A stretch of 64,000 nt of DNA from Alphaproteobacteria bacterium (GCA_965232515.1 CBDDPY010000002.1:2528001-2592000), one strand, 5' to 3'; positions 1 to 64,000 are shown, counted from the stretch's first letter. Notes: generated from the letters alone by a model not told the origin. Numbers and translations: made by a program.

Positions 1-271
1 CTCCGCCCCCCGCGCGCGGCAGTTTCACCTCGATGTCGGCGATGTGATCGGCACCTCGCTCTGGCCCTGCGCGTCCGACGAGATCGTCCGCGCCGAAGCG
101 CGCCTGCCCGAGATCGGCTGGTATGACGAACCCGGCATGGTGGTCGAGGCCGAGACCGGCGCGCGGCCGGGCCCTGTTATCGACATCGAAGCGAGCCGCT
201 TCCGCTGGACGCGCATGCAGCTCTCGGACGGCGGCTTCGTCCGGCTCGTCGAGACGGTCGGCACGGCCTAG
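1..271 (+). CDS. 3' part of a hypothetical protein (5' end probably outside the window)
   Basis: Frame open from position 2 to TAG at 269-271; high-GC codon usage; no family recognised. Confidence 0.5.
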   Translation, partial: SAPRARQFHLDVGDVIGTSLWPCASDEIVRAEARLPEIGWYDEPGMVVEAETGARPGPVIDIEASRFRWTRMQLSDGGFVRLVETVGTA

Positions 272-285
272 ACGGACGGAGAAGC

Positions 286-750
286 ATGCCGAAGAAACAG
301 CGCCCCTTCGACGATCCCGCCGTCAAGGCCGTGTTCGACGCCTATCCCAGCCCGCTGCGCGCCGACCTGCTGGCCCTGCGCGCCCTGATCCTCGACACGG
401 CGTCCGCGACCGACGGCGTCGGCCCGCTGGTCGAGACGCTCAAATGGGGCCAGCCGTCCTACCTGCCGGCACGCCCGCGCATCGGCACGACGGTCCGCAT
501 CGACGCGCTGAAGGACCGCCCCGGCGGCTACGCGCTTTTCGTGCACTGCCAGTCCCGGCTGGCCGACACCTTCCGCCAGCACTACCCCGGCCAGTTCACC
601 TTCGAGGGCAACCGGGCGCTGCTGTTCACGAGCGGGCAGCCACGTCCCGACGACGCCCTCAAACATTGCATCGCGCTCGCCCTCACCCATCACCTGCGCA
701 AGCGCCGGCCGAAGGCCGGGCATGACAAGGCGGCGGCGAACGTCCGATAA
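286..750 (+). CDS. DUF1801 (YdhG-like) domain protein
   Basis: ETLKWGQPSY and FTFEGNRALLF...LKHCIALALTHH motifs; GGAGA RBS before ATG. Confidence 0.8.
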   Translation: MPKKQRPFDDPAVKAVFDAYPSPLRADLLALRALILDTASATDGVGPLVETLKWGQPSYLPARPRIGTTVRIDALKDRPGGYALFVHCQSRLADTFRQHYPGQFTFEGNRALLFTSGQPRPDDALKHCIALALTHHLRKRRPKAGHDKAAANVR

Positions 751-784
751 TCCGCACGGGGGTCGGATCGACAGGAAGCGCCAC

Positions 785-1219
785 GTGATCGAGTCCGCCG
801 GAAGCAAACGCCGCGGCCAGTGCCTGTGCGGCGGCGTCGCGTTCGAGATCGCCGTGCCCAGGCCCAGCTACCACGTCTGCCATTGCGGCATGTGCCGCCG
901 CTGGGGCGGCGGCCCCTGGATGTCGGTGATCTGTCCCGGCCCCGCCACCTTCATCTCGGACGCGACGCTCGCCTGGTACCGGGGCTCGAAATGGGCCGAG
1001 CGCGGCCACTGCACCAAGTGCGGTTCCAGTCTGTTCTTCCGCCTGGCGGCCAAGCCCGACGCCGTCACCGCCATCTCGGTCGACGCCTTCGACGACAACG
1101 CCGACTTCACCCTCGGCCGCCACATCTACGTCGACGCCCAACCCGCCCGCTACGCCTTCGCCGACGACTGCCCCCGCCTCACGGAGGCCGAATTCCAGGC
1201 CGAGATGCGGGGTGGTTAA
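785..1219 (+). CDS. GFA / CENP-V family zinc protein
   Basis: GQCLCGGV, CHCGMCRR, RGHCTKCGSSLF and HIYV motifs; start GTG785, or ATG722. Confidence 0.85.
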   Translation: MIESAGSKRRGQCLCGGVAFEIAVPRPSYHVCHCGMCRRWGGGPWMSVICPGPATFISDATLAWYRGSKWAERGHCTKCGSSLFFRLAAKPDAVTAISVDAFDDNADFTLGRHIYVDAQPARYAFADDCPRLTEAEFQAEMRGG

Positions 1220-1242
1220 GGCCGGCGGCGCAAAGGCGTGAC
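1123..1242 (+). repeat. Copy 1 of a diverged ~115-120 bp direct repeat (3' end of the GFA gene)
   Basis: Aligns by eye with 2180-2293. Confidence 0.85.
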
Positions 1243-1279
1243 AAACCTCGCATAATGGGCGGCAACGGACGGCAAGTCT

Positions 1280-2083
1280 TCACGGGCTAGCGGCCCGGGC
1301 TTCATAACGAACCCAGCGATAGGACCGCTCATCCCGATAGCCAAGCTTCCGGGCGACGCGTATCGAGGCGGTGTTGGTCTGATGACAACTCCAGTAGGTT
1401 GGAACGCCTTCCCTCGTATAGCTTCTGATGAGAGGTGCACAGGTGATCGCGGCGAAGTTGCAGCCTCTATGGCCCTGCTTGGTGAAGACCACCAATTCCA
1501 CGCGCCCCGCGCCCTTAAACAGGCCGTAGGCTTCACTCAACATCTCGTCGTGATGCATCAGACACATGCCATGGCAATGCGCAAAGAAACGATCGGCGCT
1601 TCCACAGGCGGCAAGAATTTCGCCATGCCAGAGGCAGCGCGCCAGGAGGCTTCGGTCGATCGGCACGATCCGATAGCAAGCGGGTAGCGACTGCATGAGC
1701 CCGTCGGCGTCGTCGAAATTTGGATCACGGGCGGTAAACTCGAGCCGGCTAACAATGCGGCTGTGGTTGGAAGGGAGTGATCGCGCCTCGAATTCCGCCT
1801 CGGAAATCACCAGTCGTATGGCCCCTTTCCTGCGAGAAGCCAGGACGGCGTCCGCCAGAAAACCGTCCGTCACCCGGCCGCCAAAAAACGTCGCGCCATA
1901 GTGCGTGCGGACAACCGCTTGAGAGGGCGAGGTCGCGCTGTCAACCAGCGCCAATCCAGGGTAGCGGCCTTCCAGTGTCGCAAAGAGCATCGTGTCGTTT
2001 GGCCTTCCGGGGGCGAACAACCTGACAAGCTTTGGGCAGGTGGTCGGACACGACTGCATCTTGCGACTATAGAGGCTGGCCAA
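1280..2083 (-). CDS. GNAT family acetyltransferase
   Basis: C-terminal HRGCNFA...WSCHQTNTASIRVARKLGY GNAT motif; lower GC than flanks; start uncertain. Confidence 0.75.
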   Translation of the reverse strand: MASLYSRKMQSCPTTCPKLVRLFAPGRPNDTMLFATLEGRYPGLALVDSATSPSQAVVRTHYGATFFGGRVTDGFLADAVLASRRKGAIRLVISEAEFEARSLPSNHSRIVSRLEFTARDPNFDDADGLMQSLPACYRIVPIDRSLLARCLWHGEILAACGSADRFFAHCHGMCLMHHDEMLSEAYGLFKGAGRVELVVFTKQGHRGCNFAAITCAPLIRSYTREGVPTYWSCHQTNTASIRVARKLGYRDERSYRWVRYEARAASP

Positions 2084-2107
2084 TCTCTGATCAGGATTTC
2101 CGTGCGT

Positions 2108-2163
2108 TCAGGCCCCAGGTCCAACGCGGAAGGCGTTCAGCGCTGAGCCGGCGTGGAAACAGG
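2108..2163 (-). pseudogene. Relic of an aconitase 3' end (FHAGSALNAFRVGPGA*)
   Basis: 2127-2163 matches 3406-3442 at 32/37 nt; the intact aconitase ends WFHAGSALNAIRAAA*. Confidence 0.75.
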
Positions 2164-2179
2164 CGGACCGGACGACGAG

Positions 2180-2293
2180 CATCTGCGTCGACACCCAACC
2201 CGCCGGCTACGAATTCGCCGACGACTGCCCACGCCTGACCCATGCCGAGCTCCTGGCCGAGATGCGGGGTTAGGGCCAGCGGGAAGGCGTGAC
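2180..2293 (+). pseudogene. Relic of a GFA gene 3' end (ICVDTQPAGYEFADDCPRLTHAELLAEMRG*) plus downstream sequence
   Basis: Diverged copy of 1123-1242; the intact gene ends IYVDAQPARYAFADDCPRLTEAEFQAEMRGG*. Confidence 0.85.
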
Positions 2294-2445
2294 GCCGAAG
2301 GGATCGTGTCTTTTACGGGATGCGGTTGAACCGGGGCCAATCCGCCAACCGCGAAACGCCGCGATCCCGCGCCTAGGAATTCCCCTCAACCTGACGCATA
2401 ATTGCCGTCAAGCAACATCAACCAGAACGGCAATGGGGGTGCACG

Positions 2446-3354
2446 GTGAAACCGGAAGGAACGGCGTGGCCGGAAAAGACCAGGGAGTTGCACAACCATC
2501 ATATCGACTCGACGGTCTGGAACGATTTCCAGTTCCGCTCTGACGACATCGTCATCGCCACTTACGCGAAATCCGGCACCACGTGGCTACAGCAGATCAT
2601 CAGTCAGCTCATCTTCAACGGCCAGGAAGGTCTGCCGGTGGCGGACATGTCGCCCTGGGTGGACCTGCGCATCCCGCCCAAGGAAGTCAAACTGCCCGAG
2701 CTGGAGAAGCAGACGCACCGGCGGTTCGTGAAAACCCATCTGCCCGTCGACGCGCTCGTGTTCTCGCCGGACGCCAAGTACATCTACATCGGTCGGGACG
2801 GGCGCGACGTCGTCTGGAGCCTGTACAACCACCACGCCAATGCCAACGCGCTCTGGTACGAGGCGCTGAACGACACGCCGGGGCGCGTTGGTCCGGCGAT
2901 CGAACCGCCGCCGGACTCCGTCGTTCAGTACTTCCGCGACTGGCTGGCAAAAGACGGCTTTCCGTTCTGGTCGTTCTGGGAAAACGTCCGGTCCTGGTGG
3001 GCGATCCGCGAACTGCCGAACGTAATGCTGATCCATTTCGCAGAACTCAAAGCGGATATGCCCGGCGAGATTCGGCGCATCGCATCTTTCCTCGATATCC
3101 CAATCGATGAGTCCAAGTGGGATGCCATCGTCGCCCATTGCAGCTTCGACTATATGAAAGCGAACGCCACGGCGAGCGTGCCGCTCGGCGGCATATTCTG
3201 GGAGGGCGGCGCCGAAACCTTCCTGCACAAGGGCACCAACGACCGCTGGCGCGACACGCTCAGCACGGACGAAGCCGCCGCCTACGAGCAAAAGGCGCGC
3301 GCCGAACTCGGGCCGGCATGCGCCGAATGGCTGCGCACCGGCACCCTGTCATAG
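2446..3354 (+). CDS. PAPS-dependent sulfotransferase (Sulfotransfer_1)
   Basis: 5'-PSB YAKSGTTW, KTHLP, 3'-PB RDGRDVVWS, HKGTNDRW. Confidence 0.9.
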   Translation: MKPEGTAWPEKTRELHNHHIDSTVWNDFQFRSDDIVIATYAKSGTTWLQQIISQLIFNGQEGLPVADMSPWVDLRIPPKEVKLPELEKQTHRRFVKTHLPVDALVFSPDAKYIYIGRDGRDVVWSLYNHHANANALWYEALNDTPGRVGPAIEPPPDSVVQYFRDWLAKDGFPFWSFWENVRSWWAIRELPNVMLIHFAELKADMPGEIRRIASFLDIPIDESKWDAIVAHCSFDYMKANATASVPLGGIFWEGGAETFLHKGTNDRWRDTLSTDEAAAYEQKARAELGPACAEWLRTGTLS

Positions 3355-3392
3355 ATCTTTTCCCGCCGCGTACCTTGCCCGATGTCGCTGCT

Positions 3393-5672
3393 TCACGCCG
3401 CCGCCCGGATCGCGTTCAGGGCCGAGCCGGCGTGGAACCAGGTGAGCTGGTCGGCCGTGAACGAGTGTGCCAGCGTCAGCGTTTCCTCGCTGCCGTCGGC
3501 GTGGGCGACACGGCAGGTGACAGGCTGGCCGGGCGCGAGGTTGGCGAGGTCGATCAGGCTCAAGCGATCATCTTCGCAGATACGGTCGTAGTCTGATGCG
3601 TCCGTGAAGGTGAGCGGCAGCAGGCCCTGCTTTTTCAGGTTGGATTCGTGGATGCGGGCGAAGCCGCGGGCGATCACGGCCGCGCCGCCGAGCAGGCGCG
3701 GCGACAGGGCGGCGTGCTCGCGGCTGCTGCCCTCGCCGTAATTGGCGTCGCCGACGATGACCCAGCGCAGCCCCTGCGCCTGGTAGTGCCGGGCGGTCTC
3801 CGCGAAGGGTGCGGCCGCCGCGCTAGTCAGCACGTTGCGGCCGGCGCCGACGTCGCCGGTGTAGGCGTTCACCGCGCCCATCAGCATGTTGTCGCTGAAA
3901 CGGTCGAGATGGCCGCGATAGCGCAGCCAGGGACCGGCCGGCGAGATCTGGTCGGTCGTGGTCTTGCCCCGCGCCTTCGCCAGCACCGGCATGTCCACGA
4001 AGTCTTCGCCGTCCCAGGCCGGCCAGGGCGCCATCGCCTGCAGGCGCTCGCTGTCGGGTTTCAACGTCAGCACGACGCCGCCGTTGCCGGCGGGCGGCGC
4101 CACATAGGCGCGGACGCCCGCATCGAAGCCCTTGGCCGGCACCTCGGGCGCCGGCTTCGGCGGCCGCAGCATGAACTCGCTGCCGTCGGCCCCCGTCAGG
4201 CTGTCAGTCAGCGGGTTGAACGACAGCCGGCCGGCGAGTGCGAACGCCGTCGCCAGCTCGGGGCTGCAGATGAAGTTCATGGTCGACGGCCGGCCGTCGT
4301 TGCGCCGCGGGAAGTTACGGTTGTAGGACGTGACGATGGTGTTGGGCGCGTCGGCCGCGTCGCCGGCCCGCCGCCACTGGCCGATGCAGGGTCCGCAGGC
4401 ATTCGCCAGCACCGTGCCGCCGACGGCTTCCAGCGTCCGCATCTGGCCGTCGCGTTCGATGGTGGCGCGGATCTGCTCGGAACCCGGCGTCACCAGGAAT
4501 GGCGCGGCGGCCGTCAGCCCATGCCCGGCGGCCTGTTGGGCGACATCGGCGGCCCGGCTCATGTCCTCGTACGACGAGTTCGTGCAGCTGCCGATCAGGA
4601 CGCTGCTGATGGCGTCGCAAAATTCGTTTTCGGCCTCGGCGACCTCGGCCGCCAGCGCCGAGACCGGCCGCGCCCGGTCCGGCGTGTGCGGCCCGACCAC
4701 GTGCGGCTCCAACGTCGACAGATTCAGTTCCACGACCTGGTCGTAAAACCGTTCCGGATCGGCCTCGACCTCGGCGTCGGGCGCCAACAGGTCGCGGTGC
4801 CGCTCGGCATGCGGCACCAGATCGCCGCGTCCCGTCGCGTGCAGATACCGGCTCATACGCGCGTCGAACGGAAAAACCGACGTCGTCGCGCCCAGCTCGG
4901 CGCCCATGTTGGTGATCGTCGCCTTGCCGGTGGCGCTGATGGTGCGCGCGCCGGGGCCGATATACTCGAGAACAGCGTTGGTGCCGCCGGCCACGCCCAG
5001 CCGGCCGGCGACATAGAGAATGACGTCCTTCGGCGCGGTCCAACCGCCGAGTTCTCCGGACAGATAAACCGCGATGCGGCGCGGATACAACAGCTCCCAC
5101 GGCAGCCCGGCGATGGTCTCGACCGCGTCCGCCCCGCCGACGCCCACGGCGCACGCGCCCAGCCCGCCGGCGTTCGGCGTATGCGAATCCGTGCCGATGA
5201 TCAGCGCGCCGGGCACGGCATAGTTCTCCAGCACCACCTGGTGGATGATGCCGGCGCCCGGCTCCCAGAAGCCGGCGCCGTATCTCGCCGCCGCCGAGCG
5301 TAGAAAGTCGTAGACCTCGCCGTTCTCCGCCAGCGAGTCCTTGAGGTCGGCCGCGCCGCCGACCCGCGCCTGGATCAGATGGTCGCAATGGATCGTCGTC
5401 GGCACGGCCACCTTCTCGCGGCCGGTCTGCATGAACTGCAGCATCCCGGTCTGGCCCAGCACGTCCTGAAACACCACGCGATCCGGCCGCAGGCGGAGTT
5501 GGCTCTTGCCTGGAACCAGCTCTTGCGTCTCCGGCGCATCCAAGTGGCCCAGCAGCAGCTTGTCGGCGAGCGTCAACGGCCGGTCCAGCCGCCGCCGGAC
5601 GATCGCCAGGTTCCGCGCCATGGTCGCGTAGAGCTCTGCGACCGTTTCGGGGGTCGGTTCGATGGAAAGCAT
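3393..5672 (-). CDS. Aconitate hydratase, mitochondrial-type (~760 aa)
   Basis: TIHCDHLI, GIIHQVVLENY, GTDSHTPNAGG, IGSCTNSSYED, NACGPCIGQW, NYGEGSSREHAAL. Confidence 0.9.
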   Translation of the reverse strand: MLSIEPTPETVAELYATMARNLAIVRRRLDRPLTLADKLLLGHLDAPETQELVPGKSQLRLRPDRVVFQDVLGQTGMLQFMQTGREKVAVPTTIHCDHLIQARVGGAADLKDSLAENGEVYDFLRSAAARYGAGFWEPGAGIIHQVVLENYAVPGALIIGTDSHTPNAGGLGACAVGVGGADAVETIAGLPWELLYPRRIAVYLSGELGGWTAPKDVILYVAGRLGVAGGTNAVLEYIGPGARTISATGKATITNMGAELGATTSVFPFDARMSRYLHATGRGDLVPHAERHRDLLAPDAEVEADPERFYDQVVELNLSTLEPHVVGPHTPDRARPVSALAAEVAEAENEFCDAISSVLIGSCTNSSYEDMSRAADVAQQAAGHGLTAAAPFLVTPGSEQIRATIERDGQMRTLEAVGGTVLANACGPCIGQWRRAGDAADAPNTIVTSYNRNFPRRNDGRPSTMNFICSPELATAFALAGRLSFNPLTDSLTGADGSEFMLRPPKPAPEVPAKGFDAGVRAYVAPPAGNGGVVLTLKPDSERLQAMAPWPAWDGEDFVDMPVLAKARGKTTTDQISPAGPWLRYRGHLDRFSDNMLMGAVNAYTGDVGAGRNVLTSAAAAPFAETARHYQAQGLRWVIVGDANYGEGSSREHAALSPRLLGGAAVIARGFARIHESNLKKQGLLPLTFTDASDYDRICEDDRLSLIDLANLAPGQPVTCRVAHADGSEETLTLAHSFTADQLTWFHAGSALNAIRAAA

Positions 5673-5762
5673 GGGCCACCGCTCCCTTCGTTATTCGTGT
5701 CGAAGATGTGGGCTGAACGTAGCGGCGCGAGAGCCATTAATCCAATATATGTTTAAGCCAAA

Positions 5763-5785
5763 ATCCATATCTGCTAGATATGGAT
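5763..5785. promoter_or_regulatory. Putative LysR operator
   Basis: Perfect 10-bp inverted repeat ATCCATATCT-gct-AGATATGGAT between the divergent aconitase and LysR genes. Confidence 0.65.
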
Positions 5786-5787
5786 CT

Positions 5788-6705
5788 ATGGAACTCCGCC
5801 ACCTCCGCTATTTCGTCGCCGTCGCCGAGGAAGGCCACGTCACGCGGGCCGCCGAACGGCTCGGAATCCAGCAGCCGCCGCTCAGCCAGCAGATCCGCGC
5901 GCTCGAGACCGAGCTCGACGTGCAGCTCTTCCGCCGCAAGCCGCGCGGCGTCGAGCTGACGGCGGCCGGCGAGGCGTTGCTCACCGACGCCCGCGCGATC
6001 CTCGACCATGTGGCGCATGCGCGCGCCGCCACGCAGCGTTCGGCGCGCGGCGAACGCGGCCGCGTTGTCGTCGGCTTCACCTCCTCGGCGCCGTTCCACC
6101 CTTTCGTGCCGCGGGTGATCCGCGCCTTCCGCGAGGCCTATGCCGACGTCTCCCTGGCACTGGAGGAAGGCGGCACGACAGAGCTCGTCGACGGTCTCGC
6201 CGATGAACGCCTCGATGTGGCTTTCATCCGCTCGCCCGCGCCCGAGGGCACCGGCCTCGCCGTGCACGCGCTCCTGAAAGAAGAGATGCTGGCCGCCGTT
6301 CCCAGTGGCCACCGGCTGGCGCCCGACCCGCCCGATAACAACCTGCCGCCGTTGGCCCTCGCCGACATCGCCGCCGAGCCGTTCATCCTCTATCGCCGAC
6401 ATGTCGGCCACGGCCTCTACGACGCCATCATCGCCGCCTGCCACCGCGCCGGCTTCAGCCCCAACATTGATCAGGAGGCGCCGCGCATCCTCTCGACGCT
6501 GAACCTGGTGGCCGCTGGCCTGGGCGTCTCGCTGGTGCCGGCCTCGCTCGGCCGCCTGGGCATGCCGGGCGTCGCCTACCGCCGCCTGAAAGGCCGCCCG
6601 GCGCTCGCCGCACCGCTCAACCTCGCCTGCCGCCGCGCCGAGCCCGCGCCGGCGACGCAGAACTTCATCCGCCTCGTCCGCCGCATGGCGAAGGCTACGC
6701 GTTAG
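5788..6705 (+). CDS. LysR family regulator (BenM/CatM/AlsR-like)
   Basis: MELRHLRYFVAVAEE...AAERLGIQQPPLSQQI HTH; LVAAGLGVSLVP. Confidence 0.92.
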   Translation: MELRHLRYFVAVAEEGHVTRAAERLGIQQPPLSQQIRALETELDVQLFRRKPRGVELTAAGEALLTDARAILDHVAHARAATQRSARGERGRVVVGFTSSAPFHPFVPRVIRAFREAYADVSLALEEGGTTELVDGLADERLDVAFIRSPAPEGTGLAVHALLKEEMLAAVPSGHRLAPDPPDNNLPPLALADIAAEPFILYRRHVGHGLYDAIIAACHRAGFSPNIDQEAPRILSTLNLVAAGLGVSLVPASLGRLGMPGVAYRRLKGRPALAAPLNLACRRAEPAPATQNFIRLVRRMAKATR

Positions 6706-6740
6706 CAAGCTGCTGAGAATGCCGTGATATCGATGCAAGT

Positions 6741-6846
6741 ATGCTTCGAGACGACGCTTCGCGTCTCCTCAGCATCAGGATAACGTGTTGAAACAGAGCG
6801 AATCCTCATCCTGAGGAAGCCCCGATAGGGGCTGTCTCGAAGGATG
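6741..6846. repeat. REP/RIME-like palindromic element, copy 1
   Basis: Arms TGCTTCGAGAC..CTCCTCAGCAT and CCTCATCCTGAGGA..GTCTCGAAGGA; second copy at 19043-19147; lies between convergent genes. Confidence 0.75.
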
Positions 6847-6864
6847 GTCAGCCGCGCTATCGGA

Positions 6865-7461
6865 TTATTTCAGCAGCCTGTTAGTCGATTTTTCGCGGTT
6901 CGCATCGCGAGCCGTCGACGGCTCGCGCGCGGTGCCGCCCTCGATCCGGGTGAAGGTGCGGATCTGATCGCCGATCGATACGGCGCGGCGGGCGCTGTCG
7001 AGCCAGGAATAGACCGTGGCGCCGAGAATCATATCCACCCGCGCGCCGTCCGACGCCAGCGGCAGCAGGATGCATTCGCCCGGCGTCGGCTTGTCCGTGT
7101 CGGCAAAAAGCCAGCCGTCGATGTGCACGACGCACGGCTGCTCGACCGCCTGCCGGAAGCAGTAAGCGACATCTTCCGTCGCCCTCGGCGGCTCGATCTC
7201 GTCCAGAAACCGTCCCGTGACATTGTCACGGTAGGCATGGCGCACGTGATCGCCCATCAGCCGGTAGCGGAAGCGGCCGACCTCGGGCAGGTAATCGCAG
7301 AGCCAGACGAACGGCAGCAAGCTCGGTATCTGCGTGGGATCGATGTCGGCGCGCGCCGGCATGGCGCGGGCGCCCGCGGCCGCCAGCCAATAGGCAATCA
7401 GGTCGCGCAGCGGCAACTGCTCGACATGATCGAAGCGTTCCATGGTCAGGCGCATGGGCAT
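6865..7461 (-). CDS. PAS domain protein (PAS_5-like)
   Basis: LIAYWLAAAGARAMPARADIDPTQIPSLLP...FRYRLMG...ECILLPLASDG; start chosen after GAGGG. Confidence 0.75.
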   Translation of the reverse strand: MPMRLTMERFDHVEQLPLRDLIAYWLAAAGARAMPARADIDPTQIPSLLPFVWLCDYLPEVGRFRYRLMGDHVRHAYRDNVTGRFLDEIEPPRATEDVAYCFRQAVEQPCVVHIDGWLFADTDKPTPGECILLPLASDGARVDMILGATVYSWLDSARRAVSIGDQIRTFTRIEGGTAREPSTARDANREKSTNRLLK

Positions 7462-7717
7462 GGCCCTCGCGGCGCACGGTATTGACGCGGGCATGCCCGG
7501 CCGCCCGAAGCGGTGCTGGGACATTGAAAATCGGTCAAGGCGTTCCTCGAAGTACTTGGTTGTCATCACGACAATCCCCCACCCGAACCGTCACAATTGC
7601 CGATGCCTGCAAGCTAGACGATGCTTGCGCCGCGGTCTTTGGATCGGTGTCTCAAGTTCGTGGTATGGCAGTCTCATCTTCCGGGAAATCTGCGTGGCGA
7701 TGCGAGCTAGCAACGAG

Positions 7718-8809
7718 TCAGGTCGATGACTGACGGTCCGATGCCGTTCCAAGTTGATCCAGCCACCACAGCTGAGGCAGCGCCGCCCGCCCATAGGCCC
7801 CGGCCTTCTGGCGCCCGCACCGCGCCGACGCGACGGCCTCCATCGCATCGATCGGCGAAATGCCGAACCGCTCGCGGAAGCTGCGGCTGAAGTGGCTGGC
7901 ATCGAAGAAGCCGAGACGTTCGGCGACGCGGCTGATGCGGCCGCGCTGTGGCGGGCCCGCGGAAAGCAGCGTAAAGGCGCGGTCCAATCGCCGGTCCCAG
8001 AGATAGCGCGCAACGCCGCCATGGTCGGCGAAACAGCGATAGATCGTCGCCCGCGACGCGTTGAACGTCCGGAACAACTCACCGGTCTCGAAATAGGGAT
8101 TCTCGAGATTCTCGTCGATGTAGCGCCGCATGGCCTGAGCCAGCGAGGCATTCCACCCCGCCGTGGTATCGTCCGGCGGCTGTGCGCCATCGGTGTCCGA
8201 TCCGCCCAGCAGAAATGCCCGGATCAATCCCAACAGACCGTTGGCCAGTGCCTCGGCCTCGCCGACCTTGGCGTTCGGCAGGGCATCGATCAGACCGTTC
8301 AAGGCCGCGACCAGGACGCGGCCCGTCGACGTATCGGTTGAATCCGTGATCGTGTCCCCGTGCCGGCGCCGATCGAAACCGATCGCCTCGCGGGGAATGA
8401 TGACGGTGGTGTGCCGGACCGCTGAGTTGACGACCCGAAACGGCAACGACATGTCGGCCAGATGCAGATTGCCTGGCCCCAGGCAGATCAGGTCGTCGCC
8501 GACAATGCCCTTCGCGAAACCGCTTTGGTAGTGCCACAGCACGACGAACTCGGCGGACAGGCCGGCAAGGTGTTCGGCGCGGCGCTCGGATATGCGGGCG
8601 CTGGCCTGGGTTTCCATCACCGCGATCTGGCCAAGCTGCCAGGAACGGATCCGGGCAGCGACGTTTTCGCGCTCTTGCGGCGCGACCTTCATGTCGATGA
8701 TGTCCCGCGCTGCTGTATGCCAGGCCTCGAACCGGTCTTCCGGCCCGAAGGCGGCGAGATCGAAACACCGCACCGGCAGGCGGTCGTCGGCGACAGTGTT
8801 CTCAGGCAT
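7718..8809 (-). CDS. AraC family regulator (FeaR-like N-domain)
   Basis: YIDENL...SRATIYRCF...RRLDRA...ISRVAERLGFFDASHFSRSFRERFGISP. Confidence 0.88.
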   Translation of the reverse strand: MPENTVADDRLPVRCFDLAAFGPEDRFEAWHTAARDIIDMKVAPQERENVAARIRSWQLGQIAVMETQASARISERRAEHLAGLSAEFVVLWHYQSGFAKGIVGDDLICLGPGNLHLADMSLPFRVVNSAVRHTTVIIPREAIGFDRRRHGDTITDSTDTSTGRVLVAALNGLIDALPNAKVGEAEALANGLLGLIRAFLLGGSDTDGAQPPDDTTAGWNASLAQAMRRYIDENLENPYFETGELFRTFNASRATIYRCFADHGGVARYLWDRRLDRAFTLLSAGPPQRGRISRVAERLGFFDASHFSRSFRERFGISPIDAMEAVASARCGRQKAGAYGRAALPQLWWLDQLGTASDRQSST

Positions 8810-9237
8810 GAAACAAACGCCCCGTCGGCTCATGGGGCATCGGAACATGCCGGCTGCGGGCCGGCAGAATCTTGGCTTGGCGCATCAGTCGTTACCCGTT
8901 TCAAAGACCTGTTCAACACCCTTCAGTGTCTCTACCAAGCCCACGGGATCCGACCAACCAGCTATGATCACTGGTTTGTATTTTGAGATTTGTTGCGACA
9001 ACAAATCACGACTTAGCGCGACAATCAAATACATTATCGTTTCGCGACGAAATCTTCCTTGCATCGTGGACCGATCGAACATCAAACGACCAGAGGTCGT
9101 TGCCGACGCCGCGGCCGCCATTTATCCCCAATCTTGTAGACTTGCCAAATGAATAGCTGCTCTGCACATCAGTATACAAATCCATCCATAAGGCGTATGA
9201 TTTAAGAGCATCAATAAAACTCATAGAGAGGCTGAAG

Positions 9238-9723
9238 ATGATTAAGCCAGCTACGAGTTTTATGTTGTGTTCTTTTCTAGTTTTATTCCCCTTCGATAAG
9301 TTATCGGCGGCCGAGTACGACCTGACCGGCTCGAACTGCTATCATGGCGAATACAACGTCATAGTCAGAGGCAAGGGCGATTTCTCGCTCAGCTATGTCC
9401 TGCACGGCGCATCAACCTACGACGACGAAAGCGTTCCATTCCGTCACATGGCGACACGCTGCGTCGGCCTTTATGCGCTCAGGAACGGCGAGATCGAATC
9501 ATATGCGCACTGCGAGATGATCGACGGCGACGGCGACAAGCTCTTCGTCCTCGGAAATGCGCGCGGTCAGCAAAACAGCGGGACGTTTCCCGGCGGGACG
9601 GGCAAATTTGAAGGTGTCACGGGCACGTTCACCTCCGAACCCGTTGGGCGTTTTCCCGAGCCCGAAGAGCGTAACTTCGTTGCCTGCCGCCGGCATCACC
9701 ACACGTTCACGCTGCCCGATTGA
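9238..9723 (+). CDS. Secreted hypothetical protein, possible dirigent/allene-oxide-cyclase-like beta barrel
   Basis: Signal peptide; CEMIDGDGDKLF and GGTGKFEG motifs; paralog of the next gene. Confidence 0.7.
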   Translation: MIKPATSFMLCSFLVLFPFDKLSAAEYDLTGSNCYHGEYNVIVRGKGDFSLSYVLHGASTYDDESVPFRHMATRCVGLYALRNGEIESYAHCEMIDGDGDKLFVLGNARGQQNSGTFPGGTGKFEGVTGTFTSEPVGRFPEPEERNFVACRRHHHTFTLPD

Positions 9724-9780
9724 GGTCCGGTTCGATTTACGTAACCGGGAACGCAACAACACATCTCGAGGAGAACGATC

Positions 9781-10260
9781 ATGCTGAACAGGTATGTCAT
9801 GTCCGCCCTCGTGGCGTGTACGGGTTTGACCTTTGGCGCATCAGGCGCCGTTGCTGGTGATGTGAGTTGGCGAAGTTGCTGGGCCGGCACGAGCCAGACC
9901 GTCGTGCGCGGCGAAGGCGACCTCTCTTTCAGCACGGTGTTTTTCGGAACCACGGTGACCGATGATCCGGCGGATAAGCTGCACATGTCGTCCTTCAAAT
10001 GTGTGTCGGCGGGCGACATCCACGGCGGGAAGGCGGTCAGTACCGGCTATTGCCAGTCGGTGGACGCCGACGGCGACAAGTTCTTTTCGACCTACGAAGT
10101 GGTCGACGGCGCCGGTCCCCTGACGTTTACCGGCGGTACGGGCAAGTTCGACAAGGGCTCGGGCGTCGTTCAGATAAAGACGATTGGGCAGTTCCCGGGC
10201 ATTGAGTCGGGCAAGTTCCAGGGCTGCAACAACGGAAAGGGGTCCTACACCCTCCGCTAG
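9781..10260 (+). CDS. Secreted hypothetical protein, paralog of 9238-9723
   Basis: GAGGAG RBS; signal peptide; CQSVDADGDKFF and GGTGKFD motifs. Confidence 0.75.
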   Translation: MLNRYVMSALVACTGLTFGASGAVAGDVSWRSCWAGTSQTVVRGEGDLSFSTVFFGTTVTDDPADKLHMSSFKCVSAGDIHGGKAVSTGYCQSVDADGDKFFSTYEVVDGAGPLTFTGGTGKFDKGSGVVQIKTIGQFPGIESGKFQGCNNGKGSYTLR

Positions 10261-10284
10261 CTGCCGGCCAACGGATCCGCCGCC

Positions 10285-11010
10285 TCAGATCTGCCGGTCG
10301 CGGATGGCGATAATGGCGGCGTGGTGCTTGTTGCGGGCGCCGAGCTTTCGCACCGCCTTGCCCAGGTGATAATTCACCGTCGAGGCGGCGACGCAGATGA
10401 TCTCGGCGATCTCGTCGGTGGTCTTGCCCTCGGCGGTCCAGCGCAGGCATTCGCGCTCGCGCGCCGACAGCGCCGGCATGGCGGTCGTCTCGTCGCCGCG
10501 CAGAAAGCCGATCATCCGGTCGTGCACCTGCACCGCGGTCAGCTGTAGTGCGTTGCGTCGCACCGCGACGGCATCCACTAGGTCCCGGCTGCGGGTGCCG
10601 ACCACCGAGAACACGCCGATATCGCCGTCCGGCCCCGAGACCGGCACGGAATAGCCGTTGACGATGCGGAACTCGCGCGCCTCGTAGAAGATCTGCCGCT
10701 GTGACTTGCGGAACGGCCGGAGGAAGCCATCGCTGCCCCAGGTGAACGGCAGGCGCGATCGCGCGCCCAGATCGGCGACGGGGTCGTAGAGCTTGTAGGA
10801 CCGGCCGAGATAGCGGCTGCGCCATTCCTCGGGATAGTTCGTGACCAGCGTGGAATCGGTGTTGCCGCGCGACGAACGCGGCATGCGCAGAACAAGGTAG
10901 GAGTAGTACGGCAGCCCCAGATCGCCGACATAGCGCTCCAAGACCCGGCCGACCTCGTCCGGCGAGCCGCAGGTCTCAAACGGATTATGATCGATCGCCG
11001 GCAATGACAT
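10285..11010 (-). CDS. LuxR family regulator with autoinducer-binding domain (no luxI in window)
   Basis: TNYPEEWRSRY, YDPV, LPFTW, NGYSVP; HTH LSARERECLRWTAEGKT...KLGARNK; start ATG11010. Confidence 0.92.
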   Translation of the reverse strand: MSLPAIDHNPFETCGSPDEVGRVLERYVGDLGLPYYSYLVLRMPRSSRGNTDSTLVTNYPEEWRSRYLGRSYKLYDPVADLGARSRLPFTWGSDGFLRPFRKSQRQIFYEAREFRIVNGYSVPVSGPDGDIGVFSVVGTRSRDLVDAVAVRRNALQLTAVQVHDRMIGFLRGDETTAMPALSARERECLRWTAEGKTTDEIAEIICVAASTVNYHLGKAVRKLGARNKHHAAIIAIRDRQI

Positions 11011-11239
11011 TTGTCTTGCTGCTTTGTGGCCACCCCGCCGTGCCGCCGAACGGTAACATCCGGATTGGCCCGGCAACAAGACAGCGACGACCGGTAATTC
11101 GAAGCAGGAATGCGCCATTTCAAGCCGTTTTCGGCCGAAATCGCGTGCTTTTTGCAAACTTTGCCAGTGTACGGCCGGCTTTGGCGGTGCTTTTCTGAAG
11201 GTTCGACCGATGACAAGGCTTCTGACAGGGAGAACAGAC

Positions 11240-12493
11240 ATGTCGTCACTCAGAAATCGGGGTCGCCGCTGGGCCGCCACCGTCGGTGTCGCGGGCGGGA
11301 TCGCCGTGGCCGCCTGGTCGGGCGCGCTGGCCGACACCGTCAAGATCGGCGTGCTGGCGCCGCTGACCGGTCCGTCGGCGTCGGACGGCGAGGAATTCGT
11401 GCGCGGGGTCGAATGGGCCGTCGAGGAGGCGAACGCCAAGGGCGGCGTTGCCGGCCATACCTTCGAGGTCGTGGTCGCCGACGTGAAGGACCATTCCGCC
11501 GCCAACGTCAGCAGCGCCGCCGAACGCCTGCTCGGCACCGATGGCGTGCACGTGATCCTGACGGGCTACGCCAGCCTGTCGATGTTCGAGGTCGATCTCA
11601 TGGCCGAGGCCGGCATGCCCTATCTCGCCGCCGGGCCGTCGCCGTCCTTCGCCGCCATCGTCTCGCAGGACCCGGACTATTACTGGTGCTGCTGGTCCTA
11701 CACCGCGTCCTTCAAGGGCTACGAGACCGACGTGCTGCCGGCGATCGAGAGCCTGGGCGCGCAGGGCAAGATCGCCATCCGCGACAAAAAAGTCGCGATG
11801 ATCTCGTCCGACAACCCCTATTCCAAGACCATCTCGGAGGGCATGAAGAAGGTCTTCGACGCCGCCGGCTGGCAGATCACCGTCGACGAGATGGTGCCGT
11901 TCGGCGAGGTCGGCGACTGGCGCGCGATCCTCGCGAAAGTCCGCCAAGACCCGCCGGATCTGGTCATCAACACCGACTATCTGCCCGGCAATTCGGCGCT
12001 GTTCCTGAAGCAGTTCCTGGAGAAGCCGACCGACAGCGTCGTCTTCCTGCAATACGCGCCGTCGGTGCCCGAGTTCGTCGAGCTGACCGGGGCGCAGTCG
12101 ACGGGCGTGCTCTACAACCTGATCGGCGGGCCGCTGGATTCGCCGGGCTGGCCGCGCGGCCAGAAGCTGATGCGCGCTTTCGAAGAACGCTATGGCGTGA
12201 CATCGGGCGCCTACGGCGTCGGCCTCTACGAGATGACCAACATGTATTTCATGGCGCTGGAAAAAGTCGGCGACCCGACCGACCACGAGGCCATCGGCCG
12301 CACCATCGGCACGCTGAAGACCGACTCCGTCGCCGGGCCCATCGAGTTCGATCCGGCGACGCACGTGGCGCTGCAAAGCGACGACCACGTGCCGGTGTCG
12401 TTCTGGCAGATCTGGGACGGCGATCGCGTGCTGATCAAGCCCGACAAGTACGCCAACGGCGATTTCCGGCTGCCGCCCTGGATCGCGCAATAG
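11240..12493 (+). CDS. Liv/HAAT-type ABC transporter substrate-binding protein
   Basis: Signal peptide; VKIGVLAPLTGPSASDG...EANAKGGVAG; GGGAG RBS. Confidence 0.88.
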   Translation: MSSLRNRGRRWAATVGVAGGIAVAAWSGALADTVKIGVLAPLTGPSASDGEEFVRGVEWAVEEANAKGGVAGHTFEVVVADVKDHSAANVSSAAERLLGTDGVHVILTGYASLSMFEVDLMAEAGMPYLAAGPSPSFAAIVSQDPDYYWCCWSYTASFKGYETDVLPAIESLGAQGKIAIRDKKVAMISSDNPYSKTISEGMKKVFDAAGWQITVDEMVPFGEVGDWRAILAKVRQDPPDLVINTDYLPGNSALFLKQFLEKPTDSVVFLQYAPSVPEFVELTGAQSTGVLYNLIGGPLDSPGWPRGQKLMRAFEERYGVTSGAYGVGLYEMTNMYFMALEKVGDPTDHEAIGRTIGTLKTDSVAGPIEFDPATHVALQSDDHVPVSFWQIWDGDRVLIKPDKYANGDFRLPPWIAQ

Positions 12494-12526
12494 CCGGCGT
12501 CACGCGCTGGTGTAACCTGCTTGGCC

Positions 12527-13273
12527 ATGGCTGAGGGGGGCAGAGAAACGCTGTTCCGCGCCGAGGGACTGGTCAAATCCTTCGGCGCGCTGACCGCGGT
12601 CGACGACGTCGGCTTCGCGGTCGCGGCCGGCGAGATCCTCGGCATCGCCGGCCCGAACGGCAGCGGCAAGAGCACGCTGTTCAATATCATCACCAACGTG
12701 CCGTTCCGGGCCGACCGCGGCCGCGTCGTCTTCGAGGGCCGGGAGATCCAATCGCTGCCCGGCCACGAGATCTGCCGCCGCGGCCTCGCCCGCACCTTCC
12801 AGCGCGAGAGCGTGTTCGCTAGCCTGCGCGCCATCGACAACGTGCTGACCGCCATCGAGCATAGCGGCGGGCGCGGCACCCAGGCCGAGAACGAGGCCCG
12901 GGCCGAGGCCGCGCTCGACCGCGTCGGCTATCCCGGCACCATGCACAACACGTTGGCGGGCGGCCTGCCGGTGTTCTTCCGCAAGCAGGTGATGATCGCC
13001 AGCGCCATGGCGCTCGGGCCCCGCCTCCTGCTGCTGGACGAGCCCGCCTCCAGCCTGACCCAGGCCGAGGTCGACCGCATGCGCGACCTGATTCTCGGCC
13101 TGCGCGATGCCGGCGTGACGATCCTGTTGATCGAGCATGTTCTGCCGCTGCTGACCGCTGTGTCGGACCGCCTGATCGTCCTCGACCAGGGCCGCCTGAT
13201 CGCCGAGGGCGCGCCGCGCGACGTCGTGCGCGACCCGCGCGTGGTCGAGGCCTATCTCGGGGTCGCCCCATGA
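12527..13273 (+). CDS. LivG-like ABC ATPase
   Basis: GPNGSGKST, GLARTFQ, LLLDEPA, LIEH, DPRVVEAYLG. Confidence 0.9.
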   Translation: MAEGGRETLFRAEGLVKSFGALTAVDDVGFAVAAGEILGIAGPNGSGKSTLFNIITNVPFRADRGRVVFEGREIQSLPGHEICRRGLARTFQRESVFASLRAIDNVLTAIEHSGGRGTQAENEARAEAALDRVGYPGTMHNTLAGGLPVFFRKQVMIASAMALGPRLLLLDEPASSLTQAEVDRMRDLILGLRDAGVTILLIEHVLPLLTAVSDRLIVLDQGRLIAEGAPRDVVRDPRVVEAYLGVAP

Positions 13274-14064
13274 CCGGCGCCGCGCCGTTGCTGGAGTTGC
13301 GCAAGCTGTCGGGCGGCTACGAGCCGATCCAGATCTTCCGCGACGTCGACCTGCGCGTCGATCCCGACAGCAGCATCGGCCTGTTCGGCCCCAACGGCCA
13401 CGGCAAGACCACGTTGCTGCGCACCGTCAGCGGCATCATCGACCCCTGGTCCGGCGATATCTTCTTCGACGGCCAGCGCCTGAACCGCGAAGGCGAGCGC
13501 GGCAGCCGCCGCTCGCGCAACTTCAACTACGACGCCGTGCGCCGCCGCCGCATGGATCCGAAAACGGTCGCGCGGGCCGGCCTGATCCAGGTGCCGCAGG
13601 GCAACCTGCTGTTCCCGGAGATGACCGTGGCCGAGACCCTGTCGGTGGCGCCGGCCGCCGCCGCCGGCCGCGCCGACGCCAAGGAATCGCTCGCCCGCGT
13701 GCACGACCTGTTCCCGCGCCTGCACGAGCGCCGCGACCAGAAGATCCGCTTTCTGTCCGGCGGCGAGCGGCAGATGGTCGCGGTCGGCGTCGGCCTGATG
13801 GCGGCGCCCAAGCTATTGATCCTGGACGAGCCGACACTGGGCCTGTCGCCGAAGCTGCGCCTGGAGCTGTGCGACGCGATCCGCGCTATCCAGGCCTCTG
13901 GCGTGCCGCTGATCGTCGTCGACCAGGACGTCGAGTTCCTGGAGCAGATCATCGATACGCTCTACCTGTTCGACCACGGCAGCATCTCCGGCCGCATCGA
14001 CAAATCGGACATGCCGTCGCACGCCGAGATCATGGCGATGCTGTTCGGCGAGCCGGCCGCATGA
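13270..14064 (+). CDS. LivF-like ABC ATPase with an Arg-rich insertion
   Basis: GPNGHGKTT, LFPRLHER, LSGGERQMV, ILDEPTLGLSP. Confidence 0.88.
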   Translation: MTGAAPLLELRKLSGGYEPIQIFRDVDLRVDPDSSIGLFGPNGHGKTTLLRTVSGIIDPWSGDIFFDGQRLNREGERGSRRSRNFNYDAVRRRRMDPKTVARAGLIQVPQGNLLFPEMTVAETLSVAPAAAAGRADAKESLARVHDLFPRLHERRDQKIRFLSGGERQMVAVGVGLMAAPKLLILDEPTLGLSPKLRLELCDAIRAIQASGVPLIVVDQDVEFLEQIIDTLYLFDHGSISGRIDKSDMPSHAEIMAMLFGEPAA

Positions 14065-14945
14065 CCGCCGAAACGTTCATGTTCGTCACGGCCGGCGGCC
14101 TGGTCCTGGGCGCGCTCTACGCCCTGATGGCGACCGGCCTTGCCGTCGTCTGGACCACGTTGGGCATCTTCAACTTCGCCCACGGCGCCTTCATCGCCGC
14201 CGGCGCCTATATCGCCTGGCAGGTCGGCGGCGCGCTCGGCGACGCGGTCGTCGCCGGCGCCCTCGCCGCCGTCGCCTTCATGTTCGTCATCGGCGTTCTG
14301 TTCCACGTGCTGCTGGTGCGGCCGTTCGAGCGGCAGCCCAACCTGGTGCTGATTTCCGTCATCACCACGCTCGCCGGCGCCGCCGTCCTTGAAAACCTGC
14401 TGAACGTGATCTGGGGCGCGCGCTCGAAGCAGATCCCGCCGCTCGCGGCCGGCGACCTCACGGCCTTCGGCGTCACCGTCTCGCACAACGAGGCCGTGCT
14501 GCTCGTCGTCGTGCTGGTGATCCTGGCGCTGCTCGGCTACTTCCTGCGCCGCACACCCCAGGGTCGGGCCATGCGCGCCGTCGCCCAGAACCGCGAGGCG
14601 GCCCAGCTCATGGGCCTCGACGTGCCGCGCCTCTACGCGCTCGCCTTCGGCCTGTCGGCGGCGCTCGCCGGGCTCGCCGGCGTGTTCATCGGCTCGATCC
14701 GCTTCATGACGCCCACGATGGGATCGGACCCGCTGCTGAAGGCCCTGATCGTCGTCATCTTCGGCGGCATCGCCCGCTTCACCAGCCCGATCTACGCCGC
14801 CTTCATCGTCGGCATGGTCGAGGCCTTCTCGACCTACTATGTCGGCCTCTACTGGACCCCCGCGGTGCTGTTCGCGCTGATGATCGCCGTGCTGATCGCC
14901 AAGCCCGAAGGCCTGTTCGGCAAATACCAGCGGTCGGTGCAGTGA
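14061..14945 (+). CDS. LivH-like ABC permease
   Basis: GALYALMATGL...IFNFAHG...GRAMRAVAQNREAAQLMG; ATGA overlap with the upstream gene. Confidence 0.9.
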   Translation: MTAETFMFVTAGGLVLGALYALMATGLAVVWTTLGIFNFAHGAFIAAGAYIAWQVGGALGDAVVAGALAAVAFMFVIGVLFHVLLVRPFERQPNLVLISVITTLAGAAVLENLLNVIWGARSKQIPPLAAGDLTAFGVTVSHNEAVLLVVVLVILALLGYFLRRTPQGRAMRAVAQNREAAQLMGLDVPRLYALAFGLSAALAGLAGVFIGSIRFMTPTMGSDPLLKALIVVIFGGIARFTSPIYAAFIVGMVEAFSTYYVGLYWTPAVLFALMIAVLIAKPEGLFGKYQRSVQ

Positions 14946-14955
14946 GACAAAAACG

Positions 14956-16809
14956 GTGAGATACGACCCGCCCTTCCACCGCGGCAACGGCCTGATCCCG
15001 GTGCTGATCGCGCTCGCCGCGCTCGCGGTCTTCCCGCTCATCGTCACCGACAGCTATTCGCGGCATCTCCTGATCCTGGCCTTCGTCTTCGCCGTCGTCG
15101 CGTCCAACTGGGATCTCAGCCTCGGCTTCGGTGGCCTGTTCAACTTCGCGCATGTGGCGCTGTTCGCCATCGGCGTCTACACCTACGGCATTGCCGCCAA
15201 GACGCTCGGCGTCTCGCCCTGGCTGGCGATCCCGCTGGGTGGGCTCGTCGCCCTGGCCGTCGCGGCCACCATCGCGTTGCCCGTGCTCCGGCTCGACGGG
15301 ATCTATGTGATCCTGGTGACGCTCGCCTTCTCGCAGCTGATCTATCAGGTCGTGATCAGCCAGTCCGACATCACCGGCGGCACCTCCGGCATGGTCACCC
15401 TGCCGGCGCTCAAGCTCGGCGACTACCGCTTCGTGCGCGACGGCAAGATCGGCTACTACTATATCGGCCTGGCGCTGCTCGTCGCCTCGACGGCGTTCCT
15501 GTATACCTTCACGCGCTCGCGCTTCGGCCGCGCTATCGTCGCGCTGCGCGACAACAAGTACTACGCGATGTCGCGCGGCATCTCCGAGGCCCGCACGCGG
15601 TTGCTGACCCTGATGGCGAGTGCGCTGTTCACCGGCATCGCCGGCGGCTTCTACGGGTCCTACGTACGCGTCGCCTCGCCCGACGCCTTCGGCCTCGGGT
15701 TTCTCACCCTGCTGCTCAGCATCCTGCTGCTGGGCGGCGCCGGCACGATCTGGGGCCCGGTCATCGCCGCCTTCGTCATCACGCTGCTGTCGGAGGCCAT
15801 CGCCGACCTCGGCGCCTGGCGCAACATCGTCATCGCCGCGCTGATCGTCGTGATCATGGTGTTCTATCCCGGCGGCATCTGGGCCGCCCTGCAGGAGCTG
15901 CGCGAATTCGCCGACGTCAAGCGCACGACGTTCCGCGCCTGGCGTCGCCGGCGGCGCGAAAAGCGCGCGCGCGAGGCCCGCCTCGGCGCCCGCGAGCGCA
16001 TGCTCAAAACGGCGCATGGCGACATCGCCATGGCCGACAGCGGCGGCGACGGACCGCCCATCCTGCTGATCCACGGCAACTCTTCCTGCAAGGAGGTCTT
16101 CGCGCATCAGTTCGCCGCCTTCCGCGACGACCACCGGCTGATCGCCTTCGACCTGCCGGGCCACGGCGTCTCCACGAACGGCGACCCCGAGACCGACTAC
16201 ACCGTCAGCGCCTATGCCGAGATCGCCGAGGCCGTGCTCGACGCGGCGCAAGCGGAAAACCCTGTTGTGCTCGGCTGGTCCCTCGGCGGCTATGTCGCGC
16301 TCGAGCTCGCCGCCCGCGGCCGACGCCCGATCCGCGGCCTCGCCATCACCGGCACGTCACCGCTGAACATCGTGCCCGACGATTTCGGCGCCGGCTACGA
16401 TGCCCACTCGCATGTCGTGCTGGCCGGCAAGCAGTTCTTCTCGGCGCACGAACGCCGCACCTTCGCCGCCGCCACCGCCGGGCCGTACAACGCCGACAGC
16501 GCCTTCCTGCACGACACCGTCGGCCGCACCGACGGCCGCGCCCGCTACTACATGATCGGCAAGCTGCCGGTCATCGACTGGCCGCGCCAGATGCGCATGC
16601 TGCGCGACGGCACCCTGCCGTTCGCCATCCTGAACGGCGCCCGGGACCCGTTCCTGAACCACGCCTATATCGCCGGCCTGACCTATGGCGATATCTGGAC
16701 CGGCCGGCCGCACGACATTCCCGACACCGGCCACGCGCCGTTCTACACCAAGCCGCAGGAATTCAACGCCGCCTTCCGCCGCTTCATGCAAGAGGCCTGC
16801 GGCCTCTAG
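14956..16809 (+). CDS. LivM-like permease fused to a C-terminal alpha/beta-hydrolase (AidH-like putative AHL lactonase)
   Basis: N-part GFGGLFNFAHVALFAIG, ITGGTSG, SRFGRAIVALRDN, LLGGAGTIWGPV; C-part from ~16000 LLIHGNSS, DLPGHG, GWSLGG, RTDGRAR, GHAPF; one continuous frame. Confidence 0.88.
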   Translation: MRYDPPFHRGNGLIPVLIALAALAVFPLIVTDSYSRHLLILAFVFAVVASNWDLSLGFGGLFNFAHVALFAIGVYTYGIAAKTLGVSPWLAIPLGGLVALAVAATIALPVLRLDGIYVILVTLAFSQLIYQVVISQSDITGGTSGMVTLPALKLGDYRFVRDGKIGYYYIGLALLVASTAFLYTFTRSRFGRAIVALRDNKYYAMSRGISEARTRLLTLMASALFTGIAGGFYGSYVRVASPDAFGLGFLTLLLSILLLGGAGTIWGPVIAAFVITLLSEAIADLGAWRNIVIAALIVVIMVFYPGGIWAALQELREFADVKRTTFRAWRRRRREKRAREARLGARERMLKTAHGDIAMADSGGDGPPILLIHGNSSCKEVFAHQFAAFRDDHRLIAFDLPGHGVSTNGDPETDYTVSAYAEIAEAVLDAAQAENPVVLGWSLGGYVALELAARGRRPIRGLAITGTSPLNIVPDDFGAGYDAHSHVVLAGKQFFSAHERRTFAAATAGPYNADSAFLHDTVGRTDGRARYYMIGKLPVIDWPRQMRMLRDGTLPFAILNGARDPFLNHAYIAGLTYGDIWTGRPHDIPDTGHAPFYTKPQEFNAAFRRFMQEACGL

Positions 16810-16841
16810 CGTCGCCGCGCCGGCTCCGCCACACTTGGGCC

Positions 16842-17375
16842 ATGACCACGATCGACACCGACCACCTGCTGCTGCGCCCGTTCGAACCGGAAGACGTCGA
16901 CGCCTACGCCGCGATCCGCGCCAAGCCCGAGGTCGTTCGCTACCTGCCCGGCGGACCCGAGAGCGCCGCCAACGCCCGGGCCAAAGCCGAACAGCTCATC
17001 CCCACCTTCGTCACCGCCTGGCGCGACCCGGGCTACGGCCCCTGGGCCGTGATCGAGCGTGCAACCGATCGACTGATCGGCCATGCCGGCCTGCGCCTGG
17101 TGCCCGAGCTCGGCGGCGAGACCGAGATCCTCTACATGCTCGACAGCGCCTGCTGGGGCCGCGGCTACGCCACAGAGGCGGCCGAGGCCGCCTGCCGCTA
17201 CGGCTTCGAGACCCTCGGTCTCGACCGCCTGATCGCGCTTGCCCTGCCCGAGAACGCCGGCTCGATCCGCGTCATGCAAAAGCTCGGCATGACCGCCGAC
17301 GGCCCGTTCGAGGCCTTCGGCATTTCCGGCATTCGTTATGTCCTTCGCCGGGATCAATGGGAGCAGCGGGCTTAG
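16842..17375 (+). CDS. RimJ/RimL-type GNAT acetyltransferase
   Basis: TDHLLLRPF, WGRGYATEAA, PENAGSIRVMQKLGM. Confidence 0.88.
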   Translation: MTTIDTDHLLLRPFEPEDVDAYAAIRAKPEVVRYLPGGPESAANARAKAEQLIPTFVTAWRDPGYGPWAVIERATDRLIGHAGLRLVPELGGETEILYMLDSACWGRGYATEAAEAACRYGFETLGLDRLIALALPENAGSIRVMQKLGMTADGPFEAFGISGIRYVLRRDQWEQRA

Positions 17376-17643
17376 CCCGCCTTTCTCACCACCCTCATGG
17401 TCTGCGTCGGGCACAGGCGTCTGCTCCGCCAGGAGCGGGCCGAAAAGCGTAGCGGGGACTACGGTTGAGGGCCGCGACGCCGCGGGCGGGCGCCTGCGCG
17501 CGACCCTTCGGGCGGCGCCGTGCTGCCGACAGGGGGCGTCGCGCTGCTTGCCCGATGCCCCACATCGCGCCGCGCAGCGCTCCTGCCCTGTCGGCAGCAC
17601 GACGCCGCGCAGACCATGAGGGTGGTGAGAAAGGCGGGCATAG
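17373..17643. mobile_element. MITE-like element, copy 1 (~270 bp)
   Basis: 32-bp perfect TIRs at 17375-17406 and 17608-17639; inverted homolog at 23272-23543; no transposase. Confidence 0.85.
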
Positions 17644-17728
17644 CCCAACGGCCTGTTCGCGCCCCGCCAAAAACGCTTCCTTAAGCCGGACGGCCTAGGC
17701 TCGCACTGGGGGCAAAGCGAGGCCAGCC

Positions 17729-19009
17729 GTGCAAAAACTCCTCGTGGTCGAGGACTCGACCGTCTTCCGCGCCATCGTCGAACAACAGATCGGCCAGGAG
17801 CTCGGCATCGAGCTGGTGCTGGCCGAGACCATGGTCCAGGGCCTCGCCGCCGTCGAGGGCCGGGCCGACGAATTCTTCCTCGCGCTTCTGGACCTGACCC
17901 TGCCCGACGCGCCGAATGGCGAGATCGTCGACGCCATGCTTGGCCGTGGCATTCCGGTTGTCGTCTTCACCTCGCGTTACGACGAAGCCTTGCGCGAGAC
18001 ATTGCTGGCCAAGAACGTCATCGACTATGTGCCGAAGGACAGTCCGGCCAGTCTGAAATACCTCGTTTCCATGGTCCGCCGCATCCAGCGCAACCGCGAG
18101 ACCACGGCGCTGGTCGTCGACGACTCGGCCACGGCGCGACAGCTCGCCCGGCACCTGCTCGAGCTCTATCAGTTCGACGTGCGCGAGGCCGACAGCGGCC
18201 AGGCGGCGCTCGACGCGCTCGAGGCCGAGCCCGGCATCCGCCTCGTCATCACCGACTACAACATGCCGGGGATGGACGGCTTCGAGCTGATCCAGCACCT
18301 GCGCAGGCGCTTCGACCGGGACGAGCTGGCGATCATCGGCGTCTCGGCGGGCGGCGACGCGCCGTTGTCGGCCAAGTTCATCAAGTACGGCGCCAACGAC
18401 TTCCTCAACAAACCGTACCTGCGCGAGGAGTTCTTTTGTCGCATCTCGCAGAACATGGAGATGCTGGACAACATCCGCGCGTTGCGCGAGGCCGCCGGTA
18501 AGGACTTCCTGACCGGCCTGCCCAACCGCCGGTCGTTCTTCGAGATCGCCGGCGCGCTGCACGCCGCGGCCCGCCGCGACGGCGCCCGCGCCTTCGCCGC
18601 GATGATCGATGTCGATCATTTCAAGCGGGTCAACGACACCCACGGCCACGACGCCGGCGACGCCGTGCTGCGCGAAATCGGCCGTCTCCTGCCGTCTCTG
18701 TTGGTGCGCGAGTCCGACGTCGTCGCCCGGCTCGGCGGCGAGGAGTTCGCGGTCTTCGCCTACGACGTGACGCCGGAGACCGCGGCCTCGTTTTTCGAAT
18801 CGGTCCGGCAGGCGGTCGCCGACGCCGTCATCGCCACGCCGGCGGGCGCCCTCAACGTCACCGTCAGCATCGGCGTCAGCTGCCGGATCGGCGACAGCCT
18901 GCAGCACATGCTGAACGCCGCCGACGCCTGCCTCTACGACGCCAAGGCCGCCGGCCGCGACCGCGTCGTCTCCGACGCCGAACCCGCCGACCTCATGGCG
19001 GTGATCTGA
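17729..19009 (+). CDS. REC-REC-GGDEF diguanylate cyclase response regulator
   Basis: Two receiver domains (LLDLTLPD, ITDYNMPGMDG); DFLTGLPNRR; ARLGGEEF. Confidence 0.92.
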   Translation: MQKLLVVEDSTVFRAIVEQQIGQELGIELVLAETMVQGLAAVEGRADEFFLALLDLTLPDAPNGEIVDAMLGRGIPVVVFTSRYDEALRETLLAKNVIDYVPKDSPASLKYLVSMVRRIQRNRETTALVVDDSATARQLARHLLELYQFDVREADSGQAALDALEAEPGIRLVITDYNMPGMDGFELIQHLRRRFDRDELAIIGVSAGGDAPLSAKFIKYGANDFLNKPYLREEFFCRISQNMEMLDNIRALREAAGKDFLTGLPNRRSFFEIAGALHAAARRDGARAFAAMIDVDHFKRVNDTHGHDAGDAVLREIGRLLPSLLVRESDVVARLGGEEFAVFAYDVTPETAASFFESVRQAVADAVIATPAGALNVTVSIGVSCRIGDSLQHMLNAADACLYDAKAAGRDRVVSDAEPADLMAVI

Positions 19010-19042
19010 CCCGCGGCCGACGTCAGAACATCGCCCGGCGCC

Positions 19043-19147
19043 ATGCTTCGAGACGCGCCCTGTCGGGCGCTCCTCAGCATGAGGTAAAGCACTGATATCA
19101 AATACAAACCTCATCCTGAGGAGGGCCGGAGGTCCGTCTCGAAGGAT
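19043..19147. repeat. REP/RIME-like palindromic element, copy 2
   Basis: Same arms as 6741-6846; lies between convergent genes. Confidence 0.75.
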
Positions 19148-19162
19148 TGCTATCGATTGCCG

Positions 19163-20287
19163 TCAGTTCGGATTAGTCGGCCCACCCAAAAACCAATCCA
19201 AAATCCGTGCGTTCTCCTCGCGCGGATAGGTGTGCGACAGGTCGGCGATCTCGCGGTAGGTGACGTCGGCGCCGGCGGTGCTCAAGGCGCTCCGCGCGCT
19301 CCGCGCGATCTCGATGTTGAACATCCAGTCCAGCGCGCCGTGGGTCAGATAGATCGGCAGCCCGGCGATGCGGGGTGCGTCCATCATCTCCATCAGCATC
19401 GGGTGGAAACTGGCCGCGATCGGCGCCAGATGCGTGAACGGCGAATTGGCCCGCAGCCCGCTCACGTAAGCGAACGTGCCGCCATCGCTCATGCCGGTCA
19501 GCAGCAGCCTCTTGGCGTCGACGTTCCAGCGCTCGCCCACATAATCCAGCATGCCGGCGATGTTCTCGCTGTCGACATCCGGCCCCATCAGCGACCAGGT
19601 GCCGCCGCGCGCCGTCGGGCTCAGCACGATCGCGCCGCGGCCGCGCGCCTCGCGCAGCCAGGTCCACAAGAACCCCCGTCCGTGTCCGCTGCCGCCATGC
19701 AGGGCCACGATCAGCGGCCAGGCCGTGTCGGCGTCGTAGTACTCCGGCACATAGAGTGAAAAGCCGCCGCGACTGTCATAGGCGTTGTCGGCATGCATCG
19801 GCCCGACATCAGTCGCCGTCGCCTGACCCTCCCGCAGACGCGCCAGCAACGCTTCGTCGTCGCGCACGCTGTCCTCGAGAAAGAACTGGCTTACCGGCCT
19901 GAGCGCCCGGCTCAGCGGATAGAGCGCCTCCTGCGCCCGTGGCGCGCGGCGCAATGCCCGGTAGGCGGCGATCACCGCGTCGTCGCCGTCCGTGGCCTCT
20001 CGCAGCTCGTCGAAGGCGCGGCAGGTCTGGTCGCTCGCCGCCTCGACCCGCTCGACCGCGCCGCCAAGCGCTGCCGGCCAATCCATGGCCCGGAATGCCG
20101 CCAACCCGTCGCGCAGATCCGCGTCGACATCGCCGACCTCCGCCACCAGCGCGGCCAGGCGCGGCGGATGCAGCTGCCGCGCGACAAAGGCCAGCGCTTC
20201 GAGCGAGGCCAGCAATGGCCGCAGCACGCCGGTCAGCGCCGTGACCTGCGCCTCGCTGTCCCCAACAGGGGTGTCGTCTTGGGTCAT
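19163..20287 (-). CDS. Phospholipase/carboxylesterase-family hydrolase with N-terminal helical extension
   Basis: PLIVALHGGSG, GMSDGG nucleophile elbow, THGALD, LSHTYP. Confidence 0.8.
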   Translation of the reverse strand: MTQDDTPVGDSEAQVTALTGVLRPLLASLEALAFVARQLHPPRLAALVAEVGDVDADLRDGLAAFRAMDWPAALGGAVERVEAASDQTCRAFDELREATDGDDAVIAAYRALRRAPRAQEALYPLSRALRPVSQFFLEDSVRDDEALLARLREGQATATDVGPMHADNAYDSRGGFSLYVPEYYDADTAWPLIVALHGGSGHGRGFLWTWLREARGRGAIVLSPTARGGTWSLMGPDVDSENIAGMLDYVGERWNVDAKRLLLTGMSDGGTFAYVSGLRANSPFTHLAPIAASFHPMLMEMMDAPRIAGLPIYLTHGALDWMFNIEIARSARSALSTAGADVTYREIADLSHTYPREENARILDWFLGGPTNPN

Positions 20288-20586
20288 GCGTCCCCGCCTC
20301 ACGCCTCCACCGTCGAGTATGTCGCCGCCGCCATGCTGCTGTCACGTCGTTATGGGACCGGCCGTCGCGGCCGACCTCATTTTCATGGCGGCTGACGCGC
20401 TCTCATACATGGCCCGGGCGCGGCCGCCTCGCCTGTGAGCCAGCCCACAAAGATCCAGCAAAAACAAGAGCATATTTCCCACGCAGCGAGATTCGCACCA
20501 GGGCAAAGCCGGTGCGACCCGCCGTGAAAGACCGAAAAGTTGGGGACCCAACGACGCGCCGTTCGCGGCGCCCGGAGGAAGCGATC

Positions 20587-21339
20587 ATGTTCAATCTGGA
20601 TCCCCTGACCCTGCTCGACCGATTGGAGCAGGCCGACGACATCGACAATGCCAGCGCCGTGTTCAGCGACACGCTCGGCGAGAGCGGCCTTTGCGACGGA
20701 TTCTACATGCCGCGCGTGCCGGTCGAATGCCCCCGCGCCCTGGCCGAGCCCGACCTCGATATGCTGACCTTCGGCGCGAGGGTCGGCGGCTCCTATTTCC
20801 CCAGCCTCACGGAGCGCATCCGCGCTCTGCCGTTCGACCCGATCACGGCATACCTGAAGAAAAACGCGCGACCCTGGCTCAAGAACGCCGAGACCGATTG
20901 CGACAAGTCGGCGCTGCTCTACCTGGCCGACATCACCCTCGACCACGGCATCTCGGCCGGCGCGCTGTTTCCTATCCACGGGCCCGGCGGCAGCTACGCG
21001 ATCTATGGCATTTACACGGCGCGAGAGGCCCCGGAGGCCTACCGGACCTTGCGCGACCATATGGCCGCGCTCAACCTCGCCGTGCTCTATTTCCACGGCG
21101 CCTGTCACGCCAGGTTCGCGGCGCCGGCGCCTTGCCGTACGGTCGAGCTCGCGCCGCGCGAACGGGAATGCCTGCATTGGGTCGCGGCCGGTGAGAGCAG
21201 CAAACAGATCGCCTATCGACTCGATCTCTCGACCCACACGGTGAACGAGGTGATCGGCAACGCCATGCGGCGGCTGAAGGCCGCGTCGCGGGCCGAAGCC
21301 GTTGCCAAAGCGATCCTGGCCGGCCTGATCGCCCCTTGA
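20587..21339 (+). CDS. Second LuxR-type regulator with a divergent ligand domain
   Basis: LAPRERECLHWVAAGESSKQIAYRL HTH; FDPI and GALFPIHGPGG remnants of the autoinducer-binding fold. Confidence 0.85.
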   Translation: MFNLDPLTLLDRLEQADDIDNASAVFSDTLGESGLCDGFYMPRVPVECPRALAEPDLDMLTFGARVGGSYFPSLTERIRALPFDPITAYLKKNARPWLKNAETDCDKSALLYLADITLDHGISAGALFPIHGPGGSYAIYGIYTAREAPEAYRTLRDHMAALNLAVLYFHGACHARFAAPAPCRTVELAPRERECLHWVAAGESSKQIAYRLDLSTHTVNEVIGNAMRRLKAASRAEAVAKAILAGLIAP

Positions 21340-21435
21340 CCGGGCCCAATTGGACAGGATGCCACCCCTATTTTTGGGGGATCGACCGGAACGTCGGCGC
21401 CCGCCATCTCTTGCCCCAGCTATCTGGGAAAGGAT

Positions 21436-22212
21436 TTGGCTATGTACGAACGATTATCGACGCGTCCGGCCGTGGCATGGAGCCTGGCGATCGTCCTGAC
21501 CACGTTTGGCGGTCTGCCGGCCGTCGCCGTGCCGATCGCCAACATCATGCACGACGCCGCCGGCCGGTCGCAGGCGGCACTGAACTCGGGCGAAACGGAT
21601 TCCGATTCGGACATCACCACGTCGCCCGACGATCTGATCATCTCGGGCGGCAGCCTCGCGCTGACCCAGCCCGGTGTGCAGGGCGCGCTTGCCAGCGGCA
21701 GTGCGCTGTCGCGCATCTCGCTGTTCGATGACACGGCCTCGATCGCCGTGGGTGTCGGCGCCAGCTACAGCCCCAGCTTCTTCGGCGGCGACAATCCGGG
21801 TGGCGACATCGCCGCCGAACTGGAGTCTGTCATCGAGTTCACGGTCGCCGCGCAGGAGGTGTTTTTCGACCTGTTCGCGGTCGAACGCATCAACGGCACG
21901 AATTCGGGCAACTTCACGTCCGTGCTGGAGAATGTCACCGACGGTACCACCCTGTTCTCTCTCGCAACCCCGGTCGGCCGCATCTTCAGTCTCGAGTTCA
22001 CGCTGACCGATGCCGTCGGCGACCTGCTGCGCCTGACCACCATGGGCGAGGCGCTGGCGTCGAGCGAACCAGGCGGATCGTCGGCCACCTTCGACACCGA
22101 CCTGTTCCTGACCATCAGGGCGGTTCCCGAGCCGGGCACGCTCGCCCTGTTCGGTCTGGGTCTGGCCGGTCTCGGCCTTGTCACCCGGCGGCGCGCGCGC
22201 CAGACCGCGTGA
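21436..22212 (+). CDS. PEP-CTERM sorting domain protein
   Basis: N-terminal signal region; C-terminal VPEPGTLALFGLGLAGLGLVTRRRAR; start TTG21436 or ATG21442. Confidence 0.88.
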   Translation: MAMYERLSTRPAVAWSLAIVLTTFGGLPAVAVPIANIMHDAAGRSQAALNSGETDSDSDITTSPDDLIISGGSLALTQPGVQGALASGSALSRISLFDDTASIAVGVGASYSPSFFGGDNPGGDIAAELESVIEFTVAAQEVFFDLFAVERINGTNSGNFTSVLENVTDGTTLFSLATPVGRIFSLEFTLTDAVGDLLRLTTMGEALASSEPGGSSATFDTDLFLTIRAVPEPGTLALFGLGLAGLGLVTRRRARQTA

Positions 22213-22405
22213 CCGGCGGTTTGCGCGCGCTGTCCAGACACCCCCGGCTGACAGCCGCCACGCGCGCAAACGCCACCGCCCCGACGGCGCTAAACAAAAA
22301 AGCTCGGCCCCTATGCGAACGCTTTCATTGCCCCGTCACGCCGGCGCGGTATGGTCTCAACGACCGCCAATGCAACGACGTGGACATCAGAGAGGGGTTC
22401 TGTCG

Positions 22406-22585
22406 ATGAGTATCCACAATCGGTCGCGCTACAGGCCGTCGAGCATGCGCGAAATCATGGCCCTTGGTGGTTTAGGGCTGCTCTGGCTGGCGGTCGCCAT
22501 GTTCTGCATCGCCGCGCTGTCGTCAACGGCGCGAGCCACGCCCATCACCTTAAATGCGGACACGCCAGCCGACGGCCGGGCCTAG
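22406..22585 (+). pseudogene. Short or truncated secreted protein (PEP-CTERM-protein-like N-terminus)
   Basis: GAGGGG RBS; signal peptide ending ARA-TPITL, then a stop after ~15 aa. Confidence 0.45.
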
Positions 22586-22631
22586 CTGGACGATGGCCTG
22601 ACCAACCAGGCCAGCACCGCGCCGGCGAGCA
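22582..22631 (-). pseudogene. Relic 3' end of the membrane gene at 23491-24087 (LAGAVLAWLVRPSSS*)
   Basis: 22604-22631 is identical (28 bp) to 23558-23585. Confidence 0.75.
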
Positions 22632-22715
22632 AACAGACCTCTGATCTCCGTTGACCGGGCGCCTCATTTGTCGTCAGATGTATACATTTGATGAAAGATA
22701 AGGCTAATAAATCCG

Positions 22716-22991
22716 ATGGCGGAACGTTCGGTCATATCGGTCCACACGACGCCTGATACCCGGGAACGGCTGGAAAAGCTCGCCGAGGCAACCAGACGCA
22801 GCAAGTCGTTCCTCGCCAACGAGGCGATCGAGCAATATCTGGACCTGCATGAATGGCAGATCGCTGAAATCAATGCGGGCCTTGCCGAGTTGGAGCGCGG
22901 CGAAGGCGTGCCGCATGACGAGGTGATGGCCTGGATTGAGTCCTGGGATAGCGAGGACAGAAAGCCAAGGCCGACCGCCAAGAAGGCATGA
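22716..22991 (+). CDS. CopG/ribbon-helix-helix antitoxin
   Basis: RLEKLAEATRRSKSFLANEAIEQYL...WQIAEINAGL...VPHDEVMAWIESW. Confidence 0.88.
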   Translation: MAERSVISVHTTPDTRERLEKLAEATRRSKSFLANEAIEQYLDLHEWQIAEINAGLAELERGEGVPHDEVMAWIESWDSEDRKPRPTAKKA

Positions 22992-23275
22992 GGCTGGTCT
23001 GGTCGCCACGGTCTTTGCGCCATCTCGAAGCGCTTCACGCCTATATCGCCGACCGAAATCCCAATGCGGCAACACGTGTGGTCCGACGCATCGTTCAGCG
23101 CGTGGAACGTCAGCTCTCATTGGCACCCAACAGTGGTCGGCCCGGCCGTGTCGAAGGGACACGTGAGCTTGTCGTACCGCGCACCCCCTTTATCGTCGCC
23201 TACAGCGTGGAGGCGGACCGCGTCGAAATCGTCGCCGTCATTCACGGCGCGATGCGGTGGCCTGAGCAACTCTAG
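22988..23275 (+). CDS. RelE/ParE family type II toxin
   Basis: MRLVWSPR...YIADRNPNAA...GRPGRVEGTRELVV...PFIVAY...AVIHG; ATGA-coupled to the antitoxin. Confidence 0.9.
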   Translation: MRLVWSPRSLRHLEALHAYIADRNPNAATRVVRRIVQRVERQLSLAPNSGRPGRVEGTRELVVPRTPFIVAYSVEADRVEIVAVIHGAMRWPEQL

Positions 23276-23543
23276 CCCGCATTTCTCACCGCCACCATGG
23301 TCTGCGCGGTGCTGTGCCACCGACAGGGCAGGAGCGCTGCGCGGCGCGATGTGGGGGCATCGGGCAAGCAGCGCGACGCCCCCTGTCGGTGGCACAGCAC
23401 CGCCCGAAGGGTCGCGCGCAGGCGTCCGCCCGCGGCGTCGCGGCCCTCAACCGTAGGCCCCGCTACGCTTTTCGGCCCGCTCCTGGCGGATCAGACGCCT
23501 GTGCGCGACGCAGACCGTGGTGGGGGTGAGAAATGCGGGCTAG
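23272..23543. mobile_element. MITE-like element, copy 2 (272 bp, CTAG at both ends)
   Basis: CTAGCCCGCATTTCTCACC...GGTGAGAAATGCGGGCTAG; reverse-oriented homolog of 17373-17643. Confidence 0.85.
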
Positions 23544-24087
23544 GTGTTGGTCTGACGAACCAGGCCAGCACCGCGCCGGCGAGCAGCCAGGCGACGAGGT
23601 CATAGATCGACCGCGTCAGGTAGTGGCCCCAGGGCAGGTCGAACCAGATGGGTTGCGCCACGTAAGCGAAGAACGTCGCCCCGACGCCGACCACGGCGGC
23701 CAGACCGAAGCGTGCGCCATAGTCCGGCAGCCGGCTGATCCTGATCACCACGCCCAGCAATGCCGCCGTCACCAGCATGTGCAGGAAGCCCGTCAGCATC
23801 TTGACGGGGGATTCCGGATTGGCGCCGTCGGACCGGAAGGCCAGAAACGCGACCGGTCCGGCCGTGTGACGCTCCGCCCAGCCGGCATCGCCGCCCGCCG
23901 CGTCCCGGTCCGGCACAAAATAGACGCCGGCCTCGGGCAGCTCCGCGCTCAGCACCGCCGCCACGGCCTGCTCCTGCGCCAGGCTCATATGCGTGAACGG
24001 ATCGACGGGCCGCAGTCCCCAGAACAGAAATCCCCAAATGAACATGGCCACCGCGGCCAGCAAGCTGCCGACAACCAGATTCCGCAT
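23491..24087 (-). CDS. Hypothetical membrane protein (C-terminus runs into the MITE)
   Basis: Several hydrophobic segments; AGGGGA RBS. Confidence 0.75.
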   Translation of the reverse strand: MRNLVVGSLLAAVAMFIWGFLFWGLRPVDPFTHMSLAQEQAVAAVLSAELPEAGVYFVPDRDAAGGDAGWAERHTAGPVAFLAFRSDGANPESPVKMLTGFLHMLVTAALLGVVIRISRLPDYGARFGLAAVVGVGATFFAYVAQPIWFDLPWGHYLTRSIYDLVAWLLAGAVLAWFVRPTPSPHFSPPPRSASRTGV

Positions 24088-24132
24088 GCAATCCCCCTTA
24101 GATGTTCTGACGACACCGCGCCCCAGACGCGG

Positions 24133-25200
24133 TCAGAGCAACGTCAGCACCGCTTTCATTCCTGCCACGATCTTGCCGGCATCGAGAAACAGGCTGACGG
24201 CCGGTGCGATGCAACTGCCGAACCAGGACGACACCTGCTGCCAACTGACCGGCCAGATGGGCAGTTCGCCGACCGCGCGGATCTCGCTCAGCAGGGTCGA
24301 TACATCGGTCGATTCGGCGCCCTGCGCCGTGCCCATTTTCTCCAACCGCTCGGCCTTGGCTGCGACCAGGCCGTTCCGACAATCGTTGAGCCAGTTTCGG
24401 ATCAGCACCTGCGGATAAAGGAACAGAACGAACACCAGCAGGCCGACCGCCAGCATCAGCCACTTCACCGACAACGTCAGCTCCAGGCCGAAGATCTTCA
24501 ACACGAACAGATAGGCGACGTAATTGACGTAGCAGGCCAGGCAGATCAGCACGAGCCGCATGTGCAGTCGCGAGATCGTCCGGCATCGGTAGTAATTGTA
24601 CAGCGTCGAAAGCTTTGTCGCGAACAGCGCCCTGAACAGAAAAATCGACGACCCGATACAGACCAGGCCGACGCCGATACCGAACGCCGAAATGAAAAAC
24701 ACGGTGAACAGCGGCCAAACGCTATAGGACGTCGCCAGCACGGGCATCTCGCCCGCGAAGTGGTGGAACAGCGCCAAGGTAATGATGGCGCCGAACAACA
24801 GGCCGCCCGCCAGGGTCGGCCAGAACCCCGCCAGCCGTTTCACGGTGGCGGCGAACGCCGTCTCGACCTCGCGCCGGTCCTCGGCGACAACGGCGATGTT
24901 CTCCTTGCAGTCGATCAGCAGGCGCAGTCCGACCAGGCTGCCGCCGAAGACGAGCGGTATGCCGGCCAGCGCGAAGAAGAGGCTGACGATCAAGACGCCA
25001 CGAAGCCGGTCGTCCAGGGCCGGGTCGAACAGCGCGAGACCGCTCAATATCGGGAACGCCGCAAGCGCGGCAATCGCATAGGCGCCGACGGGCAGCGCGC
25101 GCGTCGATCCGGCCGCCCGTAACAGGCCGAAGGAAATGGGATCGACCCCCGCTTTGCCAAGCGCGGCCAGGGTGCCGGTCGCAGATTGCGCCGTGGTCAT
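24133..25200 (-). CDS. Hypothetical polytopic membrane protein
   Basis: About 6-7 hydrophobic segments; C-terminal LPIWP motif; no family recognised. Confidence 0.65.
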   Translation of the reverse strand: MTTAQSATGTLAALGKAGVDPISFGLLRAAGSTRALPVGAYAIAALAAFPILSGLALFDPALDDRLRGVLIVSLFFALAGIPLVFGGSLVGLRLLIDCKENIAVVAEDRREVETAFAATVKRLAGFWPTLAGGLLFGAIITLALFHHFAGEMPVLATSYSVWPLFTVFFISAFGIGVGLVCIGSSIFLFRALFATKLSTLYNYYRCRTISRLHMRLVLICLACYVNYVAYLFVLKIFGLELTLSVKWLMLAVGLLVFVLFLYPQVLIRNWLNDCRNGLVAAKAERLEKMGTAQGAESTDVSTLLSEIRAVGELPIWPVSWQQVSSWFGSCIAPAVSLFLDAGKIVAGMKAVLTLL

Positions 25201-25302
25201 GTCGCGGAGCCCCCGAAACACACGAGCGGGGGAGTTTAGAGGGCCGCCCGGCGCTGAGAAAGCGGTTAGACGGCCCGGCTATTGCAACGTCAAGACGTAT
25301 CG

Positions 25303-25602
25303 CTACCCGCGGTCGGTCCCGGCCGTCAGATCAGGTGCGACGAACTGCGAGGTGCGCAGGAAGGTGGCGAGGACGTCGTCGCCCCGCGTCGTCAGTGCCG
25401 GCCGCAGGGCATCGAGGTCGCGCAGTTCCTCGGCCAGCGCCCGGCGCTGGTCCAGCAGGTGGTTGAACTGTGCATCGCAGGCAGGGATCGGCGGCGGATA
25501 GGCGTTGATCTGTTCGCGCAACGCACGTTGCCGGGCTTCCAGGACGTCGCGCACCGCCTGCCAGCGCGCGTCGATGTCGGGCGTTTCCGCTTGTTTGGTC
25601 AT
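25303..25602 (-). CDS. Hypothetical helical protein
   Basis: INAYPPPIPACDAQFNHLLDQR core; coding-like codon usage. Confidence 0.65.
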   Translation of the reverse strand: MTKQAETPDIDARWQAVRDVLEARQRALREQINAYPPPIPACDAQFNHLLDQRRALAEELRDLDALRPALTTRGDDVLATFLRTSQFVAPDLTAGTDRG

Positions 25603-25689
25603 TGGGCGTCTCGTCGCCGTTCCGTCCACATCGGCAGTCTACATCATAGCCGCTGACAGCGGGTTAAGCCGACGCTAGTCTGGGGCGGG

Positions 25690-26247
25690 ATGAGCAAGGC
25701 ATTCACGAAAGAAACCGACGACGACGGCGACGACGATCTGCCGGACGCTTCGGCCGCGCTGCCACGGGGCGCCAAGAACTACATCACGCCGGCGGGCCAC
25801 GAACGGCTGCGCGAGGAATTGCGCCAGCTCCGCGGCGTCGAGCGGCCGAAGGTGGTCGAGACCGTGTCCTGGGCCGCCGGCAATGGCGACCGCTCTGAGA
25901 ACGGCGACTACATCTACGGCAAGAAACGTCTGCGCGAGATCGACCGCCGCATCCGCTTCCTGCTGAAGCGCCTCGAGATCGCCGAGGTCGTCGACCAAAG
26001 CCGCCAGACCAACCGCGACCAGGTCTTCTTCGGCGCCACCGTCACCTACGCCGACGGCCAGGGCCGCGAGCGCACGGTCCGCATCGTCGGTATCGACGAG
26101 GCCGGCCACGCGCCCGGCGACATCAGCTGGGTCTCCCCCGTCGCCCGCGCCCTCCTGAAAGCCTACGAGGGCGACCTCGTCACCTTGCGCACGCCATCCG
26201 GCCTCGACGAAATCGAAGTCCTCGAAATCGGCTACCACGACACCTAA
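25690..26247 (+). CDS. greB: Transcription elongation factor GreB
   Basis: NYITPAG, VSWAAGNGDRSENGDYIYGKKRLREIDRRIRFL, ISWVSPVARAL. Confidence 0.95.
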   Translation: MSKAFTKETDDDGDDDLPDASAALPRGAKNYITPAGHERLREELRQLRGVERPKVVETVSWAAGNGDRSENGDYIYGKKRLREIDRRIRFLLKRLEIAEVVDQSRQTNRDQVFFGATVTYADGQGRERTVRIVGIDEAGHAPGDISWVSPVARALLKAYEGDLVTLRTPSGLDEIEVLEIGYHDT

Positions 26248-26300
26248 TTACGGTGACAGTAACCGTAACTCAATTCCGGTGACAGTAACCATAATTCCGG
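26246..26300. repeat. Short tandem repeat AATT(A/C)CGGTGACAGTAACC x2 plus a partial third copy
   Basis: Seen directly after the greB stop codon. Confidence 0.7.
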
Positions 26301-26327
26301 CACCTTTCCGCAGCGCCGGCGCCGGCC

Positions 26328-26684
26328 GTGATTGACCGCGAGCGCGCCCTGGCGGCAAGCCGCGACTGGATCGCGGCCTGGAACGCGCACGACCTGACCG
26401 CCGTGCTGGCGCACTACGCCGACGCGCTGGTCTTCGTCTCGCCGCTGGTGGTGCGGCGGCTCGGCCGCGCCGACGGCACGATCCGCGACAAAACAGAGCT
26501 CGCCCGCTACTTCGCCGAAAGCCTCGGCCCCGACAGCCAGCTGCACTTCGAGCTGCAAGACGTGCTGGTCGGCGTCGACAGCTGGACCATGCTCTACGCC
26601 AACCACCGCGGCCAGCGCGTCGCCGAGACCGTGTTCCCCGACGCCGACGGCCGCATCGGCCGCGCCCACATCCACCATCTCTAG
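26328..26684 (+). CDS. SnoaL-like / NTF2 family protein
   Basis: WIAAWNAHDLTAVLAHYADALVFVSP...LHFELQDV. Confidence 0.85.
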   Translation: MIDRERALAASRDWIAAWNAHDLTAVLAHYADALVFVSPLVVRRLGRADGTIRDKTELARYFAESLGPDSQLHFELQDVLVGVDSWTMLYANHRGQRVAETVFPDADGRIGRAHIHHL

Positions 26685-26840
26685 GCCGCGATCAACCGGC
26701 GCGGCCGCGTATCATTTCGACACTTATCGAAATGATGCAAAGCATTGAATCCACGGGATTCGTTTTCCTTGACGCTCGTGTGCATGGGGTTGTTCCGTGA
26801 TCCCGCGCGCGCGACACCCCCCCCCTTTCCTGAACACCGG

Positions 26841-29800
26841 TCAGGCCGCGTCGTCCAGCACCACCAGCAGGTCCTTGGCGTCGACCTGCATGCCGGCCTC
26901 GGCGACGACGCGGGCGACGGTGCCGTCGCGGTCGGCGGCGACCGTGGTCTGCATCTTCATGGCCTCGATGTCCAGCAGCGCATCGCCGCGCTGCACGCGC
27001 TGGCCCTCGTTGACCGCGACGCGGACGATCAGGCCCGGCATCGGCGCGCCGACATGGCCGTCGTTGTTGGCGTCCGCCTTGGGATGCGCCTTGCGGGTCG
27101 GCGCCGCCTTGCGGTCGACCACCTTGATCGAGCGCGGCTGGCCGTTCAGCTCGAAGAACACGCGCACCTCACCGTCCTCGTCCGTCTCGCCGACGGTGAG
27201 GAACCGGATGATGATGTCCTTGCCGCGCTCGAGCGCCACGGTGATCTCCTCGCCGCTTTCGAGGCCGTAGAAGAAGGCCGGCGTCGGCAGGATCGAGACA
27301 TCGCCAAAGTGCCGCCGGTGCTCGCAATAGCCGGTGAAGACGTCCGGGTACATGAGATACGAGGCGAACTCGTTGTCGCTGATGTGCCGCTCGGCCTTGT
27401 GCTCGGCCTCTTTCCGCAGCGCGTCGAGATCGGCCGCCGGCATGCTGGCGCCGGGCCGGCCGCTGATCGGCGTCTCGCCCTTCAGCACCTTCGACTGCAG
27501 GGCCGGCGGCAGGCCGCCCGGCGGCTGGCCCAGCTCGCCGCGGAAGAAGCCGACCACCGATTCCGGAAATGCGATGTCTTTCTCCGGGTCGATGACGTCG
27601 TCGGGCGTCAGGCCGCTCGAGACCATCATCAGCGCCATGTCGCCCACCACCTTCGACGAGGGCGTCACCTTGACGATGTCGCCGAACAGCTGGTTGACCT
27701 GCGCGTAGGCGAGCGCCACTTCCGGCCAGCGCTTCTCAAGACCCAGCGCGCGCGCCTGCTGCCGCAAATTGGTGTACTGTCCACCCGGCATCTCGTGCAG
27801 ATAGACCTCCGACGCGCCCGAACGGATGTCGCTCTCGAAGGCCGCGTAGTTGCCGCGCACCGCCTCCCAGTATGTCGACAGCCGGCGGATCGCCTCCGGG
27901 TCCAGGCCGGGGTCGCGCGGACCGTGGCGGAGCGCCTGCACGATCGAGCCCAGGTTCGGCTGCGAGGTCAGGCCGCTCATCGAATCCATCGCCGCGTCGA
28001 CCGCGTCGGCGCCCGCCTCGACGGCGGCCAGCACGCTCGCTGCCGAAATGCCGCTGGTGTCATGCGTGTGGAAGTGGATCGGCAGCCCAATCTCCTGCTT
28101 CAGCGCCCGGACCAGCGTCGCCGCCGCCGTCGGGTTGCAGAGCCCGGCCATGTCCTTGATGCCGAGGATGTGCGCGCCCGCGGCCTCGAGCTCTTTCGCC
28201 ATGTCGACGTAATAGGCGAGATCGTATTTCGGCCGCTCCGGATCGGTGAGGTCGCCGGTGTAGCAGATCGCCGCCTCGCAGAGCTTGCCGGTCTCGCGCA
28301 CGGCGTCGATGGCGACGCGCATGTTCTCGACCCAGTTCAAAGAATCGAAAATGCGGAACAGGTCGACGCCGCCGTCGGCCGCGCGCTCGACGAAATAGCG
28401 CACCACGTTGTCGGGATAGTTGGTGTAGCCGACCCCGTTCGACGCCCGGAGCAGCATCTGCTGCAACAGGTTCGGCATGCCCTCGCGCAGCCGCTCGAGG
28501 CGATCCCAAGGGCACTCCTTCAAAAATCGCATGGCGACGTCGAACGTGGCCCCGCCCCAGCTCTCGACCGACAGCAGCTCCGGCAGCAGCCGGGCGTAGG
28601 CCGGCGCGATGTCGACCATGTCCGCGCTGCGGAAGCGGGTCGCCAGCAGCGACTGGTGCGCGTCGCGGAATGTGGTGTCGGTGACCAGCACCTGTTCCTG
28701 GTCCAGCATCCAGCTCGCGAAGCCCTCGGGCCCGAGTTCTTCCAACCGCTGGCGGCTGCCGGGTGGCGGGTCGTCGCCGAGGTCGCAGTCCGGCGGCTCG
28801 GCCATGCGGAGCTGCGCCGGCCGCGGCCGGTCGGCGACCTCGGGGTTGCCGTTCACCAGGACGTCACCGATGAAGTTCAACAGCCGTGTCGCCCGGTCGC
28901 GCCGGCGCGGGAAGCGGAACAGGGCATCCGTCTCGTCGATGAACCGCGTCGTGTAGCTCGCGTCCTTGAAGCTCGGATGGTTGATCAGGGTCTCGACGAA
29001 GCGCAGGTTGGTCGAGACGCCGCGCACGCGGAACTCGCGCAGCGCCCGGTCCATGCGCACGCGTGTCTCCTCCGCCGTGCGGCCCCAGGCCGTGACCTTG
29101 ACCAGCAGCGAGTCGTAGAACCGGGTGATGCGCGCGCCGGAATAGGCCGTGCCGGCGTCGAGCCGGATGCCGAAGCCGGCGGCGCTGCGATAGGCGGTGA
29201 TGCGGCCGTAATCGGGGATGAAGTTGTTCTCCGGGTCCTCCGACGTGACCCGGCACTGCATGGCGTGACCGTAGAGGTGGATATCGTCCTGCAACGGCAG
29301 GTCGGTGCCCGGTGCGCCCAGCTTCGCGCCTTCGGCGACGCGGATCTGTGCCTTGATCAGGTCGACGCCGGTGACGCATTCGGTGACCGTGTGCTCGACC
29401 TGAATACGCGGGTTCACCTCGATGAAATAGAAGTCGCCGGTATCGGCGTCCTGCAGGAACTCGACCGTGCCGGCGGCCTGATAACCGACCGTGCGCGCGA
29501 GCTTCAGCGCCGCGTCGCAGAAGGCCTGGCGCTGCGCGTCGTCCAGATAGATCGCCGGCGCCCGCTCGACGACCTTCTGGTGCCGGCGCTGCACCGAGCA
29601 GTCGCGCTCATAGAGGTGCACGACGTTGCCGTGGAAGTCGCCCAGGATCTGCACCTCCACATGGCGCGCCCGCTCGACCAGCTTCTCGAAATAGACCTCG
29701 TCGTTGCCGAAGCCGGCCTGGGCCTCGCGCCGGGCGGCGCTGACCTGGTCCAGCACCTCGTCGCTCCCGCGGATCACCCGCATGCCGCGGCCGCCGCCGC

Positions 29801-30305
29801 CCCAGCTCGCCTTCAGCATGACGGGATAGCCGATGCCTTCGGCCAGCCGCTTGATCTCGGCGTCGTCGTGCGGCAGCGGATCGGTGGCCGGCATCACCGG
29901 CACGCCCGCCTCGATGGCGAGATTGCGGGCTGCCACCTTGTTGCCGAGCCGCCGCATCACGTCGGGCGTCGGGCCGACGAACGTCACGCCGGCCGCGGCG
30001 CAGGCCTCGGCGAACTCCGGGTTCTCGGACAGAAAGCCGTAACCCGGATGCACGGCGTCGACATGAGCCTCGCGGCAGACGCGGACGATATCGTCAATCG
30101 AGAGATAGGCCTCGACCGGCCCCATGCCCTTGCCGACCTGATAGCTCTCGTCGGCCTTGGTGCGGTGCAGGGCGAAGCGGTCCTCGTCGGAAAAAATCGC
30201 CACCGTGGTGATGCCGAGCTCGGTCGCCGCCCGCATCACCCGGATCGCGATCTCGCCCCGGTTGGCGACCAGCAGCCGCCGAATCTTCCTGCCCCGATAG
30301 GTCAT
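26841..30305 (-). CDS. pyc: Pyruvate carboxylase
   Basis: Biotin carboxylase (ANRGEIAIR, GGGGRGMR, RDCSVQRRHQK), carboxyltransferase (DTTFRDAHQSL, HEMPGGQYTNL), biotinyl EAMKM. Confidence 0.97.
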   Translation of the reverse strand: MTYRGRKIRRLLVANRGEIAIRVMRAATELGITTVAIFSDEDRFALHRTKADESYQVGKGMGPVEAYLSIDDIVRVCREAHVDAVHPGYGFLSENPEFAEACAAAGVTFVGPTPDVMRRLGNKVAARNLAIEAGVPVMPATDPLPHDDAEIKRLAEGIGYPVMLKASWGGGGRGMRVIRGSDEVLDQVSAARREAQAGFGNDEVYFEKLVERARHVEVQILGDFHGNVVHLYERDCSVQRRHQKVVERAPAIYLDDAQRQAFCDAALKLARTVGYQAAGTVEFLQDADTGDFYFIEVNPRIQVEHTVTECVTGVDLIKAQIRVAEGAKLGAPGTDLPLQDDIHLYGHAMQCRVTSEDPENNFIPDYGRITAYRSAAGFGIRLDAGTAYSGARITRFYDSLLVKVTAWGRTAEETRVRMDRALREFRVRGVSTNLRFVETLINHPSFKDASYTTRFIDETDALFRFPRRRDRATRLLNFIGDVLVNGNPEVADRPRPAQLRMAEPPDCDLGDDPPPGSRQRLEELGPEGFASWMLDQEQVLVTDTTFRDAHQSLLATRFRSADMVDIAPAYARLLPELLSVESWGGATFDVAMRFLKECPWDRLERLREGMPNLLQQMLLRASNGVGYTNYPDNVVRYFVERAADGGVDLFRIFDSLNWVENMRVAIDAVRETGKLCEAAICYTGDLTDPERPKYDLAYYVDMAKELEAAGAHILGIKDMAGLCNPTAAATLVRALKQEIGLPIHFHTHDTSGISAASVLAAVEAGADAVDAAMDSMSGLTSQPNLGSIVQALRHGPRDPGLDPEAIRRLSTYWEAVRGNYAAFESDIRSGASEVYLHEMPGGQYTNLRQQARALGLEKRWPEVALAYAQVNQLFGDIVKVTPSSKVVGDMALMMVSSGLTPDDVIDPEKDIAFPESVVGFFRGELGQPPGGLPPALQSKVLKGETPISGRPGASMPAADLDALRKEAEHKAERHISDNEFASYLMYPDVFTGYCEHRRHFGDVSILPTPAFFYGLESGEEITVALERGKDIIIRFLTVGETDEDGEVRVFFELNGQPRSIKVVDRKAAPTRKAHPKADANNDGHVGAPMPGLIVRVAVNEGQRVQRGDALLDIEAMKMQTTVAADRDGTVARVVAEAGMQVDAKDLLVVLDDAA

Positions 30306-30448
30306 GGCCCTCTCCACACTGACGCCGATGCCCGGATTTTCCCCCGGCGAATGATGGCAGGCGCCAAGCCGGTTGTCACGGCGGCCGCATTCGCTGCTAT
30401 ATGTCCTCGTGTCACGGAAACGACATTTATTCGAGAGAGCGTAGCTAC

Positions 30449-32389
30449 ATGCCGGATCGACCGGATCAATCCCGCCCCGCCCCCGCCTTTCGCCGGGTCA
30501 TCCTGACGCTGGCGCTCGGCCTCGGCCTTGCCATGCCGGCAGCGAACGGTCTGGGCGAGGCGCGTTATGTCGAGACGCCGGTTCTGGTGGATGCCATCGC
30601 CACCGGGGCGCTGCCGCCGGTCGAGGAACGACTGCCCAGCCGTCCCCGCATCGTCACGTTCGACCGCGAGGGGCTGGCGCCCGGCAAACATGGCGGCGAG
30701 CTGCGCACGCTGATCCGCAACGGCAAGGACGTGAAGCTTCTGGTCGTTTACGGCTACGCCCGCCTGGTCGGCTACACGCCCGATTTCGAGCTGGTGCCCG
30801 ATATTCTTGAGGACGTCGAGGTCGAGGAAGGCCGGATCTTCACGCTCAGGCTGCGGCCCGGCCACAAATGGTCTGACGGCCACGCGTTCACATCGGAGGA
30901 CTTCCGCTACTGGTGGGACGACGTCGCCAACAACCCGGACCTGTCACCCAAAGGTCTGCCCAGGTCCATGCTGCTGGACGGCGCTGCGCCACGCTTCGAG
31001 GTGCTGGACAAGTGGACCGTGCGCTACACCTGGGACCGGCCGAACCCGTTCTTCCTGCCGCGCCTGGCCGCCGCCTCGCCGCTCTTTGTCTACCGGCCGG
31101 CACACTATCTGCGGCAGTTTCATGAACGCTACGGCGACCCGCAGGCGCTGGCTAGCGCGGTGAAGGCGGCGAAGGTCCGCAACTGGGCGGCGCTGCACGA
31201 CCGGCGCGACAATCTCTACCTCTTCAACAATCCCGACCAGCCGACGCTGCAGCCCTGGATCGTGCGCAACGCCCCGCCGTCGACCCGGTTCGTCGCCGAG
31301 CGCAATCCATTCTTCCATCGCGTGGACGAGGCCGGCCGGCAATTGCCCTATATCGACCGCGTCGTGCTGGCGGTGACGGCAAGCGCGCTGATCCCCGCAA
31401 AGGCAGCGGCCGGGGACAGCGACCTGCAAAGCCGCGGCCTGTCGTTTCAGGACTACGCGCTGTTGCAGGAGAATGCCGCGCGCAGCAGCTACCGGCCGCT
31501 GCTGTGGCGCGAGGCCAGCGGCGCGCAGATCGCCCTGTTCCCGAACCTGAACGTCAACGACCCGGTCTGGCGCAAGCTGCTGCAGGACGTGCGCTTCCGG
31601 CGCGCGCTGAGCCTCGCCATCGACCGCTACGCGGTGAACGAGTTCCTGTTCTTCGGCCTCGGCCGCGAGAGCAACAACACAGTGCTGAAGGAAAGCCCGC
31701 TCTATCGGCCGGAGTATCAGACGTCCTGGACCGAGCACGACCCCGGCCGCGCGAACGCGCTGCTGGACGAGCTCGGGCTGACCGAACGGAACGCCGAGGG
31801 CACCCGGCTGCTGCCCGACGGCCGGCCGCTGCAGATCGTCGTCGAGACCGCCGGCGAGCAGACGACCCAGGTCGATTTTCTCGAGCTGATCGAGCAGAAC
31901 TGGAACGAGGTCGGCGTCAAGCTGTTCAGCAAACCGTCGCACCGCGCCACGCTGCGCGCGCGGGTGTCGAGCGGCGAGACCATGATGTCCGTCTGGACCG
32001 GCCTGTTGAACGCAGTGCCGACGGCGGACAGCAGCCCCGAGGAGCTGGTACCGAGCAGCCGGATCGATTTTCAATGGCCGAAATGGGGCCTCTACGAGGA
32101 AACCGGCGGCACCTCGGGCGAGCCGGTCGATCTGGCGGAAGTGAAAGAGCTGCTGCGGTTGAACACGGCCTGGCTGGCCGCCACCGACCGCGACAGCCGC
32201 GCGACGATCTGGCACCAGATGCTGCGGATCCACGCCGAGCAGATCTTCTCCATCGGCGTCATCTCGGGCGTGCGCCAGCCGGTCGTGGTCTCGAACCGGC
32301 TGATGAACGTGCCCACCGAGGCGATTTACAATTGGGACCCCGGCGCCATCATCGGCGTCTACCGGCCCGACACCTTCTGGTTCAAGTGA
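30449..32389 (+). CDS. Family 5 (peptide/nickel) ABC substrate-binding protein, no adjacent permeases
   Basis: LPPVEERLP, LRPGHKWSDGHAFTSEDF, GRQLPYIDRV, VRFRRALSLAIDR. Confidence 0.88.
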   Translation: MPDRPDQSRPAPAFRRVILTLALGLGLAMPAANGLGEARYVETPVLVDAIATGALPPVEERLPSRPRIVTFDREGLAPGKHGGELRTLIRNGKDVKLLVVYGYARLVGYTPDFELVPDILEDVEVEEGRIFTLRLRPGHKWSDGHAFTSEDFRYWWDDVANNPDLSPKGLPRSMLLDGAAPRFEVLDKWTVRYTWDRPNPFFLPRLAAASPLFVYRPAHYLRQFHERYGDPQALASAVKAAKVRNWAALHDRRDNLYLFNNPDQPTLQPWIVRNAPPSTRFVAERNPFFHRVDEAGRQLPYIDRVVLAVTASALIPAKAAAGDSDLQSRGLSFQDYALLQENAARSSYRPLLWREASGAQIALFPNLNVNDPVWRKLLQDVRFRRALSLAIDRYAVNEFLFFGLGRESNNTVLKESPLYRPEYQTSWTEHDPGRANALLDELGLTERNAEGTRLLPDGRPLQIVVETAGEQTTQVDFLELIEQNWNEVGVKLFSKPSHRATLRARVSSGETMMSVWTGLLNAVPTADSSPEELVPSSRIDFQWPKWGLYEETGGTSGEPVDLAEVKELLRLNTAWLAATDRDSRATIWHQMLRIHAEQIFSIGVISGVRQPVVVSNRLMNVPTEAIYNWDPGAIIGVYRPDTFWFK

Positions 32390-32406
32390 CAAGGGGAGCT
32401 TGGACG

Positions 32407-33705
32407 ATGCACTATGATGCGATCATCATCGGCGCCGGCATCATCGGCGCCTGCACGGCTTATGAACTGTCGAAGCGCGGCTATCGCACGCTGAACGTCG
32501 ACAAGCTGCCGGCGGCGGGCTACGGCTCGACAGGCAGCTCGTGCGCCATCATCCGCACACATTACTCGACGCTCGACGGCTCGGCGCTGGCCTACGAGGG
32601 CTACCACTACTGGACCGACTGGCCCGGCTATATCGGTGTCGACGACGAGCGCGGCCTGGCCAGGTTCCACGAGACCGGCTGCATCGTCATGAAGACCGAG
32701 CTCAACAGCTATCTCGAGCCGATCTGCCGCACCATGGACGAGATCGGCGTGCCCTGGCATGACCTGGGCCCGGCCGACGTCAAGGCGAAGCTGCCGATCT
32801 ACGACCTGCACCGCTTTGGCCCCGTGAAGCTGCCGGACGATCCCGGCTTCGGCGAGGCGACCGGCGAGGCGCTGGCCGGCGCGGTGCTGTTCCCGAAGGC
32901 CGGCTATATCAGCGACCCGCAGCTCGCGACCCACAACGTGCAACGCGCGGTCGAGGCGACGGGCGGCGAGTTCCTGTTCAACGCGGAGGTCACCGCCATC
33001 CGGCAGGCCGACGGCCGCGTTTGCGGCATCAGCCTCGCCGACGGCCGCGACATCGACGCGCCTGTTGTCGTCAACGTCGCCGGACCGCATTCCTTCAAGA
33101 TCAACCAATTGGCCGGCGTCGAGGCCGGCATGAACATCAAGACACGCGCGCTGCGCCAAGAGGTGGCGCACGTGCCCTCGCCGGTCGGCTTCGATTTCGA
33201 GGCCGACGGCTTCGTGATCTCGGACAGCGATATCGGTTGTTACAGCCGGCCGGAGCTGGGCAATCACATCCTGATCGGCAGCGAAGATCCGGAATGCGAC
33301 GACCGCGAATGGGTCGATCCCGACGACTACAACCGCGAATTCACGGCGCAATGGCAGACCCAGGTCTATCGCGCCGCCCAGCGCATCCCCAGCCTCGGCA
33401 TCCCGAACCAGACCAAGGGCGTGGTCGATCTCTACGACGTGTCGGACGACTGGATCCCGATCTACGACAAGTCGGACCTGCCGGGCTTCTACATGGCGGT
33501 CGGCAGCAGCGGTAATCAGTTCAAGAACGCGCCTGTCGCCGGCGCCATGATGGCGGAGCTGATCCTGGCCTGCGAAGGCGGGCGCGATCACGACGCCGAG
33601 CCCGTGCGCTTCGCGCTCCGGCACATTGGCCGCGAGGTCGATATCGGCTTCTATTCCCGCCGGCGCGAAATCAACCGGGAGAGCAGCTTCTCGGTGCTCG
33701 GTTAG
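32407..33705 (+). CDS. FAD-dependent oxidoreductase (DAO / sarcosine oxidase beta-like)
   Basis: IIIGAGIIG, GSTGSSCAIIR, LYDVSDDWIPIYD, SSGNQFKNAP; GGGGAG RBS. Confidence 0.88.
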   Translation: MHYDAIIIGAGIIGACTAYELSKRGYRTLNVDKLPAAGYGSTGSSCAIIRTHYSTLDGSALAYEGYHYWTDWPGYIGVDDERGLARFHETGCIVMKTELNSYLEPICRTMDEIGVPWHDLGPADVKAKLPIYDLHRFGPVKLPDDPGFGEATGEALAGAVLFPKAGYISDPQLATHNVQRAVEATGGEFLFNAEVTAIRQADGRVCGISLADGRDIDAPVVVNVAGPHSFKINQLAGVEAGMNIKTRALRQEVAHVPSPVGFDFEADGFVISDSDIGCYSRPELGNHILIGSEDPECDDREWVDPDDYNREFTAQWQTQVYRAAQRIPSLGIPNQTKGVVDLYDVSDDWIPIYDKSDLPGFYMAVGSSGNQFKNAPVAGAMMAELILACEGGRDHDAEPVRFALRHIGREVDIGFYSRRREINRESSFSVLG

Positions 33706-34313
33706 CCCGACGTCCAGCGACGCCGCGCCAGGCCTAGGCCGAGCAGACCGATACCGAAAAGACCGATGCCCATCGGTTCGGCAACGATGATCTGACCCCG
33801 GATTTCCCCCGACTGATAGTCATCCGTGTGGACGTTGTAGTAGAGGTTGCCGTTCAACAGATCTTCGATCATGGCGGTGAAGGCGCCATCGTCGACAATA
33901 AGTTGAAAGCCCACCGTCGTGGCGCCGTCGAGGATGTCGCTGAACGTGCCGTCAGCGCCGACATTCACGACGATCGGACCGTTCGACCCGGCGGGCGCCA
34001 GGTGAATATGCACCGGGCTGCCGCCGACATCGAACAGCTCGGGCTGGGTGATGCCCAGCACGGACAATGTCAGATCGTAAAGCCCGGTCTCGGTATCGAC
34101 ACGCAGCGACGCCGTCCCGGTCGCATCGCTCGGCACCGGGTTCGACGGCATGACCTCCTGAAAGAAGTCGAGGCTGGTATCGACCGAAATGACGGCGGCC
34201 TGTGCCGGCCGCGCCAGGACAAACGCCGCGATCACCATCCCCGCCAGCATCGCGCTATGGATGGCGCGACCGAAGCGCGCCTGCCGACGTCGCTGAAACT
34301 GCAAGTTGGGCAT
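33702..34313 (-). CDS. CHRD domain protein with a PEP-CTERM-like tail
   Basis: HIHLAPAGSNGPIV, LYYNVHTDDYQSGEIRGQI; tail VAEPMGIGLFGIGLLGLGLARRR; start uncertain. Confidence 0.82.
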   Translation of the reverse strand: MPNLQFQRRRQARFGRAIHSAMLAGMVIAAFVLARPAQAAVISVDTSLDFFQEVMPSNPVPSDATGTASLRVDTETGLYDLTLSVLGITQPELFDVGGSPVHIHLAPAGSNGPIVVNVGADGTFSDILDGATTVGFQLIVDDGAFTAMIEDLLNGNLYYNVHTDDYQSGEIRGQIIVAEPMGIGLFGIGLLGLGLARRRWTSG

Positions 34314-34467
34314 GGGCTTGCACCTCCGCTGCAGCAGGTATCGCCAACGTCGGTTCAAGTTGGCGAACCGGCATCCCACTCGATGCGACGATGCTAGGGG
34401 GCGGTTACGAAGGATCGTGTGATCAGCGTGTGTCTTTGCTGCGGCGCAGCATTAGCGGGATCGTTTA

Positions 34468-35127
34468 TTAGCGCCAGGCCCATTCCGGCTGGTCGTAGCC
34501 GTCGACGCGCGTGCCGCGGCCGTGCAGGGCGACCTCGCGAAACTGATAGAGCACGGCCGCGGTCGGCGCATGGATCTGACTGTCGCCGATCAGGACCTTG
34601 ATGATCGGCCTGACATCGTGCGGATTGGCGACGAACTGCGGCGAGTCCGGCCGGTCCAGCTCGGTCAGCGGAATGCGATGGATGGCCGCAACCTCGTCGG
34701 GGTTGGCGACCAGATCGCCGCCCCGGTCGGTCCAGGCGACGACCGGCGTGATCAGATAGCCGGAACGCGTCGGATAGTCGTCGAGCTGGCCGATGACTGC
34801 TGACGGCGGCAGTGCGAGGCCGATCTCCTCGGCGATTTCGCGGCGGGCGGCCTGCACGATCGTTTCGCCGGCGTCGAGACGGCCACCCGGCAACGCCCAT
34901 TGGCCGGAATGCCGCCGCAGGCCGGTCGCGCGGCGAGTCAGAATCAGCGCGGCGTCGCCGTCGTCCATACCGACCAGCAGCACCGTCACCGCCGCGCGCT
35001 TCAAGCCGTTGTCGGACCGCTGTTGGACATCAAAGGCGGCGACGTTCGCCGAGATCCGCCGATGCAGCGCCGCGTCGAAGCGGTAGGTTGGCGCGAATGT
35101 ATCCTCGCTCGATGGCATGTCAGGCAT
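34468..35127 (-). CDS. NUDIX hydrolase (CoA pyrophosphatase, NudL-like)
   Basis: LTRRATGLRRHSGQWALPGGR...AARREIAEEIG, NPDEVA. Confidence 0.88.
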   Translation of the reverse strand: MPDMPSSEDTFAPTYRFDAALHRRISANVAAFDVQQRSDNGLKRAAVTVLLVGMDDGDAALILTRRATGLRRHSGQWALPGGRLDAGETIVQAARREIAEEIGLALPPSAVIGQLDDYPTRSGYLITPVVAWTDRGGDLVANPDEVAAIHRIPLTELDRPDSPQFVANPHDVRPIIKVLIGDSQIHAPTAAVLYQFREVALHGRGTRVDGYDQPEWAWR

Positions 35128-35199
35128 GGCGGCTCGATCCTTCCGGCGCCTGTTGGAGCAGGAAATGCCGCACCTCGTCAATCGCAGAAGACGATCGGT

Positions 35200-35784
35200 T
35201 CAGCGACCAGCCACCAGGTTCTCGCCCACCGCCGCGCGACAGGCATCGAGAATGTTGGTTGCCAATGCATCGTCGTGCACGCCGCGGGCGACGATCAGCC
35301 CGCCGACGCAGAGCGCGATGCTCGCCAGGATGCGCGGATCGCGACTGTCCGCATCCGGCAGGCCGCGGGCGAACTCGCCGGCCAGTTCCTCGACCTTGTG
35401 TGTGTAGGCCTCGCGCACCGGACGTCCGGCGCGCGCCACGTCGACCGAGAGCGAGGCCATGGCGCAGCCCTGTCCGACGCGGCGCCGGTTGTCGGGGTGC
35501 AGATAGCCTGCCACCACCTCGAGCGCCTGTTGCGTCAGCTCAGCCGACGTTTCACCGTCGCGCGCCTGCAGGCGCTTGTTGAAGTCGTGCTCCCCGCGCA
35601 TCACCTCGGCGAACAGCTCGGCCTTCGAGCGGAAATAACCGTAGAAGCCGCCACGTGTCAGCTTTGCCGCCGCCATGATGCCGTCGATGCCGACGCCGGC
35701 ATAGCCGAAGCGGCGGAACAGACGACCGGCCTGCTGCACGATGCGCGCCTTGGTCTGCTGCTTGTGTTCCGGCCGGTACCGCAT
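35200..35784 (-). CDS. TetR/AcrR family regulator
   Basis: GYAGVGIDGIMAAAKLTRGGFYGYFRSKAEL. Confidence 0.9.
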   Translation of the reverse strand: MRYRPEHKQQTKARIVQQAGRLFRRFGYAGVGIDGIMAAAKLTRGGFYGYFRSKAELFAEVMRGEHDFNKRLQARDGETSAELTQQALEVVAGYLHPDNRRRVGQGCAMASLSVDVARAGRPVREAYTHKVEELAGEFARGLPDADSRDPRILASIALCVGGLIVARGVHDDALATNILDACRAAVGENLVAGR

Positions 35785-35807
35785 ATCCGGTTCTCCCGTA
35801 TCACTCT

Positions 35808-35852
35808 TTACATGTCGACTGTACTGCAATTAGCATGTCGATCAACATGTAA
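35808..35852. promoter_or_regulatory. Putative TetR operators
   Basis: Repeated CATGTCGA and an imperfect palindrome CATGTCGATCAACATG in the divergent TetR/GST spacer. Confidence 0.5.
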
Positions 35853-35864
35853 TAAGGGAGGCGG

Positions 35865-36635
35865 ATGATGGAACCGGCCGTCGAGCTGCTGCAGTTTCCC
35901 TATTCCCACTTCAACGAAAAGGTGCGCTGGGCGCTGGACTTCAAACAGGTGCCGCATCGGCGGCAGAGCTATCTGCCCGGGCCGCATATTCCGGCCATCC
36001 GCCGCCTGACCGGCCAGACCAAGACGCCTGTCGTGCGGTTCGGCGATACGCTCGTGCACGGTACGGCGCGCATCATCGACGAGCTGGAAACGCGGTATGC
36101 CGAACCGCCGCTTTACCCCGAGGCGCCTGATCAGCGCGAACGCGCGCTCGAACTACAACACTGGTTCGACGAGGACGTCGGGCCGGCCGTGCGCTGCGCG
36201 CTGTTCGCGGAGATGATCGGCGAGCTTGGTTATCTCAGCCGCCTATTCGCCGGCGAAAAGAGCCTTTTGGTGCGCGCGCTTTACCGCAGCAGTCTGCCGT
36301 TCGTTCGGGGTCTTATGCGCAAGGGAAACGGCGTGACCGGTCCGGACGCCGTCGCTGCCGCACGGACCCGCACACGCGAAGCGCTCGACTTCGTGGCGCG
36401 CGAAACCGCCGACAGCGGCTATCTCGTCGGCGACCGGTTCAGCGTCGCCGACCTGACGGCGGCGGCCCTGCTAGCGCCCGCGGCCAACCCGCCGGGCGTG
36501 CCGACGATCAGCAAACCGGAACCCATGCCCGCCAGCGTCAAGGCCTGGCACGACGAATGGGCCGACCACCCCGGCGTCGCCTGGGTGCACGCGCAGTTCG
36601 CGCGGCACCGCCCGGCGTCCGCGGCCATTTCCTGA
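35865..36635 (+). CDS. Glutathione S-transferase family protein
   Basis: FPYSHFNEKVRWALDFK, YLVGDRFSVADLTAAALL. Confidence 0.9.
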   Translation: MMEPAVELLQFPYSHFNEKVRWALDFKQVPHRRQSYLPGPHIPAIRRLTGQTKTPVVRFGDTLVHGTARIIDELETRYAEPPLYPEAPDQRERALELQHWFDEDVGPAVRCALFAEMIGELGYLSRLFAGEKSLLVRALYRSSLPFVRGLMRKGNGVTGPDAVAAARTRTREALDFVARETADSGYLVGDRFSVADLTAAALLAPAANPPGVPTISKPEPMPASVKAWHDEWADHPGVAWVHAQFARHRPASAAIS

Positions 36636-36663
36636 GGATGTGGATCAGCGGCGGTGTCTTCCG

Positions 36664-36747
36664 TCAGAAATACGCCTGACCGATGTGATACACCACCAGC
36701 GCCAGTGCGATCGCGCCCGCGATCCCGGCGACATAATGATACAGCAT
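36664..36747 (-). CDS. Putative 27-aa membrane peptide (MLYHYVAGIAGAIALALVVYHIGQAYF)
   Basis: GGGAGG RBS ~10 nt upstream of ATG; a single hydrophobic helix; below the ORF-track cutoff. Confidence 0.55.
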   Translation of the reverse strand: MLYHYVAGIAGAIALALVVYHIGQAYF

Positions 36748-36942
36748 TGCTCAGCGGCCTCCCGACCCGACCTGCAGGCTGTGTCATTATTGTGGCGCTA
36801 ATTGTCAGATTTGCCAGACCGTGCGCGATAATGCCCTGAATTTGTCACAGACGACGTTCGCGTGCGCAAATCGGAGCATCGAAAACAAATTGATGAGGGT
36901 ATTGCTTCCATCCTCCAACCACCTCAGAAGGCTAAGGGTGGT

Positions 36943-37017
36943 TGGCGTCCCCTAGGGGAATCGAACCCCTGTTTCGGGCGTGAGAGGCCCGCGTCCTGAC
37001 CGCTAGACGAAGGGGAC
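36943..37017 (-). tRNA. tRNA-Glu (CTC)
   Basis: GTCCCCTTCGTCTAGCGGTCAGGACGCGGGCCTCTCACGCCCGAAACAGGGGTTCGATTCCCCTAGGGGACGCCA; cloverleaf, encoded CCA. Confidence 0.95.
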
Positions 37018-37088
37018 GTCGGCGGAAAGCCGAGAAGTAGCGGCAGAGCGGGCCCAGGTCAAGGGGGTGCTAAGGCCGCCGGGCCAAC

Positions 37089-38129
37089 TCAGGCGGCCTC
37101 CAGATGGCGGCGGGCGCTGGCGATCAGGCGGTCCACGTCGTCGGGATCGGTGTTGAAGGCGGTGACGAGGCGGAGCGTGGTCGCCGTGGGCCCGCCCCAG
37201 CGCAGGAAGCCGACGCCGTCGGCGGCGAGACCGTCGATCACGGCCTCGGGCAGGCGGACGAAGACCTCGTTGGCCTCGACCGGATGTTCGAGCTCGGCGC
37301 CGGGCAGGGCCGCGAGACCGTCGGCGAGGCGGCGGGCGCAGGCGTTGGCGTGACGGGCGTTCTTGAGCCAGAGATCGTCGCGCACATAGGCGCGGAGCTG
37401 GGCCGAGAGGAAGCGCATCTTCGAGAACAGATGGCCGCCGCGCTTGCGCCGGAAGCGGAAGTCGCGGGCGAGTTCGGGTTTGAAGAACAGCACGGCCTCG
37501 GCCGCCATGGCGCCGTTCTTAGTGGCGCCGAGCGACATCACGTCCACGCCGGCGCGCCAGGTGACGTCGGCCGGCGCGCAGCCGAGATGGGCGACGGCGT
37601 TGGCGAAGCGCGCGCCGTCCATATGCAGCGGCAGGCCGTGCGCCCGCGCGACCTCGGCGATGGCCCTGACCTCATCCACCGTGTAGACGGCGCCCTGCTC
37701 GCTCGCCTGCGTGACCGAGACGGCGGCGGGCTGGGCGTGATGCTCGACCCCGGTGCCGGCCGTGGCGAGCACCTCGGCGAGCGCCGCGGCATCGAACTTG
37801 GCGTGCGGCCCGTCGAGAAGCGTGAGCTTGGCGCCGCCCGTGAAGAATTCTGGCGCGTTGCACTCGTCCTCCTCGATATGGGCGTGGCGGTGGCAATAGA
37901 CCGTGCCGTAGGGCGGCGCGAGCGTCGCCAGGGCCAGCGCGTTGGCGGCCGTGCCGGTGGCGACGGGATGCATGACGAGATCGCAGTCGAACAGCGTCCG
38001 CAGGTCGTCCTGCGCCGCGGCCGTCATCTCGTCGGCGCCGTAGGCGGTCGCGCTGCCGCTGTTGGCCTCGGCGAGCGCCGCCATGATCTCGGGGCAGACG
38101 CCGGACGCGTTGTCGCTGGTGAAGTTCAC
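37089..38129 (-). CDS. ltaE: Low-specificity L-threonine aldolase
   Basis: FTSDN, HIEEDECNAPEFFTGG, HMDGARFANA, LGATKNG. Confidence 0.9.
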   Translation of the reverse strand: MNFTSDNASGVCPEIMAALAEANSGSATAYGADEMTAAAQDDLRTLFDCDLVMHPVATGTAANALALATLAPPYGTVYCHRHAHIEEDECNAPEFFTGGAKLTLLDGPHAKFDAAALAEVLATAGTGVEHHAQPAAVSVTQASEQGAVYTVDEVRAIAEVARAHGLPLHMDGARFANAVAHLGCAPADVTWRAGVDVMSLGATKNGAMAAEAVLFFKPELARDFRFRRKRGGHLFSKMRFLSAQLRAYVRDDLWLKNARHANACARRLADGLAALPGAELEHPVEANEVFVRLPEAVIDGLAADGVGFLRWGGPTATTLRLVTAFNTDPDDVDRLIASARRHLEAA

Positions 38130-38563
38130 GGGCGCGCCCCGGCGTCGATGGCAAGGTCCAGCCGCTCGAAGCCGGCGCCGTCGGCCGTCAGCCGATGCGC
38201 CGCCACCTCGCCGACCTCGCGGTTTTCGACGGCGAGAATGACCCAGACCAGATCGGGCTCGGTCGCCCAGGCAAGATCGGTCGCCGAGGGCCGCGCCGGG
38301 CCGTCGGGATGGGAATGGTAATGCCCGACGATATCGCGCGGCGATTGCCGCAGCGCCTTCTGCAGCCGCAGCCGCAGCGCCGGGTCGACCTCGAACCGGC
38401 GCCGGCGGTCGGCCGCGAGATTGGCGCCGGGCGCAAGTTGCGTGACCCGGATCTGGTCGTCCGCCTCGCGCGCGCCGACGAGGAGGCCGCAGGCTTCTTC
38501 CGGAAAGGCTGCCGTGGCGGCGGCCTTCATGGCGTCGAGCTGTTGGGGCGTGAACAGGATCAC
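38126..38563 (-). CDS. M67 / Mov34-MPN (JAB) metallopeptidase
   Basis: PEEACGLLVG; YHSHPDGPARPSATD JAMM motif; start GTG38563. Confidence 0.88.
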   Translation of the reverse strand: MILFTPQQLDAMKAAATAAFPEEACGLLVGAREADDQIRVTQLAPGANLAADRRRRFEVDPALRLRLQKALRQSPRDIVGHYHSHPDGPARPSATDLAWATEPDLVWVILAVENREVGEVAAHRLTADGAGFERLDLAIDAGARP

Positions 38564-38884
38564 GGGCCGGGCACCAGACGCACGACGCCGAGGCGCTGGC
38601 CCGTCGTCAGATCGAAGACGATGACCCGCTCGTTGCCGTCGGCGTCGGCGACGCGCACCGACAGGCGGTCGCCGCTGGCGCTGACATCGACGACCCGGTC
38701 GTCGGCCGGCAGCGCGACCTCGATCTCGCCGAACACGCGCTCGGCCGCCGCCATGCTCTCGGAGAGATCGCCGCTGGTCCGGGCAATGCCGACGACCAGC
38801 GCGATCAGGCCGATCACCAGCAATGTGGTCATCACGCCGACGAGCCACTTGAGTGCGGTCGTGTTCTGTGTCCAGTCTGAGATC

Positions 38885-38886
<2 letters not shown>
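38560..38886 (-). CDS. Small membrane-anchored hypothetical protein (DUF6476-like)
   Basis: LKWLVGVMTTLLVIGLIALVVGI TM segment followed by a beta-rich tail. Confidence 0.65.
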
Positions 38887-39868
<982 letters not shown>

Positions 39869-39911
39869 CCCAGAATGAAACATTCGTGCGAAACAACTGA
39901 ACGGCGTTTTC

Positions 39912-39940
39912 TTGACAAAAGTCCACGAACTGAATAGCTC
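39912..39940 (+). promoter_or_regulatory. Putative sigma70-type promoter of rpoH
   Basis: TTGACA-17 nt-TAGCTC. Confidence 0.45.
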
Positions 39941-39985
39941 TAGTTCTTCCCTGACCAGAAATCCATCTTCCGAACGAGCGTTCCC

Positions 39986-40882
39986 ATGAGCGAGCGAAGC
40001 CTCTCGAGTGTCAATCTGCCGGCGCTGACGCCGGAGGGCAGCCTGTCCCGCTACCTGCAGGAAATCCGCAAGTTTCCGATGCTGGAGCCCGAACAGGAGT
40101 ACATGCTGGCGAAAGCCTGGCGGGAAAAGGACGACATCGATTCCGCGCATCAGCTGGTCACCAGCCATCTGCGGCTGGTGGCCAAGATCGCGATGGGCTA
40201 TCGCGGCTACGGCCTGCCGGTCGGCGAGCTGATCGCCGAAGGCAATGTCGGCATGATGCAGGCGGTCAAGCGCTTCGATCCGGAGCGCGGCTTCCGTCTC
40301 GCCACCTATGCCATGTGGTGGATCCGGGCCGCCATCCAGGAATACATCCTGCGCTCCTGGTCGCTGGTGAAGATCGGCACCACGGCGGCGCAGAAGAAGC
40401 TGTTCTTCAACCTGCGCAAGATCAAAGGGCAACTACAGGCGATCGAGGAAGGCGACCTGCATCCCGACCAGGTGGCGCTGATCGCCAAGAAGCTGAACGT
40501 GCCCGAGCAGGACGTGGTGTCGATGAACCGCCGGCTGGCGGCACCGGACAATTCGTTGAACGCGCCGGTGCGCGCCGACAGCGAGGGCGAGTGGCAGGAC
40601 TGGCTGGTCGACGACACGATCGATCAGGAGACTCAGCTCGCGGAAAGCGAGGAGCTGAGCAACCGCCGCGACCTGCTGAAGCAGGCGATGACGCATCTGA
40701 ACGATCGCGAGCGGCACATCCTGACCGAGCGGCGGCTGCAGGAAAGCCCGACAACGCTGGAAGACCTCAGCAAGGAATACGACATCAGCCGCGAGCGGGT
40801 CCGGCAGATCGAAGTCCGGGCCTTCGAAAAGCTGCAGAAGGCCATGCGCAAGGCCATGGTCGAACAGCGCACGAAACGGTAG
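39986..40882 (+). CDS. rpoH: RNA polymerase sigma-32 factor
   Basis: RpoH box SWSLVKIGTTAAQKKLFFNLR; region 4 ISRERVRQIE. Confidence 0.97.
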   Translation: MSERSLSSVNLPALTPEGSLSRYLQEIRKFPMLEPEQEYMLAKAWREKDDIDSAHQLVTSHLRLVAKIAMGYRGYGLPVGELIAEGNVGMMQAVKRFDPERGFRLATYAMWWIRAAIQEYILRSWSLVKIGTTAAQKKLFFNLRKIKGQLQAIEEGDLHPDQVALIAKKLNVPEQDVVSMNRRLAAPDNSLNAPVRADSEGEWQDWLVDDTIDQETQLAESEELSNRRDLLKQAMTHLNDRERHILTERRLQESPTTLEDLSKEYDISRERVRQIEVRAFEKLQKAMRKAMVEQRTKR

Positions 40883-40913
40883 GGCCGACAGGTAGGACGG
40901 CGGCGGTCTTCCG

Positions 40914-42206
40914 CTAATCGACGAAGGGGTCGCGCACCAGGATCGTATCGTCGCGCTCCGGGCTGGTCGACAGCAGCGCCACGCGCACGCCGATCAGTTC
41001 CTCGATGCGGACGATGTACTTGATCGCCGTTGCCGGCAGATCGGCCCAGCTGCGCGCGCCGCGCGTGCTTTCCGACCAGCCTTCCAGGGTTTCGTAAACC
41101 GGCTCGACCCGGTGCTGCCGCTCGGACTCGGCCGGCAGGTAGCCGATGTCGTCACCGTCGAGCTTGTAGCCGATGCAGACCTTGATCTCGGGCATGCCGT
41201 CCAGCACGTCGAGCTTGGTGAGCGCAATGCCGTGAATGCCGCTCACCTTGACGGCCTGACGCACCATGACGGCGTCGAACCAGCCGCAGCGCCGCCGGCG
41301 CTGGGTGACGGTGCCGAACTCGTGGCCGCGCTCGCCCAGGCCGCGTCCGACGGCGTTGTCCTGCTCGGTCGGGAACGGGCCCTGGCCGACGCGGGTGGTG
41401 TAGGCCTTGGTGATGCCGAGGACGAAATTCACCGCGTCCGGGCCGATACCGCAGCCGACGGCCGCCTCGCCCGCGATGGTGTTGGACGAGGTGACGAACG
41501 GATAGGTGCCGTGGTCGACGTCCAGCATGGCGCCCTGCGCGCCCTCGAACAGGATGCGTTCGCCCTGCCGCCGGGCCTCGTCGAGGTCGCGCCAGATCAC
41601 GGAACTATAGGGCAAGATCTCGGGAGCGATGGCCTGAAGTTCGGCGATCAGTTCAACGCCGTCGACCTCGGGCTGCTGCAATCCGCGCCTGAGCGCGTTG
41701 TGGTGCACCAGCAGATGGTCGACCTTGAAGCTGAGCGTGTCCGGATCCGAGAGGTCGCAGACCCGGATCGCGCGCCGGCCGACCTTGTCCTCGTAGGCTG
41801 GGCCGATACCGCGCCGCGTGGTGCCGATGGCGCTGTTGCCGCGCGCCTCCTCGCGGAGCGCATCGAGCTCGCGATGCAGCGGCAGAATGAGCGTTGCGTT
41901 GTGCGCGATGCGCAGATTATCGGGGCCGACCTCGACGCCCATCTCGCGCACGGCGCGGATCTCCTCGACCAGCGCCCAGGGATCGATGACGACTCCGCTG
42001 CCGATCACCGACAGCTTGCCCGGTCGGACGATTCCGGACGGCAACAGGCTGAGCTTGTAGGTCTTGCCGTCGATAACGAGCGTATGCCCGGCGTTGTGGC
42101 CGCCCTGAAACCGCGCCACCACGGCCGCCCGCTCGGACAGCCAGTCGACGATCTTGCCCTTGCCCTCGTCGCCCCATTGCGAGCCGACCACCGCGACATT
42201 GGCCAT
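40914..42206 (-). CDS. purA: Adenylosuccinate synthetase
   Basis: [35 protein letters not shown]. Confidence 0.98.
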
Positions 42207-42256
42207 GCGTGCCCCTCTTCGTTCCGGTTGCCCGAGACCGCGGCGATGCGATCGGG

Positions 42257-43396
42257 TCAGTTCACCTCGACGGCGGCGCCGTCGAGAAAGACATGGCTGC
42301 AGCCCATCCGGCGCGCCTCGTCCGGCGCCGACTCGACGGCGGCGAGGCCACGCACCGTGCGCCAGCCATCCGCCCGGCAGCTTTTTGCGGCCGAGGCCGG
42401 CGTCCCGGCCGGCAGATAGAGCGTTCGGTCATTGGTAGGACTTGGTAGTGCTCGCATCACGCTGTCCATATAGAGCGTGAAGCCGGTCGCCGGCTCGCCG
42501 GTGGCCAAGTCGTAGCGGCCGCCCCGCCCCAGCTCGCCCCGCACGCCCTTCGCCAGCAAGGTGAAGCTGACGCCGGTCTGGTACTCGAAACCGCGACTTT
42601 CGCCGGGATCGACCGTCATCGTCAGACCTTCGCCATCGGCCTGCAGCACAGTGACGACCTCGGCCAACCGATTCACAATCCCCTTGGCGTCGGCCGGTAG
42701 GGCCAGGGACTGCAGCGCCGGCAGCGCCGTCGCGACGGGTCCGGCTGCATCCAGAACCCCGGACAGCAGCGTCTTTGCATCGTTAGGCAGACCGTCGAGC
42801 GCGGCCCGGTCCTTTCGGTCAAGCGCGGCCCGCACCCGCTCCGCCAGCACCGGCTCCAGGCCGAAGTGATCGCAGACGATCGGCACCAGGCTCGGCACCG
42901 TCAGATCGACGGACAGCTGCTTCACGCCGACGGCGTTCAGCGATTCGGCCGCCAGCAGCACGACCTCGGCGTCGCCCGCCGGCAGATCGGCGCCGATCAG
43001 CTCGACGCCGGCCTGGGCGAACTGCCGCTCGGGCCGCAGCTGCGCGCCGCGCACGCGCAGGACCTGGCCGGCATAGCAAAGCCGCAGCGGCCGCGGCAGC
43101 TCGCGCAGCCGGGTGATGGCGATGCGGGCGACCTGCGTGGTCATGTCGGCGCGCACGGCCATCATGCGCTGCGAGATCGGGTCCATCAGGCGGAACATGT
43201 GGCGGGCGACGCTGGCGCCCGGCCCCGCCAGCAGGCTCTCCTCGAATTCGATCAGCGGCGGCTTGACGCGCTCGTAGCCCTGCGCCGAAAAGGCGCCGAT
43301 CAGCCGCTCGATGACCCGCGCCTCGTGCGCGGCAAGCGGCGGCAGATCGTCGTGCAGGCCCTCGGGCAGCAGCGCAAGATTGGCCGTATCGTCCAT
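42257..43396 (-). CDS. hisZ: ATP phosphoribosyltransferase regulatory subunit
   Basis: [30 protein letters not shown]; adjacent to purA. Confidence 0.92.
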
Positions 43397-43466
43397 GGCG
43401 TCGAAAGTCTAGCTCACAACCCGGTCACGAGACAGCGCGGGCACGCAGGCGCCGCGCCGTCCGCCG

Positions 43467-45050
43467 CTAACCGAAGGTCAGCGGCTTCGCCTGGACGACG
43501 TGGCTGAGGCCGCGCACCTCGGCCAGCACCTTCTCGGACACCGCCTGGTCCACCTCGATGAGCGCGATGGCATCGCCGCCAGCCTCGGCCCGGCCGAGAT
43601 GGAAGGTGGCGATATTGACGCCGGCATTGCCCAGCGTGGTGCCGAGCGCGCCGATGAAGCCGGGCTTGTCCTCGTTGGTGACGTAAAGCATGTTCGGCGC
43701 CGTCTCGGCCTCGAGCTTGATGCCCTTGATCTGCACGATGCGCGGCCGCCGGTCGGCGAACAGCGTGCCGGCGACCGACCGGCTCTGCCGCTCGGTGGTG
43801 ACGGTCAGGCGGATTAGCGTCTGGTAGTCGCCGGGCGCCTCGTCGCGCGTCTCGCGCACGTCGATGTCGCGCTGCTTGGCGATGGCCGCGGCGTTGACCA
43901 TGTTGACCGTGTCCATCAGCGGACTGAGCAATCCTTCCAGCACGATCGAGGTCAGCGGCCGGGTGTTCAGCGTCGCGACATGGCCTTCGTATTCGATGTG
44001 CACGCCCTGGATCGCCGTCTCGGTGAGCTGCCCGGCGAAGCTGCCGAGCTCGCGCGCGAGATCGAAATAGGGCCGCAGCCGCGGCGCCTCCTCGGCCGTG
44101 ACCGAGGCCATGTTCAGCGCGTTGGTGACCGCCCCGTCGAGCAGGTAGTCGGACATCTGCTCGGCCACCTGAACGGCGACATTCTCCTGCGCTTCCGAGG
44201 TCGAGGCCCCGAGATGCGGCGTCGCCACGACCTTGTCATGGCCGAACAGCACGTTCTCCTTCGCCGGTTCCTGCGAAAACACGTCGAGCGCGGCGCCGCC
44301 GACCTGGCCGGAATCGAGCGCCGCCAGCAGGTCGGCCTCGACGATCAGGCCGCCGCGCGCGCAGTTGATCAGGCGCACGCCCTGCTTGGCCTTGGCCAAC
44401 GTCTCGCTGTTGAGCAGGCCCTTGGTCGATTCCGTCATTGGCGTGTGCAGCGAGATGAAGTCGGCGCGGGCCAACAGCTCGTCGAGCTCCACCTTCTCGA
44501 TGCCGAGTTCGACGGCGCGCTCGAGCGCCAGGAACGGGTCGTAGACGACGACGCGCATCTTCAGGCCCTGCGCCCGGTCGGCCACGATCGAGCCGATATT
44601 GCCGCAGCCGATGATGCCGAGCACCTTGCCGTAGAGCTCGACGCCCATGAAGCGGCTCTTCTCCCACTTGCCGGCGTGGGTCGATTCATTGGCGGCCGGG
44701 ATCTCCCGCGCCAGCGCCAGCATCATCGAGATGGCATGCTCGGCCGTCGTGATCGAGTTTCCGAACGGCGTGTTCATGACACAGACGCCGTTCGCCGTCG
44801 CCGCCTCGATATCGACATTGTCGACGCCGATGCCGGCGCGGCCGACGACCTTGAGCCGGCCATTGGCCGCGTTCAGGACATCTGATGTCACCTTGGTGGC
44901 CGACCGCACGGCGAGACCGTCATAGTCGCCGATCGCGGCGACCAGATCCTCGGGGCTGAGGTCGGTTCGCTCATCGACATCGACGCCCCGGCCGCGGAAC
45001 ACCTCCGCCGCGCGCGGGCTCATCTTGTCGGAAATCAGTACTTTCACCAT
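43467..45050 (-). CDS. serA: D-3-phosphoglycerate dehydrogenase
   Basis: RAGIGVDNVD, GCGNIG, TPHLGAST, C-terminal ACT domain. Confidence 0.96.
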   Translation of the reverse strand: MVKVLISDKMSPRAAEVFRGRGVDVDERTDLSPEDLVAAIGDYDGLAVRSATKVTSDVLNAANGRLKVVGRAGIGVDNVDIEAATANGVCVMNTPFGNSITTAEHAISMMLALAREIPAANESTHAGKWEKSRFMGVELYGKVLGIIGCGNIGSIVADRAQGLKMRVVVYDPFLALERAVELGIEKVELDELLARADFISLHTPMTESTKGLLNSETLAKAKQGVRLINCARGGLIVEADLLAALDSGQVGGAALDVFSQEPAKENVLFGHDKVVATPHLGASTSEAQENVAVQVAEQMSDYLLDGAVTNALNMASVTAEEAPRLRPYFDLARELGSFAGQLTETAIQGVHIEYEGHVATLNTRPLTSIVLEGLLSPLMDTVNMVNAAAIAKQRDIDVRETRDEAPGDYQTLIRLTVTTERQSRSVAGTLFADRRPRIVQIKGIKLEAETAPNMLYVTNEDKPGFIGALGTTLGNAGVNIATFHLGRAEAGGDAIALIEVDQAVSEKVLAEVRGLSHVVQAKPLTFG

Positions 45051-45062
45051 GGTATCGGATCC

Positions 45063-46226
45063 TCAGGCGGCCGGCCGATGGGCCGTCTTGGTTTCGGCAT
45101 AGGCCCAGTCGAGCCAGGGCAGCAGGGCGGCGATATCGTCGGTCTCTATGGTCGCGCCGCACCAGATGCGCAGGCCCGGCGGCGCGTCGCGATAGGCGCC
45201 GATATCGAGCGCCACGCCCTCCTGCTCGAGCGTCGCGGCAAGCTGCTTGGCAACGGCAGCCTGCCGGTCGGTCGGCAGGCCGGCGAACCAGTCGTCGACA
45301 ATCGAGAGGCAGACCGACGTGCAGGAGCGGCTCGCCGGATCGGCGGCCAGGAAGTCGACCCAGCCGGTGCGGGCAACCCAGTCGGCAATCGTGGCGAGGT
45401 TACGCTCCGACCGCGCAATCAGACCGTCCAGTCCGCCAACCGATTCGGCCCAGGTCAGCGCGGCGAGATAGTCCTCGACGCAGAGCATGGACGGCGTGTT
45501 GATGGTCTCGCCCTTGAACACGCCCTCGATCAGCTTGCCGCCCTTGGTCAGACGGAAGATCTTCGGCAGCGGCCAGGGCGGCGCGTAGCTCTCGAGCCGG
45601 GCGACGGCGCGCGGGCTCAGGATCAGCATGCCGTGCTGCGCCTCGCCGCCCAGCACCTTTTGCCAGGAGAAGGTGGTGACGTCGAGCTTGTCCCACGGCA
45701 GCGCCATGGCGAACGCGGCCGAGGTCGCATCGCAAATCGTCAGGCCCTGCCGTTCGTCGGCGATCCAGTCGCCATCCGGCACCCGCACGCCCGAGGTGGT
45801 GCCGTTCCAGCAGAACACGATGTCGCGCGCCGGATCGGCTTGCGACAGGTCGGGCAGATCGCCGTAGCCGGCCTCGAGCACTCGCACGTCTTCCAGCTTC
45901 AGCTGCTTCAGCACGTCGGTCACCCAACCGTGGCCGAAACTCTCCCAGGCCAGCAGATCGATGCCGCGTTCGCCGAGCAGCGACCACAAGGCCATCTCGA
46001 CGGCGCCGGTGTCGGACGCCGGCGTGATGCCGATGCGATAGTCGGCCGGCACGCCAAGCAGATCCCGGGTCCGTTCGATGGCCGCCGACAGGCGCGCCTT
46101 GCCGTCTTTCGACCGGTGCGATCGTCCGAGCACCGCGTCGGCCAGCGCCTGGGGGCTCCAGCCGGGATACTTGGCACAGGGGCCGGACGAGAAATTCGGC
46201 ACGTCGGGCGCAAGGTTCGGCTTCAT
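45063..46226 (-). CDS. serC: Phosphoserine aminotransferase (alphaproteobacterial type)
   Basis: [27 protein letters not shown]; upstream of serA. Confidence 0.95.
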
Positions 46227-46570
46227 CGACTTCTTCCCTTCAGTGGGCGTTGCCCCGACAACGCCGACACACATTCCCGCTGGCCGAGCCTCCGAAGACG
46301 CGGCAATGCCGGCCTCGGATCGAGGTCCATGCGATTGATTTGGACTGTTCCTATTCCATGCGATCGCTGCCGGCGGGGTCGCGAAGCATATTGCGCAGCG
46401 TATGCAAAAGTCCCATTAACGACGTCGGACGGCGGCGATAGTATGGACGCGCCTTGCCATGTCAACGGGCGATTTGTCGCGGTCGGGCATCGGCACCCGG
46501 TTGACTTCCATGGCCGCCGGCGTTTGTCATGCGGCCTTCGAATTCGCGTTCCCGATCGAGGCGTCAGCGC

Positions 46571-47704
46571 ATGATTCCCTGCCAACGATCCCTGTTCGAC
46601 CTGCCCGACGACGTGGCCTATTTCAACTGCGCCTATATGTCGCCGCTGATGAAGCCGGTCGTGGCCGCCGGTGAGGCCGGGGTCGCCCGCAAGGCCCGGC
46701 CGTGGCAGATAACCCCGCCGGACTTCTTCACAGGCCCGGAGAAGGCCCGCGGTCTGTTCGCCGAGCTGATCGGCGGCGAAGCCGACAACATCGCGGTCAT
46801 TCCGGCCGCCAGCTATGGGATCGCGGCTGCCGCCCGCAACATCCCCATCGGGCGCAATCAGCGCGTCGTGGTGCTGGCGAGCCAGTTTCCCTCCAACGTC
46901 TATGTCTGGCGCGAGCGCACGCGCGAGACCGGCGGCAAGTTCACCACCGTCAAGCGGCCCGACAACGGCGACTGGACGTCGGCGATCCTCGACGCCATCG
47001 ACGACGACACCGCGGTGGTCGCGACCGCGAACTGCCACTGGACCGACGGCGGACTGATCGACGTGGCGGCTGTCGGCAGCCGATGCCGCGAGGTTGGCGC
47101 GGCCTTCGTGCTCGACCTGACGCAGTCGATCGGCGCGCTGCCCTTCGATGTGCAAGCGGCGCACGCCGATTTCGCCATTGCCGCCTGCTACAAATGGATG
47201 ATGGGGCCCTACTCGCTGGGTTTCATGCACGTGGCGCCGCGCTACCACGAAGGCCGGCCGCTGGAACACAACTGGATGGCGCGAGCCGGCAGCGAGGATT
47301 TCACGGCGCTGGTGAACTACCAAAACGACTTTCAGCCCGGCGCGCGGCGGTTCGACATGGGCGAGACGGCGAACTTTCATCTGCTGCCCATGGCCATCGC
47401 CGCGCTCGAGCAGTTGCTGGCCTGGACGCCCGCGGCCGTGCAAACGACGCTGACCGAGATGACCGGATCGATCGCGGCGCGCGCGGAACAGCTTGGCCTG
47501 ATCGCCTCCGATCCGCGCTACCGCGCCGGCCACTTCCTCGGCCTCCGCTTTCCGGGCGGACCGCCGGACGGGCTGCTGGAACGCCTCGCACAAGCTCAGG
47601 TGCATGTCAGCCTGCGCGGCGATTCGATGCGGGTGACGCCGCACGTCTACAACAACACGGCCGATATCGACCGGCTGATCGACACCCTGCAATCTTCGCT
47701 TTGA
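46571..47704 (+). CDS. Class V PLP aminotransferase (lyase/desulfurase-like)
   Basis: YFNCAYMSP, DLTQSIG, ACYKWMMGP, RVTPHVYN. Confidence 0.88.
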   Translation: MIPCQRSLFDLPDDVAYFNCAYMSPLMKPVVAAGEAGVARKARPWQITPPDFFTGPEKARGLFAELIGGEADNIAVIPAASYGIAAAARNIPIGRNQRVVVLASQFPSNVYVWRERTRETGGKFTTVKRPDNGDWTSAILDAIDDDTAVVATANCHWTDGGLIDVAAVGSRCREVGAAFVLDLTQSIGALPFDVQAAHADFAIAACYKWMMGPYSLGFMHVAPRYHEGRPLEHNWMARAGSEDFTALVNYQNDFQPGARRFDMGETANFHLLPMAIAALEQLLAWTPAAVQTTLTEMTGSIAARAEQLGLIASDPRYRAGHFLGLRFPGGPPDGLLERLAQAQVHVSLRGDSMRVTPHVYNNTADIDRLIDTLQSSL

Positions 47705-47735
47705 CCAAGAATTCGACAGACGGAGCTGGCGACAG

Positions 47736-48725
47736 ATGACCATGCAATACGTCCCGTTCGGCAATACCGGCATGAAGGTCTCGCGGCTGTGCCTCGGCAC
47801 GCTCACCTTCGGCGCGCCGCAATGGCGCGACTGGGTGATGGACGAGGCCGACAGCCGGCCGATCGTCAAGTCGGCGCTGGATGCCGGCATCAACTTCATC
47901 GACACGGCCGACATGTATTCGCTCGGCGCCAGCGAGGAGGTCGTCGGCAAGATCCTCGCCGACATCGGGCCGCCGCGCGACGAGCTGGTGGTGGCGACCA
48001 AGGTCTACAACCGCATGAAGGACGATCCCAACGCCCGCGGCCTGTCGCGCAAGCACATCATGGAGGGCATCGACGCGTCGCTGAAGCGGCTACGGATGGA
48101 CTATGTCGACCTCTACCAGATACACCGCTGGGACTACGAGACGCCGATCGAGGAGACGCTGGACGCGCTGAATGACGTAGTGCGCGCCGGCAAAGCGCTC
48201 TATATCGGCGCGTCCAGCATGTGGGCCTGGCAGTTCATGAAGGCGCTGGAGATTTCGCGCCGCAACGGCTGGGCGCCGTTCGTCTCGATGCAGCCGCACT
48301 ACAACCTGATCTACCGCGAGGAGGAACGCGAGATGCTGCCGCTCTGCCGCAGCGAGGGCATTGCCGTCATTCCCTGGAGCCCGCTGGCGCGCGGCTTCCT
48401 GGCCGGCAACCGGCACCGGCAGGGCGGCGGCGACACGGCGCGGGCGAAGAACGATCCGATGGCGCAGCAGGACTATTACAGCGACCAGGATTTCCAGATC
48501 GCCGACAAGGTCGTCGAGATCGCGCACAAGCGCGGCGTCGCTCCGACGCAGGTGGCGCTCGCCTGGCACTTAAGCAAGCCGCACATCACCGCGCCCATTG
48601 TCGGCGTCTCCAAGGTCGAGCACGTGCTGAGCCACGTCGCCGCGCTGGAGGTCGAGCTGACGGACGACGAGATCGCCGCGCTGGACGCGCCGTACCGGCC
48701 GAAACCGGTCGCCGGACACGAATAG
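47736..48725 (+). CDS. Aldo/keto reductase
   Basis: DTADMYS, SLKRLRMDYVDLYQIHRWD, IPWSPLARG. Confidence 0.93.
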   Translation: MTMQYVPFGNTGMKVSRLCLGTLTFGAPQWRDWVMDEADSRPIVKSALDAGINFIDTADMYSLGASEEVVGKILADIGPPRDELVVATKVYNRMKDDPNARGLSRKHIMEGIDASLKRLRMDYVDLYQIHRWDYETPIEETLDALNDVVRAGKALYIGASSMWAWQFMKALEISRRNGWAPFVSMQPHYNLIYREEEREMLPLCRSEGIAVIPWSPLARGFLAGNRHRQGGGDTARAKNDPMAQQDYYSDQDFQIADKVVEIAHKRGVAPTQVALAWHLSKPHITAPIVGVSKVEHVLSHVAALEVELTDDEIAALDAPYRPKPVAGHE

Positions 48726-48735
48726 GGACCAACTC

Positions 48736-49917
48736 ATGACAATCGATGTCGCGGCCGTACGGGCCGACACGCCGGGCTGCGCCAACGTCGCGCATCTCTA
48801 CAATTGCGGCGCCGGGCTGATGCCGCGCCAAGTGTTGGACAGTCTGACCGCGCACTTGACGCTGGAGGCGGAGATCGGCGGCTACGAGGCGGCCAACCGT
48901 TGCGAGGCCGCCGTGGCGCACAGCTATGACGCCATCGCCACGCTGCTGAATTGCGATGCCGACGAGATCGCCATGGTCGAGAATGCGACCGTCGGCTGGG
49001 ACATGGCCTTCTACGGCATGTCGTTCCAGCCTGGCGACCGGATCCTGACGGCGATATCCGAATACGCCTCGAACTACATCGCCTTCCTGCAGGTGGCGAA
49101 GCGCACCGGGGCCGAGATCGTCGTGGTGCCGAACGACGCGGCGGGACAGCTCGACGTGGCGGCGCTGGAAAACCTGATCGACGCGCGCGCCAGGCTGATC
49201 GCGGTAACCCACGTGCCGACGAACGGCGGCCTCGTCAATCCGGCGGCCGAGATCGGACGCGTCGCCCGGGCCGCCGGCGTGCCGTTTCTGCTGGACGCCT
49301 GCCAGGCGGCCGGACATCTGTCGCTCGACGTGCAGGCGATCGGCTGCGACATGCTGTCGGCGACCGGCCGCAAGTATCTGCGCGGCCCCCGGGGCACCGG
49401 GTTCCTTTACGTCGCCCGCCACATGTTGGACAGGCTGGAGCCGCCGTTTCTGGACCTGCACGCGGCCAACTGGGTCGCGCCGGACCGCTACGAACTGCGG
49501 CCCGACGCCAAGCGTTTCGAGAACTGGGAAAGCTACATCGCCGGCAAGATCGGCCTCGGCGTCGCCGTCGATTACGCGCTGGCGCTGGGCATGGACGCCG
49601 TCGAGCAGCGCGTCGACATGCTGGCGGCGGGACTGCGCCAACGCCTCGACTCAATTCCGGCGGTTCGGGTTCAGGATCTCGGCGCCCGCAAATGCGGGAT
49701 CATCAGCTTCTCGATCGACGGGGTCGATCCGAACGACGTCGTGCGCGAGATGGCGGACCGCAACATCAATATCGGCACGACCTCGGTCTTCAGCACCCGG
49801 ATCGACATGGGCGGTCGCGACATCCAACTGATGAACCGGATGGGATTGCACTACTACAATTCCGAGGACGAGCTCGACCGCTTCGCCACGCTGGTCGAAG
49901 ACCTCAGCCGGCGCTGA
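48736..49917 (+). CDS. Class V PLP aminotransferase (EgtE-like C-S lyase family)
   Basis: IGGYEAA, THVPTNGG, LDACQAAG, ATGRKYLRGPRGTG. Confidence 0.85.
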   Translation: MTIDVAAVRADTPGCANVAHLYNCGAGLMPRQVLDSLTAHLTLEAEIGGYEAANRCEAAVAHSYDAIATLLNCDADEIAMVENATVGWDMAFYGMSFQPGDRILTAISEYASNYIAFLQVAKRTGAEIVVVPNDAAGQLDVAALENLIDARARLIAVTHVPTNGGLVNPAAEIGRVARAAGVPFLLDACQAAGHLSLDVQAIGCDMLSATGRKYLRGPRGTGFLYVARHMLDRLEPPFLDLHAANWVAPDRYELRPDAKRFENWESYIAGKIGLGVAVDYALALGMDAVEQRVDMLAAGLRQRLDSIPAVRVQDLGARKCGIISFSIDGVDPNDVVREMADRNINIGTTSVFSTRIDMGGRDIQLMNRMGLHYYNSEDELDRFATLVEDLSRR

Positions 49918-50815
49918 CGCCAGCGCCGGCGAGTGACGCCTGTTCGCGGGTCAGGGCATCGACGACGAAACCGGCCACGACCTTGGTCCGCGCGTGGTCG
50001 CGGATGCGCCGGTCGATCAGCAACCACATGCTGAGGCGCCCCAGCTCGTCCGGACCGAACAGCCGCCGCAGTCCCGCGTCGCCGTCGGCCAGCAGACAGG
50101 GCAGCATGGCGATGCCGACCCCGGCACGGGCCGCGGTCAACCGGGCATGCGGGCTGTTGCTGCGCAGGGCGATGGTCGTCCCCTGGCGACGGCGGCGCAG
50201 CCATTTCGCCGGTGCGACGTGGCCGGCGGAGATGTCGAAGTCGATCACATCGTGATCGGTCAGGCGATCGACGCTGTCGGGCCGGCCCCGACAGTCGAGA
50301 TAGGCCGGCGCGGCATAGACCCCGAAGCCGACGGCGAACGACTCGCGCGCGACGAAATCGCCCTGCGCTGGCTTCTGAAAGCGCAGCGCCAGGTCGGTAT
50401 CGCGGCCGGAGATCTCAGCCGCCGGACTGCCGCTGACCAGCTCCACCCGCAATCCCGGATGATCCCGCTGCAACTGCCCCAGACCGCCGGACAACAGCTC
50501 GGCCGCGACGAATTCCGGCGCCGTGATCCGCACGTCGCCGGCGACCGTCGGCGACCGTCCCGACAGCAGGCGCTTGGCCGCGAACAGCTCCGTCTCGATG
50601 GTCTCGGCCGTGCGCAGCAGCAGCTCGCCGTCGGCCGTCGGCACATAGCCCGAGCGGCGCTGCGCGAACAGCTTCAGCCCGAGTTCCGCCTCCAGCGCCG
50701 CAATGTGGCGCCACACGGTTGCCGGCGACACGCCCAGTCGCCGGCTGGCCTCGGCCAGGCTGCCGGACTGGGCCACGGCCAGCAGATAGCGCAGGTCATC
50801 CCAGCTTTCCGACAT
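49904..50815 (-). CDS. LysR family regulator
   Basis: WDDLRYLLAVAQSGSLAEASRRLGVSPATVWRHI. Confidence 0.9.
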   Translation of the reverse strand: MSESWDDLRYLLAVAQSGSLAEASRRLGVSPATVWRHIAALEAELGLKLFAQRRSGYVPTADGELLLRTAETIETELFAAKRLLSGRSPTVAGDVRITAPEFVAAELLSGGLGQLQRDHPGLRVELVSGSPAAEISGRDTDLALRFQKPAQGDFVARESFAVGFGVYAAPAYLDCRGRPDSVDRLTDHDVIDFDISAGHVAPAKWLRRRRQGTTIALRSNSPHARLTAARAGVGIAMLPCLLADGDAGLRRLFGPDELGRLSMWLLIDRRIRDHARTKVVAGFVVDALTREQASLAGAGVSAG

Positions 50816-50822
50816 GAGAAAT

Positions 50823-50838
50823 CTTTCATTTTTGAAAG
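50823..50838. promoter_or_regulatory. Putative LysR site CTTTCATTTTTGAAAG
   Basis: AT-rich inverted repeat just upstream of the LysR start, in the divergent spacer. Confidence 0.5.
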
Positions 50839-50933
50839 AACAACATTCAAATTTATCGACTTATGTTTCAAATACGGCAAGCCTATCTTCACAGCATTGG
50901 ACATCCCGACAGGTTTGTGACGGAACGAAACCC

Positions 50934-51260
50934 ATGTCTCAATCGACCTTTCCCGACGCCATCCGGCGGCTGGAGCCCTACAGCGAGCGCTTCGACGCGT
51001 ATCGGCTGCGCGGCCAGGGCTGCGATGTCTATTTCGCCACTTATCCGGCCGGCACGGAGATCGAGCCGCATCATCACGACAGCGACAATCACGGTCTGAT
51101 CACCAAGGGCGAGCTGATCCTGCTGATCGATGGGGAGGAGCGGCGCTTCGCGGCCGGCAGCTGGTATCACATCCCGCCCGGCGCCACGCACGCGGCGCGC
51201 TTCGAGCAGTCGACCGAAGAGATCGAGTTCTGGTTTACCGGCGGCTCAGCGCCAGGCTAA
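50934..51260 (+). CDS. Cupin domain protein
   Basis: PHHHDSDNHG...WYHIPPGATHAA. Confidence 0.85.
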   Translation: MSQSTFPDAIRRLEPYSERFDAYRLRGQGCDVYFATYPAGTEIEPHHHDSDNHGLITKGELILLIDGEERRFAAGSWYHIPPGATHAARFEQSTEEIEFWFTGGSAPG

Positions 51261-51727
51261 CGCAGGTCGAGTTCGAGAAACTTGGCGGTGGGCACGGGAT
51301 TGAAGCAGTAGGGTTCGATCTCGCGGAATCCCCGGGCGAGATAGATCTCGATTGCCCGCGGCTGTGCGTCGGTCACCGTATCCAGCCGCATGGCCCGATA
51401 GCCCAGGCGCCGCCCCTCGGCAATGACGGCATCGACCAGCCGGGAGCCGAGGCCAGTGCCCCGCGCCGTCGGCCGGAGATAAAGCCGCTTCATCTCGCAG
51501 AATCCGTCGCCGAGGTCGCGCAGGCCGACCACGCCGACCGGCAGGCTATCAAGCTTCGCCAACAGCAGCGCGCCCGTCGGTGGCCCGTACTTGCCGGGAA
51601 AGTCTTTCAGCTCGGCCTCGAAATCCTGGAAATCGAGCTCGAATTCCAGGTCGTCGACATATTCACGAAACAGCGTCTTGACGGCGTCGAGATCCGCACC
51701 GGTCCGCGCCTGCACGATCTCGCTCAC
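51257..51727 (-). CDS. GNAT acetyltransferase
   Basis: CEMKRLYLRPTARGTGLG, MRLDT; start GTG51727 overlaps the upstream stop. Confidence 0.88.
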   Translation of the reverse strand: MSEIVQARTGADLDAVKTLFREYVDDLEFELDFQDFEAELKDFPGKYGPPTGALLLAKLDSLPVGVVGLRDLGDGFCEMKRLYLRPTARGTGLGSRLVDAVIAEGRRLGYRAMRLDTVTDAQPRAIEIYLARGFREIEPYCFNPVPTAKFLELDLR

Positions 51728-52503
51728 AGCGTGATCGTCCCCTCCATATAGAAGGCGCAGGCGCCGGTGAGATGGACACGGTCGTCGATCAGTTCGCATA
51801 CGAGATCGCCGCCGCGCTCGGAAATTTGCCGCGCCGTCAACACCGACTTGTCGAGCTTCATCGCCCAGTAAGGCGCGCCCATGCAATGCGCCGAACCCGT
51901 GACCGGGTCCTCGTTGATGCCGGAGACCGGCGCGAAGAACCGTGAGACGAAATCGACGTCGCGGCCCGGCGCCGTCGCCATCACATTCGCGCCTTCCAGC
52001 CGCCCAAGACTGTTGAAGTCCGGCGTCAGTACCTCGATCTCTTCTTCGTTGGCATAGACCAACATGTAGAAGCGGGCTTTCAGGATCTCGACCGGCGCGC
52101 CGCCTATGGATTCCACCAGGCCGGGCGGCGGCTCGACAGGTTCGGGCGGCAGAGCCGGGAAATCCATTTTCAGCCGGTCGCCGTCGCGCCGCACATGGAG
52201 CGGCCCGGACAGCGTGTCGAACGCCACAGCGTCCGTTCCCGGACGCAGATAGTTCAGCACGACATGACCGCTGGCAAGCGTCGCATGGCCGCAGAGCGGG
52301 ACCTCGACCGCCGGCGTGAACCAGCGCAAATGATAGCCCTCGTCGTTCGATACGATGAAAGCCGTCTCGGAAAGGTTGTTCTCGGCAGCGATCGCCTGCA
52401 GCGTCGCATCGTCCAGCCAGTCGTCGAGCGGGCAGACGGCGGCGGGATTGCCAGCAAACGGCCGGTCGGTGAACGCGTCGATCTGATAGAGCTTGATCTG
52501 CAT
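51724..52503 (-). CDS. PhzF family epimerase/isomerase
   Basis: DAFTDRPFAGNPAAV, NLSETAF, EVPLCGHATLA, EDPVTGSAH. Confidence 0.93.
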   Translation of the reverse strand: MQIKLYQIDAFTDRPFAGNPAAVCPLDDWLDDATLQAIAAENNLSETAFIVSNDEGYHLRWFTPAVEVPLCGHATLASGHVVLNYLRPGTDAVAFDTLSGPLHVRRDGDRLKMDFPALPPEPVEPPPGLVESIGGAPVEILKARFYMLVYANEEEIEVLTPDFNSLGRLEGANVMATAPGRDVDFVSRFFAPVSGINEDPVTGSAHCMGAPYWAMKLDKSVLTARQISERGGDLVCELIDDRVHLTGACAFYMEGTITL

Positions 52504-52594
52504 TGGGACATTCCTGCTGCGTCGCGGCGCCCGCACTGACTCTTGGCGGCGCCATGTCCCCGCCGCCTGCCGACGGCGGGGACAATTGAAGGAT

Positions 52595-52840
52595 CTAAGC
52601 GCGCCAGAAAGGTTTGCGGCTCTCCTGATCAACCTGGATGCGGGTCAGGCCTACGTCCTTGAGCATGCGGTCATCCATTTCGCCTAGCGCATGCCGTTCG
52701 GCAGCACGCGACTGCCAGAGCAGCAGCAGATCGAAGAGCCCGAAGCGGCGCCGTACCAGACCGTTGGTCCATTTGCCGGCCGGCCGCCGATTCAAGTTCG
52801 GATGGATTGTATGCGTCCAATTTTTCGCAAAATCGCTCAT
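52595..52840 (-). CDS. DUF1127 (YjiS-like) small protein
   Basis: ERHALGEMDDRMLKDVGLTR...KPFWRA. Confidence 0.88.
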   Translation of the reverse strand: MSDFAKNWTHTIHPNLNRRPAGKWTNGLVRRRFGLFDLLLLWQSRAAERHALGEMDDRMLKDVGLTRIQVDQESRKPFWRA

Positions 52841-52869
52841 TGCCTGACTCCATCAATATGTTGTTGCCA

Positions 52870-52953
52870 ACAATCTCCCTGACGTTTTTGGAACAATGTG
52901 ACAATAAGCTTGACATTGTCTCCAAACAAGCGAAATATTGTCATGATGACAAT
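52870..52953. promoter_or_regulatory. Putative MocR operator array (ACAAT/ATTGT pentamers)
   Basis: Six pentamers, including the palindrome ATTGTCAT-G-ATGACAAT over the regulator start. Confidence 0.55.
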
Positions 52954-54334
52954 TTGGGTTCCCGATTTGTCGAACCGCGACGGGCCGCTCTATTCGGCCA
53001 TCGCGGACGCCATCGACGACGCGGTCCGGAGCGGCGATCTGCCGCCGGATTCGCGGCTACCCCCGCAGCGCGAGCTGGCCTGGCGGCTCGGCGTCACGGT
53101 CGGCACGGTGACGCGGGCCTATGCGCTGGCCGAGCAGCGCGGCGCGGTATCCGCCCATGTCGGCCGCGGCACCTTCGTTCGGCCCTCGCCCGGCTACGCC
53201 GTGGCCTCGCCCTACTTTCCCGATCCGGCCCCGAACATCATCGATCTCAGCGTCAACACGCCGCTCTACGATCTGCCGTCGGAGGCCCTGCGCCGAGCCC
53301 TCGCCGATCTCTCCCGCCGCCCCGATCTCGACGCCCTATTGCGCTACACACCCGATCGGGGGCATGAGCGGCATCGGGCGGCCGGCGCCATTTGGATGCG
53401 CCGGGTCGGCATCGAGGCGACGCCCGACTGTGTCGTGCTCGCCAATGGCGTTCAGCAGGGCCTGACCACGGCGCTGCTCACCCTGACGCAGCCGGGCGAC
53501 ACCGTGCTGACCGAGGAGCTGACCTATGGCGGCATCATCGAAGCCGCCCAGATCTGCCGCGTCGGCTTGCGCGGCCTCGCCATGGACGCGGATGGCATCA
53601 TCCCCGACGCGCTGGCCGAGGTGGCGACGGAGACCGGCGCGCGGGTGCTGGTGACCAACCCGACGATCCACAATCCGACATCGATCGACGTGCCCGAACA
53701 GCGGCGGCGTGAGCTGCTGGCGATCGCCGAGGCGCACGACATGCTGATCGTCGAGGACGACGTCTATGGCAACCTGCCGGCCGAGCGCGCGCCGCCCATG
53801 GCCGCCCTGGCGCCGGATCGCGTGGTCTATGTGACCAGTGCCTCGAAATGCATGGCGCCGGGCCTGCGGGTCGCCTGGCTCGCCTGCCCGGAGAAGCTCG
53901 CCGGACGGATCGCCGAGTCGATCCACATGCAGGCGGTCTGCCTGCCGCCGCTGACGGCCGAGATCGCCACCATGTGGATCGAGGACGGCACCGGCGATGA
54001 GCTGGCCCAGAGCATTGCCGACGAGGCGACGGCGCGCCAGGACCTGGCGACCGAGGCTTTCGACGGCCTGGACTGGCACAGCCATCCGAACGGCTTTCAC
54101 GGCCTGCTCTACCTGCCGAGTCCCTGGCGGCGCGAGACCTTCGCGGCGGCGGCGGCGCAACGCGGCGTGCGCATCGTGCCCGCCGGCACCTTCGCCGTCG
54201 GCCAGACCACGGCGCCGCATGCGGTGCGTCTGGCCCTGATCGCCGCGCGCGACCGCGCGGTGCTGGGCCAGGCGCTGTCGACGCTGTCGGAACTCGCCCG
54301 CTCCGCGCCCGGATCGCGGGGCATCGTTATCTGA
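52943..54334 (+). CDS. MocR/GabR family GntR-aminotransferase regulator
   Basis: RLPPQRELAWRLGVTVGTVTRAY wHTH; IVEDDVYG; SASKCMAPGLRV. Confidence 0.92.
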   Translation: MMTIWVPDLSNRDGPLYSAIADAIDDAVRSGDLPPDSRLPPQRELAWRLGVTVGTVTRAYALAEQRGAVSAHVGRGTFVRPSPGYAVASPYFPDPAPNIIDLSVNTPLYDLPSEALRRALADLSRRPDLDALLRYTPDRGHERHRAAGAIWMRRVGIEATPDCVVLANGVQQGLTTALLTLTQPGDTVLTEELTYGGIIEAAQICRVGLRGLAMDADGIIPDALAEVATETGARVLVTNPTIHNPTSIDVPEQRRRELLAIAEAHDMLIVEDDVYGNLPAERAPPMAALAPDRVVYVTSASKCMAPGLRVAWLACPEKLAGRIAESIHMQAVCLPPLTAEIATMWIEDGTGDELAQSIADEATARQDLATEAFDGLDWHSHPNGFHGLLYLPSPWRRETFAAAAAQRGVRIVPAGTFAVGQTTAPHAVRLALIAARDRAVLGQALSTLSELARSAPGSRGIVI

Positions 54335-54408
54335 CCCATCGCGCTACGGTGGCAACGAATGCTGCGGCGTGCCAAGCTTTCGGCCGATTCCGGATTGCGG
54401 AGGCGCGG

Positions 54409-55517
54409 ATGGCGATGCCCGAAAACGATCACCTGCCGCATCGCGCGGAACATGTCGGCAGCTTGCTGCGGCCAGAGAATTTGAAGCAGGCGGCACGGCA
54501 GCATCGGCTTGGCGCGATCGACGACGACGCGTTTGAAAAAACCGTCGAGGAGGAAATCGCAAACGCCATCCGCTTGCAGGAAGAGGTCGGCCTGCGCTCG
54601 ATCACCGACGGCGAGTTTCGGCGCAGCTCTTGGTTCGGCTTCTACTTCGACGGTCTCTCGGGACTCAGTCTGAAGGACAGCCGTTTCAGCTTCCGCGACG
54701 CCGAGGGCAAGACCTATACCTGGCCAACCTGCTATTTCGACGGCCCGCTGCGCCGCACGCGGCCCATCTGCCTGCCCGAGTTCCAGACCATCGCCCGGCA
54801 CACGACGGCGGTGCCGAAGGCGACGATGCCGTCACCCAGCGCCTTTCATTTCTTCCGCGGCCGCGAGGCGGTCGATCCCACGGTCTATCCAGAGCTCGGC
54901 TTGTTCTGGGACGATCTTGTCGCGGTCTATCGTCAGGAGATCGCCGACCTCGCCGCGGCCGGCTGCCGATATCTGCAGTTCGACGAGGTGCCGCTCGCCA
55001 TGCTGTGCGACGCCAACGTGCGGCAGCAGATCAGCGATGCCGGCGAGGCGCCGGAAGCTTTCATCGGCATGTATCTCGACGTCATGGGGCGTGTGCTTGC
55101 CGACGTGCCGTCGGACATGACCGTCGGCATGCATATGTGCCGCGGCAACTTCCGCTCGCGCTGGATGGCGGAAGGCGGCTACGAGCCGGTCGCGGAACGC
55201 CTGTTCGGCGAGCTGCCGGTCGACGCGTTCTTTCTGGAATACGACAGCCCGCGGGCCGGCGATTTTTCGCCGCTGCGCCTGATGGGCGCCGATAAATCGG
55301 TGGTTCTCGGCATCATCAGCACGAAGACATCGGAACTGGAGCCGGTCGACGAGTTGAGCCGGCGTATCGACGAGGCAAGCCGGTACGTGCCGCTGGACCG
55401 CCTGGCGGTCAGCCCGCAATGCGGTTTCGCCAGCGTCGCCGGCGGCAACAGCATCGGCGAGGCCGACCAGAAGGCGAAGCTCAGGCTTGTCGTCGAGCTG
55501 GCCGACGCGATCTGGGG

Positions 55518-55521
<4 letters not shown>
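54409..55521 (+). CDS. Cobalamin-independent methionine synthase II family protein (single-barrel MetE-like)
   Basis: EHVGSLLRP, ITDGEFRR, HMCRGN, SPQCGFAS (Zn ligands). Confidence 0.85.
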
Positions 55522-57670
<2,149 letters not shown>

Positions 57671-57748
57671 GCAACACACCCACGCGCGTTCGCCGACGAA
57701 TCACGGCCGGTCAAAACCTAACATATGCCGGGGATTCCTGCGCAACGC

Positions 57749-58855
57749 TTAACATGAGCCGCCTGTGATCAGTGCGTGCCAAATCGTCACGGCCTGACGG
57801 CTTTCGGCAACGTCATGCAAGCGGACGATCTGGACGCCCTGAGCCAGTCCCTGCAGCATGGCCGCAAGCGAGCCCGGCAGACGCGCCGATGGCGTCTTTT
57901 CGCCACTCAATCGCCCGATGAATCCCTTTCGCGACACGCCGAGCAACAATGGGCAGCCCAGGCCGTGGAACAGCGACAGCCCGCGCAGCAGCTGGAGATT
58001 GTGCGACAACGTCTTGCCGAAGCCGATGCCGGGATCGATAACCAGCCGCTCACGGGCGATGCCGGCCGCTTCGCAGACGTCGATCCGATCCGCCAGAAAG
58101 TCGTAGACGTCGAGCAGCACGTCGTCATAGACGGGATCGTCCTGCATGGACGCCGGATCGCCCTGCGCATGCATCAGCACGACCGGAAGGCCGCTCCCGG
58201 CGGCGACGGCAAGGCTCTCGGGCTCATGGCGAAGTGCGCTGACATCGTTGATGACGGCGGCTCCCGCGGCGACCGCGGATCGCATGACGGCGGCATGCCG
58301 GGTGTCGATCGACAGCGGCGACGGCGCGTTCGACAGTCCGGCCAGCACCGGCAGGATACGCTCGACCTCAACGCCGGCCGGTGTTTCCGCCGCGCCGGGA
58401 CGCGTCGACTCGCCGCCAACATCGATGAGATCGGCGCCGGCTTGCACCATTTCCCAGGCGTGGTCGATCGCCGCCTCGGTGTCGACGAAGGCGCCGCCGT
58501 CCGAAAAGCTGTCCGGCGTCACATTCAAAACGCCCATCAGCCGCGGCCGGTCCATCGTCAGACCGGCGATATCGGCGCGGGGCGCCGTCAGCCGACCCAG
58601 CCGCGCCTGAACCTCGGCATGACGCGCTTCGCCAACGGATGCCGCCCATTCCAGGACCTGATCGATCGAGGCAATCGCATCGGCATCGCCCGGCCGCAGC
58701 CGTACCTGCAGATCTTCGAAGGCGAGGGGACCGCCGGCGAGCGGCCGGCAGGCCGGCCCGAGATCGCCGGTACGGGCCGGGATTGGACGCAGGTAAAGCC
58801 GGGTATCGTCGGCGACGACGCGCGGCAACGCGGCTAACGATCGGGAAGCGGTCAT
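57749..58855 (-). CDS. folP: Dihydropteroate synthase with N-terminal extension
   Basis: MGVLNVTPDSFSDGG, GGESTRPG, IDPGIGFGK, GVSRKGFI. Confidence 0.95.
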   Translation of the reverse strand: MTASRSLAALPRVVADDTRLYLRPIPARTGDLGPACRPLAGGPLAFEDLQVRLRPGDADAIASIDQVLEWAASVGEARHAEVQARLGRLTAPRADIAGLTMDRPRLMGVLNVTPDSFSDGGAFVDTEAAIDHAWEMVQAGADLIDVGGESTRPGAAETPAGVEVERILPVLAGLSNAPSPLSIDTRHAAVMRSAVAAGAAVINDVSALRHEPESLAVAAGSGLPVVLMHAQGDPASMQDDPVYDDVLLDVYDFLADRIDVCEAAGIARERLVIDPGIGFGKTLSHNLQLLRGLSLFHGLGCPLLLGVSRKGFIGRLSGEKTPSARLPGSLAAMLQGLAQGVQIVRLHDVAESRQAVTIWHALITGGSC

Positions 58856-58892
58856 CGAAGAAATGGTGCGGCCGGCCGAAGCCGGCCGGTCC

Positions 58893-60824
58893 TCAGGAGC
58901 CCGGCTGCGGTTCCGGCTCCATGCTGCCCGGATTTTCGTTGCCCTTGGGCTTGCCGGACGATGGCACCGAGGTCGAGGCCGCGGCGTCCTCGGGTGGCTC
59001 GCTCAGATCCTCGCGGACGATGGTTTCGCCGCGCAGCAGCCCGCGAACCTCTTCGCCGGACAGGGTCTCGTACTCCAGCAGCGCCTTGGCCACATTGTGC
59101 AGGTCGTCCATATGCTCTTCCAGCACCTGGCGCGCCCGGCCTTCGGCCGTCTCGACCAACTTCCGGATTTCCTCGTCGATGATCTGCGCCGTCGCCTCGG
59201 AGATGTTCTTACGCTGGGTGACCGAATGGCCGAGGAAAATCTCCTCGTCATTCTCGTGATAACGCAACGGACCGAGCTTCTCGCTCATGCCGTATTCCGT
59301 CACCATGGCCCGCGCCCAATTGGTCGCCTGCTGGATGTCGTTGCCGGCGCCCGTGGTGACATTCTCCTTGCCGTAGATCAGCTCTTCGGCGACCCGGCCG
59401 CCGAAGGCCATGGCCAGGCGCGCTTCGATCTCCATCTTCTTGTGGCTCAGACGGTCGCGCTCCGGCAGGTTCATGGTCACGCCCAGCGCGCGTCCGCGCG
59501 GAATGATCGTCACCTTGTGCAGCGGATCGTTGCCCGGAATGAACAGACTGACGAGCGCATGACCGGTCTCGTGATAGGCCGTCATTTCCTTCTCGTCGTC
59601 GGTCATGACCATGGAGCGCCGCTCGGTGCCCATCATGACCTTGTCCTTGGCGGACTCGAACTCGTTCATGGTGACGACGCGCTTGTTCTTGCGCGCCGCC
59701 AGCAGCGCCGCCTCGTTCACCAGGTTCGCGAGGTCGGCGCCGGAAAAGCCGGGCGTGCCGCGCGCCACGGTGCGCACATCGACGTCGGGCGCAATCGGCA
59801 CCTTGCGCATATGTACTTTCAGGATCTGCTCGCGGCCGAGAATATCGGGGTTGGGCACCACGACCTGACGGTCGAAACGGCCCGGACGCAGCAGCGCCGG
59901 GTCCAGCACGTCCGGCCGGTTCGTCGCCGCGATCAGGATCACGCCGTCGTTCGCCTCGAAGCCGTCCATTTCGACCAGCAGCTGGTTCAGCGTCTGCTCG
60001 CGCTCGTCGTTGCCGCCGCCGAGGCCGGCGCCGCGATGCCGGCCGACGGCATCGATTTCGTCGATGAAGATAATGCAGGGCGCGTTCTTCTTCGCCTGCT
60101 CGAACATGTCGCGCACACGGCTGGCGCCGACGCCGACGAACATCTCGACAAAGTCGGAGCCGGAAATCGTGAAGAACGGCACGTTCGCCTCACCGGCGAT
60201 GGCGCGGGCCAGCAGCGTCTTACCGGTACCAGGCGGGCCGACCAGCAGCGCGCCCTTCGGGATGCGCCCGCCCAGCCGCTGGAACTTCTGCGGGTCCTTC
60301 AGGAACTCGACGATCTCTTCCAGTTCTTCCTTGGCCTCCTCGATGCCGGCGACGTCATCGAATGTGACGCGTCCCGATCGTTCGGTCAGCAATCGGGCTT
60401 TCGATTTGCCGAAGCCCATGGCTTTACCGCCGCCGGACTGCATCTGTCGCATGAAGAAGATCCAGACGCCGATCAGCAGCAGCATCGGGAACCAGTTCAG
60501 CAGGATCGCGAACAGCGTCGGCGTGCCTTCCTCGTCCGGCGCCGCGTTGATCGTGATACCGCGGTCCGCGAGGCGTTGGACCAGATCGGGATCGTCGGGC
60601 GCATAGGTGTTGAAGGCGCGGCCATCCGTATAGTGACCGGAAATCGACCGGCCCTTAATGGTCACATCGCGAATGTCGCCGGAATTCACTTCCGCGAGGA
60701 AATCGGAGTAGGCGCGCGTCGAACTCGGCCCGCGCTGGGAAGGACTTTGAAATAGATTGAAAACGGCAAGCACCAGCAAGCCGATAATCACCCACAAAAC
60801 GATGTTGCGGCTGAAATTATTCAC
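58893..60824 (-). CDS. ftsH: ATP-dependent zinc metalloprotease FtsH
   Basis: Two TM segments; GPPGTGKT; ALLRPGRFD; HETGH. Confidence 0.98.
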
Positions 60825-60947
60825 GACGTTTACTTCTCCCGCGCCGCCGGCGCCTCGCTTGATGGCAGCTGATGCCAGGACTTAAGGTCGACGCCCATTC
60901 ATTACAACATTTCCAAGCTAGGCTTTAAAGATAATGTGACCAAATCG

Positions 60948-62267
60948 TTAGGCAAGCGTGAAGCTGTCCGAAACCAGCGATTGGGGCGGACTGAAAATGG
61001 CCGAAAATGGTGGTTCGGTGTCGCTTTTCGGGCAAATAAGGGGGATATGCGGGGCGTATAGCAGTCTATCGCAGTGCCAAAGGGATGGCAGGCTCGGCCG
61101 GACAGCCCTCGGAAGCGTGGTAAACGCCGTTTCGGCGATTTGACGCCAGCCCTCCGCGCCCAGCCGCCGCACCTGCAACATGCCGTCATCGGACAATCGG
61201 ATGCCGTCGGCGATCCGGATCGAAAATCGGTCCCAGCGCCCCTGCCACCCGGGGACGACATCAACCGTCTCCCTCAAGCGGCCGACTTCACGGCAGATCA
61301 GCAAGCGTCCAGGCCCAAGCAACAGCCGGCAACCGCCGAGCGTGCGCCCGCCGGATGTATCTGACCCGACCAGCCAGCCGTCGAGCGCCGCTAGCGGACC
61401 GGCACGGGGCGGATAGAACGAACCGCCGATGCACATCAGCAGACGGCTGAGCAGGCGCTGTCGGACCGCCATCGGCGCCGCGCCATAACGCGATAGCGAA
61501 AGGCAGGCGTATCCGGCCTGATGCAGGTCGACGGCGGCTGCCGCGAGATCCGATGTCATCGCCGACATGGCGCGGCGGTGTTGGCCGAAGGCGTGGACGG
61601 TCCGGGTCAGCCCTGCCAACTCCGCCGCGGTCAGCCGCGACAGCCGTCGGCGCAGATGACTGCGGCGGAACGCCGGATCCCGATTGCTCGGATCGTCGAT
61701 CCAGCATTGATCGTTTTGCTCGAGCAACTCGACGAGTTGCAATTTCGGCGTGGTCAGCAGCGGGCGCAGAAGCCTGATGCCGGCAACCACGGACAGCGCC
61801 GACATGCCAGCCAGGCCGTCGAGGCCGCTATGGCGTTCAAGCCGCATGAGAAACGTCTCGACCTGATCGTCCCGGTGATGCGCCAGCAGAAGGTGCAATA
61901 CCCCATTCTGCCGGCACCAGCCGGTCAGCAGATCATATCGTGCCTGCCGTGCAGCCGCCTGAATGCCGCTCGCCGGCAGCGGGCCATGCCGGACCAGGGT
62001 GTGATGTTCGATCCCCCGCTGGGCGAGCCACACGCCGACCTGACGGCATTCCGCCGCGGCCTCCGGCCTCATGCCATGATCGACCGTGAGGCCGATGACC
62101 TTGCCGTTGCGGCCGTTCGCCCATGCATCGGCAAACAAGGTCAGCGCTAAGCTGTCCGCACCACCGGACACGGCGACGGCGACGACAGGCGCATCTTCGA
62201 ACGGGCCGAGCGCCGCCATGGCGGCGTCGAAGTCGTCCGACGGCAAACCGTCCGGCGGCGCGCGCAA
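60948..62267 (-). CDS. tilS: tRNA(Ile)-lysidine synthase
   Basis: AVSGGADS, DHGMR, AHHRDDQVET, DPSN; upstream of ftsH. Confidence 0.93.
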   Translation of the reverse strand: MRAPPDGLPSDDFDAAMAALGPFEDAPVVAVAVSGGADSLALTLFADAWANGRNGKVIGLTVDHGMRPEAAAECRQVGVWLAQRGIEHHTLVRHGPLPASGIQAAARQARYDLLTGWCRQNGVLHLLLAHHRDDQVETFLMRLERHSGLDGLAGMSALSVVAGIRLLRPLLTTPKLQLVELLEQNDQCWIDDPSNRDPAFRRSHLRRRLSRLTAAELAGLTRTVHAFGQHRRAMSAMTSDLAAAAVDLHQAGYACLSLSRYGAAPMAVRQRLLSRLLMCIGGSFYPPRAGPLAALDGWLVGSDTSGGRTLGGCRLLLGPGRLLICREVGRLRETVDVVPGWQGRWDRFSIRIADGIRLSDDGMLQVRRLGAEGWRQIAETAFTTLPRAVRPSLPSLWHCDRLLYAPHIPLICPKSDTEPPFSAIFSPPQSLVSDSFTLA

Positions 62268-62275
62268 GATCGACG

Positions 62276-63217
62276 CTAGCCGCAGTCCGTCCGCTGCTTT
62301 TGCTGTTCCGCGTTGCTGCGGATGCGGTTATCGGCATCGGGAAAGCTGCGCAGCAGCTCGTTCCAGGTGTTGCACGCTTCGGCCGGCTGGCCCAGTTCGC
62401 GCAGCGTGATGCCAAGCTTCAGCAACGTATCCGGCGCTTTGGTGCTGGCCGGATACTGCTTGATGCCTTGCAGGAAAGCCGCTGCCGCGGCGTCGAATTG
62501 ATTGCGCACATAGAACGTTTCGCCCAGCCAGTACTGGGCGTTCGCCGCCAGATCATCGTCGGGGTGCGCCGCAAGAAACTCCGTAAATGCTTGTTCCGCT
62601 CGGTCGAATTCAGACTTACGCAGTAACGAGAAGGCGAAGTTGTAGCGCTCCATCGGCGAGCCGTCCGGCAACACCGTGCCGGGCGCGGCCGGCGCCGCCG
62701 CCGCCTGCTGCGTGCCTTCGCGTTGGCCCGCCGCGGCCTGAACCTGCTGTCCGAAGCCGGTCGCGGCCGGTGGCGCGGCTGGCGGCGAAACGCCGTCGGC
62801 CGCCGCTGCCCCAGCTTGGGGCGGCGCGCCCGCGCCGCGCTCCAGCTCGCCGAGGCGAAAGTCGACATCGCCAACCAGCTTGTCCAGCCGGGTGCTGATC
62901 TGCCGCAGCCTGAAGCTCACTTCTTCGATGCGGCCGGTCAAGTTACGCAGCTCGTTCTCGAGCTGCGTCATCCGCACTTCGGCTTCGGCGATACGCGCCG
63001 TCGAGGGCGCCGAAAAACTGTCGGGCGACCGGGCGGTCACACCGCCGCGCGGCGTCTCGCCGCGATAGACCAGAGGTTCGAGGTCGCGGAGACTACGCTC
63101 CAGACGCTCAATTCGATCGACCAGCGCATCGACGTTCTGCGCCGTCGCCACATCGGGCTGAACGATCGCCGCGACGATTCCTACCATCGAGAAAAATAGC
63201 GTTGGTTTTCGGATCAT
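62276..63217 (-). CDS. cpoB: Tol-Pal system protein YbgF/CpoB
   Basis: Signal peptide, coiled coil, TPR NAQYWLGE...KAPDTLLKLG; downstream of pal. Confidence 0.9.
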   Translation of the reverse strand: MIRKPTLFFSMVGIVAAIVQPDVATAQNVDALVDRIERLERSLRDLEPLVYRGETPRGGVTARSPDSFSAPSTARIAEAEVRMTQLENELRNLTGRIEEVSFRLRQISTRLDKLVGDVDFRLGELERGAGAPPQAGAAAADGVSPPAAPPAATGFGQQVQAAAGQREGTQQAAAAPAAPGTVLPDGSPMERYNFAFSLLRKSEFDRAEQAFTEFLAAHPDDDLAANAQYWLGETFYVRNQFDAAAAAFLQGIKQYPASTKAPDTLLKLGITLRELGQPAEACNTWNELLRSFPDADNRIRSNAEQQKQRTDCG

Positions 63218-63359
63218 GGCTCGGTTCCACCTGATCTGCCGCGGCGGCATGTCCAGTGGCGGCTCGACGGCAGACTGTCGAAAGAATGCGGCGAAAATAC
63301 GATCACCCGCTCGCCTGCGGATCGGTTCGCGCCGATGCACCCAGGCCTCATGTCGGCGA

Positions 63360-63401
63360 AAACGAAAACGGGATGCTGGCTCGGAGCAGCCAGCATCCCG
63401 T
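63360..63401 (-). terminator. Rho-independent terminator after pal
   Basis: Stem ACGGGATGCTGGCT/AGCCAGCATCCCGT followed by TTTCGTTTT on the minus strand. Confidence 0.7.
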
Positions 63402-63440
63402 CGAACTCGGAATTGGCGCTGGAAACGCAGCGCCGAAGCG

Positions 63441-63992
63441 CTAGTTGACGACGGCGACGCCGCGGCGGTTTTGCGACCAGCAGGCTTCGTTGTGAGCCAC
63501 GCAGCCCGGCCGCTCCTTGCCATACGATATCGTCGCTATCCGGTCGGGATTGACGCCAAGCGCGATCAGGTAATTTCTCGCCGACGTCGCCCGCCGCTCA
63601 CCCAGCGCCAGGTTGTACTCGCGGGTACCGCGCTCGTCGGCATGCCCTTCAACCGTGACCGTGACATCGGGATACTGCTTCAGCCAAGCGGCCCAGCGCT
63701 CGATGGTGGCGCGCGATTGCGGCTTCAAATCGAATTTGTCGAAATCATAAAAAACGCGGTCGCCCACATTCTCGACAAAGTCTTCGTAGCTGCCGGGTGT
63801 CGGACCAGCCGGCGCCTGGGTCGAAGACACGGACGGCGACGTCGTGGTCGTCGTCTGCGTGCTGGTCGTCTGCTGAGCGCCGCCCTGCCCGCTGGTATCG
63901 GCGGACTCCTCCGGTGCGGTTTCGCACGCGGCTACAAGCAAAACCGCCGCGGCAAGACAAATGCCTTTTAACCCAAATTTTTCAAAGCGCAT
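63441..63992 (-). CDS. pal: Peptidoglycan-associated lipoprotein Pal
   Basis: Lipobox VAAC; EGHADERGTREYNLALGERRA; ISYGKERP. Confidence 0.96.
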   Translation of the reverse strand: MRFEKFGLKGICLAAAVLLVAACETAPEESADTSGQGGAQQTTSTQTTTTTSPSVSSTQAPAGPTPGSYEDFVENVGDRVFYDFDKFDLKPQSRATIERWAAWLKQYPDVTVTVEGHADERGTREYNLALGERRATSARNYLIALGVNPDRIATISYGKERPGCVAHNEACWSQNRRGVAVVN

Positions 63993-64000
63993 CAAGGAGG

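Follow-up and report, generated by a model that had tools for sequence, protein, structure and literature searches.

The usual view is that N-acyl-homoserine lactones (AHLs) cross membranes unaided, which makes an ATP-driven AHL importer unexpected, and we know of no Liv-type binding protein with AHLs as ligands. For another signal, autoinducer-2 (AI-2), the Lsr system of enteric bacteria has a signal-responsive regulator that is divergent from an ABC importer operon, and its enzymes convert the signal intracellularly and thereby withdraw it from the community. We propose that the six-gene module described here, which lies at 10285-16809 of a 64-kb window (the whole stretch of DNA analysed), follows the same logic. 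However, Lsr differs from the module in its signal (AI-2), its ribose-type transporter, its kinase, isomerase and thiolase instead of a hydrolase, its SorC-type repressor, and the absence of an enzyme-permease fusion.

AidH of Ochrobactrum sp. is a metal-independent AHL lactonase of the alpha/beta-hydrolase type (PMC3532132), and it shares fold and subfamily with the hydrolase encoded in the module. However, AidH is free-standing, whereas the window hydrolase is joined to the C-terminal end of an ABC permease and lies in a LuxR-linked importer operon. In addition, the AHL lactonase QsdH of Pseudoalteromonas byunsanensis is built into an efflux transporter of the RND type (PMC3466314). Like the candidate lactonase of the module, it is physically fused to an inner-membrane transporter. 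However, QsdH has a GDSL fold in a predicted periplasmic loop of an efflux pump, and it has no binding protein, ATPase or linked LuxR, whereas the module has an alpha/beta fold at the predicted cytoplasmic end of an importer.

The plant-associated (PAB) LuxR solos PipR, OryR and XccR adjoin both a gene for an alpha/beta-fold hydrolase and an ABC importer (PMC10134790; PMC4338825), and in the case of PipR the importer is required for ligand entry (PMC10134790). According to the same two sources, these solos have W57M and Y61W, non-AHL plant-related ligands, a peptide-type transporter and a separate pip gene (proline iminopeptidase). In contrast, the module keeps the hallmark residues and has a Liv-type transporter and a fused AidH domain. 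Meanwhile, the uptake of long-chain AHLs in Sinorhizobium is mediated by FadL (PMC9938287), which is a precedent for protein-assisted AHL entry in Alphaproteobacteria. Unlike the module, FadL is an outer-membrane channel that involves no ATP, no binding protein and no signal degradation. Finally, LivJHMGF and UrtABCDE share the module's five-part architecture and its Pfam families, but the binding protein (SBP) of the module is ~60 residues longer than LivJ and its LivM carries an extra enzyme domain. Our literature searches turned up no description of an ABC importer for AHLs or of a fusion between permease and lactonase.

Organization and recurrence of the locus

The features of the locus are as follows.

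10285-11010, minus strand: LuxR-type regulator, 241 aa (Pfam Autoind_bind 1.2e-32 and GerE 9e-17 (9.2e-17), both above the gathering scores)
11148-11170, no strand assigned: predicted operator, a lux-box-like dyad with the sequence CTTTTTGCAAACTTTGCCAGTG and the core TTTGCAAA-c-TTTGCCAG at 11151-11167 (motif alignment, nhmmer, PWM)
11240-12493 (ORF opens at 11210), plus strand: periplasmic SBP of the HAAT (Liv) type (Peripla_BP_6 3.5e-44)
12521-13273, plus strand: LivG-like ABC ATPase with a putative TTG start (ABC_tran 1e-22, BCA_ABC_TP_C 2.6e-10)
13270-14064, plus strand: LivF-like ABC ATPase (ABC_tran 4e-25)
14061-14945, plus strand: LivH-like permease (BPD_transp_2 7e-38)
14956-16809, plus strand: fusion protein of 617 aa (BPD_transp_2 over residues 38-301, Abhydrolase_1/6 over residues 367-606)
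14956-15987, plus strand: residues 1-344 of the fusion protein, a LivM-like permease (BPD_transp_2 7.9e-41, residues 38-301)
15988-16809, plus strand: residues 345-617 of the fusion protein, an alpha/beta-hydrolase domain of the AidH family and candidate AHL lactonase (PDB phmmer, Foldseek)

The original prediction had named a luxR gene on the minus strand and genes for SBP, LivG, LivF, LivH and a LivM-hydrolase fusion, and Pfam placed all six where they had been expected. The divergent spacer, which had been put at ~230 bp, measures 229 bp if the SBP starts at ATG 11240. The LuxR gene stands back to back with a five-gene plus-strand operon at 11240-16809. There are 4-bp overlaps between LivG and LivF and between LivF and LivH, and a 10-nt gap before the fusion gene; as read from the sequence, the LivH ATG at 14061 and the LivF stop share the letters ATGA. 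These overlaps and short gaps fit one operon.

Dozens of bacteria from the sea and from soil carry the module, and its loci span about ten alphaproteobacterial families. The expected synteny of luxR, importer and livM-hydrolase holds in other genomes, where 58 of the 66 informative loci retain a divergent LuxR. Meanwhile, the flanks are not conserved, and 436 flanking ORFs fell into 337 clusters, of which the largest occurred in only 5 loci. Since the arrangement recurs at this frequency with unrelated flanks, it is far beyond chance. Furthermore, the pairwise identities of LuxR and of the fusion protein were correlated (r = 0.71, Mantel 0 of 999). The make-up and the recurrence of the six genes suggest that they are dedicated to the sensing, import and inactivation of quorum signals. 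Our main reading, to which we give a probability of roughly 0.6, is that they form a self-contained, horizontally mobile module that does so for N-acyl-homoserine-lactone-type signals.

LuxR regulator and search for luxI

By its domains (N-terminal PF03472 and C-terminal PF00196), the regulator belongs to the quorum-sensing LuxR family, and its closest relatives in the PDB are RhlR, TraR, QscR, LasR and SdiA (E 1e-23 to 5e-19). The protein has all nine AHL-receptor hallmark residues (TraR W57, Y61, D70, P71, W85, G113, E178, L182 and G188). In the alignment, the first six correspond to W63/Y67/D76/P77/W91/G119, and the DNA-binding hallmarks E178/L182/G188 correspond to E185/L189/G195. Among 59 LuxR orthologues, the six binding-domain hallmarks and TraR Y53 (seven positions in total) were invariant, and the three DNA-binding hallmarks were kept in 56, 58 and 59 of the 59, respectively. 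Meanwhile, the second LuxR-type gene of the window has W57L and Y61I at hallmark positions. LuxR solos with non-AHL ligands usually bear substitutions at such positions. Judged by its sequence, the LuxR of the module is of the AHL-receptor type. We also considered a PAB LuxR solo and rejected it: the PAB solos have W57M and Y61W (PMC4338825, Table 3), whereas W and Y are kept here in 59/59, the transporter is of the Liv type and the hydrolase is AidH-like.

The window had been said to hold no recognisable luxI, and indeed the Autoind_synth domain (LuxI, PF00765) was absent from the 74 window ORFs scanned (49 + 25). At the other loci, the scan covered 112 ORFs of LuxI size up to 4 kb from the module, and none of them was a luxI. 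By this local criterion, the LuxR is a 'solo'.

The mechanism could be the same but serve a self-made signal. In that case, LuxR would answer the cell's own AHL from a distant LuxI, and the module would recapture and destroy this AHL to reset or end quorum sensing, without eavesdropping. Our view covers 64 kb of the genome, so a distant luxI is possible, and many host genera of the module are known AHL producers. In addition, LuxR solos that respond to endogenous AHLs form a class defined in a review (PMC10134790). However, luxI was linked in none of the examined loci, and the flanks do not travel with the module when it passes between families. We regard a self-signal as a rather unlikely explanation.

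Hydrolase domain of the fusion protein

In the AF2 model, the permease half has ten predicted membrane helices (13-29 through 287-302), and a Lys/Arg-rich linker helix follows at residues 307-343. There are 13 Lys/Arg in residues 310-345 and 8 in the loop 187-215. The ten helices, together with the Lys/Arg-rich loops and linker, would place the hydrolase inside the cell, and the domain is thus predicted to be cytoplasmic.

The AidH-like nature of this domain, which had been a guess in the original prediction, was borne out by both sequence and fold, the latter being that of an alpha/beta hydrolase with a cap domain. In a phmmer search against the PDB, the AidH structures 4g5x, 4g8b, 4g8c, 4g8d, 4g9e and 4g9g (PMC3532132) matched at E 2e-55 (192 bits), and the next match had 64 bits. 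In Foldseek, the top 8 chains were all AidH (TM 0.87-0.88, 38-39% identity, E 1e-20), followed by a match at 1e-11. AidH thus leads the other solved hydrolases by 128 bits and ~nine orders of E-value, and the proline iminopeptidase 3nwo reached only 1e-07.

With the residue roles given for the AidH active site (PMC3532132), the Ser102-His248-Glu219 triad corresponds to S442, H593 and D564 (with Asp for Glu), and the Asn33/Leu103 oxyanion hole to N375 and L443. The two enzymes have in common a nucleophile elbow of the GXSXG type, GWSLGG, as well as a Ser-His-acid triad, Asn33, Leu103, Trp101 and Phe221. Among the hydrolase family members, S442, D564, H593, N375, W441 and L443 were invariant (121/121), and the triad, the oxyanion residues and Trp101/Phe221 (AidH numbering) were kept in 120-121 of 121. 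Because the triad is invariant, the hydrolase domain is under selection as an enzyme. However, the window hydrolase differs from AidH in the Asp for Glu219, in the tunnel changes M77V, H106Y, F138Y, F189I and F192L, and in a Phe for Tyr160. The position of Phe138 is Tyr in 105/121 family members. Tyr160 hydrogen-bonds the lactone ring oxygen and is called key for catalysis by the authors of the AidH study (PMC3532132); its equivalent is Phe503 in the window enzyme, and 66/121 family members have Tyr there and 55/121 have Phe. Overall, the match to AidH is specific, and by homology the domain is AidH-like, which makes it a candidate AHL lactonase. AHL-lactonase activity among alpha/beta hydrolases can be promiscuous, and we know of no established natural role for AidH itself.

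The same machinery might instead handle a non-AHL lactone or ester that is sensed by LuxR, such as free homoserine lactone, a thiolactone or gamma-butyrolactone, or one of the N-acyl amino-acid esters that the Roseobacter group produces. The Phe in place of Tyr160, in the window enzyme and 55/121 family members, speaks for such a ligand, and so does the SBP, which falls in a family that binds amino acids, amides and aromatic acids. In addition, N-acyl alanine methyl esters are known from Roseovarius (PMC11580390), and SdiA has been proposed to bind homocysteine thiolactone (bioRxiv 2024.11.10.622854). The LuxR-less variants bear on this question as well. Because 8 of the 66 loci lack LuxR, the transporter-hydrolase can work without it. 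In the alphaproteobacterial loci of this kind, M20 aminoacylase-type genes adjoin the operon in 5/5, and Amidohydro_2 genes also neighbour LuxR-less operons. An M20 aminoacylase is an enzyme type that could split N-acyl-homoserine; however, both kinds of neighbour would equally fit other N-acyl or peptide-like esters, and they suit N-acyl amino acids. Against a non-AHL ligand, the LuxR binding hallmarks are all kept in 59/59, whereas non-AHL solos are usually substituted (as in PAB, W57M and Y61W; PMC4338825), and an AHL lactonase is the only close relative of the enzyme among solved structures. This explanation is unlikely in our opinion.

ABC importer

The part list of a HAAT importer is complete, with a Peripla_BP_6 SBP, two BPD_transp_2 permeases and two ATPases, one of which has a BCA_ABC_TP_C tail. 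The likely SBP start, ATG 11240, is preceded by GGGAGA, and the N-terminus is signal-peptide-like (RR is present, and it ends with ALA before DT). The SBP orthologues share 63-79% identity. The nearest solved structure is 3h5l (E 2e-50), which is listed only as 'putative branched-chain amino acid ABC transporter', and LivJ matched at only 7e-06. An orthologue of LivJHMGF or UrtABCDE was rejected, since every NCBIfam equivalog score was far under its cut-off. In bits against the cut-off, the scores were LivJ 74/477, LivG 175/362, LivF 134/441, LivH 96/379, LivM 120/366, UrtA 56/493, UrtB 146/250, UrtC 79.5/296, UrtD 141/304 and UrtE 151/286.

A conventional nutrient importer (of the amino-acid, amide or urea type) under quorum-sensing control, with the hydrolase as an unrelated esterase or a structural part only, would agree with the match of all five transporter parts to the Liv and Urt families and with the JGI names of relatives ('branched-subunit amino acid transport ... 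permease/pimeloyl-ACP methyl ester ...'), but it is very unlikely, as scores such as those of LivJ and UrtA are far too low, the invariant triad shows a domain selected as an enzyme, and the AidH likeness and constant pairing with an AHL-type LuxR would be coincidence.

Proposed mechanism

For the module as an AHL system, we propose the following mechanism. The Liv-type periplasmic binding protein would capture the signal, and the LivH/LivM permeases, powered by the LivG/LivF ATPases, would move it across the inner membrane. The AidH-type serine hydrolase, tethered to the cytoplasmic LivM C-terminus by the ~35-residue basic linker helix, would open the lactone ring on arrival. Meanwhile, the divergent LuxR solo would bind the intact signal and act at the lux-type dyad ~80 bp upstream of the SBP gene, and thus control the operon. 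Import would reinforce induction, and hydrolysis would lead to shut-off.

The regulator (an AHL-type LuxR) and the enzyme (AidH-like) point independently to the same molecule, and the pair stays together in 58/66 loci. AHL is probably the ligand of both LuxR and the SBP, and it would induce the operon, be actively imported and have its lactone hydrolysed on entry. In this scheme the sign of the regulation would be positive, and the purpose may be quenching, eavesdropping, signal turnover or nutrition. The sense-import-destroy idea of the original prediction is favoured by each of its computational tests, on the synteny, the LuxR hallmarks, the AidH likeness, the operator and the predicted topology, but its simple form is cut against by the Phe at Tyr160 in the window enzyme and by the LuxR-less operons. 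The chances seem to us about even that this is the first dedicated ATP-driven AHL importer, with a lactonase welded to its permease and switched on by an AHL-type LuxR solo. It would then be an 'Lsr-like' AHL sink that spread horizontally through marine and soil Alphaproteobacteria, with aminoacylase-linked variants feeding the opened signal into catabolism.

Operator in the divergent spacer

The dyad centre is ~149 bp from the LuxR ATG and lies upstream of the SBP ATG (11240) by ~81 bp. An alignment of 43 sites gave the conserved spacer consensus T(T/A)GCAAA-N0-2-TTTGC(C/T)A(G/T)T, and we predict that a conserved lux-type operator is present in the spacer. A scan for consensus promoters found no sigma-70-like promoter in 10000-17800. 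In nhmmer searches with the dyad motif, the site at 11148-11170 was the sole match in the 64-kb window, and 52 of 58 matches in 1.28 Mb fell in the divergent spacer. The motif model was seeded with sites chosen by eye, and a leave-one-out PWM served as a control: the spacer held the top site of the locus in 52/59 LuxR-bearing loci, the control failing in the other 7/59, and in 1/8 LuxR-less loci. With the same PWM, the dyad topped the locus in 13/16 of the non-seed loci alone, and the window dyad scored 34.3 bits, against 19.8 for the next-best site of the window.

Organization of the module

The original prediction placed within 10285-16809 a LuxR-type gene divergent from a five-gene Liv-type ABC operon that ends in a permease-hydrolase fusion, and domain searches showed exactly this gene list. 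The module is thus a real observation, and its features are as follows.

10285-11010, minus strand: LuxR-type regulator, 241 residues (Autoind_bind 1.2e-32, GerE 9e-17)
11148-11170, in the spacer: dyad CTTTTTGCAAACTTTGCCAGTG, from the motif alignment
Start most likely ATG 11240, plus strand: Peripla_BP_6 binding protein
Within 10285-16809, plus strand: two ABC ATPases (LivG and LivF; LivG bears the Liv-specific C-terminal motif)
Within 10285-16809, plus strand: BPD_transp_2 permease (LivH)
Within 10285-16809 (14956-16809), plus strand: fusion, 617 residues, N-terminal half BPD_transp_2 and C-terminal half alpha/beta hydrolase

For the binding protein, ATG 11240 is the most likely start codon; GGGAGA lies just 5′ of it, and the N-terminus that follows (MSSLRNRGRRW...ALA|DT) resembles a signal peptide. 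This start gives a divergent spacer of 229 bp, in agreement with the predicted length of ~230 bp. Since the LivG/LivF and LivF/LivH junctions are ATGA-type overlaps and the gap between LivH and the fusion is 10 nt, the five genes from the binding protein to the fusion are read as one operon. In addition, the LuxI-type synthase domain was absent from the 74 window ORFs scanned.

The Rfam scan of 8500-18000 found no riboswitch or known RNA at the gathering threshold. Over 10000-17800, the consensus promoter scan gave 0 promoter-like sites and the terminator scan gave 4 terminator-like sites (vs 3.5 expected), all on the minus strand.

The fused hydrolase

Residues 329-617 of the fusion were used as a query against all PDB sequences. 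Six entries (4g5x, 4g8b, 4g8c, 4g8d, 4g9e, and 4g9g) matched at E ~2e-55 and 192 bits, and the next-best entry reached only 64 bits. PMC3532132, the source of these six depositions, assigns them to the Ochrobactrum AHL lactonase AidH, a metal-independent enzyme, in its free form, with C6-HSL, and with ring-opened products. Furthermore, an AlphaFold model covering the entire fusion (mean pLDDT 73.9; hydrolase ~90) was searched with Foldseek. The top eight chains were all AidH (TM 0.87-0.88, 38-39% identity, E 1e-20), followed by a putative aryl esterase (E 1e-11, 22% identity). AidH was therefore the nearest relative in both searches, and the fused hydrolase is of the AidH kind, as had been proposed.

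The AidH residues Ser102, His248, Glu219, Asn33, Leu103, Trp101, and Phe221 correspond to S442, H593, D564, N375, L443, W441, and F566 of the fusion. Among 121 fusion proteins (the window protein and 120 database relatives), S442, D564, H593, N375, W441, and L443 were invariant, and F566 was kept in 120. One defining feature of AidH fails: in the window fusion, Phe503 replaces Tyr160, the residue by which AidH binds the ring oxygen. At this position, 66 of the 121 proteins have Tyr and 55 have Phe. The position of AidH Phe138 is Tyr in 105 of them, and this residue might compensate. Many free-standing proteins also match (270-280 residues, 40-46% identity), and the fused domains, which are 56-70% identical to each other, form their own subgroup.

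A plasmid location of the module was rejected: none of 72,556 plasmids contained a full-length fusion, and the matches were limited to stand-alone genes of the AidH-like kind (34-37% identity) and a single one to the permease alone. In the two plasmid contexts of stand-alone genes that were fetched, LuxR and Liv genes were both absent. One is on CP063167.1 of Variovorax paradoxus VAI-C, the classic AHL-utilising strain; its gene (6983-7810, 37% identical to the fused domain) has regulators as neighbours. The other is on the Agrobacterium tumefaciens plasmid pAtG3_79b (6947-7804). In several Agrobacterium and Allorhizobium plasmids, the free-standing genes adjoin repABC, beside a gene for a GGDEF protein.

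The transporter and the topology of the fusion

All five transporter parts have the Liv/HAAT architecture. Orthology to Liv or Urt was rejected, as every NCBIfam Liv/Urt equivalog score was far under its cut-off. The nearest solved relative of the binding protein was 3h5l (E 2e-50), a structural-genomics entry with only a generic name, and LivJ was barely detectable (7e-06).

The model of the fusion has ten membrane helices. The loop after helix 6 is rich in Lys/Arg (8 within residues 187-215), and a long basic helix (307-343) runs into the hydrolase, with 13 Lys/Arg within residues 310-345. By the positive-inside rule, both ends of the modelled fusion are predicted to be cytoplasmic, so the hydrolase would lie at the cytoplasmic opening of the transporter.

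The LuxR regulator

The LuxR protein aligned end to end with the solved structures of RhlR, TraR, QscR, LasR, and SdiA (E 1e-23 to 5e-19). Through the TraR alignment, six hallmarks of the AHL-binding domain (W63, Y67, D76, P77, W91, and G119) and three of the DNA-binding domain (E185, L189, and G195) were present. In the window protein and 58 orthologues from other genomes, the six binding-domain hallmarks and TraR Y53 were invariant (59/59), and TraR E178, L182, and G188 were kept in 56, 58, and 59 of the 59, respectively. Published surveys use these hallmark positions to tell probable AHL binders apart from solos that have other ligands; W57M and Y61W, for instance, are found in plant-associated LuxR solos (PMC4338825). 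The equivalents of W57 and Y61 were kept in all 59 proteins, which excludes a PAB-type solo.

The window has a second LuxR-type gene (20512-21339, plus strand; GerE 3.6e-17, weak Autoind_bind 1.5e-08), and a PEP-CTERM protein gene (21436-22212, plus strand) comes after it. At the hallmark positions it carries W57L and Y61I. Thus, its product is probably not an AHL binder, judging from these residues, and the conservation in the first LuxR is not a mere habit of the same genome.

Distribution of the module and pairing with LuxR

The fusion forms a protein family: the best 120 of 503 matches to it all had both domains (63-93% identical). A genome collection with each of 185,579 species represented once yielded 332 relatives among 360 matched stretches. 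We fetched 78 loci; the binding-protein gene is included in 67, of which 66 had enough upstream DNA to judge. A divergent upstream LuxR orthologue (33-51% identical), arranged as in the window, was present in 58 of the 66 loci; the synteny of luxR, importer, and fusion that the original prediction proposed to check is thus conserved. The eight LuxR-less loci belong to Phyllobacteriaceae or Lichenihabitans (five), betaproteobacteria (two), and a Desulfobacteraceae MAG (one). On a quick IQ-TREE tree of the fusion proteins, three changes are needed to account for the absences, and these lie nested within clades that bear LuxR. The families were intermixed on this tree, a pattern suggesting that the module is transferred horizontally as a unit.

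Nothing was conserved outside the six genes, as 436 flanking ORFs fell into 337 clusters. The GNAT acetyltransferase gene that begins 32 bp beyond the fusion (16842-17375, plus strand, like the fusion) was rejected as a module member; it had no match with at least 50% coverage in the 78 loci. LuxR and fusion distances were correlated (r = 0.71, Mantel 0/999), as expected under joint inheritance, although part of this correlation comes from shared ancestry alone. In addition, the Autoind_synth domain was absent from all 112 ORFs of LuxI size located at most 4 kb from the module in the other loci.

A putative operator in the spacer

A dyad, T(T/A)GCAAA-N0-2-TTTGC(C/T)A(G/T)T, was common to the spacers (43 sites aligned). 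In some clades it forms near-perfect palindromes of the ACTAGCAGATTTGCTAGT type, whose centre resembles the tra box. The half-site spacing is 0, 1, or 2 nt by clade and tracks the protein tree; all 14 seed sites on the tree with a 2-nt spacer fall in one 17-member clade of Hoeflea, Sneathiellales, and some Rhodobacteraceae. This clade-dependent spacing would imply that the geometry of the LuxR dimer co-evolved with its site.

Plain consensus counting was too unspecific, with many 11/16-match sites elsewhere, and was superseded by an nhmmer profile and a leave-one-out PWM. Over 1.28 Mb, 52 of 58 nhmmer matches, including all of the top 40, lay in the spacer, with a profile built from the same sites. 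In the 64-kb window the profile had one match, and no copy was found near the second LuxR-type gene. Because this profile contains the very sites scored, we ran the leave-one-out test, in which each locus and its near-copies were left out of the model. For 52 of 59 LuxR-bearing loci and 13 of 16 never-seeded loci, the spacer again held the best site of the whole locus, but it did so for only 1 of 8 LuxR-less loci.

The centre of the dyad is ~81 bp before the start codon of the binding protein, a distance that would suit an activator bound around -40 to -50 relative to an unmapped promoter. A sigma-54 promoter was also considered for the TGGCA...TTGCA motif. The sigma-54 consensus has a GG-to-GC spacing of 10, whereas the spacing here is 8 or 9, and the asymmetric arm switches strand between clades; this reading was ruled out.

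Loci without LuxR

Peptidase_M20 (aminoacylase-type) genes adjoin the operon in all five LuxR-less alphaproteobacterial loci (L061, L073, L075, L076, and L077), on both sides in L061 and L073, and an Amidohydro_2 gene is present in three (L073, L076, and L077). An M20 enzyme of this type could split ring-opened N-acyl-homoserine, and these neighbours would fit other N-acyl or peptide-like substrates equally well. The M20 neighbours suggest that these loci are a catabolic version of the system. Meanwhile, the betaproteobacterial Rhodoferax locus L022, which has no divergent LuxR, has another Autoind_bind/GerE gene (691-1428, plus strand; 27% identity with the window LuxR) in the same orientation ~3 kb upstream.

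Interpretation and comparison with known systems

It is highly probable that this conserved importer is under LuxR control and that its fused AidH-family enzyme is active on the molecule brought in. For the sense-import-hydrolyse model with an AHL-class ligand, in which ligand and activity are hypothetical, we give a probability of roughly 0.6. This interpretation, as originally predicted, survives every computational test run, and it is strengthened by the AidH match and the conserved operator.

AHLs are textbook freely diffusing signals, and we know of no described inner-membrane AHL importer. Few LuxR solos have an assigned role. If the model is true, widespread LuxR solos of the Roseobacter group, Rhizobiales, and related bacteria would gain a defined function and target operon, and AHL removal could be active, inducible, and of high affinity, in contrast to passive degradation. 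Furthermore, the module would offer a natural permease-enzyme fusion as a model of transport-catalysis coupling and a compact, transferable quorum-quenching cassette.

The closest enzyme to the fused hydrolase is AidH, and the closest logic is that of the Lsr system, which handles AI-2. In architecture, the nearest precedent is QsdH (PMC3466314), where a GDSL lactonase is embedded in an RND efflux pump. PipR-type solos are also close; their ligand enters by an ABC transporter and an alpha/beta hydrolase is adjacent (PMC10134790). The one known form of protein-assisted AHL entry is at the outer membrane and uses FadL (PMC9938287). Full-text searches of openly accessible papers, together with tables from the LuxR-solo surveys PMC4338825 and PMC10134790, revealed no AHL ABC importer, no AidH-permease fusion, and no LuxR-solo group in such a genetic setting. 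Single instances may have been catalogued in print without interpretation (DFCI-1 is named).

Other features of the window

The window has a G+C content of ~67% and the housekeeping gene content typical of alphaproteobacteria. The stretch 8001-10000, which adjoins the LuxR gene, has a G+C content of 0.584 (vs ~0.67), and its ORFs 8592-9152, 9238-9723, and 9781-10260 have no Pfam match. This stretch is possibly foreign DNA, or non-coding sequence that marks an insertion boundary of the module. On the other side, a response-regulator-GGDEF gene (17729-19009, plus strand) comes after the GNAT gene. In addition, a ParE-toxin-like ORF (22988-23275, plus strand; 1.1e-15) lies inside an otherwise unassigned gap, and the small ORF 22716-22991, which ends at the start of the ParE-like ORF, may encode the antitoxin.
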